A stretch of 54,680 nt of DNA, taken from positions 1 through 54,680 of the forward strand of contig JAUCBJ010006165.1 in NCBI GenBank assembly GCA_032718475.1. The letters are read 5' to 3'. How positions within the stretch are numbered: position 1 is the first letter of the stretch; every line of letters begins with the position of its first letter. The position numbers and the translations under genes were made by a program. This DNA is from Nemertoderma westbladi (taxonomy: Eukaryota; Animalia; Xenacoelomorpha). Under the pieces are notes generated by a model. It saw only the letters and a program-made list of their open reading frames with translations, was not told where the DNA came from and made no database searches. Shown piece by piece: positions 1 to 54,680 of the stretch.

Positions 1-3000
1 ATACACGTTCTACCACACAGCAACCTACCCAACCACTCCAAGTTGGCACGTTCTACCACACAGCAACCTACCCAACCACTCCAAGTAGGCACGTTCTACC
101 GCACAGCAACCTACCCAACCACTCCAAGTTGGCACGTTCTACCACACAGCAACCTACCCAACCACTCCAAGTTGGCACGTTCTACCACACAGCAACCTAC
201 CCAACCACTCCAAGTTGGCACGTTCTACCACACAGCAACCTACCCAACCACTCCCAAGTTGGCACGTTCTACCACACAGCAACCTACCCAACCACTCCAA
301 GTTGACACGTTCTACCACACAGCAACCTACCCAACCACTCCAAGTTGACACGTTCTACCACACAGCAACCTACCCAACCACTCCAAGTTGGCACGTTCTA
401 CCACACAGCAACCTACCCAACCACTCCAAGTTGGCACGTTCTACCACACAGCAACCTACCCAACCACTCCAAGTTGGCACGTTCTACCACACAGCAACCT
501 ACCCAACCACTCCCAAGTTGGCACGTTCTACCACACAGCAAACTACCCAACCACTCCAAGTTGGCACGTTCTACCACACAGCAACCTACCCAACCACTCC
601 AAGTTGGCACGTTCTACCACACAGCAACCTACCCAACCACTCCAAGTTGGCACGTTCTACCACACAGCAACCTACCCAACCACTCCAAGTTGGCACGTTC
701 TACCACACAGCAACCTACCCAACCACTCCAAGTTGGCACGTTCTACCACACAGCAACCTACCCAACCACTCCAAGTTGGCACGTTCTACCACACAGCAAC
801 CTACCCAACCACTCCAAGTTGGCACGTTCTACCACACAGCAACCTACCCAACCACTCCTAGTTGGCACGTTCTACCACACAGCAACCTACCCAACCACTC
901 CTAGTTGGCACGTTCTACCACACAGCAACCTACCCAACCACTCCTAGTTGGCACGTTCTACCACACAGCAACCTACCCAACCACTCCAAGTTGGCACGTT
1001 CTACCACACAGCAACCTACCCAACCACTCCTAGTTGGCACGTTCTACCACACAGCAACCTACCCAACCACTCCAAGTTGACACGTTCTACCACACAGCAA
1101 CCTACCCAACCACTCCTAGTTGGCACGTTCTACCACACAGCAACCTACCCAACCACTCCAAGTAGGCACGTTCTACCGCACAGCAACCTACCCAACCACT
1201 CCAAGTTGGCACGTTCTACCACACAGCAACCTACCCAACCACTCCAAGTTGGCACGTTCTACCACACAGCAACCTACCCAACCACTCCAAGTTGGCACGT
1301 TCTACCACACAGCAACCTACCCAACCACTCCCAAGTTGGCACGTTCTACCACACAGCAACCTACCCAACCACTCCAAGTTGACACGTTCTACCACACAGC
1401 AACCTACCCAACCACTCCAAGTTGGCACGTTCTACCACACAGCAACCTACCCAACCACTCCAAGTTGGCACGTTCTACCACACAGCAACCTACCCAACCA
1501 CTCCAAGTTGGCACGTTCTACCACACAGCAACCTACCCAACCACTCCCAAGTTGGCACGTTCTACCACACAGCAAACTACCCAACCACTCCAAGTTGGCA
1601 CGTTCTACCACACAGCAACCTACCCAACCACTCCAAGTTGGCACGTTCTACCACACAGCAACCTACCCAACCACTCCAAGTTGGCACGTTCTACCACACA
1701 GCAACCTACCCAACCACTCCAAGTTGGCACGTTCTACCACACAGCAACCTACCCAACCACTCCAAGTTGGCACGTTCTACCACACAGCAACCTACCCAAC
1801 CACTCCAAGTTGGCACGTTCTACCACACAGCAACCTACCCAACCACTCCAAGTTGGCACGTTCTACCACACAGCAACCTACCCAACCACTCCTAGTTGGC
1901 ACGTTCTACCACACAGCAACCTACCCAACCACTCCAAGTTGGCACGTTCTACCACACAGCAACCTACCCAACCACTCCTAGTTGGCACGTTCTACCACAC
2001 AGCAACCTACCCAACCACTCCAAGTTGGCACGTTCTACCACACAGCAACCTACCCAACCACTCCTAGTTGGCACGTTCTACCACACAGCAACCTACCCAA
2101 CCACTCCTAGTTGGCACGTTCTACCACACAGCAACCTACCCAACCACTCCTAGTTGGCACGTTCTACCACACAGCAACCTACCCAACCACTCCAAGTTGG
2201 CACGTTCTACCACACAGCAACCTACCCAACCACTCCAAGTTGGCACGTTCTACCACACAGCAACCTACCCAACCACTCCACGTTGGCACGTTCTACCACA
2301 CAGCAACCTACCCAACCACTCCAAATTGGCACGTTCTACCACACAGCAACCTACCCAACCACTCCAAGTTGGCACGTTATACCACACAGTAACCTACCCA
2401 ACCACTCCAAGTTGGCACGTTCTACCACACAGCAACCTACCCAACCACTCCAAGTAGGCACGTTCTACCACACAGCAACCTACCCAACCACTCCAAGTTG
2501 GCACGTTCTATCACACAGCAACCTACCCAACCACTCCAAGTTGGCACGTTCTACCACACAGCAACCTACCCAACCACTCCAAGTTGGCACGTTCTACCAC
2601 ACAGCAACCTACCCAACCACTCCAAGTTGGCACGTTCTACCACACAGCAACCTACCCAACCACTCCAAGTAGGCACGTTCTACCACACAGCAACCTACCC
2701 AACCACTCCAAGTTGGCACGTTCTACCACACAGCAACCTACCCAACCACTCCAAGTTGGCACGTTCTACCACACAGCAACCTACCCAACCACTCCAAGTT
2801 GACACGTTCTACCACACAGCAACCTACCCAACCACTCCAAGTAGGCACGTTCTACCACACAGCAACCTACCCAACCACTCCAAGTTGACACGTTCTACCA
2901 CACAGCAACCTACCCACCACTCCAAGTTGGCACGTTCTACCACACAGCAACCTACCCAACCACTCCTAGTTGGCACGTTCTACCACACAGCAACCTACCC

Positions 3001-3958
3001 AACCACTCCAAGTTGACACGTTCTACCACACAGCAACCTACCCAACCACTCCAAGTTGGCACGTTCTACCACACAGCAACCTACCCAACCACTCCAAGGT
3101 TGGCACGTTCTACCACACAGCAACCTACCCAACCACTCCAAGTTGGCGCGTTCTACCACACAGCAACCTACCCAACCACTCCAAGTTGGCACGTTCTACC
3201 ACACAGCAACCTACCCAACCACTCCAAGTTGGCACGTTCTACCACACAGCAACCTACCCAACCACTCCAAGGTTGGCACGTTCTACCACACAGCAACCTA
3301 CCCAACCACTCCAAGTTGGCACGTTCTACCACACAGCAACCTACCCAACCACTCCAAGTTGGCACGTTCTACCACACAGCAACCTACCCAACCACTCCTA
3401 GTTGGCACGTTCTACCACACAGCAACCTACCCAACCACTCAAAGTTGGCACGTTCTACCACACAGCAACCTACCCAACCACTCAAGTTGGCACGTTCTAC
3501 CACACAGCAACCTACCCAACCACTCCAAGTAGGCACGTTCTACCACACAGCAACCTACCCAACCACTCCAAGTTGGCACGTTCTACCACGCAGCAACCTA
3601 CCCAACCACTCCAAGTTGGCACGTTCTACCACACAGCAACCTACCCAACCACTCCAAGTAGGCACGTTCTACCGCACAGCAACCTACACAACCACTCCAA
3701 GTTGGCACGTTCTACCACACAGCAACCTAGCCAACCACTCCAAGTTGGCACGTTCTACCACGCAGCAACCTACCCAACCACTCCAAGTTGGCACGTTCTA
3801 CCACACAGCAACCTACCCAACCACTCCAAGTAGGCACGTTCTACCACACAGCAACCTACCCAACCACTCCAAGTAGGCACGTTCTACCGCACAGCAACCT
3901 ACACAACCACTCCAAGTTGGCACGTTCTACCACACAGCAACCTACCCAACCACTCCAC
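1..3958. repeat. 43-bp tandem satellite (ttggcacgttctaccacacagcaacctacccaaccactccaag), ~92 copies
   Basis: Directly visible 43-bp period with few variants. A variant pattern at ~81-540 recurs ~1034-1077 bp later. The overlapping ORFs in the track are translations of the repeat. Confidence 0.98.
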
Positions 3959-4049
3959 ATTGCTACGTCCTGCCACACTTAAGGCGCGCTTATTTAGAGC
4001 AGCAGTAGTTCCAGTACTCCCATGTATGTTGGAATCCATGCTGAGCTCT
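3959..4049 (+). mobile_element. Short RTE-type LINE fragment
   Basis: cttaaggcgcgcttatttagagcagcagtagttccagtactcc translates as LKARLFRAAVVPVL and matches the RTE fragment at 10047-11845 on the opposite strand. Confidence 0.6.
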
Positions 4050-4620
4050 AATAATAATATTTATTTAAATCATCCAACAAGTATGGACATAGGCACCAAC
4101 TGCACAATTTAAAATGAAAATAAATACAAATAAAACAAATAATATTGGAATACTGCAAATAAAATAAAAAGTTCAAAAAAACATATCATAATTAATGTAG
4201 ATACAGATACTGTAGCACTATTTACAGTAAAAAAGGAAACTTTCATAAATTGAAGATTCAATTAGACAGGATAAATGCTGGAGGGCACTAGGATTTGATG
4301 CCATTAAATAAATATCATCAGTGTACATACAGTACAATGGTTAATACAAACAGTGTCAATATTACATCCAATCTCAGATAAATTCAGTTGAAAACTTTAC
4401 TCATCCACAAAAATATTGAATAATCTCGGGCTTAGTATACTCCCCTGACTGACACCATTGTGACACGATAATTCACTACAGTAGAGTAACAACCGTTCCA
4501 TATAAACAATATTGGTTATTATTCCAAAACATAATTATACGTAAGATAAATAATGGGATTGTTGGATGCCAACAGCATAAACCTGCTGTTGACGAGAGAG
4601 ATACAAGTGCCTAAATCCAA
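4050..4620 (-). mobile_element. Degenerate non-LTR retrotransposon (CR1/L2-group-like) RT fragment with 3' tail
   Basis: The minus strand reads NGVSQGSILSPRLFNIFVDE*SFQLNLSEIGCNIDTVCINH...TDDIYLMA (RT motifs with stops and frameshifts). It ends in aaataaatattattatt near 4050. Confidence 0.65.
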
Positions 4621-6289
4621 AACGTGACAAACGTTCTCGTCTACTCTCTCAAACCAGGAAAGGCAGAAAATCAGTCTAGGAGCAGACAAAACTCGCCAGA
4701 AAACAATCCCCGCGCAGCGAATCCTAAACTAATAACGCAGAACGCTGACGGCCCTGGCTACGTTCGCAGACTTGCCACGGGTGTGATTTATATGGGGGGG
4801 GGGGGGGGGGGGGGGGGGGGGGGCTGGTTTGCTAGCTAAACACTATCATACTAGTGGCAAATCAACATGCTAATTTTTTAATCTAAGAAAATGGCGGAAC
4901 AAAATTATATCAAACAGTTTGTGTAAATATACACCTTTTATTACTTGGGGTTGGTGGTCGGTAGGGCAAAATTGGCTGCTGGATTGCTAGAATAAATCCA
5001 GCCACCCTTCTGTAAGTAGGTCTAATACTCACAAATGATGAGGGCTCTCCTTCGTATTTGGGATTCAATTGGGCATGCAAGGTGTTACAGTATTAGCTAC
5101 GACTGAATTCGGCACCCCTTTACCAGACTTTAATTAAGCAGTTGTAAGGAAAGCTTGAAAAGTTGCTAATTATATTTTATTTATATTTCACGTCAAGCTA
5201 CTAATAGTAAAAAACCGTACCGGTAGGTACCGGTATGTACAACAAGTAAAGAAAAATCGACTGGAGACCCAGACATGCATGTAATCAGTGATCAGCTGAC
5301 TGCAGACAGCTGATCGGTAGGTTTCGCCCCAATACAGCGGGCTTTCTCAGGATGCTCAAGCTAGCAGGACGACAGTAGAGTGAAGTTCCCAAAGGAGAAT
5401 AACAGGCAAAGTGTGATGGGGCTGATACATACTAACTAACCACTGGGAAGCAGCACAACAAACTTGTGGATGTAGAACCCACGGACCGTCTCTACTCACT
5501 GGACGTTGTGAGTTTATATTCACTAACGTCCCACTGAGGGAGGCGGTGCAGCATGTTTAGCTCTAGGGAAAAAAGAAACCAAGATTTCATTAAATATGTT
5601 TCCCTGCGAAAAAAACAATATAAAGCAAATAATAAAATTAAATGCATTTTAGAGGAATTTCTTAAATTGGATTTCATTTGTTGAAAAAGCATCGAAGTAG
5701 AAAAGGTTTGAAAGTAATTTGAGCAAAATCCATTCACTCAAAAGTTATTGCAACTTTAGTGCCTGCAAGACGAACTCCAAAACGGATCACAATATCCAAT
5801 ATTGGTTTATGTAGTTAAGCGGCTCTCTAGTTACATAATAAATATTCTAGAACACTAAACTATTTAACATTGAGTAAGGCAGCATCGGGAGTTGATTAGT
5901 ACAATAATTGGAATCGCCGTAACTATGGAAGCAATATAGTTAAATACTACAGTTCAATTGATTTTGTAAGACTATTTGTTTGTATCTGTTATTTATTGTC
6001 GTACGACGTAAATATTTTTCAATTTAAACTCTAATCTCTATTAGTCTCGCTGGCACTCAGTATATAATATAGGAGAGAACAGTGAAAAGTTACATATTTT
6101 TTCCAAGTCAAAAGATAATTCGGTAACCCAGATAGAAGGAAGTGAAATTGTATTTCTTATTTCAGTGGGCTTCAACAATATTGGATAAAGTTCGTGAGTC
6201 AAAGGATAACTAATTGTAAGGAAAGTACTGTTAAACGCACGGAATTGTAAATAATATACTGAATATATACCTATTGTAATCACAGGCAC

Positions 6290-6471
6290 ATGATTACTCT
6301 AAAAAATAAATCTGTAACCTGTGATATTGCGTTTAGTTTATTGTTTTGGTTAAAATAACGTGCCACTGTAACCTGCTCCTTTTCTTAAATTGAGAATATA
6401 ATTGAGGCGGGATATTAATTCGCCAAGGCGGGTTTTACGTCCAGTTCCCCCCCCCCCCCCCCCCCCCCCCC
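6290..6471 (+). repeat. Dispersed repeat ending in a C-run; related copies at ~10683-10858 (inverted) and ~11174-11280
   Basis: Shared motifs tgattact...aatctgtaac...gtttattgttttggtta; two of the copies also share attgaggcg.gatattaattcg next to a C/G run. Confidence 0.6.
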
Positions 6472-6972
6472 TGTCTCGTTTCATAGAAAAATAGGCCCTA
6501 CAGCTTTCGTTAAAAAGAAAATACAAAAACGTATAAAAACTATAACTTCTTGAATAATAAAACAATTTAGTCAAAATTAATTGTTGAACCCTTGTTTACA
6601 ATTCCACGTGTTTCTGAGGGGAGAGCCTTTGATGCGTTAGGAGACAGACAGTTGGATACTCCATGCCGAAACCGAACCCAAACACAGCCTCAACAACAAC
6701 TGCATAATGTTGAGTTAGTCACTGTGGGTTCAGATAGTACTAACCGAATGTAATCAATTGATTTCCTTATTAATAATAATACAATTTGTATAATTGTTTA
6801 TTCCAAATGGGACAAAAAAATTAATTAGAGCACAAAAGTGTTAAAATATTGGTTACCAGTAAATAAATTACTATAAATTAAATATATAAAACCAAGTCTT
6901 ACCCTGCACTATGTAAACTACATCACCAAATCAGAACCAAAAATAGTTTGGCACCAAATTTTAGTAGACAAC

Positions 6973-8202
6973 ATATGTGTCAGTGTCCAAAGAAATGGCC
7001 CTAAGTTCAAATTTTCGAATTTCTGTTGTAGAATTGTATTCCCCTATAAAAGGCGGTCATTTTGATACCAAATTGGGATCTTTATGATCATTGTTGACCA
7101 AGTTATGCCGAATTTTGTTTTGAAGATCCATGATATATGCGAATTAACAAAGTGGAGTAAATCGATGTTTTAAAGTTCAGTAAATTGAAGCTGGTATGCA
7201 TGCCTATGGTAGGCCTATACATGCCAACATTGAGTGCTATGGTAGGCCTATACATGCCAACATTGAGTGCTATGGTAGGCCTATACATGCCAACATTGAG
7301 TGCTATGGTAGGCCTATACATGCCAACATTGAGTGCTATGGTAGGCCTATACATGCCAACATTGAGTGCTATGGTAGGCCTATACATGCCAACATTGAGT
7401 GCTATGGTAGGCCTATACATGCCAACATTGAGTGCTATGGAGGCCTATACATGCCAACATTGAGTGCTATGGTAGGCCTATACATGCCAACATTGAGTTT
7501 CAAATTCAAATTGTATCGGTTTAATGAACTTTCATTCAAATATCTCTATTTTGGCATGTTCTAGCATTCAACATAGCGAATTCAACTGAACTAAATATAA
7601 TTCTACAAGGAAAACGAAATTACTACTTTTCACTGGGTGAATGTTGGTGCACCAAAATTGCACCAAAATGTCAAATTTTCGATTTCTTGAAATTTCATTG
7701 AATATTATGAATTTCATTTTTTTATAGGTTTTCTGTGATAAGGAATTCAACGGATCCAAGTAAAAAACAAACAGACCAATGGAACTACTACTTTTCAATG
7801 GGTGCAAAAATTTGGTGCCAGCACCAAAATTTCAAATTTAGCACCCAACGAAAAATAATACAACCGTCCATTCAGTCAATTCATAAATATTGTCATTGCA
7901 TTCGGCACCCCACAAAACCTATGTAGATTGTGAATCAGAGCTTATAAGTGATTATTTCGGATTTCTGAAAATTGAAATTTTTGTGTTTTAACAATTTTTG
8001 AGTGTCCCTTACTCATCGCTACATAGCGTCAAAACGAAAAAAGATGTGACGAAGCCGATTGTATATTTGAAATCTCCATAAAATTTCGGACATAATGAGG
8101 TAATAAAAAGAAAATCGATTTTTTTGACATCTGACTAAATGTTGAGATAAACAGAAACGGCGTTTTAAACTTAAGGGCCCTTCTTTGGACACTGACACAT
8201 AT
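6973..8202. mobile_element. Non-autonomous DNA transposon (MITE), superfamily unassigned
   Basis: Terminal inverted repeats atatgtgtcagtgtccaaagaa(atggccctaag) and (cttaagggccc)ttctttggacactgacacatat. No coding capacity and no clear long TSD. Confidence 0.8.
7205..7498. repeat. 33-bp minisatellite (tatggtaggcctatacatgccaacattgagtgc) x~9 inside the MITE
   Basis: Near-perfect tandem copies, directly visible. Confidence 0.95.
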
Positions 8203-8218
8203 TCAAGACTAAATAAAT

Positions 8219-9337
8219 GGTATACAGACGTTTCGGCCTAGGACGTTTCGGTCCAGGACGTTTCGGCCCGGACGATTCGGCCCGGACGATTCGGTCCGGA
8301 CGTTTCGGCCCATGACTGCAACGGAACGAAAAGGCCAAGTTGTTTTATTATATGTTAATAATTATTCATTAAAATTAGACTTATTTCACAATAACATACA
8401 AACAACACTAAGTGTTGTTAAGTCTTAATGAAATATCTGTTATGAAAAGGCTATTTAATTTACCTTTATTACAAAATTAAATAAACAATATGTCTATCTT
8501 GACTACTTTAGAATAGGTGGATCAGAGTTCCTACTATGTAACAATTGTTCTAGTAACGTAAAAACCTCAAAACAAATATATTGAACAACTTATTCTTAAA
8601 ATTATGTTTGGTTTATATTTGCTTTGTAAGAAGTGATGATGAGGATGACATATTTAAAAATAGTAGAATAACTTAATAAAGTAATTGATTTAATTTTGTA
8701 ACAATAAAGACAATATTAACGATTGGAGGACTGTAAACTAGCACTGGTATTTCGCATACCGGTAGCAATTCTAGAACAGGTGATACCTGATATCTTGTTT
8801 ATCACATATGTTCGAACGTCGGAACGTCTTGCTCTTGAACGCGAAGGGAGAATAGCACAAAATTACAGTAGTAAGACAAACAATATCCCGCATTAATTTA
8901 GTACTATATGTTGCAAATAATCTTAGTTTTTATACTATATATGAGTATTTACAGTATACAGAAGCTTCTACAAATAAACCTTGTGTATAACTTAACTACT
9001 GATGTCAATTTATCTGCGTCAGGTTCTACATGTATAACCGTATATCACATTCTGGGTCAGGCGATAATCTATGTATAATAGTAATTGGAGCTGGAGGTTA
9101 AACATTAGTCCAATTTAAAATAATTAATCGGTATTATAATTAACAGTTAAAAGTATTAAAATTATATGCATATAATCTTCTACATATTACATTGTGTAGA
9201 CTAAACTTATATTTGACTTATTTAAGTGAGTAAAGTGAATCTTTGGGCCAAAACGTCCGACAAACAAATCTTCTATTTAACTCATTGGGCCGAAACGTCC
9301 TAGGCCAAAACGCCTTAGACCGAAACGTCTGTTACCC
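8219..9337. mobile_element. Mutator (MULE)-like non-autonomous element with 9-bp TSD
   Basis: TIRs ggtatacagacgtttcgg... / ...ccgaaacgtctgttaccc are built of 13-14 bp ggacgtttcggccc subrepeats. An identical 9-bp flank taaataaat lies at 8210-8218 and 9338-9346. Confidence 0.85.
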
Positions 9338-9731
9338 TAAATAAATACCAAATTGGATTCTCGCAGCGTACTAACAACTACATGATAAGGTCCAGACTCT
9401 GTGAGTGCGAAGTCCTCCCCTCAGTGTACGTACCGGTACCGGAACCGGTACCGGTACGTAATTTAAAAAAACTAATTGCAACTTATCGATAAGAAGAAGA
9501 ATAATGGAATACAAATGGAATACGAATGGAATACAAATGGAATACGAATATTGTTTGTTCCAGATTTAAAGGAGACAGTCCCGTGTGAACGATGGAATAT
9601 AATGTCCCTTAGTTTGTGGAGTTGAATCGTAAAATGGTATTAACTGGAGAGGCGACAGTTATAAACATCACAACAACTGTGGTGGTTGCGATTGTTAAAA
9701 AGGCAACAGGTAGAGCCGTGAGTGGTGATAG

Positions 9732-9913
9732 CTAACTGGTAGACAAGCTTCTCTGGTGGTTTGTACTGAAACCGGCATCGAATCCAGTGAGCGGGGTCGG
9801 TAGGGCGTCGTGGTAACCGCTGTCTGCCAGCAGAGAGTCTATAATGTCCCGCATCTGGGAGTAGGTGATCCCAGCTGAATCCATTGGATCAGAGAGTTCG
9901 CTGATAAGGGATC
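9732..9913 (-). CDS. NEK10: NEK10 last coding exon
   Basis: Acceptor tttctatag|GA. Encodes GSLISELSDPMDSAGITYSQMRDIIDSLLADSGYH...STS-stop, resembling the NEK10 C-terminal GITYEQMQxxIExxLxESGY motif. Phase matches the previous exon. Confidence 0.85.
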
Positions 9914-10046
9914 CTATAGAAATAAAGTGTTAATAACAATAAGTAGAGATCCAACATTCTTATTAAACCAGTGAATAGTTACCGGTATATATTCAGTGGT
10001 AATTGTTACTACTACTAGTATCGGCATGCTGCATTGCAGCTGCATT

Positions 10047-11845
10047 TTAAGAATGCTGTGCCGGCTTGTCGACAAAATTGCGCCGCCACAACTCCCTATC
10101 ACCCATGACATTTGCTAGATCATCCGCATCTTCAAGGCCAGTGTCCTTTAAGATGCGTCTAAAGAAAGTCATGGGCTGTCCACCATGCTTATTCACTCCA
10201 TGAGGCTGCCAAAGTACAAGATTATGCACTGGTTGGTCCTCACGGCGAAAGCAATGTCCTGCAAAGCGGAGGCGATTTTGTTCTAGTGTCAAGCTTGGGG
10301 GAACCAATGAGACACCTCCAATGTTATATAGTGTCTGGTTGGAGATGTGTGCATTGTACTTGAGACAATGAACCCGGTGTAGCATTCTTGTGAATGTGCC
10401 ATCCAGAGATTTGGTGTCCTCAGCAGTTAGAGCCCAGCATGGACTCCCATAGAGGAGTACTGGAACAGTACAGCAGTTAGAGCCCCATGCTGGGCTCTAA
10501 CTGCTGAGGACACCAGTCTAAGGATGCGACAGAGCTAAAATTTCATCCGGAGCCGGAGCCCGGAGGTTCCTCCGGATTACAATATGAGCTCCGGCCGGAG
10601 ACGGAGCCGGAGCCGGAGTTTGGTGATTGATAATTCCAGTGTATTATTATATTAGACATAAACAGATGTGTCCATGAGACATGGGGGGGGGGGGGGGGTG
10701 GATTTGATGCAATTTCTTACTCGACGAATTAATATCTCGCCTCAATGTTAAATTATCAATTAAGGGAAATGAGCAATTTACAGTCGCATACTATTATAAT
10801 CAAAACAATAAACTAACTATATTCAATATAACAGATTACAGTTTTTTGTAGTAATCAGCAGTTATTTGCGTCGATTTTCCCCTGGAGAGGGAAGGGATGA
10901 ATTTATATTGCGTCCAAAGACTCCCTGCTGTAAAATGGTACATAAACCAATGGGTATTGTGACGAAGCCAAAAAAACTATATTGGAGGGGGGGGGGGGGG
11001 GGGGGGGGGTGGGGTGAGTGATACTCTACCGACATCAAAACAACGCAGGACATTATTATGACCATCGCTAATTATGTCTATAATTTATGTCAGGTAATGC
11101 GTCATAGGTCCTATAGTCTTTAGGTCCCGTGACAAAATGTCCTGCGACAATAGATATTTAGTTACAACAGCTATGATTACTAGTATAAAATTAATCTGTA
11201 ACATGTGCTGTCGAGTCTTGTTTATTGTTTTGGTTAGAATAATACCGGTCCGTCACTATATAACCTGCACCCTTCTCGACTGAAAAAACGACATGAACAG
11301 TACCAACCTGTTGTGGATGGGGGTGGGGGTCAGTGGAATTGGGGATCTATAGACTGACGAACGAAACGAGAGTACATGTACAGTATTTAATATTTTTAAT
11401 TAGGGAAGAATATTAATTGAATTAACTGAATCATTTCAATGTTTTTGTTTAAATATTTAAACAATTTCACAAGAGGGGAGCCAAGGGGGTAACCATGAAA
11501 TTTAAAAAAAACAAGCTGTAAATTACTTAATGAGTTATTATGTTAATTACTATGATATTTACATTATTCATACATCAGAAAAACTTATTATTTTAATTCG
11601 AATTTAAACAATATAAGCTCCGGATTGGCTCCGGGTTAATTTGCCCGGAGCCGGAACCAGAGCCGGAACTAGAAAATTGGCCCGGAGCTCCGGATTTCCG
11701 GAGCCGGAGCCGGAGCTCTGTCGCATCCCTAGACACCACTGCTGCTCTAAATAATCGGACCTTAAGTTTCCGATTAATTCTCGGTGACTACCAAATCCTG
11801 GAAAGCCTATTCAAGGCTGCCCATGCCTTTCCCTTACGTATTCGT
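10047..11845 (-). mobile_element. RTE-clade LINE 3' fragment, split by a DNA transposon insertion
   Basis: 11845-11740 reads RIRKGKAWAALNRLSRIW*SPRINRKLKVRLFRAA. It continues at ~10466 as VPVLLYGSPCWALTAEDTKSLDGTFTRMLHRV...RLRFAGHCFR...MGDRELWR, typical of an RTE C-terminus. Confidence 0.8.
10519..11731. mobile_element. hAT-like non-autonomous element with ccggag subterminal repeats
   Basis: TIRs taaggatgcgacagagct / agctctgtcgcatcccta, with clusters of ccggagccggag near both ends. No clean TSD. Confidence 0.75.
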
Positions 11846-12340
11846 GGTAATTTTTAACAGACCTTACAGTTATTAGTGTTTCAAACTCCGGTACCTTTTA
11901 GGTTCTTGCTAGTTAAACTCTTAGGGAGTTGGTGTTGTAGGTTGTTAAGATGTGGAGAATGCCTCGTTATTTTGGAACGCAGTCAGCCGAGGAAGAGACA
12001 CTACAACTCTACGTGCAGAAACAGTGGAATATTCTGATCTCCAGGAACTACTGAAGTTTAGAACATTGAATGATTTAAACGATACCGAGTTATACTCTTA
12101 GGAGTGTTACTCAGAGTTTTAGTTATACTCTTTATCTCTTAGGAAGATTTACAGAGCGTCGATACAAAATTACAAGAATAAATAGCAAAAACATTTTGCT
12201 GAGGCAAATGGAAACAGCATTGATGTCAGAGATGCCGCGAGAACTGCAGAAGAAATCGAGGTTAAGCGAAATTAAATAAAAGTTTATTGAAATATTTCCA
12301 TTTAGTACTGAATGTAAATAAATCGAGGAATTCGACTAAC

Positions 12341-12506
12341 CAATTAATCCGTCTTTTGCATCAGTTAAGGCACTTTTTGTGTCGCTAGCAGAATTTATTG
12401 AAGATCCTGCCTTCTTGTGAGCCTCTTCCACTGCCAGACGAAGTAAGTTCCCGTTGTCATGGATACCAAATTCCAAGTCAATGTATTCCGGACTGCCAAC
12501 AATTAG
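12341..12506 (-). CDS. NEK10: NEK10 internal exon
   Basis: ttttcag|CTA...ATTG|gttagt. Encodes LIVGSPEYIDLEFG...; 166 nt, phase 0 to 1, consistent with both neighbours. Confidence 0.8.
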
Positions 12507-12664
12507 CTGAAAACATAGGAAAATAGTGAATTTCTGATATATTGATTTTGTTTATAGGAAATTAATGGCAATTTTTTATCCCCCGGTGTTAAGTGATAGA
12601 ATGTGCCCTTGTGTGATACATTAATTAACTGTTGAATATCTTTATACAGACAAAATAGACTCAC

Positions 12665-12844
12665 CTTTCGAACCTCAGCCTTGAGACTAATGACCCCGCA
12701 GTGGGGGGAGAATAAAGCACGTTTAAGCAGTTCCACTACCCGTCGCCTGGGGTCGTGAGCTAACGTTGGTGGTAATTGGCTGATGTAGACCAGCTGATGG
12801 ATCATAAGCAGCATATCGATAATGGGGTCGTTGATTTGCCGTAA
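12665..12844 (-). CDS. NEK10: NEK10 internal exon (conserved C-terminal block)
   Basis: ccatag|TTA...AAG|gtgagt. LRQINDPIIDMLLMIHQLVYISQLPPTLAHDPRRRVVELLKRALFS resembles NEK10 VRQISDPIQQILIQLHKIIYITQLPP; 180 nt. Confidence 0.92.
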
Positions 12845-13433
12845 CTATGGTAACAATAAAAATGATTGATAGCGAGTATTTGATTTTCATACAAAATTTT
12901 GGAAGATTTATCAGTCATTACCAATTCAATCAAATAGATCAACTTCATGTTCTAGAATACTTATATAATATTCGGTTAGTACACAGTAATTTATAATAAC
13001 TGTTTAAGTATCATTATTATTTACTATTCTATTTACAATATTGAAATGTTCTTGGTTGTGAAGATTCTTTATTTTATAATTCTATTTACTATTTTCAATC
13101 AAATTTGTTATGAAAAAATAGTAGGTAGCGGCCACCTGTACCATAAAAAAAGCTCATATCACCTCGGACGTGTTATAAGTCCTCGGCTTCGCCTCGGACG
13201 TTATAACAGTCCTTGGACGAAATAATAGTTACTCGTACAAAATATCCGTACAAAATAACAAATAACAGTTCAATAAAGATAGGTAGCGGACACCTGTACC
13301 ATAAAAAAAGCTAACAACAGCTACATTTGGTACTCAAATATAATACAATTCAAATATACTTATTAAAATGTAAATAATAATTGAAAGGGTGGTTGTGGGG
13401 GAGGGATGTATTCTGCAGCATGTGCTCACTAAC

Positions 13434-13642
13434 CTTACTCTGGGAGATAGACAGTGTTGGTCCCGAGCTGGGTCTACTACTGTTGCTTGTCTGACTCATG
13501 GTACGTCTGTTGCCCCTGATGGTAGACCCAGATGGGGGGCGGGGTATAGTAGGGGGGAGGTGGGAGAGAAGGCCGGTCGAGGGCCCGATAAAGGGGGAGG
13601 TTGGAACGGATGGGAGAGAGATCAGCTGTTGTTGGGGTATGG
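13434..13642 (-). CDS. NEK10: NEK10 internal exon (Pro/Ser-rich linker)
   Basis: ttttcag|CC...AAG|gttagt; 209 nt, phase 1 to 0; ends ...TLSISQSK. Confidence 0.85.
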
Positions 13643-13779
13643 CTGAAAACAATTAATATTTATTAACAACTATTTCTTTTATAAAAAAAATAGTTAAAAT
13701 TTAATTTAATTTAATTTATTTAATAAGTATTTTTCATTATAAAATAATGAAAAATATGACAGACTACCTACAAACTTAC

Positions 13780-14060
13780 CCTCGAGATTGAGTGCGAGTG
13801 GCGGCCGTTTGGTCTTCCCAGATCGCCCGGTACGCAGGGCTGTAGGCTCGCTACTTACTGAATCCTCCGCGCCCAGACTGTCTTCGACAGCCGACAGACC
13901 CCCACTGACAGCCGCGCCAGGCAGACCCGACAGACTGTTGGACCTGGGAGGCCAGTTGCTAGGCGACGATAGTTCCATGCGGTGGTTATCCTGCTTTTCT
14001 TGGCTGGCTACAAACAGTCTGTGGTAATTGGCCATATTGCGACTCCACTCTACATAATGC
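13780..14060 (-). CDS. NEK10: NEK10 internal exon
   Basis: tttatag|G...GAGG|gtaagt; HYVEWSRNMANYHRL...; 281 nt, phase 2 to 1. Confidence 0.85.
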
Positions 14061-14498
14061 CTATAAATAAATAATACGAAAAAGTCAATTTTGTCAGTTT
14101 TTTTAACCCATATTATAATTTTAAAAATTAGTTGGGATATCTTTAATAATAGGAAGATAATATCATTAAATAAAAATTAAGCATAGCTTTCAGGTAATAC
14201 CAAATCCATGATTATCCTAGAAAAAACGTAAATTGGCTTTTTCTAATTAATTTTATTTAATTGAGACCCGGGAGTGGCTAACAGTAAACACCTATCTTAA
14301 ATAAAGTAAATAATAAAGTAAAAAAAAATAGATAAAAAAAAAGTTGTAAATAGGTCGACCTCGGCCCAATATCGTCCCTTGTTGTACCTTACTGACCTCG
14401 CTCGCTGTGCTCGGAAGGTGAATAAACAGATATCGAGACGAGCAGTATATAAAGAGATTTTATTTACTAAACAATAAAGTGTTATAAAGTTTCCGTAC

Positions 14499-14648
14499 CT
14501 CTGGGTCCGCCGTCTCTCTTTCTCTAACTTTTTCTCCAAACACTTTTGATTGGTTCTCAGCGAGTCAGCATGACTCATTATGACGTCAGCGATGATCCCA
14601 CCCAGTCCAGTAATATCAGGTCGATCTTCAGGTTCTGGGGTTATACAT
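14499..14648 (-). CDS. NEK10: NEK10 exon (kinase subdomain XI and coiled coil)
   Basis: taacag|A...AG|gtacgg. CITPEPEDRPDI...LEKKLEKERRRTQR, the latter being a NEK10-diagnostic motif; 150 nt. Confidence 0.93.
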
Positions 14649-14926
14649 CTGTTAATTAATTGTATTACTATATAGAAAAGGCTAGCTCAATCGGACGTAT
14701 CTCCCATTGGGCTGCAGAAATTGACTTTTGATCTTAAATTCGCGAACATTTAAATTAGTTAATCACCATTTAGCCATTTGAAGAGGCATCACAAACATAA
14801 ACATACCTAGGCCCCCTCTTATTAAACATACATATACCAGAGTACTGCTATACACCGCAGGCAATACGAATATACAATACAATACGCAATACAAAATAAA
14901 TAATAGAAGTTAAAATATATCAAAGC

Positions 14927-15527
14927 CACCAAGGGTCTAATAGTTAGTTTATAAGATATTATGACGTCACCAACCGTCTAATAGTTTCTAAGATAATATT
15001 ATGACGTCACCAACCGTCTAATAGTTTCTAAGATAATATTATGACGTCACCAACCGTCTAATAGTTTCTAAGATAATATTATGACGTCACCAATCGTCTA
15101 ATAGTTTCTAAGATATTATGACGTCACCATCCGTATAATAGTTTTTCTAAGTTGTTATGACGTCACCAACGTTCTAATAGTTTCTAATATATTATGACAT
15201 TACCAACCGTCTAATAGTTAGTTTATAAGATATTATGACGTCACCAACCGTCTAATAGTTTCTAAGATAATATGACGTCACCAACGTTCTAATAGTTTCT
15301 AATATATTATGACATTACCAACCGTCTAATAGTTAGTTTATAAGATATTATGACGTCACCAACCGTCTAATAGTTTCTAAGATAATATGACGTCACCAAT
15401 GTTCTAATAGTTTCTATTATATTATGACATTACCAAACGTCTAACAGTTTCTAAGATATTATGACGTCACCCCAGCCGTATAAAAATTTCTAAGATATTA
15501 TGACGTCACCAACCGTCTAATAGTTTC
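14927..15527 (-). repeat. 37-41 bp minisatellite x~15 derived from the 5' splice site of NEK10 exon 15514-15714
   Basis: The minus-strand unit GAAACTATTAGACG|GTTGGTGACGTCATAATATCTTA equals the last 14 exon nt plus the first 23 intron nt. Confidence 0.9.
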
Positions 15528-15714
15528 ATCGATTTTCATTGAGTATTTTCCCTCTATAAGCGGCTCGTAATCTCCCTCTACGATTCTCGGGGCCACCGCT
15601 AGGATGTTGGTCCCCTGGAACGGCGGCTGTAGTCGACACATCTGGTACAGCAGACACCCCATAGACCAGATGTCCGCCTTCTCTCCGTAAGGCTGATGTT
15701 GGATAATCTCTGGA
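15514..15714 (-). CDS. NEK10: NEK10 exon (kinase subdomains VIII-X)
   Basis: atttag|T CCA GAG...AGA CG|gttggt. PEIIQHQPYGEKADIWSMGCLLYQMCRLQPPFQGTNILAVAPRIVEGDYEP; 201 nt, phase 2 to 2. Confidence 0.95.
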
Positions 15715-16042
15715 CTAAATAAATAAAATCATAAGATACAATAATTTTGAATCGAAATACAACTAGAAACAATTATGAATGGGTCACCAGTTGGGCGATA
15801 GGTCAACTGTAATCAGCTGATATTTGCGTTAATTTTCCAAATATGAAGAGGTTTTGGAGCTACCGGTAACCAGGAGGATATATCGGCTGGTTATGGTTCT
15901 GTCCAATAGAGTTTTCCATATTTGGTGGTGCTATCATTTCTTTATTAGATATACAGTTATAGATATATTATATATAACATACATTTAGTATTAGATAATC
16001 TCACGAAGTTTTGTGCAACAAAAATAATTTCGCAACCACTAC

Positions 16043-17077
16043 ACCTTGGTGTAGAGGTTGCATTGAAGTCACATCTCCAGTAGGTCGTGGGTTCGATCCT
16101 CACATGGGCAGGGCAGTTTTCGTTTCGGAATGAATGCTTTAAAGGGGCCAGCCAGGGCGCATCTCTGCCTTGCATCCTTAAGTGGTAGTCCTTAATGAGT
16201 ACTAGAGTTTCCTCTGGGGAGTAAATTTCTGGGGGGACCGCACTGGAAATAAGTCGTCAGACTTTGTGCGTAATCCCTCTATTAGGCACAATGAGTTTAG
16301 AGATTTCATTGCCTCCACTCTCTCAGAAGTCGCCCATAGTGTCACTGTTGAGCCAATGCTCCAGTCCCTCACTGGTGAGACCTTCGTTCATCGCTCAACA
16401 TCAACTGACCAGCTGGCCCGTCTAGATGTATCTGCTTGTGGGTTTTGGGGAAACCGATTTCAAAGAACTTCCATTGATGTGTCGGTCTTCAACCCTCTCG
16501 CCGCCTCCTACGTCTCCATGGATTCGGACGCTGTCTACCGCCACAACGAGAACCGCAAGGTCCTCAAATATGAGGAACGTTTAAGGGAGGTTGAACATTC
16601 AACCTTTACTCCCTTCATCCTGTCGGCTTACGGTGGCATGGGCCCATCGGCAAGCCAGTTCGTGAAGAGGCTGTCGATGAAGTTGAGCGACAAACGAAGC
16701 GTCCCGTACTCAGAGTGTGTTGTCTGGGTGAGGCGCAACCTGACCTTCGCTCTACTTCAGTCGGCGCTGCTCTGGTTACGTGGGTGCCGTTCTGCAGCCA
16801 GGCGGCCAGTCAAAGTGACTTGGACTGAGGCAGCCATCGTGATGGCGAATGCGGAGGTGGAACCGCAAAATATATATATTTAAACTATCTATTGGCAAGT
16901 CAGCTGGTGGTGGGTTTATTTTATCCGTGTGCGTGTGTGTGTGTGTGTGTATATCGATGTCATGTTCGCTATTGTTCGTTTGAAAGTTTTTTAACTATTG
17001 TAAATAAAATAAGGATTGGTTTCTTGAAAAAAAAACCTGGCCTAGCGGCCGAAGAAAATTTACTTTACTTTACTTCG
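16043..17077 (+). mobile_element. tRNA-derived SINE (head/body ~16043-16277, tail ~17037-17077) interrupted by a CRE-like fragment
   Basis: Pol III A box tggtgtagagg and B box ggttcgatcc. A central gccttgcatcct...aatgagtac resembles a conserved SINE core. A (tttac)n tail resumes after the insertion. Confidence 0.65.
16275..17036 (+). mobile_element. 5'-truncated CRE-like non-LTR retrotransposon (restriction-like endonuclease domain, 3' UTR, poly-A)
   Basis: ORF 16266-16883 has RHN...VEP...RLD...IDV...K..KY...PFILSAYGGMG, the RLE signature of CRE-type elements. It is followed by (gt)n, aataaa and an A-run ending at 17036. Confidence 0.75.
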
Positions 17078-17424
17078 TAGGGTGAAAAAAGTACACTTAA
17101 TTTGGTCTCGTTTTCGATTGGATCAAGTACTTTGGACTGAGTATGTTGGTTGTAGACAAAAAAGTAGGCCATCTATATTTAACAAGGGTGATTCTGTATC
17201 CATTCATCCAATCGCAAGGGAGACGTAATTAATACGTTTTTAATGACCAATAACAAATTTTTCGAAAATGATCACTACTTCAAATAATTATTCTCTGCTG
17301 AGCAAAATAATTCAATTTATTGCGCAAATTAATTAATTTTGCTGGGCAAACCAAATATTTCTGGGGAGAAATAAAATGTAGTGAGTTTTAATACTTAATG
17401 TAAGGCATAATCGATGACGATGGT

Positions 17425-20400
17425 GTATTTAATTGCACCTACCAGCAGTATTTAATTGGACTTACCAGCAGTATTTAATTGGACCTACCAGCAGTATTTA
17501 ATTGGACCTACCAGCAGTATTTAATTGGACCTACAAGCAGTATTTAACTGGACCTACAAGCAGTATTTAATTGGACTTACCAGCAGTATTTAATTGGACC
17601 TACCAGCAGTATTTAATTGGACCTACCAGCAGTATTTAATTGGACCTACCAGCAGTATTTAATTGGACCTACCAGCAGTATTTAATTGGACCCACCAGCA
17701 GTATTTAATTGGACTTACCAGCAGTATTTAATTGGACTTACCAGCAGTATTTAATTGGACCTACCAGCAGTATTTAATTGGACCTACCAGCAGTATTTAA
17801 TTGGACCTACAAGCAGTATTTAATTGCACCTACCAGCAGTATTTAATTGGACCTACAAGCAGTATTTAATTGCACCTACCAGCAGTATTTAATTGGACCT
17901 ACCAGCAGTATTTAATTGGACCTACCAGCAGTATTTAATTGGACCCACCAGCAGTATTTAATTGGACCTACCAGCAGTATTTAATTGGACTTACCAGCAG
18001 TATTTAATTGGACCTACCAGCAGTATTTAATTGGACCTACCAGCAGTATTTAATTGGACCTACCAGCAGTATTTAATTGGACCTACCAGCAGTATTTAAT
18101 TGGACCTACCAGCAGTATTTAATTGGACCTACCAGCAGTATTTAATTGGACCCACCAGCAGTATTTAATTGGACCTACCAGCAGTATTTAATTGGACTTA
18201 CCAGCAGTATTTAATTGGACCTACCAGCAGTATTTAATTGGACCTACCAGCAGTATTTAATTGGACCTACCAGCTTTATTTAATTGGACCTACCAGCAGT
18301 ATTTAATTGGACTTACCAGCAGAATTTAATTGGACCTACCAGCAGTATTTAATTGGACCTACCAGCAGTATTTAATTGGACCTACAAGCAGTATTTAATT
18401 GCACCTACCAGCAGTATTTAATTGGACCTACCAGCAGTATTTAATTGGACCTACCAGCAGTATTTAATTGGACTTACCAGCAGTATTTAATTGGACCTAA
18501 CGGCAGTATTTAATTGGACCTACCAGCAGTATTTAATTGGACCTACCAGCAGTATTTAATTGGACCTACCAGCAGTATTTAATTGGACCTACCAGCAGTA
18601 TTTAATTGGACCTACCAGCAGTATTTAACTGGACCTACCCGCAGTATTTAATTGGACCCACCAGCAGTATTTAATTGGACCTACCAGCAGTATTTAATTG
18701 GACCTACAAGCAGTATTTAATTGAACCTTCAAGCAGTATTTAATTGGACCTACAAGCAGTATTTAATTGCACCTACCAGCAGTATTTAATTGGACCTACC
18801 AGCAGTATTTAATTGGACCCACAAGCAGTATTTAATTGGACCTACCAGCAGTATTTAATTGGACCCACAAGCAGTATTTAATTGGACCTACCAGCAGTAT
18901 TAAATTGGACCCACCAGCAGTATTTAATTGGACCTACCAGCAGTATTTAATTGGACCCACCAGCAGTATTTAATTGGACCCACCAGCAGTATTTAATTGG
19001 ACCCACCAGCAGTATTTAATTGGACCTACCAGCAGTATTTAATTGGACCTACAAGCAGTATTTAATTGAACCTACAAGCAGTATTTAATTGGACCTACAA
19101 GCAGTATTTAATTGCACCTACCAGCAGTATTTAATTGGACCTACCAGCAGTATTTAATTGGACCCACAAGCAGTATTTAATTGGACCTACCAGCAGTATT
19201 TAATTGGACCCACAAGCAGTATTTAATTGGACCTACCTACCAGCAGTATTTAATTGGACCTACAAGCAGTATTTAATTGGACCTACCAGCAGTATTTAAT
19301 TGGACCCACAAGCAGTATTTAATTGGACCCACCAGCAGTATTTAATTGGACCCACCAGCAGTATTTAATTGGACCTACCAGCAGTATTTAATTGGACCTA
19401 CCAGCAGTATTTAATTGGACCTACCAGCAGTATTTAATTGGACCTACCAGCAGTATTTAATTGGACCTACCAGCAGTATTTAATTGGACCTACCAGCAGT
19501 ATTTAATTGAACCTACAAGTAGTATTTAATTGGACCTACCAGCAGTATTTAATTGGACCCACAAGCAGTATTTAATTGGACCTACCAGCAGTATTTAATT
19601 GGACCTACAAGCAGTATTTAATTGCACCTACCAGCAGTATTTAATTGGACCTATCAGCAGTATTTAATTGCACCTACCAGCAGTATTTAATTGGACCTAC
19701 CAGCAGTATTTAATTGAACCTACAAGCAGTATTTAATTGGACCTACCAGCAGTATTTAATTGGACCTACAAGCAGTATTTAATTGCACCTACCAGCAGTA
19801 TTTAATTGGACCTATCAGCAGTATTTAATTGCACCTACCAGCAGTATTTAATTGGACCTACCAGCAGTATTTAATTGGACCTACCAGCAGTATTTAATTG
19901 CACCTACCAGCAGTATTTAATTGGACCTACAAGCAGTATTTAATTGAACCTACAAGCAGTATTTAATTGGACCTACAAGCAGTATTTAATTGCACCTACC
20001 AGCAGTATTTAATTGAACCTACAAGCAGTATTTAATTGGACCTACCAGCAGTATTTAATTGGACCTACCAGCAGTATTTAATTGGACCTACAAGCAGTAT
20101 TTAATTGCACCTACCAGCAGTATTTAATTGGACCTATCAGCAGTATTTAATTGGACCTATCAGCAGTATTTAATTGCACCTACCAGCAGTATTTAATTGG
20201 ACCTACCAGCAGTATTTAATTGGACCTACAAGCAGTATTTAATTGCACCTACCAGCAGTATTTAAATGAACCTACAAGCAGTATTTAATTGGACCTACAA
20301 GCAGTATTTAATTGCACCTACCAGCAGTATTTAATTGGACCTATCAGCAGTATTTAATTGGACCTATCAGCAGTATTTAATTGGACCTACCAGCAGTATT

Positions 20401-23400
20401 TAATTGCACCTACCAGCAGTATTTAATTGGACCTATCAGCAGTATTTAATTGCACCTACCAGCAGTATTTAATTGGACCTATCAGCAGTATTTAATTGCA
20501 CCTACCAGCAGTATTTAATTGGACCTACAAGCAGTATTTAATTGGACCTACCAGCAGTATTTAATTGCACCTACCAGCAGTATTTAATTGAACCTACAAG
20601 CAGTATTTAATTGGACCTACAAGCAGTATTTAATTGCACCTACCAGCAGTATTTAATTGGACCTATCAGCAGTATTTAATTGGACCTATCAGCAGTATTT
20701 AATTGCACCTACCAGCAGTATTTAATTGGACCTATCAGCAGTATTTAATTGCACCTACCAGCAGTATTTAATTGGACCCACAAGCAGTATTTAATTGAAC
20801 CTACAAGCAGTATTTAATTGGACCTACCAGCAGTATTTAATTGGACCTACCAGCAGTATTTAATTGCACCTACCAGCAGTATTTAATTGGACCTACAAGC
20901 AGTATTTAATTGAACCTACAAGCAGTATTTAATTGGACCTACAAGCAGTATTTAATTGCACCTACCAGCAGTATTTAATTGAACCTACAAGCAGTATTTA
21001 ATTGGACCTACAAGCAGTATTTAATTGCACCTACCAGCAGTATTTAATTGGACCTATCAGCAGTATTTAATTGCACCTACCAGCAGTATTTAATTGGACC
21101 TACCAGCAGTATTTAATTGGACCTACAAGCAGTATTTAATTGCACCTACCAGCAGTATTTAATTGGACCTATCAGCAGTATTTAATTGCACCTACCAGCA
21201 GTATTTAAATGGACCTACCAGCAGTATTTAATTGAACCTACAAGCAGTATTTAATTGGACCTACCAGCAGTATTTAATTGCACCTACCAGCAGTATTTAA
21301 TTGGACCTACCAGCAGTATTTAATTGGACTTACCAGCAGTATTTAATTGCACCTACCAGCAGTATTTAATTGCACCTACCAGCAGTATTTAATTGCACCT
21401 ACCAGCAGTATTTAATTGAACCTACAAGCAGTATTTAATTGGACCTACCAGCAGTATTTAATTGGACCCACAAGCAGTATTTAATTGGACCTACCAGCAG
21501 TATTTAATTGGACCTACAAGCAGTATTTAATTGCACCTACCAGCAGTATTTAATTGGACCTATCAGCAGTATTTAATTGCACCTACCAGCAGTATTTAAT
21601 TGGACCCACAAGCAGTATTTAATTGGACCTACCAGTAGTATTTAATTGGACCTACAAGCAGTATTTAATTGGACCCACCAGCAGTATTTAATTGGACCCA
21701 CCAGCAGTATTTAATTGGACCTACCAGCAGTATTTAATTGGACCTACCAGCAGTATTTAATTGGACCTACCAGCAGTATTTAATTGGACCTACCAGCAGT
21801 ATTTAATTGGACCTACCAGCAGTATTTAATTGGACCTACCAGCAGTATTTAATTGAACCTACAAGCAGTATTTAATTGGACCTACCAGCAGTATTTAATT
21901 GGACCCACAAGCAGTATTTAATTGGACCTACCAGCAGTATTTAATTGGACCTACAAGCAGTATTTAATTGCACCTACCAGCAGTATTTAATTGGACCTAT
22001 CAGCAGTATTTAATTGCACCTACCAGCAGTATTTAATTGGACCTACCAGCAGTATTTAATTGAACCTACAAGCAGTATTTAATTGGACCTACCAGCAGTA
22101 TTTAATTGGACCTACAAGCAGTATTTAATTACACCTACCAGCAGTATTTAATTGGACCTATCAGCAGTATTTAATTGCACCTACCAGCAGTATTTAATTG
22201 GACCTACCAGCAGTATTTAATTGGACCTACCAGCAGTATTTAATTGCACCTACCAGCAGTATTTAATTGGACCTACAAGCAGTATTTAATTGAACCTACA
22301 AGCAGTATTTAATTGGACCTACAAGCAGTATTTAATTGCACCTACCAGCAGTATTTAATTGAACCTACAAGCAGTATTTAATTGGACCTACCAGCAGTAT
22401 TTAATTGGACCTACCAGCAGTATTTAATTGGACCTACAAGCAGTATTTAATTGCACCTACCAGCAGTATTTAATTGGACCTATCAGCAGTATTTAATTGG
22501 ACCTATCAGCAGTATTTAATTGCACCTACCAGCAGTATTTAATTGGACCTACCAGCAGTATTTAATTGGACCTACAAGCAGTATTTAATTGCACCTACCA
22601 GCAGTATTTAATTGAACCTACAAGCAGTATTTAATTGGACCTACAAGCAGTATTTAATTGCACCTACCAGCAGTATTTAATTGGACCTATCAGCAGTATT
22701 TAATTGGACCTATCAGCAGTATTTAATTGCACCTACCAGCAGTATTTAATTGGACCTATCAGCAGTATTTAATTGCACCTACCAGCAGTATTTAATTGGA
22801 CCTACAAGCAGTATTTAATTGGACCTACCAGCAGTATTTAATTGGACCTACCAGCAGTATTTAATTGAACCTACAAGCAGTATTTAATTGCACCTACAAG
22901 CAGTATTTAATTGCACCTACAAGCAGTATTTAATTGGACTTACCAGCAGTATTTAATTGGACCTACCAGCAGTATTTAATTGGACCTACCAGCAGTATTT
23001 AATTGCACCTACCAGCAGTATTTAATTGGACCTACAAGCAGTATTTAATTGAACCTACAAGCAGTATTTAATTGGACCTACAAGCAGTATTTAATTGCAC
23101 CTACCAGCAGTATTTAATTGAACCTACAAGCAGTATTTAATTGGACCTACAAGCAGTATTTAATTGCACCTACCAGCAGTATTTAATTGGACCTATCAGC
23201 AGTATTTAATTGCACCTACCAGCAGTATTTAATTGGACCTACCAGCAGTATTTAATTGGACCTACAAGCAGTATTTAATTGCACCTACCAGCAGTATTTA
23301 ATTGGACCTATCAGCAGTATTTAATTGCACCTACCAGCAGTATTTAATTGGACCTACCAGCAGTATTTAATTGAACCTACAAGCAGTATTTAATTGGACC

Positions 23401-26400
23401 TACCAGCAGTATTTAATTGCACCTACCAGCAGTATTTAATTGGACCTACCAGCAGTATTTAATTGGACTTACCAGCAGTATTTAATTGCACCTACCAGCA
23501 GTATTTAATTGCACCTACCAGCAGTATTTAATTGGACTTACCAGCAGTATTTAATTGCACCTACCAGCAGTATTTAATTGCACCTACCAGCAGTATTTAA
23601 TTGGACCTATCAGCAGTATTTAATTGCACCTACCAGCAGTATTTAATTGGACCTACCAGCAGTATTTAATTGGACCTATCAGCAGTATTTAATTGCACCT
23701 ACCAGCAGTATTTAATTGGACCTATCAGCAGTATTTAATTGCACCTACCAGCAGTATTTAATTGGACCTACCAGCAGTATTTAATTGGACCCACCAGCAG
23801 TATTTAATTGAACCTACAAGCAGTATTTAATTGGACCTACCAGCAGTATTTAATTGCACCTACCAGCAGTATTTAATTGGACCTACCAGCAGTATTTAAT
23901 TGGACTTACCAGCAGTATTTAATTGCACCTACCAGCAGTATTTAATTGGACCTACCAGCAGTATTTAATTGGACCTATCAGCAGTATTTAATTGCACCTA
24001 CCAGCAGTATTTAATTGGACCTATCCGCAGTATTTAATTGAACCTACAAGCAGTATTTAATTGGAACTACCAGCAGTATTTAATTGCACCTACCAGCAGT
24101 ATTTAATTGCACCTACCAGCAGTATTTAATTGGACCTATCAGCAGTATTTAATTGCACCTACCAGCAGTATTTAATTGGACCTATCAGCAGTATTTAATT
24201 GCACCTACCAGCAGTATTTAATTGCACCTACCAGCAGTATTTAATTGAACCTACAAGCAGTATTTAATTGGACCTACCAGCAGTATTTAATTGCACCTAC
24301 CAGCAGTATTTAATTGGACCTACCAGCAGTATTTAATTGGACCTACCAGCAGTATTTAATTGCACCTACCAGCAGTATTTATTTGCACCTACCAGCAGTA
24401 TTTAATTGCACCTACCAGCAGTATTTAATTGAACCTACAAGCAGTATTTAATTGGACCTACCAGCAGTATTTAATTGGACTCACAAGCAGTATTTAATTG
24501 AACCTACAAGCAGTATTTAATTGGACCCACAAGCAGTATTTAATTGAACCTACAAGCAGTATTTAATTGGACCTACCAGCAGTATTTAATTGGACCTACC
24601 AGCAGTATTTAATTGGACCTACAAGCAGTATTTAATTGGACCCACAAGCAGTATTTAATTGAACCTACAAGCAGTATTTAATTGGACCTACCAGCAGTAT
24701 TTAATTGGACCTACAAGCAGTATTTAATTGGACCTACCAGCAGTATTTAATTGGACCTACAAGCAGTATTTAATTGCACCTACCAGCAGTATTTAATTGG
24801 ACCTACAAGCAGTATTTAATTGCACCTACCAGCAGTATTTAATTGGACCTACAAGCAGTATTTAATTGGACCCACAAGCAGTATTTAATTGAACCTACAA
24901 GCAGTATTTAATTGGACCTACCAGCAGTATTTAATTGGACCTACAAGCAGTATTTAATTGGACCTACCAGCAGTATTTAATTGGACCTACAAGCAGTATT
25001 TAATTGCACCTACCAGCAGTATTTAATTGGACCTACAAGCAGTATTTAATTGCACCTACCAGCAGTATTTAATTGGACCTACAAGCAGTATTTAATTGGA
25101 CCCACAAGCAGTATTTAATTGAACCTACAAGCAGTATTTAATTGGACCTACCAGCAGTATTTAATTGGACCTACAAGCAGTATTTAATTGGACCTACCAG
25201 CAGTATTTAATTGGACCTACAAGCAGTATTTAATTGCACCTACCAGCAGTATTTAATTGGACCTACAAGCAGTATTTAATTGGACCCACAAGCAGTATTT
25301 AATTGAACCTACAAGCAGTATTTAATTGGACCCACAAGCAGTATTTAATTGAACCTACAAGCAGTATTTAATTGGACCTACCAGCAGTATTTAATTGGAC
25401 CTACCAGCAGTATTTAATTGGACCTACAAGCAGTATTTAATTGCACCTACCAGCAGTATTTAATTGGACCTATCAGCAGTATTTAATTGCACCTACCAGC
25501 AGTATTTAATTGGACCTACCAGCAGTATTTAATTGAACCTACAAGCAGTATTTAATTGGACCTACCAGCAGTATTTAATTGGACCTACAAGCAGTATTTA
25601 ATTGCACCTACCAGAAGTATTTAATTGGACCTATCAGCAGTATTTAATTGCACCTACCAGCAGTATTTAATTGGACCTACCAGCAGTATTTAATTGAACC
25701 TACAAGCAGTATTTAATTGGACCTACCAGCAGTATTTAATTGAACCTACAAGCAGTATTTAATTGGACCTACCAGCAGTATTTAATTGGACCCACAAGCA
25801 GTATTTAATTGGACCTACCAGCAGTATTTAATTGGACCTACAAGCAGTATTTAATTGCACCTACCAGCAGTATTTAATTGGACCTATCAGCAGTATTTAA
25901 TTGCACCTACCAGCAGTATTTAATTGGACCTACCAGCAGTATTTAATTGGACCTATCAGCAGTATTTAATTGCACCTACCAGCAGTATTTAATTGGACCT
26001 ATCAGCAGTATTTAATTGCACCTACCAGCAGTATTTAATTGGACCTACCAGCAGTATTTAATTGAACCTACAAGCAGTATTTAATTGGACCTACCAGCAG
26101 TATTTAATTGCACCTACCAGCAGTATTTAATTGGACCTACCAGCAGTATTTAATTGGACCTACCAGCAGTATTTAATTGGACCCACCAGCAGTATTTAAT
26201 TGAACCTACAAGCAGTATTTAATTGGACCTACCAGCAGTATTTAATTGCACCTACCAGCAGTATTTAATTGGACCTACCAGCAGTATTTAATTGGACCTA
26301 CCAGCAGTATTTAATTGCACCTACCAGCAGTATTTAATTGGACCTACCAGCAGTATTTAATTGGACCTATCAGCAGTATTTAATTGCACCTACCAGCAGT

Positions 26401-29400
26401 ATTTAATTGGACCTATCCGCAGTATTTAATTGAACCTACAAGCAGTATTTAATTGGAACTACCAGCAGTATTTAATTGCACCTACCAGCAGTATTTAATT
26501 GCACCTACCAGCAGTATTTAATTGGACCTATCAGCAGTATTTAATTGCACCTACCAGCAGTATTTAATTGGACCTATCAGCAGTATTTAATTGCACCTAC
26601 CAGCAGTATTTAATTGCACCTACCAGCAGTATTTAATTGAACCTACAAGCAGTATTTAATTGGACCTACCAGCAGTATTTAATTGCACCTACCAGCAGTA
26701 TTTAATTGGACCTACCAGCAGTATTTAATTGGACCTACCAGCAGTATTTAATTGCACCTACCAGCAGTATTTATTTGCACCTACCAGCAGTATTTAATTG
26801 CACCTACCAGCAGTATTTAATTGAACCTACAAGCAGTATTTAATTGGACCTACCAGCAGTATTTAATTGGACTCACAAGCAGTATTTAATTGAACCTACA
26901 AGCAGTATTTAATTGGACCCACAAGCAGTATTTAATTGAACCTACAAGCAGTATTTAATTGGACCTACCAGCAGTATTTAATTGGACCTACCAGCAGTAT
27001 TTAATTGGACCTACAAGCAGTATTTAATTGGACCCACAAGCAGTATTTAATTGAACCTACAAGCAGTATTTAATTGGACCTACCAGCAGTATTTAATTGG
27101 ACCTACAAGCAGTATTTAATTGGACCTACCAGCAGTATTTAATTGGACCTACAAGCAGTATTTAATTGCACCTACCAGCAGTATTTAATTGGACCTACAA
27201 GCAGTATTTAATTGCACCTACCAGCAGTATTTAATTGGACCTACAAGCAGTATTTAATTGGACCCACAAGCAGTATTTAATTGAACCTACAAGCAGTATT
27301 TAATTGGACCTACCAGCAGTATTTAATTGGACCTACAAGCAGTATTTAATTGGACCTACCAGCAGTATTTAATTGGACCTACAAGCAGTATTTAATTGCA
27401 CCTACCAGCAGTATTTAATTGGACCTACAAGCAGTATTTAATTGCACCTACCAGCAGTATTTAATTGGACCTACAAGCAGTATTTAATTGGACCCACAAG
27501 CAGTATTTAATTGAACCTACAAGCAGTATTTAATTGGACCTACCAGCAGTATTTAATTGGACCTACAAGCAGTATTTAATTGGACCTACCAGCAGTATTT
27601 AATTGGACCTACAAGCAGTATTTAATTGCACCTACCAGCAGTATTTAATTGGACCTACAAGCAGTATTTAATTGGACCCACAAGCAGTATTTAATTGAAC
27701 CTACAAGCAGTATTTAATTGGACCCACAAGCAGTATTTAATTGAACCTACAAGCAGTATTTAATTGGACCTACCAGCAGTATTTAATTGGACCTACCAGC
27801 AGTATTTAATTGGACCTACAAGCAGTATTTAATTGCACCTACCAGCAGTATTTAATTGGACCTATCAGCAGTATTTAATTGCACCTACCAGCAGTATTTA
27901 ATTGGACCTACCAGCAGTATTTAATTGAACCTACAAGCAGTATTTAATTGGACCTACCAGCAGTATTTAATTGGACCTACAAGCAGTATTTAATTGCACC
28001 TACCAGAAGTATTTAATTGGACCTATCAGCAGTATTTAATTGCACCTACCAGCAGTATTTAATTGGACCTACCAGCAGTATTTAATTGAACCTACAAGCA
28101 GTATTTAATTGGACCTACCAGCAGTATTTAATTGAACCTACAAGCAGTATTTAATTGGACCTACCAGCAGTATTTAATTGGACCCACAAGCAGTATTTAA
28201 TTGGACCTACCAGCAGTATTTAATTGGACCTACAAGCAGTATTTAATTGCACCTACCAGCAGTATTTAATTGGACCTACAAGCAGTATTTAATTGCACCT
28301 ACCAGCAGTATTTAAATGAACCTACAAGCAGTATTTAATTGGACCTACAAGCAGTATTTAATTGCACCTACCAGCAGTATTTAATTGGACCTATCAGCAG
28401 TATTTAATTGGACCTATCAGCAGTATTTAATTGGACCTACCAGCAGTATTTAATTGCACCTACCAGCAGTATTTAATTGGACCTATCAGCAGTATTTAAT
28501 TGCACCTACCAGCAGTATTTAATTGGACCTATCAGCAGTATTTAATTGCACCTACCAGCAGTATTTAATTGGACCTACAAGCAGTATTTAATTGGACCTA
28601 CCAGCAGTATTTAATTGCACCTACCAGCAGTATTTAATTGAACCTACAAGCAGTATTTAATTGGACCTACAAGCAGTATTTAATTGCACCTACCAGCAGT
28701 ATTTAATTGGACCTATCAGCAGTATTTAATTGGACCTATCAGCAGTATTTAATTGCACCTACCAGCAGTATTTAATTGGACCTATCAGCAGTATTTAATT
28801 GCACCTACCAGCAGTATTTAATTGGACCCACAAGCAGTATTTAATTGAACCTACAAGCAGTATTTAATTGGACCTACCAGCAGTATTTAATTGGACCTAC
28901 CAGCAGTATTTAATTGCACCTACCAGCAGTATTTAATTGGACCTACAAGCAGTATTTAATTGAACCTACAAGCAGTATTTAATTGGACCTACAAGCAGTA
29001 TTTAATTGCACCTACCAGCAGTATTTAATTGAACCTACAAGCAGTATTTAATTGGACCTACAAGCAGTATTTAATTGCACCTACCAGCAGTATTTAATTG
29101 GACCTATCAGCAGTATTTAATTGCACCTACCAGCAGTATTTAATTGGACCTACCAGCAGTATTTAATTGGACCTACAAGCAGTATTTAATTGCACCTACC
29201 AGCAGTATTTAATTGGACCTATCAGCAGTATTTAATTGCACCTACCAGCAGTATTTAAATGGACCTACCAGCAGTATTTAATTGAACCTACAAGCAGTAT
29301 TTAATTGGACCTACCAGCAGTATTTAATTGCACCTACCAGCAGTATTTAATTGGACCTACCAGCAGTATTTAATTGGACTTATCAGCAGTATTTAATTGC

Positions 29401-32400
29401 ACCTACCAGCAGTATTTAATTGCACCTACCAGCAGTATTTAATTGCACCTACCAGCAGTATTTAATTGAACCTACAAGCAGTATTTAATTGGACCTACCA
29501 GCAGTATTTAATTGGACCCACAAGCAGTATTTAATTGGACCTACCAGCAGTATTTAATTGGACCTACAAGCAGTATTTAATTGCACCTACCAGCAGTATT
29601 TAATTGGACCTATCAGCAGTATTTAATTGCACCTACCAGCAGTATTTAATTGGACCCACAAGCAGTATTTAATTGGACCTACCAGTAGTATTTAATTGGA
29701 CCTACAAGCAGTATTTAATTGGACCCACCAGCAGTATTTAATTGGACCCACCAGCAGTATTTAATTGGACCTACCAGCAGTATTTAATTGGACCTACCAG
29801 CAGTATTTAATTGGACCTACCAGCAGTATTTAATTGGACCTACCAGCAGTATTTAATTGGACCTACCAGCAGTATTTAATTGGACCTACCAGCAGTATTT
29901 AATTGAACCTACAAGCAGTATTTAATTGGACCTACCAGCAGTATTTAATTGGACCCACAAGCAGTATTTAATTGGACCTACCAGCAGTATTTAATTGGAC
30001 CTACAAGCAGTATTTAATTGCACCTACCAGCAGTATTTAATTGGACCTATCAGCAGTATTTAATTGCACCTACCAGCAGTATTTAATTGGACCTACCAGC
30101 AGTATTTAATTGAACCTACAAGCAGTATTTAATTGGACCTACCAGCAGTATTTAATTGGACCTACAAGCAGTATTTAATTGCACCTACCAGCAGTATTTA
30201 ATTGGACCTATCAGCAGTATTTAATTGCACCTACCAGCAGTATTTAATTGGACCTACCAGCAGTATTTAATTGGACCTACCAGCAGTATTTAATTGGACC
30301 TACCAGCAGTATTTAATTGGACCTATCAGCAGTATTTAATTGCACCTACCAGCAGTATTTAATTGGACCTATCAGCAGTATTTAATTGCACCTACCAGCA
30401 GTATTTAATTGGACCTACCAGCAGTATTTAATTGAACCTACAAGCAGTATTTAATTGGACCTACCAGCAGTATTTAATTGCACCTACCAGCAGTATTTAA
30501 TTGGACCTACCAGCAGTATTTAATTGGACCCACCAGCAGTATTTAATTGAACCTACAAGCAGTATTTAATTGGACCTACCAGCAGTATTTAATTGCACCT
30601 ACCAGCAGTATTTAATTGGACCTACCAGCAGTATTTAATTGGACTTACCAGCAGTATTTAATTGCACCTACCAGCAGTATTTAATTGGACCTACCAGCAG
30701 TATTTAATTGGACCTATCAGCAGTATTTAATTGCACCTACCAGCAGTATTTAATTGCACCTACCAGCAGTATTTAATTGGACCTACCAGCAGTATTTAAT
30801 TGGACCTACCAGCAGTATTTAATTGGACCTACCAGCAGTATTTAATTGGACCCACAAGCAGTATTTAATTGGACCTACCAGTAGTATTTAATTGGACCTA
30901 CAAGCAGTATTTAATTGGACCCACCAGCAGTATTTAATTGGACCCACCAGCAGTATTTAATTGGACCTACCAGCAGTATTTAATTGGACCTACCAGCAGT
31001 ATTTAATTGGACCTACCAGCAGTATTTAATTGGACCTACCAGCAGTATTTAATTGCACCTACCAGCAGTATTTAATTGGACCCACAAGCAGTATTTAATT
31101 GGACCTACCAGTAGTATTTAATTGGACCTACAAGCAGTATTTAATTGGACCCACCAGCAGTATTTAATTGGACCCACCAGCAGTATTTAATTGGACCTAC
31201 CAGCAGTATTTAATTGGACCTACCAGCAGTATTTAATTGGACCTACCAGCAGTATTTAATTGGACCTACCAGCAGTATTTAATTGGACCTACCAGCAGTA
31301 TTTAATTGGACCTACCAGCAGTATTTAATTGAACCTACAAGCAGTATTTAATTGGACCTACCAGCAGTATTTAATTGGACCCACAAGCAGTATTTAATTG
31401 GACCTACCAGCAGTATTTAATTGGACCTACAAGCAGTATTTAATTGCACCTACCAGCAGTATTTAATTGGACCTATCAGCAGTATTTAATTGCACCTACC
31501 AGCAGTATTTAATTGGACCTACCAGCAGTATTTAATTGAACCTACAAGCAGTATTTAATTGGACCTACCAGCAGTATTTAATTGGACCTACAAGCAGTAT
31601 TTAATTGCACCTACCAGCAGTATTTAATTGGACCTATCAGCAGTATTTAATTGCACCTACCAGCAGTATTTAATTGGACCTACCAGCAGTATTTAATTGG
31701 ACCTACCAGCAGTATTTAATTGCACCTACCAGCAGTATTTAATTGGACCTACAAGCAGTATTTAATTGAACCTACAAGCAGTATTTAATTGGACCTACAA
31801 GCAGTATTTAATTGCACCTACCAGCAGTATTTAATTGAACCTACAAGCAGTATTTAATTGGACCTACCAGCAGTATTTAATTGGACCTACCAGCAGTATT
31901 TAATTGGACCTACAAGCAGTATTTAATTGCACCTACCAGCAGTATTTAATTGGACCTATCAGCAGTATTTAATTGGACCTATCAGCAGTATTTAATTGCA
32001 CCTACCAGCAGTATTTAATTGGACCTACCAGCAGTATTTAATTGGACCTACAAGCAGTATTTAATTGCACCTACCAGCAGTATTTAATTGAACCTACAAG
32101 CAGTATTTAATTGGACCTACAAGCAGTATTTAATTGCACCTACCAGCAGTATTTAATTGGACCTATCAGCAGTATTTAATTGGACCTATCAGCAGTATTT
32201 AATTGCACCTACCAGCAGTATTTAATTGGACCTATCAGCAGTATTTAATTGCACCTACCAGCAGTATTTAATTGGACCTACAAGCAGTATTTAATTGGAC
32301 CTACCAGCAGTATTTAATTGGACCTACCAGCAGTATTTAATTGAACCTACAAGCAGTATTTAATTGCACCTACAAGCAGTATTTAATTGCACCTACAAGC

Positions 32401-35400
32401 AGTATTTAATTGGACTTACCAGCAGTATTTAATTGGACCTACCAGCAGTATTTAATTGGACCTACCAGCAGTATTTAATTGCACCTACCAGCAGTATTTA
32501 ATTGGACCTACAAGCAGTATTTAATTGAACCTACAAGCAGTATTTAATTGGACCTACAAGCAGTATTTAATTGCACCTACCAGCAGTATTTAATTGAACC
32601 TACAAGCAGTATTTAATTGGACCTACAAGCAGTATTTAATTGCACCTACCAGCAGTATTTAATTGGACCTATCAGCAGTATTTAATTGCACCTACCAGCA
32701 GTATTTAATTGGACCTACCAGCAGTATTTAATTGGACCTACAAGCAGTATTTAATTGCACCTACCAGCAGTATTTAATTGGACCTATCAGCAGTATTTAA
32801 TTGCACCTACCAGCAGTATTTAATTGGACCTACCAGCAGTATTTAATTGAACCTACAAGCAGTATTTAATTGGACCTACCAGCAGTATTTAATTGCACCT
32901 ACCAGCAGTATTTAATTGGACCTACCAGCAGTATTTAATTGGACTTACCAGCAGTATTTAATTGCACCTACCAGCAGTATTTAATTGCACCTACCAGCAG
33001 TATTTAATTGCACCTACCAGCAGTATTTAATTGAACCTACAAGCAGTATTTAATTGGACCTACCAGCAGTATTTAATTGGACCCACAAGCAGTATTTAAT
33101 TGGACCTACCAGCAGTATTTAATTGGACCTACAAGCAGTATTTAATTGCACCTACCAGCAGTATTTAATTGGACCTATCAGCAGTATTTAATTGCACCTA
33201 CCAGCAGTATTTAATTGGACCCACAAGCAGTATTTAATTGGACCTACCAGTAGTATTTAATTGGACCTACAAGCAGTATTTAATTGCACCTACCAGCAGT
33301 ATTTAATTGGACCTATCAGCAGTATTTAATTGCACCTACCAGCAGTATTTAATTGAACCTACAAGCAGTATTTAATTGAACCTACAAGCAGTATTTAATT
33401 GGACCTACCAGCAGTATTTAATTGGACCTACAAGCAGTATTTAATTGCACCTACCAGCAGTATTTAATTGGACCTATCAGCAGTATTTAATTGCACCTAC
33501 CAGCAGTATTTAATTGGACCTACCAGCAGTATTTAATTGGACCTATCAGCAGTATTTAATTGCACCTACCAGCAGTATTTAATTGGACCTATCAGCAGTA
33601 TTTAATTGCACCTACCAGCAGTATTTAATTGGACCTACCAGCAGTATTTAATTGAACCTACAAGCAGTATTTAATTGGACCTACCAGCAGTATTTAATTG
33701 CACCTACCAGCAGTATTTAATTGGACCTACCAGCAGTATTTAATTGGACCTACCAGCAGTATTTAATTGGACCCACCAGCAGTATTTAATTGAACCTACA
33801 AGCAGTATTTAATTGGACCTACCAGCAGTATTTAATTGCACCTACCAGCAGTATTTAATTGGACCTACCAGCAGTATTTAATTGGACTTACCAGCAGTAT
33901 TTAATTGCACCTACCAGCAGTATTTAATTGGACCTACCAGCAGTATTTAATTGGACCTATCAGCAGTATTTAATTGCACCTACCAGCAGTATTTAATTGG
34001 ACCTATCCGCAGTATTTAATTGAACCTACAAGCAGTATTTAATTGGAACTACCAGCAGTATTTAATTGCACCTACCAGCAGTATTTAATTGCACCTACCA
34101 GCAGTATTTAATTGGACCTATCAGCAGTATTTAATTGCACCTACCAGCAGTATTTAATTGGACCTATCAGCAGTATTTAATTGCACCTACCAGCAGTATT
34201 TAATTGCACCTACCAGCAGTATTTAATTGAACCTACAAGCAGTATTTAATTGGACCTACCAGCAGTATTTAATTGCACCTACCAGCAGTATTTAATTGGA
34301 CCTACCAGCAGTATTTAATTGGACTTACCAGCAGTATTTAATTGCACCTACCAGCAGTATTTATTTGCACCTACCAGCAGTATTTAATTGCACCTACCAG
34401 CAGTATTTAATTGAACCTACAAGCAGTATTTAATTGGACCTACCAGCAGTATTTAATTGGACTCACAAGCAGTATTTAATTGAACCTACAAGCAGTATTT
34501 AATTGGACCCACAAGCAGTATTTAATTGAACCTACAAGCAGTATTTAATTGGACCTACCAGCAGTATTTAATTGGACCTACCAGCAGTATTTAATTGGAC
34601 CTACAAGCAGTATTTAATTGCACCTACCAGCAGTATTTAATTGGACCTACAAGCAGTATTTAATTGGACCCACAAGCAGTATTTAATTGAACCTACAAGC
34701 AGTATTTAATTGGACCTACCAGCAGTATTTAATTGGACCTACAAGCAGTATTTAATTGGACCTACCAGCAGTATTTAATTGGACCTACAAGCAGTATTTA
34801 ATTGCACCTACCAGCAGTATTTAATTGGACCTACAAGCAGTATTTAATTGCACCTACCAGCAGTATTTAATTGGACCTACAAGCAGTATTTAATTGGACC
34901 CACAAGCAGTATTTAATTGAACCTACAAGCAGTATTTAATTGGACCTACCAGCAGTATTTAATTGGACCTACAAGCAGTATTTAATTGGACCTACCAGCA
35001 GTATTTAATTGGACCTACAAGCAGTATTTAATTGCACCTACCAGCAGTATTTAATTGGACCTACAAGCAGTATTTAATTGCACCTACCAGCAGTATTTAA
35101 TTGGACCTACAAGCAGTATTTAATTGGACCCACAAGCAGTATTTAATTGAACCTACAAGCAGTATTTAATTGGACCTACCAGCAGTATTTAATTGGACCT
35201 ACAAGCAGTATTTAATTGGACCTACCAGCAGTATTTAATTGGACCTACAAGCAGTATTTAATTGCACCTACCAGCAGTATTTAATTGGACCTACAAGCAG
35301 TATTTAATTGGACCCACAAGCAGTATTTAATTGAACCTACAAGCAGTATTTAATTGGACCCACAAGCAGTATTTAATTGAACCTACAAGCAGTATTTAAT

Positions 35401-36475
35401 TGGACCTACCAGCAGTATTTAATTGGACCTACCAGCAGTATTTAATTGGACCTACAAGCAGTATTTAATTGCACCTACCAGCAGTATTTAATTGGACCTA
35501 TCAGCAGTATTTAATTGCACCTACCAGCAGTATTTAATTGGACCTACCAGCAGTATTTAATTGAACCTACAAGCAGTATTTAATTGGACCTACCAGCAGT
35601 ATTTAATTGGACCTACAAGCAGTATTTAATTGCACCTACCAGCAGTATTTAATTGGACCTATCAGCAGTATTTAATTGCACCTACCAGCAGTATTTAATT
35701 GGACCTACCAGCAGTATTTAATTGAACCTACAAGCAGTATTTAATTGGACCTACCAGCAGTATTTAATTGAACCTACAAGCAGTATTTAATTGGACCTAC
35801 CAGCAGTATTTAATTGGACCCACAAGCAGTATTTAATTGGACCTACCAGCAGTATTTAATTGGACCTACAAGCAGTATTTAATTGCACCTACCAGCAGTA
35901 TTTAATTGGACCTACAAGCAGTATTTAATTGCACCTACCAGCAGTATTTAATTGCACCTACCAGCAGTATTTAATTGCACCTACCCGCAGTATTTAATTG
36001 GACCTATCAGCAGTATTTAATTGCACCTACCAGCAGTATTTAATTGGACCTACCAGCAGTATTTAATTGGACCTACAAGCAGTATTTAATTGGACCTACC
36101 AGCAGTATTTAATTGCACCTACCAGCAGTATTTAATTGGACCTACCAGCAGTATTTAATTGGACCTACCAGCAGTATTTAATTGCACCTACCAGCAGTAT
36201 TTAATTGGACCTACCAGCAGTATTTAATTGCACCTACCAGCAGTATTTAATTGGACCTACCAGCAGTATTTAATTGCACCTACCAGCAGTATTTAATTGG
36301 ACCTACCAGCAGTATTTAATTGGACCTACCAGCAGTATTTAATTGGACCTACCAGCAGTATTTAATTGGACCTACCAGCAGTATTTAATTGGACCTACCA
36401 GCAGTATTTAATTGGACCTACCAGCAGTATTTAATTGGACCTACCAGCAGTATTTAATTGGACCTACCAGCAGTA
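17425..36475 (-). repeat. ~19 kb intronic 23-bp satellite (~830 copies) derived from a NEK10 5' splice site
   Basis: Plus-strand unit gtatttaattggacctaccagca. On the minus strand the unit is TACTGCTG|GTAGGTCCAATTAAA, and the first copy is the authentic junction of exon 36468-36646. Confidence 0.98.
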
Positions 36476-36646
36476 CAGCAGTGTGCCCACCATACTTCTC
36501 ATCAAAGAATTGTGGTGTTTTGTTCTTGCCAAACCGAAGTCCGTAATGGTAACTCTATCGGATTCCCCCAGGAGAATGTTACCCGGAGAAAGATCACGAT
36601 GAACTATGTGTTTTTCCTTATGTAGATAACGAATGGCTAACACAAT
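36468..36646 (-). CDS. NEK10: NEK10 exon (catalytic loop and activation segment)
   Basis: tttttcattttgtaacag|[46 protein letters not shown]...MVGTLLYC; 179 nt. TG+T joins to the next exon as YCCPE. Confidence 0.95.
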
Positions 36647-36814
36647 CTGTTACAAAATGAAAAACAGTAAAATTAATGGCTGGCACCACATTAACAACTA
36701 CATGGTGTTACAGCTCCTATAATGGAGGAGCCACTGACAGCTAAGTACTTTTCAATCTCTCATCAATCAGATATTCTGAGGACGTTCGGATTGCAAGATT
36801 TAATATAGTGATGT

Positions 36815-37035
36815 TAAGCGAGTAGCGCCCACCCCTACCCTCTCGGGTAGCAGCTATCGAAAGAGGAGCCTTCGGGTCGCCTTCGGCTTCAGCCGACTGT
36901 TTGCTTTGTTTTGTAAGCGAAAAATAACAATCGACCCTAACAGGATCAATCAGGGCTCGAACCCGGTAACTAGATTTCAAATTCCGCTTCTTCAGCAGGG
37001 TGTGTTGTGTCTAAAACCACTGAGCTACAGGGACA
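36815..37035. mobile_element. SINE fragments (tRNA-like head on minus strand; probable SINE 3' tail on plus strand)
   Basis: The minus strand has A box tagctcagtgg and B box ggttcgagcc. Plus strand 36818-36910 is a GC-rich structured segment ending in a T-rich tail. Confidence 0.5.
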
Positions 37036-38371
37036 GATGAAGAATTTATTCCTTAAAGAAATAATTAATTAATGGACTAAATTACAAGAATCTACATTCT
37101 GATGGTTGATAGTATTTTTCTGGCACACTAGATAATTGCGTTATGAATAATTAAGCGGGATTCACACTGCCCATGGATGAAGCAAGAATTTCAGTAAAGT
37201 ATATTAGCAAACAATTCGATGAAATTGTAGGCCTATTAATTACTGTAATTAGCAAGTCGTTAGACTTGAGATTACTGTAAGAAAATTGAATCAGAAAAAA
37301 CTAATTGCTGACTACTGGCTACTGACTACTGACATAGAGCAATAACGACTGTAACGATTTTGATGAAATTTAGCATGAACCATGAAAATAGATTTCTATG
37401 CGTACTTGTGAAATTGGGGTTTAAATTGAAACATTTATTTCGAAAAATAGCTCCAAAACACGAAAATTGCCATAGGCGCAATGATAAAAACACCAACTGG
37501 CACTCATGTAAAATGTATAGAGATGGCCTGGTAATGCATTCAATAGGAAGGCCAACTAACAAAGAAGTACTTTCTGTGCCAAGTATTATCACTCTACTCT
37601 ACAAACCAGACAGTAAGCAAACATTAACTGGTTTAGCAGTTAATTAGTTTAGCACAGTCTCAGCTGAATAACTCTTCCCAATGCATCCTATGGGAAAATC
37701 TACAAGGTTACTCACTCTACTATGTTAATTGGCGTGCAAGCTAAATGACTGTTAGTTACACAGTGTGTCGGCTACTATTGATTGCACTGTGCTCTCATCT
37801 AATAATAATTGTTTTATTTTGAAATCTTTGTGCCAACATTAATACTGTGGAGGCTCTATGATTATAAGGCTGGATATTTACTCAGCCTCATAATGATTCT
37901 CCATAAGGCTAACATTATAGTTTGAAATATAAAAATCTGTTATAATAATAATATAATTGTTGTATTTAATTAATATCGTGGTTTACATTGAACACTGTAA
38001 ATTGTTAATCGCGGTTCACATTGAAACAACACAACTTGTTTTATTTATTACAAAACTAAGAACGAATTTGTCTTATCACTTCTTGTGCGCGATTGTATTG
38101 AATTCATGACAACTGCTGTTATAATTATTAATCAATTGACACCTCGACTCCTCTCTGAGACTCTGACTACTCTATCCGATAGAACAAAATAATCATTGCT
38201 TTTCGCTTTCTCGTACACCAAAGGGACTACTCTCACACTAATTTATTTTTTACTGGACTTGACTTGACTCGTACTGTCTCCAACGACTTGCTTCATGGGC
38301 CGCTAGGCCCTTCTCTAGTTAAAGGTTGCACGCGACATACTATTAATTTTGCCATTATTTGCGCGTATTAA

Positions 38372-39370
38372 GGGGGGGAGGGGGGGGGGGGGGGGTATAC
38401 CCCCCCATGAACCTTTTTTTTAAATGGCTGTCAATTAGTGTTAAATGATAATATTGCTATTTTGTCATGGTCAACCACTGTATGGAAGGCCAAATAGCCT
38501 TTATAATACAATTTGTAGCCTCCCTCTAGCGGCTGGCGGCGGAATTAAAGATTTCACTAAAATTGCTACTTTTGGTCCAAATTTCTTGAAACCAACGTTT
38601 TTGGACTCAGCGTGATCGACTCTACAAAAGTTATCTTATAGAATTTTTAATTAGCCAATTTTATTTTAATTAATTACTTTAATTAATTAATTATCATATT
38701 TTTAATTAAAAATGGCTAATTAGAAAAAATGGTAATATTTATCAAAATTCAATAAGATAACTTTTAAAGAGCTTCCAAAGCTCGTTCGAATGAGCCATAA
38801 ACGAAGAAAATTGGTTGAAAAATGACGGAGGAGTAGTAATTTGAAAATGAAAAATGTCATTCCGAGAAAATATAATTAACCGCTGGGGACTCCCCTGAAT
38901 ACTAAACAAGTTAGAGATTTCTTATGATGAACAAACAACCCCTAAAGTCGGCCTGCCGTACCATCTCAACGTTTATTCCGAGAAAATGCCCTTCAAAGTT
39001 TAAACCGTCCCGCCAAAATTGGCTGTCTGTGTTCTGGTTGGTTAATTATTTCTGGCACAAATGATGCACACCAACGAGCTAAAATGTTCATTACTGGGGT
39101 TTTCGGGGTCGCTGATTTCATTTCCGATGTCAGTTTTCAATTTTAGTGGAATCTAGCCAATCTGTCTGTCTGTCGGTCTTCTGTCTTTCTTACAATTTGA
39201 CGGACAGACCGTCATACGGAAAAACAGTGATAATTCGAGAACTGAAAGAGGTCTCACTAAGCGGTTTTCAGATTTGTAATCCTCATTAAATTCTGCTCTA
39301 GGTGAGATAAAGAAAATTTGAAAATTCTACCTGAAGGGGGGGTATACCCCCCCCCCCCCCCCCCCCCCCC
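38372..39370. mobile_element. Kolobok-like non-autonomous DNA transposon with TTAA target duplication
   Basis: ttaa|G-run-tatacccccc ... ggggggtata-C-run|ttaa: inverted termini, TTAA on both sides, purine 5' terminus. Confidence 0.75.
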
Positions 39371-39806
39371 TTAAGTACTAACAATTTAACAGATAACAAG
39401 TACAGTAGAACCGAGATATTTATCTTACATGCTATTAACGACATTAACCGAATATAATTATTATGATATCCTTTTATTTCAACATGTATTGCATCTCCCA
39501 AACAACCCAATCACCATCATTCAATAACAATACTGAATTATTAGATTAAACGGAGGTATAGTAAGTAAGTATTTGATGCCCAATATCATAAAAGTAATGA
39601 AAATATTTCATAACTATTTACTGAAACTCTTATAATCTAGCACTTCATAAGATTACAGTGTGTCGTATTATAATCCGAGCGAGAGCGAAGCGAGGATTGC
39701 TAATGAGACGAGAACTGTATCTTACCAGGCTCTGGATTATGGGTGCTGGTGGTGGGTTGGAGGTGTATTGTGTTTCTATTGTATGTACTAGTTTAATACC
39801 GGTATG

Positions 39807-41400
39807 TAATAATAATAATAATAATAATTTCTTTTTATTCGCAAAAACTCCGCAACAAGTTAAAAAACCGCACAGAGGCAGCCTAACAGAATAAGATCCC
39901 ATTATAGCTGATTATTACGCGAATAAAGCGTCACAACCTACGATTTTAATTTGTACTATAAAATTAACATACAGTAGGTTTAGTACTCAACTAATCTATA
40001 ATAATGTACTGTACAATATGTACACAGTACCTTAAGCACAAACTTCGATCAAACTCGTTAGCCAGCTGTCTCCGGCATATATTTGTTTAAATTTATAGTC
40101 ATATTAGTGTGTTTAATTTATGTTATGTCGTCACGTGAGTACATTTTGTAAAATTCCTTCTTTAGTTTATTTGTAAATTTGCTATATGACTTTGTTTCGC
40201 GAATATTTAAATTTAGAGAATTCCACAGTCTCGTACAACTAACCATCACGCTGTTGTATCCAAATTTTGTTTTTGTTACTTTGATACGGAATGTTCTTTT
40301 ATTTATGTTTTTATTTTGCATTTTAAAATTTTTAAGGAAAGCAATACTTAGATTTTTAAATGGTGTTGATAAATCGAAAAAATATTTAAAGAAGTATTTT
40401 AGTACGTAGAAATTTCGAAGTGCTTGTAAGTGGGGTAATTTTGCCTTAGTGCGTAATTCTGTCCCAGTGGCATCTCTGATTTTTTTGCAGTAGACAGTGC
40501 GTAGCCCGTAGTTTTGAATTTTATCTAGCCCGTAAAGTAATTCTTTGTACCCGTGTGTCATATGTAGTGGTGTAATAATTTCACAGCAGTAATTATGTAG
40601 TGGTAGGACAGTAGCCTTATACACTGTTAGTTTCGTGTTAGTAGGTAATTGACCTTTAATAAGTCTTAAACATGATACTGCATGGGTCATTTTCTCAGCA
40701 ATCAATTTTATTTTATTTGTGGCTTCCAAGTAATTTTATTATCAATTATTATTCCTAGGTATTTAAATTGCGAGCTCTGTTTAACGGTTGCTTTTCCTAT
40801 GTGCAGGTTAATTTTTTCTATCTCATTTGTTCTAGAATGTGGAGTTATTAAAATAAATTCAGTTTTTTCGGGATTTAGTTGCATTTTTAAACTTGAAAAG
40901 GTACTATCTATTTTTAATATACGATTTGATAGAGTTTGGGTAGCAGCGATCGGATCCGGTCCTGATGCAAAGATGAGAGTGTCGTCAGCGTATTGAATGA
41001 TGTTAAGGTCTTCAGATTCAGCAATTTCGTTGACGTATATGAGGAACATAAGAGGTCCCAAAAGTGTTCCTTGCGGAATTCCCCGTTCAGTCTGTTCCCA
41101 ACTGGAGAAGTTACCGTTGAGCTTAACCCTTTGTTTTCGTTGGCAAAGGTAGTCTTTCATTAGGGAGACAGCAGTCGAATGGAGACCAATTTCTTTTAAT
41201 TTTAGAAGAAGAATATGATGATTCAACGAATCGAAAGCCTTACTTAGCTACAGCCACGTGATTTCCTTTGTCAAGTTTTGATCGCCAATTCTCAGTTGCG
41301 TATATAATCACATCCTTAGTAGAAAAAGATTTCCGAAAACCAAACTGTTTGCTAGGGAGTAGTTTATTTTTAGTTATGTATGTGATTAATTGTATATAGA
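39807..41400 (-). mobile_element. CR1/L2-group LINE, 5'-truncated, frameshifted RT
   Basis: QFGFRK, GIPQGTLLGPLMFLIYVNE, QYADDT and KYLGIIID motifs in ORFs 40708-41226 and 40118-40729. The 3' end has aataaa and a (tta)n tail at ~39807-39826. Confidence 0.9.
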
Positions 41401-41514
41401 TGACATGTAGATTGATATCATATTTATATATATAATAATGAAGATTTGATGGAAAAAAACCATATCTCTAATGAGATATTGAGGACGGGACGGTGCCGGA
41501 CTGCCATGTCAGTG

Positions 41515-42080
41515 AACATAAACTCTGTACATAAACTGGTAACTGTAACATAAAATGGTAACTGTAACATAAACTGGTAACTGTAACATAAACTGGTAAC
41601 TGTAACATAAACTGGTAACTGTAACATAAACTGGTAACTGTAACATAAACTGGTAACTGTAACATAAACTGGTAACTGTAACATAAACTCTGTAACATAA
41701 ACTGGTAACTGTAACATAAACTGGTAACTGTAACATAAACTGGTAACTGTAACATAAACTGGTAACTGTAACATAAACTGGTAACTGTAACATAAACTGG
41801 TAACTGTAACATAAACTGGTAACTGTAACATAAACTCTGTAACATAAACTGGTAACTGTAACATAAACTGGTAACTGTAACATAAACTGGTAACTGTAAC
41901 ATAAACTGGTAACTGTAACATAAACTGGTAACTGTAACATAAACTGGTAACTGTAACATAAACTGGTAAATGTAACATAAATTGGTAACTGTAACATAAA
42001 CTGGTAACTGTAACATAAACAGGTAACTGTAACATAAACTGGTAACTGTAACATAAACTGGTAAATGTAACATAAACTGT
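41515..42080. repeat. 19-bp minisatellite (aacataaactggtaactgt) x~30
   Basis: Directly visible; begins ~90 bp past the sulfotransferase stop codon. Confidence 0.97.
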
Positions 42081-42168
42081 TAAATATAATTTATAGTCTT
42101 ACTAAATTAAATATAATGTTGTGGTTATATATAACTGAGCAGTATAAATATATCACTAATAGAAAACA

Positions 42169-43551
42169 TCAAACAGGATTAACAGTCTGTGGGCCTAACA
42201 GATATTCCGAAGTACCAGGGTAGTAACCCAATTGCTCGAGATTTACGTACTGTCCGCAGTTCGAGTATACACTGTCTGCAGTAGCATTGGGCATCACCCC
42301 CCGCCAAGCCATCGCTATCGCCTCCGCTGACTTGTGATCCACAACATCCCTCCACATCCTGTAATTATATTGCTCGTAAAAAGTGTTATTTTTCACAAAT
42401 TTTTCTACCGCTTCTTCTTTTGGAAGAGAGAGTCGTCTATAAAGCCTTTCGTAGAAACCAATAGGGTCGATGGCAAGGTCCTCATAACGAATAATGACTG
42501 TCGCCTTTGAAATTGCAGGGTCTGTCTGGACCGTATTCACCATATTTGCCATCCATGGGCAGTAGACTAGTTCCGTGACTTCCTCTGCAGTATATTTACC
42601 CAACTTACTTTTAGCTAATGAATCGATTATTTTAGCCATCGATGACGCCTGGCCACGCGGGTCCCTAAACAAAACTACAATCTTAAAATTATCTTCCAAG
42701 ACAAGCCGGCGTACTGCCGGACCTAAATCCATAACTCGGGTTGTCTTGATCACACGAATGTCCTTCCCTAAACACATTTCCCGAACTCCATCCAAATCAT
42801 AGTTAGCATTGCCAACGAAACCCCCGTTTGCGGAATTCTTACATATTCCCGCATCCATAATCAATTTTGTTTCACAACCTTTGTTAAACATTTTGAAGGA
42901 ATTTGGCCATTCGCAATTCAACAAATACTCCAAGGATCCTCTTTTAACTGCGTCGGGAAATTCCCAAGGTAACAACCTATTTTTATAATAATCGAAAAAT
43001 GAATCGCAAGTCTCATTAAATTGAGTAAAGAGACTGCAGTTACCTTTACGACTAAGCAATGCATTATTCACATATTTCAAAGGTTCATAAAAGTAGAAAA
43101 TATTAGGGTTTTGGTTGAAGATTTCACCAGTGAAACTGGAACCAGTGCGCATAAAAGTAACCAAAATAATTTTTAAAGGGTTGTAATTTGGAACTGTTGA
43201 TGTCATATGTGTATATAATCTACCATTGGCTGCCGCACTTGCTGTCCCATGGGTGGGACTCTTCTCATTGGTTGATGGGCGTACTGAATTGCTAAATGTA
43301 GAAGGTTTTTCATTGGTTGGTGTAGATCCCAGGTCATTCCATTGTAAAAAACTTCCATCTTCCCGTCCTGTTGTTGCTGTTCTAGGCGGAGGGATGTTTT
43401 CATTGGCTGATTCTTTGGGCGAATAGGAGATTATATAATAGATGGTATCATACGTTTGATTTGGATATAGGTATAATAATGATAGGGGTGCAGCAATAAA
43501 TGCTAGTAGGATTATAAAATTACGCCAAGTGATTACACGACGTGACGCCAT
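42169..43551 (-). CDS. Golgi carbohydrate (Gal/GlcNAc) 6-O-sulfotransferase, CHST1-family-like, 460 aa, single coding exon
   Basis: N-terminal TM helix, Ser/Thr-rich stem, 5'-PSB motif TFMRTGSSFTGEIFNQNP..YFYEP, 3'-PB motif LFRDPRG, and IRYEDLA. First ATG at 43551; possible 5' UTR acceptor ttgtag| near 43583. Confidence 0.92.
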   Translation of the reverse strand: MASRRVITWRNFIILLAFIAAPLSLLYLYPNQTYDTIYYIISYSPKESANENIPPPRTATTGREDGSFLQWNDLGSTPTNEKPSTFSNSVRPSTNEKSPTHGTASAAANGRLYTHMTSTVPNYNPLKIILVTFMRTGSSFTGEIFNQNPNIFYFYEPLKYVNNALLSRKGNCSLFTQFNETCDSFFDYYKNRLLPWEFPDAVKRGSLEYLLNCEWPNSFKMFNKGCETKLIMDAGICKNSANGGFVGNANYDLDGVREMCLGKDIRVIKTTRVMDLGPAVRRLVLEDNFKIVVLFRDPRGQASSMAKIIDSLAKSKLGKYTAEEVTELVYCPWMANMVNTVQTDPAISKATVIIRYEDLAIDPIGFYERLYRRLSLPKEEAVEKFVKNNTFYEQYNYRMWRDVVDHKSAEAIAMAWRGVMPNATADSVYSNCGQYVNLEQLGYYPGTSEYLLGPQTVNPV

Positions 43552-43882
43552 CACCAAAGTATAACAGAATTATATAATTTAACCTACAATAATACTTCTT
43601 AGATAGATTGATAAAAGTGGCTGCGAAAGTGATTTTTCCAGAGAATTCGGGTGGGGAGTGTAAAACCATGGAATACTAAAAATACACGGAAGGGGTATGA
43701 TACATTTGTCCTTTCGTGTATATTTAGTATTCCATGGTAAAACCCTCACATATAAACTTACTATAAAGTTTGTCAACACAACTTTTATTCAATAAACTGT
43801 TTATTTGAAATGAACAACTTTATCAAAGTTACAGCTGACTCATTTAAATCCAGAAAACACTGCAAAAATTGTTGGACCATGG

Positions 43883-44298
43883 TAGAGTTTAAACTGGATC
43901 CCGATCCCGATCCCGTCCCGACTTTTTTGGAACGGGATCCCGAGTGAAGTAAATTTCTTTAATATCCCATAAATTCCGACCGGTATTTGTACCAGAACAG
44001 AACTGTAATGATTATAGGGAATTGTCGGATTACTGGATGTCTGTAAACAATCCACCCCAGTAATCAACTATAAATACATTTGAATATAATTTCATCTTAC
44101 TAATATTTCAGCAGTGTGAAATAAAGTGATATAATTTTGCCAAAAACACGTTGTATACTAACACAGCAATATATACTGAAAACTTTAAGAAAATTTTATT
44201 CAAAATTGCAATCCCGATCCCGAAATCGGGATCCCAAGAGTGATAATCACGGTCCCGATCGCGGAGATCCCAAAAAGTCTGATCCCGTTTAAACATTA
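43883..44298. mobile_element. hAT-like MITE with gatccc subterminal repeats
   Basis: Imperfect TIRs tagagtttaaactggatc / gatcccgtttaaacatta; 8-bp flanks gaccatgg / gccaatgt match 5 of 8. Confidence 0.65.
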
Positions 44299-44390
44299 GC
44301 CAATGTGCGTTATCCTGGACATTTCCCAGTGACAAAGAATGATAGATGGAATTGATAGATTGGATGGTTGGATGGGAAAGAAGGATTATA

Positions 44391-44444
44391 TTTTATCATC
44401 ACTGGAGCTCTAGCTCGAGTTCCTAGCTATTACTAGTTTGTGGT

Positions 44445-44535
<91 letters not shown>

Positions 44536-45010
44536 AATGTTTGAACGCTAATAAGTCGGTCACTCCTGGATGAAATGGAACCAAACTTGGAACACACACA
44601 CATGTAGTCTATCTAAAGTTTAGACATTCTACACACAGACAGACATTTATAGTTCCTCTGTCTGCGACTACGGGGCGAATTGAAAGAAACGTAAAAGAAG
44701 CTGTAATTAGAGAACCAACCATCAGATTGATCTGAAATTTGGTAGTAGTAACCTAGGAGCATTGCTAAGTAGAAATTATACACACAGGCAGACTTTTATA
44801 GTTCTTCTGTCTGCCGCTAGGGGGCGAATTGACAGAAACGTAAAATAAGCTGTAATTAGAGAACCAACCATCAGATTCATCTGAAATTTGGTAGTAGTAA
44901 CCTACGAGCATTGCTTAATTTGAAATTCTACACACAGACAGACTTTTACATTTCCTATGTATGCCGCTAGGGGGCGAATAAAGCTCCAGTTCATCGTGCT
45001 TAGCAAGGTT
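44391..45010 (+). mobile_element. Helentron-associated (HINE/DINE-1-like) non-autonomous element
   Basis: Subterminal inverted repeat actggagct / agctccagt, (tggc)n microsatellite, accaaacttgg core, internal ~160-bp tandem duplication, short 3' hairpin and T-rich ends. Confidence 0.65.
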
Positions 45011-45185
45011 TAATTATTATAGGAAGGAAATCAAGCACTATTTTATAATATATATATATAATTAAAACAAATCCTTGAAAAGGAACAGGTTACAGTGGGG
45101 TAACCAAAATAATAAACAATACTCAATAAAACTGGTTAATGGTTGATTTAAAAAATGCACCAATCATGCGAAAGGAGCAGGGAAC

Positions 45186-47295
45186 AAATGAGAGTACTGC
45201 CGAGCCTAACAGCCAATCAAATGTGAGTACTGCCGAGTCTAAAAGCCAATACAATGCGAGTACTGCCTAGTCTAACAGCCAATTAAATGGGAGTACTGCC
45301 TAGTCTAACAGCCAATCTAATGAGAGTACTAACTAGTCTAACAGCCAATCCAATGAGAGTACTAACTAGTCTAACAGCCAATCCAATGAGAGTACTAACT
45401 AGTCTAACAGCCAATCCAATGAAAGTACTAACTAGTCTAACAGTCAATCCTATGAAAGTACTAACTAGTCTAACAGCCAATCCAATGCGAGTACTGAACC
45501 GGCAATCCAATGAGAGTACTAACTAGTCTAACAGCCAATCCAATGCGAGTACTAACTAGTCTAACAGCCAATCCAATGAAAGTACTAACTAGTCTAACAG
45601 CCAATCCAATGTAAGTACTAACTGTACTAACTAGTCTAACAGCCAATCCAATGCGAGTACTGAACAGCCAATGCAATGAGAGTACTAACTAGTCTAACAG
45701 CCGATCGGATGAAAGTACAAACTAGTCTAACAGCCAATCCAATGCGAGTACTGAACAGCCAATCCAATGAGAGTACTAACTAGTCTAACATCCAATCCAA
45801 TGGGAGTTCTGAACAGCCAATCCAATGCGAGTACTGAACAGCCAATCCAATGAGAGTACTAACTAGTCTAACAGCAAATCCAATGAAAGTACTAACTAGT
45901 CTAACAGCCAATCCAATGAAAGTACTAACTAGTCTAACAGCCAATCCAATGCGAGTACTGATCAACCAATCCAATGCGAGTACTGAACAGCCAATCCAAT
46001 GCGAGTACTGAACAGCCAATCCAATGAGAGTACTAACTAGTCTAACAGTCAATCTGATGAAAGTACAAACTAGTCTAACAGCCAATCCAATGGGAGTTCT
46101 GAACAGCCAATCCAATGCGAGTACTGAACAGCCAATCCAATGAGAGTACTAACTAGTCTAACAGCAAATCCAATGAAAGTACTAACTAGTCTAACAGCCA
46201 ATCCAATGAAAGTACTAACTAGTCTAACAGTCAATCCAATGAAAGTACTAACTAGTCTAACAGTCAATCTGATGAAAGTACAAACTAGTCTAACAGCCAA
46301 TCCAATGGGAGTTCTGAACAGCCAATCCAATGCGAGTACTGAACAGCCAATCCAATGAGAGTACTAACTAGTCTAACAGCAAATCCAATGAAAGTACTAA
46401 CTAGTCTAACAGCCAATCCAATGAAAGTACTAACTAGTCTAACAATCAATCCTATGAAAGTACTAACTAGTCTAACAGCCAATCCAATGAAAGTACTAAC
46501 TAGTCTAACAGCCAATCCAATGAGAGTACTGAACAGCCAATCCAATGAGAGTACTAACTAGTCTAACATCCAATCCAATGGGAGTTCTGAACAGCCAATC
46601 CAATGCGAGTACTGAACAGCCAATCCCATGAGAGTACTAACTAGTCTAACAGCCAATCCTATGAAAGTACTGAACAGCTAATCCAATGCGAGTACTGAAC
46701 AGCCAATCCCATGAGAGTACTAACTAGTCTAACAGCCAATCTGATGAAAGTACAAACTAGTCTAACAGCCAATCCAATGGGAGTACTGAACAGCCAATCC
46801 CATGAGAGTTCTAACTAGTCTAACAGTCAATCCTATGAAAGTACTAACTAGTCTAACAGCCAATCCTATGAAAGTACTAACTAGTCTAACAGCCAATCCA
46901 ATGAGAGTACTAACTAGTCTAACAGCCAATCCAATGCGAATACTAACTAGTCTAACAGCCAACTCAATGAGAGTACTAACTAGTCTAACAGCCAATCCAA
47001 TGCGAGTACTGAACAGCCAATCCAATGAGAGTACTAACTAGTCTAACAGCCAATCTGATGAAAGTACAAACTAGTCTAACAGCCAATCCAATGCGAGTAC
47101 TGAACAGCCAATCCAATGAGAGTACTAACTAGTCTAACAGCCAATCCAATGAGAGTACTGAACAGCTAATACAATGCGAGTACTGAACAGCCAATCCCAT
47201 GAGAGTACTAACTAGTCTAACAGCAAATCCTATGAAAGTACTAACTAGTCTAACAGCCAATCCAATAAAAGTACTAACTAGTCTACTAGTCTAAC
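45186..47295. repeat. Composite 33/25-bp satellite (gagagtactaactagtctaacagccaatccaat / gcgagtactgaacagccaatccaat)
   Basis: Two related unit lengths are interspersed, with a local ~215-bp higher-order period. Degenerate copies lie at the left edge. Confidence 0.96.
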
Positions 47296-47296
47296 G

Positions 47297-50200
47297 GTAC
47301 TACTAGGGGTAGTACCAGTGAGGGTGATCGGGGAAGGCAATCGATCAGTAACCACACTGATGCTGGTCGACAGTGGAGCAGCCTTCACCTTGGTTGAGAA
47401 TTGGGTGGCCGAAGAGATAGGATTGAGAACGAGGCCAAGTAGAATGGCGGTAACAACCATCTCCAGCAAAGATGAGGTCCTGGAGATGAGGACCGGACGG
47501 TGCGGGATAGCAGCGATAGCACCAGGATGCGACTATGGGGTGACCATCGACCCCATCCAGGTGATAGAGTCGATAAATATCAACGCCAGGCGACCAACCA
47601 ACATCGAGGTCGAACAATATAAATTCCTGGACAGTGTCGACTTCTCAATCCCAGAGGTGGACATTAGGAAGGTATCCATTATAGTAGGAATGGACTGCCC
47701 GACGGCCCATGAGAGAATGCAAACGGTCTTCGGCGAAGACAGGCAGTGTGACCTGGTGGCGATCTTAACACCATTTGGGTGGACGCTGAGCGGCCCAATC
47801 AGAAGCAAAATACCGTTCAGGATGTCGGAGACATCAGGGTGCATGTTCGCGGGAACTATGCGAGAGATGGGAGATGAGGGAGTGGAGGAGCAGCTCAGGA
47901 GACTGCTCAGGCAAGATTTTGAGGGATTGAAAGAGACCGGGGTCGGAACCTCGGTAGAAGATAAACAGGCTCTACAAAGCGTAAAGGAATCGATGACATG
48001 CGACGAGGGGCGGTATACCTTAGGGATGGTATGGAAACTACCGAAGCTACCGCTACCCGACAATAAAGGAATGGTACTCACGATGCTTCGTAAGTTGAAG
48101 CAAATGCTAAAGTGGAGCCCCGAAAAGAATGAGTACATTCATAAGACGATTAGGAAGTATGTCGAGAAAGGATGGGCCGTAGAGTTACCGGTCGACGAAC
48201 CGAGCACGGACAGGACCTACTACCTGCCACTCCACGTGGCTCTAGATCCGAAGAAAGGTAAACTGCGGATGGTAGTTGACGCATCGGCTAAGACCAACAG
48301 CAAATGCTTAAACGATTATCTGCTGGAGGGTCCCAATATCTATAACTCAGGGATCGAGGTCCTACTCAGATTCAGGAACGGGAAACATGCCTTCACCTGC
48401 GACATCGAAGGCATGTTCAACCAAGTCCGTATAACGGAAGAGGATAGCGACAGTCAGCGCTTCCTATGGTACAATGGCGACGAGGAACCGTCGACAATAC
48501 CGATGTACAAGATGGTGGTGCAGAATATGGGAGCCAAGTCGTCTTCATTTACGACGACTGTGGCCGTAAGAGACACAGTAGATGGGAAAGAAGAGAGATA
48601 CAGTGCCAAAGCCGTCGATATGATTCGACACGGCTTCTATGTAGACGACGGGTTGGAGTCTGGAAATACGGTTAAGGAACTACTGGATACAGGGCACGAA
48701 GTTCGCGACATCCTTAAAGGATCCGGCTTCAACCTGACCAAGTTCCAATCCAGCTCGGAAGAGTTTATGAGAGCCATAGAGGACAGGAGGCCAGAGTCGG
48801 CCATGGATAATCCCACGACAACCAAGGGACAAGAAATGGCGAACAAGAGGATAGAGTACCAACAGAAGGCACTAGGGATCGTGTGGAACCGAGAGACAGA
48901 CGAACTGAAGTACCAATTGAGCCAGGAGGGCGCAGACATCCACACAAAGAGGGGCTACGTGTCGTACATAGCAAGGATATACGACCCCCTAGGCCTAGCA
49001 TCCCCATTACTAGTCACGGGGAAACAGATACTTAAGAAAGTATACAAACTAAAGGAGGAATGGGAGAGATCAGCAAGCAATGGAATAAGTGGACAGAGAG
49101 TTTAGAACAGATGGGGACATACAGCATGCCAAGGGTGTATTTCCCGGATGGGGACATGACGAATCTAGACCTGCACATGTTCTCCGATGCGTCATTGGAA
49201 GCATACGGAGCGGCACTCTACCTAGTACAACGGGAAGGGGCTCATAAGCCCAGGCTTGCATTCAGCAAAGCTAAGTCGACGCCGCCGGATTCAGCATTGG
49301 TCCCGAAACTCGAGTTGACAGCTGCAAGGTTAGGAGTAAGGGCCACAGCCTACTTAATGGATGCTATTCCCAACATAGTGGAAACACACTACTGGACGGA
49401 CTCCATGGTAGTGCTCGATGGCTACACAATGAAAGGACGAGATACCCTATATTCGTCGCAAATAGGGTGGACGAAATAAGAGCGACGACGGAATTGGAAA
49501 GGTGGCACTACTGCCCAACGGATGAGAACCCGGCGGACTTGTTATCAAGGGGCGTAGCACGCCACACTTTCTTGAAGAAGGAAGTATTGTGGCAGCACGG
49601 GCTGCAATTTCTGAACGATAAGACAGCCTGGCCACCGATGAAGAAGGTGGACCCGGGCTCGGAGGAAGTAGTATCAGAGGAAGAGGGAGGAGACTCAGAG
49701 GGTGAAGAGATATATAGCCAGATGGTGAGGGAGATAAGGGACGTGCAACCAAAACCGGAAGAACTGTGCGATAACCCGACGGACAGACTCCTTAGCTATA
49801 GCTCAAGTTGGTACAAGACCAACAAGTTAGTGGCGTACTGGAGAGCCTTCGGGGAATTCCTCAAGGGAGTCGGCAAAGACATAAAAAATAAAACAACCAT
49901 CGATCTGGAGGGAGCGGCCAAGGCCGTCATCCGCTACGAACAGAGAAAGAATTACGGCGACGAGGTGGAACGCGTCGGTAAACAACAGCATCTCCGATGG
50001 GACAGTGAGCTGATCGCGCTGTCGCACAACTCAATGATGATGGAATCTTAGTAATGAACTCCAGGGTGTTGAATAACAACAGTATCATCATTCCACCAAA
50101 GCCCATCATCATCCCTAATGGATCGCCGATAGTCCACCAGATCATCCGGGACTCCCACAAATCGATATTGCACGGGGGCACCAACCGGACCCTCACGGAG

Positions 50201-51225
50201 ATACGAAGGACCTTTTGGGTCAAACAGTTAAGGAAGAAGGTAAAGGCGGTAGTGGGGCAGTGCCAGACCTGCCGACGGACGAAGAAGGAGCGGGCCATAC
50301 AGGAGATGGCGCCACCACCGGCCAGTAGGGTGAGAAAGCACGACCCGCCATTCACGCACTGCGGTGTGGATATGTTCGGGCCGATAAAGATCAAGGTGAT
50401 GCGGCACACGGAGAAGCGTTACGGCATTATCTTCGTATGTAACAACACGCGGGCGGTAGGGATAGAACTCGCCCAAGATGCAACTGCATTGGCATTCATC
50501 AATGCCCTAGAGAGGTTCAGGGACCGCAAAGGTGGGATGATCGCAGTAATATACTCGGATAATGGAACCAACTTTGTGGGGGCGGAGAACGAGATGGCAG
50601 AGGCCTTGGACATCCTGGAAGGGGAGGAAGTCAGGGCAGCCATGAGAAGACGACAGGTGAAGTGGGAGGGGAGGACGCCGTATGCTCCGCATACTCTAGG
50701 ATGCATCGAGAGACTACCCACATGGTAACCGAAGATGTACTAAGGACAGTACTGGCAAAGTGCGAGGGTATCATTAATAGCAGACCGCTATATCCAGAAA
50801 ATGATGACCCAGAGTCATTAGATGTGTTGACGCCCAGTCACTTTCTAATGGAGAGACCAGCGACCATCGACATGCGGGGTGTGGACCCAGACGATATACA
50901 CTCCCGACAGAGTTGGAAAGTCGCTAAGGCGATAAGCGCGGAGTACTGGAGGAGGTGGGTCGAGGAATATCTACCCACGCTTATTAGGAGAAGCAAGTGG
51001 AGAAATATAAATAGGGAGTTGAAGGAGGGTGATCTGGTAATCGTCACGGACGATACCATCATCAACAACCAATGGAGATTGGCGAGAGTTGTGGGTACTT
51101 ACTCCGACGAGGACGGAAGAGTCCGATCGGTAGAGGTACGGATAGGTGGTAAGATAGGAGCGAAAGATAGGAAGACCTACAGGAGGGCTGTAGGCAAGTG
51201 CTGCCTTCTAGAGGGCGCACCATAA
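47297..51225 (+). pseudogene. BEL/Pao LTR retrotransposon pol (protease-RT-RNase H-integrase), frameshifted, gag and 5' LTR missing
   Basis: LVDSGA protease; YYLPLH, DIEGMFNQV, FYVDD RT; FSDAS...AYG, PKLEL, WTDS RNase H; H..HGG...C..C, GVDMFGP, SDNGTNFVG integrase; YWRRWVEEYL C-terminal block. Frame breaks near 49070, 49430, 50030 and 50720. Confidence 0.95.
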
Positions 51226-51260
51226 AGTTTAGTTTAGTTTAGTCGTCCAAGTTTTGGACT

Positions 51261-51280
51261 GGGGGGGGGGGGGGGGGGGG
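51261..51280 (+). other. Candidate polypurine tract followed by TG (possible LTR start at 51281)
   Basis: A G20 run 35 bp after the pol stop, followed by tgggattgag. This is the usual PPT position in BEL/Pao elements, but no second LTR is available to confirm it. Confidence 0.5.
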
Positions 51281-51389
51281 TGGGATTGAGGGCGAGACGC
51301 CCTTCCCACACATAAATATAAAAAAATAATAAATAAAGAAAGAGAAAGAGAGAGTAATAGTACGTAGTAGGTACGTAGTTAGTAAGTAG

Positions 51390-51625
51390 GCAGATAGAAG
51401 TTAGTAAGAGTTAGTAGTAAGAGGGTATGTAGTACCGTTAGTAGGAGTTAGTTAGAAGTTAGTAAGAGGGTACGTAGTACTGGTTAGTAGGAGTTAGTTA
51501 GAAGTTAGTAAGAGGGTACGTAGTACCAGTTATTAGGAGTTAGTGGAGTTAGAAGTTAGTAAGAGGGTACGTAGTTAGAGGTTATTAAGAGGGTACATAT
51601 AGTACCGTTAGCAGTAAGAGTTAGT
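51390..51625. repeat. Imperfect ~44-bp tandem repeats (gttagtaagagggtacgtagtacc...)
   Basis: About 5 visible copies in the non-coding spacer after pol. Confidence 0.75.
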
Positions 51626-52091
51626 AGCAGGAGGGTATGTATGATATGAAATATAGTGAGAGTTAGTAGAGATTAGTTAGGAAGTTAGTAGAGCTAGTAG
51701 TGAGTAGCGAGAGGGGGGCACGTGGGTACAGCTGGATAAATCGTGTAGGCCACGCGACGCATACTGTTGTACTGCACAAGCCCACGGAGTAGGCCAGAAT
51801 GTGGATTGTAAAATAGAATAATCCATTGGCAGAATACTGATAGCACAGTAGTAGGACTAAATTAAATATTAAAATAAAATAAAATTAGAAATTAGACAAA
51901 TTATGGTAACAGTAGGAGAAATATTCTGGAACATAATTAAAGTAACGGACAGAATTACGAAATTTAGTACAATTTGACACTTTTAGGAAATTAGGTAGGA
52001 AAATTAGGCGATAACCTAAGATTCAGCGAGAGATAGGCCATTATCGAACTGCACAGACCATCCTAACTTTATCACTCATCTGTATTGCGCC

Positions 52092-53987
52092 TTGGCAAGG
52101 CACCACCTTACGGGTGAGCGATTGGGAGAGTTCGAAATTGCGGAGAAACTTGTCCGAAAGAGAAAGGCGGAGTTAGGAGGAAAGGAGATACTGGTGGATT
52201 TCACCGAGGGGCATCCGAAAGAAAAGACGAGGGGATACTATGAGCGGTTAGAGAGGGGTCACGAAGCGCGAGCGCTACAGGACCATTTCAGGGAGATGCA
52301 CGAACGGCGACTGGTCGGGACCTACGGGACGCCGTCGCTAGACAACGCAATCTCCGAGCATTTCCACTACGTGGTGAAGGGAGACGAGGCGAAGTTCGGG
52401 ATTCCGAAGTACGCAAAGGAGCCACTGAGAAAAGATTGGAAGAGGTTCGTAGAGTCCATCAGCAGGGGAGGATACATGGTCCTAGACGATGAGGGGACCG
52501 TGGAAGACGAGGAAGGTTCGAGAAGAGGATCGGCTGGGTCGGCCAGAACCATATTCCTACATTTGGCCGTGCCAAATGGGGACATTTTCCTATTCGACCT
52601 GGGAATGTATGGAAAGAAGAACGGGCCGAAGTTGAACCGGTTGCCAAAGGCGGTGCAAACCCTGGTAAGAGAAAAGTCGATGACAAAGGTGGGATCGGCG
52701 ATCCGCGACGACGCGGAGAGAATCATCGGTCCAGACACCCCCAACCTCCTGGACATGCAGACAGTCTACATGGCTATGACAGCACCAGACGGGTTGGGAC
52801 TAGTGGAGAACACAGGCCATTGTGGAGCAGTGGCAATGGGCCAGCTAATGGGGCTTGTGTGTCACAAACCAATGGACTGGGGTAAGTTCAGAGAGGAGTA
52901 CAGAGCGGAGTTAGCAAACTCGCTGAAGTGGGGAGCGAGGCCAGGGAAACAAGAGGTGTATCAATTCCGGAGAGGAGCGATAAAGGTATATCAGAAGCGA
53001 TATATCCTGCAGGAGGACTGGATAATGATGGGTTTGCTAAACCTATTCATGACCGTCATCATCGAGAGAGAACCAACGGCATTCCTGCTATCAGGATCAT
53101 CCCTGAACTACAGAAGAGCCTTCAGGACGGCTTTCGAGGGTCTGGTAGACCACCCGGGGCTGAAGGGCGAGTCAGTATACTATAACTGCCGACATCTAGT
53201 AGACGGGGAGGTGGATACGCCATATCAGAGGTGGGAGCAGCTAGAGGCGGATAGACGAGAGGTGAAGCGATTGGAAGAAATCGCTAGGCGAGAAAGGAGG
53301 GAGGCAGAAGAAAGGGAGGAGGAGGCAAGAAGGGAAAGCTACGGGTTCGAGGAACAGGCGGCCTTAGACGAACTTCGCTGGACATCATCAGGGAGTTCGG
53401 GCGAGTCTCTAGGGCGAGAATTAGGATGGACGGTGGGATCAACGAAACAGTCGACATCGGGATTGCAGACAACGCCCATACCAGCGGGCGCCGAGGGCGA
53501 TTATACACTGAGGAGGCCAGGGGAGCTGGAAGGATGGAGAGTCACGGGCGAGAGCCAAGGCGGGAAGGGACAAAGTGGGTCCACCGGTATACCGGGATTG
53601 GAGCCACTCCCAGAGGAGGACGAGGATGACGACGAGTTCGGAGAGATGCCGCCCATCGAGAGGATCGGCCACTCGGACATGGACTGGGTTGGCGGGAGGG
53701 TGGTGACGGCCAGTGGGGCGAGAGCCTTCTGGGATAGACCCGGCAAGCGGGCCTGGGTGCATGAGGAGCCGGCGATGGATTTCGCGGGGAGCACCATCAG
53801 GTTGGGCGAGCAACCGGGAACGGCACCACGGGTAGTATTCGGAGAGACGATGCCCGGGAGGGGCGAGGAGATAGACGTGGACAGGGACGCTAACATCCAG
53901 GAGTGGGATCTTCGAGGAGTGGGCCGACGACGGCGCCATGACACGGCAGCGTATGAAGGCCCAGGAGTTCCGGTGGGGCTTCTTTAA
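52092..53987 (+). CDS. Retrotransposon-associated ORF with putative DEDDy (WRN/EXD2/Mut-7-like) 3'-5' exonuclease domain, coiled coil and acidic low-complexity tail
   Basis: ExoI-like MVLDDEG, then IFLHLA...IFLFDL, LPKAVQTLV...MTKVGSAIRDD (ExoII-like), LLDMQ, and YQKRYILQED (ExoIII-like). Same purine-rich composition and strand as pol. The start is uncertain (first ATG at 52296), with probable frameshifted continuation to ~54396. Confidence 0.65.
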   Translation: MARHHLTGERLGEFEIAEKLVRKRKAELGGKEILVDFTEGHPKEKTRGYYERLERGHEARALQDHFREMHERRLVGTYGTPSLDNAISEHFHYVVKGDEAKFGIPKYAKEPLRKDWKRFVESISRGGYMVLDDEGTVEDEEGSRRGSAGSARTIFLHLAVPNGDIFLFDLGMYGKKNGPKLNRLPKAVQTLVREKSMTKVGSAIRDDAERIIGPDTPNLLDMQTVYMAMTAPDGLGLVENTGHCGAVAMGQLMGLVCHKPMDWGKFREEYRAELANSLKWGARPGKQEVYQFRRGAIKVYQKRYILQEDWIMMGLLNLFMTVIIEREPTAFLLSGSSLNYRRAFRTAFEGLVDHPGLKGESVYYNCRHLVDGEVDTPYQRWEQLEADRREVKRLEEIARRERREAEEREEEARRESYGFEEQAALDELRWTSSGSSGESLGRELGWTVGSTKQSTSGLQTTPIPAGAEGDYTLRRPGELEGWRVTGESQGGKGQSGSTGIPGLEPLPEEDEDDDEFGEMPPIERIGHSDMDWVGGRVVTASGARAFWDRPGKRAWVHEEPAMDFAGSTIRLGEQPGTAPRVVFGETMPGRGEEIDVDRDANIQEWDLRGVGRRRRHDTAAYEGPGVPVGLL

Positions 53988-54680
53988 TATCAACCAGGAG
54001 GCCCACCTGGAGATTATCAAACAGAGACTTCCGTTTACCTACCAGGAGGTATCAACGGCGTCGTATGCCGGGGTGATAAATACGCAGAGGTATTTGGACA
54101 GGTGGACGCCATAGAACCGAGGATAGTTCAGGGATTTCTTGGCGGAGCATGTGCCGCGGGCGATGAAAGTGATCCTATGGGATGCCACTAGGGGGAAACA
54201 ACAGGGCCATTCGGAGGGGCCACCCGCGAAGCGATACCGGGAGCTGACGGGAATCAGTAGAGAGGTGACGGCGAGGGTCAGGAGTCTGAAGGGAGATAAG
54301 ACCAAGGGAGCGGCAGCGGCCAGGAAACGACCAAGGGAGGAGGAAGACAGAGGGAAGGAGTTGAGGTGGTTCCCAAAGTCAGGTGGAATGAACTAGAACT
54401 TGGATGTGGGATGCCTGGAAGGCACCACGTGAGAAGTACGAACTCCTAAGCGGAACATTTAAATAATTAAAAGTGCAATTAGTATGTACGTATGTAGTTA
54501 TCATTAGTCTAGTTAAAATTAAGCAAATATAATCAAAGTAAGTACTATAGTCATATAACCTTTTCCAATTAGCTACTGGGACTGGGGACCAATTGACTAT
54601 AACAGAACGAGACACTGGACGACTTCACACTTCTTGAGTGCGACGGCACAGAAGGGGAGGGTGAGGCCCGTCGGGAGAGA

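What the first reader, a model, noticed from the sequence alone, without database searches (positions are those of the whole stretch)
17425..36475. A 19-kb satellite made of ~830 copies of the host gene's own 5' splice site
Seen: the NEK10 catalytic exon ends ...CTGTACTGCTG and its intron starts GTAGGTCCAATTAAA. The satellite unit is exactly these 8 exonic plus 15 intronic bases, and the array starts at the junction and fills ~92% of a 20.7-kb intron. Most units retain a GT donor, the ~8 nearest the exon are perfect copies, and some variants (plus-strand ggacttaccag) read CTG|GTAAGT, closer to the U1 consensus than the real site. Any downstream copy used as donor gives TGC TGG TAG, an immediate in-frame stop. 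Inference: the pre-mRNA carries hundreds of U1-binding decoys, yet the exons are intact. Either first-donor selection is very strict, or the array acts on expression (NMD-coupled tuning, U1 loading against premature cleavage, transcription delay). Established context: NEK10 functions in motile cilia, and satellite-filled introns are known in Drosophila Y-linked axonemal dynein genes. I do not know of a described array built from the donor itself.
Basis: partly seen in the sequence, partly recalled or inferred. Interest (0 to 1): 0.88.

Follow-up and report, generated by a model that had tools for sequence, protein, structure and literature searches.

The report
Giant splice-donor repeat in NEK10 intron
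A 23-base piece spanning an exon end and its splice signal is repeated 828 times inside an animal's NEK10 gene, and the one transcript-like contig found leaves the exon at the first, genuine signal, so this is likely a very large but tolerated example of a repeat type already known from human and lancelet genes.

Summary
Window 17425-36475 is 828 units of 23 nt (8 exonic + 15 intronic bases of a NEK10 donor); 748 of 828 keep GT, and the array fills 92% of a 20,753-nt intron. DNA contigs show the exon-side junction in two samples and the far end in one; their depth fits hundreds of copies. A 4,303-nt transcript-like contig ends its match exactly at the first donor; its join to the next exon was not shown. 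The kind is not new: human F7, CBS, 6-16, LMNB2 and PDGF minisatellites and amphioxus 'mirages' repeat their own junction, and mostly the first donor is used (PMC1557585, PMC3087553). This scan also noted such arrays on other DNA (up to about 377 copies; unchecked). What differs is size, about 30 times the largest case in the papers I read, and an ATTAAA poly(A)-type hexamer at +10 of nearly every unit. The next donor also carries a 15-copy array. Best reading: neutral runaway expansion tolerated by first-donor selection (0.7). A regulatory role is untested.

The parts
36468..36646 (-). NEK10 kinase exon (179 nt, HRD and DFG motifs), ends in phase 2 at the authentic donor CTG|GTAGGT
   Evidence: covered end to end, 0 differences, by the 4,303-nt contig of run X4
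17425..36475 (-). 828 x 23-nt array; unit = last 8 exon bases + first 15 intron bases; each unit has a donor motif and, in 818 cases, ATTAAA at +10..+15; variant patterns repeat at lags of 104, 350 and 412 units; starts and ends on the same TAC
   Evidence: exon-side junction in DNA contigs of X1, X2, X3, far end in X3
15715..17424 (-). non-array remainder of the intron (1.7 kb): high-copy dispersed repeats, a ~760-nt insertion at 16275-17036, pyrimidine-rich tract and acceptor AG
15514..15714 (-). next NEK10 exon (201 nt, phase 2-2, PE...DIWS motifs), weak donor ACG|GTTGGT; skipping it would create TG|A, a stop
   Evidence: no more diverged than the other exons
14945..15527 (-). second junction-spanning array: about 15 copies of a 37-41-nt unit containing the donor at 15514/15513, flanked by an 11-nt direct repeat
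   Evidence: its exon-side units are in DNA contigs of X2 and X3
9700..14648 (-). six further NEK10 exons (14648-14499, 14060-13780, 13642-13434, 12844-12665, 12506-12341, 9913 to the stop); open frame of 515 aa from the kinase exon to the stop; introns 137-2,427 nt
   Evidence: X4 holds 0.32 of the words of 12400-14940 against 0.31 expected from exons alone

Best explanation
The array is 828 head-to-tail copies of the NEK10 exon/intron junction that likely began as a slippage duplication between two TAC triplets 23 nt apart and likely grew by further slippage and unequal exchange, and it is likely tolerated, without a function, because the spliceosome takes the first donor. Shown: the unit, its register, the TAC at both ends, nested block duplications of up to 85 units, and a transcript-like contig that stops at the first donor. 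Inferred: the intron is older than the array; exon definition across the 179-nt exon and 5'-to-3' co-transcriptional order commit the first donor, as in F7; rare use of a later donor puts a stop in frame and would be removed by NMD; U1 bound to the 472 strong donor copies would mask the ATTAAA that each unit carries; predicted pairing between neighbouring units may hide some decoys. An array seeded on a donor can grow only into the intron and leaves the exon intact, so it survives where a wholly exonic seed would not.
For: Contig of X4: 4,303 nt, depth 243.8, matches 36468-36649 with 0 differences and stops at the first donor; X4 is exon-only there and so likely RNA. F7: only the most upstream of identical donors is used, with up to 12 monomers and with pseudo-sites improved to a consensus value of 91 (PMC1557585). 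Mirages reported not to disturb splicing. Variation sits at 5 of 23 positions that were amplified in blocks; donor-weakening variants (-1 T 249, +1 A 78, +3 G 65 units) outnumber the strengthening one (+4 A, 22), so nothing points to selection for better decoys. The region breeds arrays: tandem repeats fill 23% of the window outside this one. A coral gene model reads through at the same codon (P0073), which suggests an old intron position. All exons keep an open frame.
Against: The join 36468 to 15714 was not shown in any transcript, and only one transcript-like run was laid; contigs drop rare variants, so minor use of donors 2, 3... is not excluded (CBS and 6-16 do use their next one or two pseudo-sites). 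Published model substrates favour the downstream of two strong donors at 45 nt or more apart (PMC3413131), so tolerance of about 470 such sites over 19 kb is not trivially predicted; F7 was tested only to 12 monomers. Intronic AATAAA is counter-selected near 5' splice sites across 17 species (PMC5499120), so 821 hexamers may not be cost-free (that passage concerns AATAAA; here 818 are ATTAAA). Neutrality itself was not tested: no allele lengths, relatives or expression data.
Confidence: 0.7

Rival explanations
1. The array is a U1-dependent attenuator. Each unit pairs a U1 site with an ATTAAA 9 nt downstream; when U1 is plentiful the transcript is read through, when it is limiting the RNA is cut in the array or spliced at a later donor and lost to NMD, which would restrict or tune NEK10 expression.
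For: 821 hexamers, 43 per kb against 3.3 per kb in the gene's other intronic DNA; none lies more than 127 nt behind a strong donor copy; 207 TGTA motifs. [quoted passage not shown] Every later donor brings an in-frame stop.
Against: An ATTAAA in the first 15 nt of an AT-rich intron is an easy accident, and amplification then copies it with everything else; it is no more conserved than the rest of the unit's A/T positions. In-frame stops just inside introns are common (established knowledge). The dominant contig of X4 runs on 2,008 nt past the donor. No paper holding all five of my search terms for such a repeat was found, so there is no precedent to lean on.
Confidence: 0.12
2. The two junction arrays are a burden: the 201-nt exon, with a 20.7-kb decoy-filled intron before it and a weak, repeated donor behind it, is often mis-spliced or skipped, giving a stop at the new joint, and NEK10 output is reduced.
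For: The exon's donor is among the weaker ones of the gene by U1 pairing (-6.0 against -5.2 to -10.7 kcal/mol) and is itself repeated about 15 times; skipping gives TG|A. In F7 minigenes, pushing the first usable donor downstream raises exon skipping. The calls made here leave the question open (see Tried and rejected).
Against: The exon is intact, with canonical sites, and is not more diverged than its neighbours: identity to invertebrate homologues 0.57 against 0.69 among them, compared with 0.71/0.84, 0.56/0.61 and 0.54/0.77 for three other exons. A dominant stop-bearing mRNA should be lost to NMD (established knowledge), and the downstream exons still encode a conserved frame.
Confidence: 0.1
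3. A shorter donor minisatellite is real, but the assembler inflated it to 19 kb, or the 23-mer is a dispersed satellite that happens to touch this donor.
For: No spanning long read was available. An exact 85-unit (1,955-bp) block is repeated at lag 104, which an assembler could misplace. One of three DNA runs (X1) has only 56 times the unique depth on the units, which the simulation matches with 20-80 units. No whole genome is held, so dispersal was not searched directly.
Against: X2 and X3 show about 1,590 and about 1,900-3,240 times the unique depth on the units, against 1,365 simulated for 400 units and 3,662 for 828 (summed contig depth is no copy number, so this is an order of magnitude only). 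No run exceeds what this one locus predicts. 30 unit types form a non-periodic, nested pattern. The unit's first 8 bases are NEK10 codons and the array ends on its own microhomology, as expected for local origin.
Confidence: 0.08

Closest known systems
Human F7 intron 7 (IVS7) 37-bp VNTR (Borensztajn et al. 2006, PMC1557585; parts 1-4 of 6 read: abstract, introduction, results, most of the discussion)
   Same: First monomer spans the exon-intron boundary; the donor is repeated identically into the intron; the most upstream donor is used; stronger downstream copies exist here and were engineered there.
   Different: 5-9 monomers of 37 bp against 828 of 23 bp (19 kb) with nested block duplications; in F7 two pseudo-sites would keep the frame, here all later donors bring a stop; here each unit has an ATTAAA.
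Human CBS intron 13 (15-20 repeats), 6-16 intron 2 (25 pseudo-sites), LMNB2 (10-15 x 100 bp), PDGF intron 4 (16-18 x 81 bp), as summarised in the introduction of PMC1557585 (original papers not read)
   Same: Donor-spanning minisatellites in the 5' end of an intron.
   Different: At most 26 donors; CBS and 6-16 also use the next two pseudo-sites, which could not be measured here.
Amphioxus 'mirages' (Adh3, troponin C, globins BflGb6 and BflGb9, PGBD5; passages of PMC3087553 and PMC3902484 read; the Adh3 paper not read)
   Same: Tandem duplication of intron/exon boundaries in an invertebrate, length-unstable, reported not to disturb splicing; several per gene are possible, as with the two arrays here.
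   Different: Three to six copies in the globin cases; both donors and acceptors; this animal was not placed with any group.
Satellite-filled gigantic introns of Drosophila Y-linked genes (PMC11207136, abstract and outline only)
   Same: A long repeat-filled intron that would depend on co-transcriptional splicing; NEK10's link to motile cilia is recalled, not checked.
   Different: Hundreds of kb to Mb against 21 kb; the abstract does not describe units derived from the splice site.

Membership tests
Junction-spanning minisatellite (F7 IVS7 type / mirage) | First monomer spans an exon-intron boundary | tested here: met
   8 exonic + 15 intronic bases; exon end at 36468 from homology and from the X4 contig
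Junction-spanning minisatellite (F7 IVS7 type / mirage) | The splice signal is repeated head to tail into the intron | tested here: met
   748 of 828 units keep GT; 453 carry the identical 9-mer
Junction-spanning minisatellite (F7 IVS7 type / mirage) | The authentic (most upstream) donor is the main one used | tested here: met
   One transcript-like contig, depth 243.8, ends at 36468; one run only, its RNA nature inferred; minor donors not measurable
Junction-spanning minisatellite (F7 IVS7 type / mirage) | Regular splicing to the next exon is not disturbed | tested here: inconclusive
   The join to 15714 was not shown; the exon is intact and conserved
Junction-spanning minisatellite (F7 IVS7 type / mirage) | Length polymorphism between alleles | not testable with these tools
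   Only short-read contigs; depth differs between runs but is no copy number
Junction-spanning minisatellite (F7 IVS7 type / mirage) | Pseudo-sites become active when the first site is lost | not testable with these tools
   Needs a minigene; shown for F7
Dispersed or centromeric satellite family | Same unit at unrelated loci, total copy number above this locus | tested here: inconclusive
   No genome held; no 12-mer elsewhere in the window; summed depth not above the single-locus simulation
Drosophila Y-loop-type gigantic satellite intron | Intron of hundreds of kb to Mb | tested here: not met
   20,753 nt against the sizes in PMC11207136
NEK10 orthologue | Best hits Nek10; kinase and C-terminal exons colinear with NEK10 | tested here: met
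   long branch, no close relative among the 24 rows

The most novel reading that the evidence does not exclude
A self-shielding repeat: every 23-nt unit couples a U1-binding donor to a poly(A) signal 9 nt downstream, so the array could reach 19 kb only because its own U1 sites mask its own 800 cleavage signals, and it now works as a U1-dose switch that decides between full-length NEK10 and transcripts that are cut in the array, spliced at a later donor or missing the next exon.
Probability: 0.12. Interest if true: 0.78.

Novelty: new member of a known kind. Interest (0 to 1): 0.4.

Why it matters
As it stands it stretches a known oddity about 30-fold beyond the largest case in the papers I read (26 donors) and shows that first-donor choice can hold against about 470 equally good sites over 19 kb, although model substrates favour the downstream site beyond 45 nt. 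That makes the locus a natural extreme test of first-come against proximity models of 5' splice-site choice, and, through the ATTAAA in each unit, of U1 telescripting. If the array proved to tune NEK10, it would be a repeat-encoded U1 sensor, for which my searches found no description. The animal has no close relative among the proteins found, which limits quick follow-up.

Tried and rejected
No whole genome is held, so the 23-mer could not be searched genome-wide and the bias of arrays towards junctions could not be counted. Run search: 6 runs listed, 4 hold the stretch, no RNA holder listed by record; X4's RNA nature is my inference from exon-only cover. Unexplained hole: no X4 contig covers the exon 15714-15514 at 93% likeness, although the X4 contig runs on for 2,008 nt past the donor and X4 holds about all exon words of 12400-14940. 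This could be skipping of that exon with the inclusion path pruned from the contigs, or a record left out by the tool's filter (X2 likewise has no cover at 17140-17411 where X3 has); the tool states that a hole proves nothing, so I count it neither way. Predicting the contig's 3' end did not decide it: 9093 with the exon, 8892 without, neither just behind a canonical hexamer. No X4 contig lay on the array units at either end; not evidence, since contigs drop rare forms. X1's low depth on the units is unexplained; the array has no GATC or CTNAG site, so a restriction-based library would under-sample it, but the library is not on record. S2 shows 0 differences from the window over the unique pieces listed, so it may be the source or the same line; independence of the two DNA samples is not established. 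Second donor array as a sign of junction bias: chance that one of the 9 other arrays straddles one of 15 splice sites is 0.19 for the window and about 0.08 within the gene, so not significant. RNA structure as the discriminator: the donor 10-mer pairs with its copy in a neighbouring unit (8 units, -53.2 kcal/mol), but 38% of 200 shuffled units fold as well, and the real donor is predicted no more open than the decoys (0.002 against 0.000-0.002). The 11-nt U1 pairing energies (474 units at least as strong as the real donor) are rough; 202 of them gain only from position +7. Metagenome scan for the unit: 0 matches, uninformative for an animal. Tree: window protein on a long branch, in no supported group among 25 rows. 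Literature: 9 answered searches; some searches sought junction-spanning arrays and showed none with hundreds of copies in what I read; most subscription papers are not in the library and no supplements were opened, so a larger published case is not excluded. Papers only seen as listings are not used. Look-ups of earlier findings by place and by sequence, and one by words, were empty.

Full report
Observation. Tandem Repeats Finder gives one array at 17425-36475. Cut in register it is 828 units of 23 nt plus 3 nt, with 30 unit types; 242 units are perfect, the first 8 among them, and 748 keep the GT. On the minus strand the unit is the last 8 bases of an exon and the first 15 of its intron. The exon (36646-36468) encodes the HRD-DFG part of a kinase whose named hits are Nek10; tblastn with ten NEK10 proteins places the following exons at 15714, 14648, 14060, 12844, 12506 and 9913, and the model with one low-similarity exon at 13642 gives an open frame of 515 aa. 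The intron is 20,753 nt, 91.8% array. Any later donor includes TGG TAG, a stop.

Is it real? No genome is held. A run search with 12400-14940 listed 6 runs, 4 of them holders. DNA contigs of X1, X2 (one sample) and X3 (another sample and study) run from the exon 30 nt into the array with 0 differences, and X3 does the same at the far end. Summed contig depth on the units is about 1,590 times the unique depth in X2, 1,900-3,240 times in X3 and 56 times in X1. A simulation of unsimplified 31-mer unitigs gives 3,662 for the window's 828 units, 1,365 for 400 and 161 for 80. This depth is no copy number, but two of three runs fit hundreds of units and none exceeds what this locus alone predicts; X1 does not fit. 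The exact length needs spanning reads: an 85-unit block is repeated exactly at lag 104, and other blocks at lags 350 and 412. Either sample may be the source of the window.

Which donor is used? X4 is labelled 'DNA?' but holds 0.32 of the words of 12400-14940, where exons alone predict 0.31, and has no cover of the unique intron beside the kinase exon; I take it to be RNA. One contig of 4,303 nt, depth 243.8, matches 36468-36649 with 0 differences and continues for 2,008 nt; it leaves the genome exactly at the first donor. The join to the next exon was not shown (see Tried and rejected). That exon is intact and not more diverged than its neighbours, and skipping it would create a stop.

Origin. 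The array begins and ends on TAC, which suggests a first duplication by slippage between two TAC triplets 23 nt apart (inference). A coral gene model reads through at the same codon, so the intron position is likely older than the array. Variation is confined to 5 of 23 positions, spread by block duplication; variants that weaken the donor are far commoner than the one that strengthens it. Tandem repeats fill 23% of the rest of the window.

A feature not in the finding: ATTAAA, a poly(A)-type hexamer, lies at +10 to +15 of 818 units; with 4 AATAAA the scan counts 821 non-overlapping hexamers, 43 per kb against 3.3 per kb in the gene's other intronic DNA, none further than 127 nt from a strong donor copy. 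U1 bound at authentic or cryptic donors suppresses such signals over about 500-1,000 nt (PMC5499120, passages). The decoys may therefore shield the array's own cleavage signals. This is inference; it can explain tolerance without implying function.

Mechanism. Most likely (0.7) a neutral runaway expansion that is tolerated because the first donor is committed by exon definition and transcription order, with NMD and telescripting as safety nets. Support comes and from F7, where only the most upstream identical donor is used with up to 12 monomers and with improved pseudo-sites (PMC1557585). Against a trivial reading, two strong donors 45 nt or more apart are resolved to the downstream one in model substrates (PMC3413131, passages); the 23-nt spacing lies below that threshold for neighbours but not for distant copies. 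Rivals: a U1-dependent attenuator (0.12), a splicing burden with skipping of the next exon (0.10), an inflated or dispersed repeat (0.08).

Comparison. The defining features of the F7-type junction-spanning minisatellite, called mirage in amphioxus, are met where testable; undisturbed joining to the next exon is inconclusive. The published cases I read have 3 to 26 copies. Earlier notes of this scan describe the same kind in other genomes, up to about 377 donor copies (not checked by me, not counted as support). I recalled F7 and CBS before those look-ups (note); the term mirage came from one of the notes and was checked in two papers. NEK10's role in motile cilia and the NMD rule are recalled, not from a call.

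Verdict. Real, correctly described, a new and extreme member of a known kind. Interest 0.4, for its size, the paired U1 site and poly(A) hexamer, and the open question about the next exon.

Noticed in passing
window 42172-43533 (-): Intronless 453-aa sulfotransferase ORF (PF00685, PF13469) on the same strand as NEK10, probably nested in its upstream intron, since no earlier NEK10 exon lies in 36650-54680. Only one homologue was found, at 26% identity. A 19-nt x 30 array (41525-42083) follows 90 nt behind its stop.
   Followed up: partly
window 36647-54680: The intron upstream of the kinase exon is at least 18 kb, so this 179-nt exon sits between two very long introns while the downstream introns are 137-2,427 nt.
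   Followed up: partly
window 47282-51222 (+): BEL/Pao-type LTR retrotransposon pol, broken over several frames (protease, RT, Peptidase_A17, integrase), beginning at the end of a 33-nt x 64 array (45187-47285).
   Followed up: partly
window 52020-53984 (+): 655-aa ORF with no Pfam match, in GC-rich DNA next to the Pao element.
   Followed up: no
window 16206-17036: About 760-nt insertion inside a high-copy repeat (many contigs skip 16275-17036); its 225-aa ORF has no Pfam match but resembles, from recall, the C-terminal endonuclease region of site-specific non-LTR retroelements.
   Followed up: partly
window 40121-41247 (-): Broken LINE reverse-transcriptase fragment (PF00078).
   Followed up: partly
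window 4-3978 and 7204-7498: 43-nt x 92+ array running off the window start (97% matches) and a 33-nt x 9 array; neither touches a known exon.
   Followed up: no
window 36475-17425 (-), unit positions 3-12: The donor-spanning 10-mer is self-complementary with G-U pairs, so neighbouring units are predicted to pair; not stronger than shuffled units, but it could favour slippage or hide decoys.
   Followed up: partly

What the first reader, a model, noticed from the sequence alone, without database searches (positions are those of the whole stretch)
52092..53987. BEL/Pao retrotransposon apparently carrying a WRN/EXD2-like 3'-5' exonuclease gene
Seen: a 631-codon ORF ~870 bp downstream of pol, on the same strand with the same A/G-rich style, and lacking env hallmarks (no signal peptide or TM anchor evident). 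Residues ~128-315 show DnaQ/DEDDy motifs in the right order: D132-x-E134, the 'LHLA...IFLFDL' strands, 'LP..V..LV....MTKVG..I.DD' (D207), 'LLDMQ', and Y304-xxx-E/D. Established: this family includes the WRN exonuclease, EXD2, RNase D and the small-RNA trimmers Mut-7/Nibbler; standard BEL/Pao elements encode only gag-pol and sometimes env. Inference: this may be a captured nuclease acting as an anti-piRNA factor, cDNA end-processing enzyme or RT proofreader, which would define an unusual BEL lineage.
Basis: partly seen in the sequence, partly recalled or inferred. Interest (0 to 1): 0.85.

Follow-up and report, generated by a model that had tools for sequence, protein, structure and literature searches.

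The report
Pao retrotransposon carrying a WRN-like exonuclease
A many-copy BEL/Pao-type jumping gene in an animal genome is followed by an extra, selection-maintained gene whose protein likely folds as a WRN-type RNA/DNA-trimming exonuclease and likely belongs to the element, a kind of cargo that we found in print only for rotifer retroelements.

Summary
The ORF is real, but it has no start codon at 52092; its first ATG is at 52296. The upstream gene is a broken, gag-less BEL/Pao pol. Contigs from public DNA runs show both genes as many diverged copies. In the ORF, 27 of 34 listed variants shared among copies are synonymous, against one third expected, so it is under purifying selection. Pfam and phmmer find no relative. 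A DEDDy fold of the WRN type is still likely: 30 of 30 named language-model neighbours are PF01612, and the ordered motif set occurs in 119-120 of 120 WRN-like proteins but 0-1 of 20,000 shuffles (patterns written afterwards). The site reads D132-E134-D207-Y304-E308. A branch point, pyrimidine tract and AG at the ORF's start suggest an env-style spliced message (no RNA data). Unsettled: a G20 run plus TG directly after pol looks like an LTR start, and no LTR pair or bridging contig was seen, so linkage is inferred. DEDDy third genes are published for rotifer Juno/Vesta elements; nine searches found none for BEL/Pao. Verdict: new variant of a known kind; function untested.

The parts
47282..51225 (+). 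BEL/Pao pol (protease, RT, RNase H/Peptidase_A17, integrase, DUF5641), broken into five overlapping frames; gag absent, 5' end abuts a tandem array
   Evidence: frames 47282-49105, 49036-49479, 49275-50051, 50009-50728, 50563-51225; Peptidase_A17 E 2e-9 and 5e-24, DUF5641 1.5e-24, Integrase_H2C2 7e-14; RVT_1 and rve below their cut-offs
51261..51282 (+). Run of 20 G followed by TG, 36 bases after the pol stop: looks like a polypurine tract and LTR start, or an internal tract
   Evidence: sequence; TRF 51261-51284; the reading as PPT rests on recalled LTR-element anatomy
51283..52019 (+). Non-coding, A/G-rich, C-poor spacer with degenerate 10-46 bp repeats; many indels among copies; CA-T-TGG at 51824-51829
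   Evidence: table 4 (7 of 12 listed indels lie here) and table 5
52063..52099 (+). Predicted splice acceptor: CTAAC branch point, AG-free pyrimidine tract, AG at 52098-52099
   Evidence: most pyrimidine-rich 30-base window of 47295-54680 (0.70; mean 0.38, sd 0.10); no RNA evidence
52092..53987 (+). Extra ORF (631 codons from TTG; first ATG 52296), multi-copy, under purifying selection in the part tested
52410..53069 (+). Likely DEDDy 3'-5' exonuclease domain of the WRN/EXD2/Nibbler type (residues 107-326): ExoI D132/E134, ExoII D207, ExoIII Y304/E308
   Evidence: alignment-guided model (circular)
53247..53987 (+). Charged, probably coiled-coil stretch (residues 386-428: 37% D+E, 26% K+R), then a Gly/acid-rich low-complexity tail without Pfam match
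   Evidence: coiled coil inferred from composition
53875..54396 (+). Probable continuation of the ORF in another frame, interrupted by stops near 54112-54126 in this copy
   Evidence: stop-free 53875-54111 and 54127-54393 with third-position T 0.13 and 0.10, while the ORF's own frame rises to 0.18-0.27; loose ends of other copies at 53904-53906 and 54245
54650..54663 (+). Second purine run followed by TG, 17 bases before the window ends: candidate for the true 3' polypurine tract
   Evidence: sequence; untested, the window ends here

Best explanation
This multi-copy, selection-maintained gene lies downstream of a BEL/Pao pol and is likely the element's own third gene, likely made from a spliced message and predicted to encode a WRN-type 3'-5' exonuclease that would trim RNA ends in the host cell. 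Shown: pol is BEL/Pao; the ORF is repeated and conserved as protein; its codon habits are those of pol. Inferred with good support: the DEDDy fold, with all five catalytic positions filled and Glu in place of the last Asp. Inferred with fair support: it sits in the env slot and is expressed by splicing. Inferred with weak support: the job. Because it is outside the gag-pol polyprotein and carries a charged coiled-coil-like stretch and a long disordered tail, I think it most likely acts in trans on RNA 3' ends, host small RNAs or silencing intermediates aimed at the element (about 35% of the functional odds), rather than proofreading for RT inside the particle. The copy in this window is dead.
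For: Pol identity. Many diverged copies: 1561, 1071 and 1083 contigs of runs X1-X3 lie on 621 bases of the domain, spread over all identity bands; depth is high from 47326 to 54680 and drops to under a twentieth of the neighbouring pol bins before 47325. Selection: 30 of 34 shared listed variants at third positions, 27 synonymous, pN/pS about 0.13; 5 of 6 changes private to this copy are non-synonymous; no indel listed in 52440-53060 and 0 of 12 listed indels in the ORF. Fold: ESM Atlas 24 of 30 and 30 of 30 named hits PF01612, score 0.93, top name 'Werner syndrome-like exonuclease', 180 shared features (one source); HMM from 120 bacterial WRN-like proteins 3.5 bits, reached by 0 of 1000 full and 3 of 1000 local shuffles, best of the 171 window frames; hhalign P 0.025 in the expected register; MAFFT sets Q301, Y304, E308, W310 on the ExoIII motif; motif set in 0-1 of 20,000 shuffles. 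Glu at ExoIII is compatible with activity in RICE1 (PMC5451212, passages). Acceptor signal. ORF depth is 0.64-1.0 of pol depth, not twice it, and the longest BEL/Pao LTR in PMC3118150's table is 2427 bp, both against the ORF lying inside an LTR. Joints in other copies chain the spacer to the ORF (51915-52085, 51955-53249).
Against: No Pfam, NCBIfam or PDB-sequence hit; no relative among 1.84 billion representatives but one unrelated repeat protein or in two word-indexed searches. My own profile test gave only 4-17 of 500 shuffles at or above the observed score. The single-sequence model failed (pLDDT 38), and the good model was steered by a DEDDy alignment. The G run plus TG right after pol is where an LTR normally starts, and the read tool cuts reads at 51251-51292, so nothing bridges pol to the spacer. 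One contig of depth 1023 skips or replaces 51916-52084, which includes the branch point. Depth is not copy number by the tool's own warning. Only 40 of 125 variant places were shown, none beyond 52916, so conservation of ExoIII across copies is unseen. The rotifer study found no clear selection on the ORF3s it sequenced and no demonstrated activity (PMC5408684).
Confidence: 0.6

Rival explanations
1. The gene belongs to the element but not in the env slot: the LTR starts at 51281, and the ORF lies either inside a giant LTR or after a shared LTR of about 545 bp as the first gene of a tandem copy.
For: G20 plus TG 36 bases after the pol stop; CA-T-TGG at 51824-51829 would give an LTR of ordinary length (medians 212-754 bp); TATA-like and AATAAA signals at 51317 and 51328.
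Against: No inverted match of 6 or more bases to the TG start downstream; spacer and ORF depth are 0.54-1.0 of pol rather than double; an LTR holding the ORF would exceed 3.4 kb against a listed maximum of 2427 bp; a first gene needs no splice acceptor; no loose end at 51825 among the 24 shown of 2589 (weak).
Confidence: 0.17
2. The ORF belongs to a separate repeated element that inserted next to this BEL/Pao copy.
For: No contig bridges the G run; this copy is already truncated at its 5' end; DEDDy genes also ride on other retroelements such as Terminons (PMC5408684, PMC6431247).
Against: Same strand, same A/G skew and third-position usage as pol; similar depth in all four runs; no second transposase or RT in 51226-54680.
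Confidence: 0.1
3. The protein has the DEDDy shape but is catalytically weak or dead and works by binding RNA, like EXD1 or Maelstrom.
For: Glu replaces the ExoIII Asp; about 30 extra residues lie between ExoII and ExoIII; inactive DEDD derivatives act in piRNA biogenesis (PMC5408684 discussion).
Against: D132, E134, D207 and Y304 are all present; none of the 40 listed variant places falls in the codons of D132, E134 or D207 (85 places unseen); RICE1 is active with Glu at this position.
Confidence: 0.08
4. The ORF is a conserved element gene of another fold, and the exonuclease motifs are a coincidence.
For: All standard searches are blank; the Atlas scores shuffled proteins 0.9 or more 4 to 10 times in 100; the motif patterns were written after seeing the ORF.
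Against: Four motif blocks fall in the right order and spacing; WRN-like profile scores above shuffles while the NrnC profile does not; the single-sequence model puts strands and helices in the DEDDy order (low confidence); the guided model reaches pLDDT 76-85 over ExoII and ExoIII.
Confidence: 0.05

Closest known systems
DEDDy exonuclease ORF3 of bdelloid rotifer LTR retrotransposons Juno and Vesta, and of Terminons (Rodriguez, Kenefick, Arkhipova 2017, PMC5408684; parts 1-3 of 5 read, i.e. abstract to the start of the references, plus passages)
   Same: A DEDDy-type nuclease gene downstream of pol in place of env, without membrane anchor, with one catalytic Asp changed to Glu; the paper says ORF3s are typically expressed from spliced messages.
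   Different: Those carriers are Juno/Vesta elements; the words BEL and Pao do not occur in the paper. Their motif is given as DEED, here it reads DEDE. This ORF is long, with a charged stretch and tail. Here purifying selection among copies is measured. Kinship of the two nuclease sets was not tested, as the rotifer sequences were not at hand.
BEL/Pao LTR retrotransposons (de la Chaux and Wagner 2011, PMC3118150; passages, supplement 9 read, supplement 6 searched for four motifs)
   Same: Pol order PR-RT-RH-IN with Peptidase_A17 and DUF5641.
   Different: The paper says few carry env and never mentions an exonuclease (0 occurrences). The superfamily within BEL/Pao was not determined.
WRN exonuclease, EXD2, Mut-7/Nibbler and plant RICE1 (PF01612, DnaQ-like DEDDy)
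   Same: ExoI D-x-E, the LxLA strand, K-x-G-(5)-D ExoII and Q-x-x-Y-x-x-x-acid ExoIII in order; RICE1 also has Glu as last acid (PMC5451212, passages).
   Different: About 20% identity to bacterial WRN-like proteins and 11-16% to WRN, EXD2, Nibbler and RICE1 structures; insertions after ExoI and before ExoIII; encoded by a repeat, not a host gene. Which subfamily was the donor is not resolved.

Membership tests
BEL/Pao LTR retrotransposon | Pol with Pao-type domains in the order PR-RT-RH-IN | tested here: met
   Asp_protease_2, RVT_1 (weak), Peptidase_A17, Integrase_H2C2, rve (weak), DUF5641 in order
BEL/Pao LTR retrotransposon | Gag upstream of pol | tested here: inconclusive
   Absent from this copy: a 33-bp tandem array (45187-47285) abuts the protease; other copies not seen
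BEL/Pao LTR retrotransposon | Paired LTRs and target-site duplication | tested here: inconclusive
   No second LTR copy among the self-comparison rows shown (first 60 rows); window ends at 54680; no genome held
BEL/Pao LTR retrotransposon | Dispersed multi-copy family | tested here: met
   Thousands of diverged contigs in runs X1-X3; at most 3 samples; dispersal itself not mapped
ORF3 accessory gene of an LTR element | Lies between pol and the 3' LTR in independent copies | tested here: inconclusive
   Depth, composition and joints agree but nothing bridges the G run and no LTR is defined
ORF3 accessory gene of an LTR element | Expressed from a spliced subgenomic RNA | not testable with these tools
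   Acceptor-like signal at 52063-52099; no RNA holder listed
ORF3 accessory gene of an LTR element | Kept as protein across copies | tested here: met
   27 of 34 shared listed variants synonymous, 52490-52916 only
DEDDy 3'-5' exonuclease (PF01612) | Score above the Pfam cut-off | tested here: not met
   No Pfam family at E up to 1 or 10
DEDDy 3'-5' exonuclease (PF01612) | ExoI, ExoII, ExoIII motifs in order with Tyr | tested here: met
   D132-x-E134, D207, Y304-xxx-E308; last acid is Glu, not Asp
DEDDy 3'-5' exonuclease (PF01612) | RNase H-like DnaQ fold | tested here: inconclusive
   Unguided model failed; model guided by 84 WRN-like rows has pLDDT 68.6 and matches WRN exo at Z 9.4, rmsd 4.0, 156 aligned, which is circular; Atlas features agree
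DEDDy 3'-5' exonuclease (PF01612) | 3'-5' nuclease activity | not testable with these tools
   Needs an assay
env gene | Signal peptide, membrane anchor, cysteine and glycosylation pattern | tested here: not met
   best hydropathy window 1.34, 3 Cys, 0 sequons in the 631 codons; the broken 3' extension was not scored for hydropathy

The most novel reading that the evidence does not exclude
An undescribed BEL/Pao lineage captured a WRN/EXD-type exonuclease independently of the rotifer elements, long enough ago that no sequence relative remains findable, and expresses it from a spliced message as an active enzyme that trims or clears host small RNAs: a transposon-encoded counter-silencing nuclease taken from the very enzyme family that animals use to mature piRNAs.
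Probability: 0.2. Interest if true: 0.8.

Novelty: new variant of a known kind. Interest (0 to 1): 0.52.

Why it matters
Nuclease cargo in the env slot has been reported for rotifer retroelements without evidence of selection or activity. A high-copy BEL/Pao family that keeps a WRN-type nuclease under measurable purifying selection would show that the capture happened in a second, distant branch of LTR elements and that it pays. It gives a small, soluble domain with named catalytic residues that can be assayed, which bears on the open question whether animal retrotransposons encode their own suppressors of small-RNA silencing or their own end-processing enzymes.

Tried and rejected
No genome is held for the window, so copies, LTRs and target-site duplications could not be collected. 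Pfam, NCBIfam and PDB-sequence searches of the ORF or its domain were blank. Homologue searches were blank: 7994 and 116 candidates scored, none passing; 1 hit in 1.84 billion, an unrelated bacterial repeat protein matched over 33 residues. Lengths above 1105 and below 121 residues were not searched in the word-indexed database. Metagenome scan: 2 of 77 candidates passed, both a short chance match in an unrelated bacterial protein. Viral contigs: nothing for the ORF or RT. Phages: none; plasmids: one chance hit at E 8. Single-sequence AlphaFold gave pLDDT 38 and only helical-bundle matches. An NrnC profile from 38 of 40 fetched loci (2 dropped for a wrong frame) did not score the ORF above shuffles. 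No RNA holder listed. No tRNA gene in the window to test a primer site; no Rfam match in 51200-54680. Four RT motifs were absent from supplement 6 of PMC3118150, so no superfamily was assigned; its nucleotide supplement was not searched and could hold such elements. No tree against host EXD genes was built, since no eukaryotic relatives could be fetched. Earlier-scan look-ups for BEL/Pao with a nuclease, by sequence and by place returned nothing.

Full report
What is there. The last 7.4 kb of the window is one A/G-rich stretch on the + strand. From 47282 to 51225 lies a BEL/Pao pol in five overlapping frames, named by Peptidase_A17 (E 2e-9, 5e-24), DUF5641 (1.5e-24) and an integrase zinc finger (7e-14). 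Gag is missing; a 33-bp tandem array runs up to the protease. The copy is dead. After pol come a run of 20 G and TG (51261-51282), a 740-bp non-coding spacer and the ORF, open from 52020 to 53987. The 631-codon count starts at a TTG; the first ATG is residue 69. Nothing suggests env.

Is the ORF a gene? Three public DNA runs hold 33-44% of the sampled words of 50500-54680 (no RNA holder listed). Laying four runs (at most three samples) on the element gave 21957, 12506, 12584 and 151 contigs, with high summed depth from 47326 to the window's end and a sharp drop before it. On the 621 bases of the domain the tool listed 40 of 125 variant places. I split them at a share of 0.97, a threshold of my own. 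Of 34 shared among copies, 30 are at third positions and 27 are synonymous, where random transitions would give one third (binomial P 5e-8, pN/pS about 0.13). Of 6 private to this copy, 5 change the residue. Over all 40, 28 are synonymous (P 2e-6). Places are not independent events and the list stops at 52916, but the pattern is that of a gene kept by active lineages and decaying after insertion. No indel is listed in the domain, and of 12 listed indels of 177 over the whole element none is in the ORF. Seven joints show single contigs with deletions or rearrangements in the domain, as expected for dead copies. Third-position T is 0.09, like pol and unlike the host gene nearby, so the gene has lived in such an element for a long time.

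Is it an exonuclease? Standard searches are blank. The ESM Atlas returns PF01612 clusters at 0.93 (24 of 30 hits; 30 of 30 among named clusters; first 'Werner syndrome-like exonuclease', 180 shared features) and unnamed fungal clusters at 0.94-0.95 (one source, shuffled proteins reach 0.9 in 4-10 of 100). To test this I collected 120 bacterial proteins around a seed whose best solved relative is the WRN exonuclease (E 3.5e-19). An HMM of the 120 scores the ORF at only 3.5 bits, yet 0 of 1000 full shuffles, 3 of 1000 local shuffles and none of the other 170 window frames reach that. hhalign against 84 of the 120 gives P 0.025 over the LxLA strand and ExoII. My own profile alignment is matched by 4-9 of 500 full and 9-17 of 500 local shuffles, while an NrnC profile shows nothing. 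MAFFT places K199, G201, D207 on ExoII and Q301, Y304, E308, W310 on ExoIII. Three ordered motif patterns match the ORF, 119-120 of the 120 proteins and 0-1 of 20,000 shuffles; they were written after seeing the ORF, so that figure flatters. An unguided model failed. A model guided by the 84 rows has pLDDT 68.6 and returns EXD2 (Foldseek E 1e-5), WRN (Z 9.4, rmsd 4.0, 156 aligned) and Nibbler; this shows compatibility only. Together I put the DEDDy fold at about 90%. The last acid is Glu; RICE1 has Glu there and needs it for activity (PMC5451212, passages).

Does it belong to the element, and where? This is the weak step. For: same strand, composition and codon habit; median depth 0.67, 0.93, 0.64 and 1.0 of pol in the four runs (the tool warns that this is no copy number); joints in other copies that link spacer and ORF; and a branch point, the most pyrimidine-rich 30 bases of the element and the first AG exactly at the ORF's start, which would explain the missing ATG and fits the statement that third genes are made from spliced messages (PMC5408684). 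Against: by recalled anatomy a G run plus TG just after integrase marks the 3' LTR, a CA-T-TGG at 51824 could close an LTR of ordinary length, and the read tool cuts reads at the G run, so no contig bridges it. An LTR that held the ORF would exceed 3.4 kb, against a listed maximum of 2427 bp. A second purine run with TG at 54650-54663 may be the true tract, but the window ends there. The ORF itself probably extended to about 54396 and is broken in this copy near 53850-53990 and 54112-54126.

How it would work. A spliced message would give a soluble protein with a short N-terminal part, the nuclease domain, a charged helix and a disordered tail. Outside the gag-pol polyprotein it is not packaged by default, which argues against proofreading for RT. 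Relatives in the fold list act on RNA or DNA 3' ends (WRN, EXD2, Nibbler, RICE1, RNase D). I commit to trimming of RNA 3' ends in trans, most likely against small-RNA silencing, at about 35% among the functions; processing of the element's own RNA or cDNA ends about 30%; binding without cutting about 15%; the rest unknown. None of this was tested.

What is known. Rodriguez et al. 2017 report DEDDy ORF3s in rotifer Juno and Vesta elements and Terminons, activity undemonstrated; three reviews repeat this (PMC6338049, PMC5718144, PMC6431247; passages). The BEL/Pao survey has no mention of an exonuclease. Nine library searches (listings and abstract starts seen) showed no BEL/Pao case; Repbase and most subscription journals were out of reach. 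Unchecked notes of this scan describe Rrp6-like, DEDDh and TatD third genes in other LTR elements, mostly gypsy, which suggests nuclease cargo recurs and lowers the surprise; they are leads, not support.

Verdict. Observation confirmed, interpretation partly supported: a real, conserved, probably WRN-type nuclease gene that probably rides in a BEL/Pao family. New variant of a known kind; interest 0.52.

Noticed in passing
window 42169-43569 (-): Intact, apparently intronless 466-codon sulfotransferase gene (Sulfotransfer_1 E 5e-11) with an N-terminal hydrophobic stretch; the host gene next to the element.
   Followed up: partly
window 40118-41247 (-): Fragment of a LINE-type reverse transcriptase (RVT_1 E 1e-22) in two frames.
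   Followed up: partly
window about 17276-36600: A 19-kb satellite of 23-bp units, about 829 copies, 95-97% alike.
   Followed up: no
window 4-3978: 43-bp tandem repeat, 92 copies, 97% matches, strongly C-skewed.
   Followed up: no
window 45187-47285: 33-bp tandem array with higher-order units (83, 91, 215 bp) that ends exactly at the truncated protease, where gag should be.
   Followed up: partly
window 51955-53249: One contig of depth 291 in run X1 joins these places, a possible multi-copy derivative that lacks the whole nuclease domain.
   Followed up: no
window 50482-51270 and 53638-54426: In run X5 these two stretches are several times deeper than the rest of the element; perhaps a related family or derivative that shares only these parts.
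   Followed up: no
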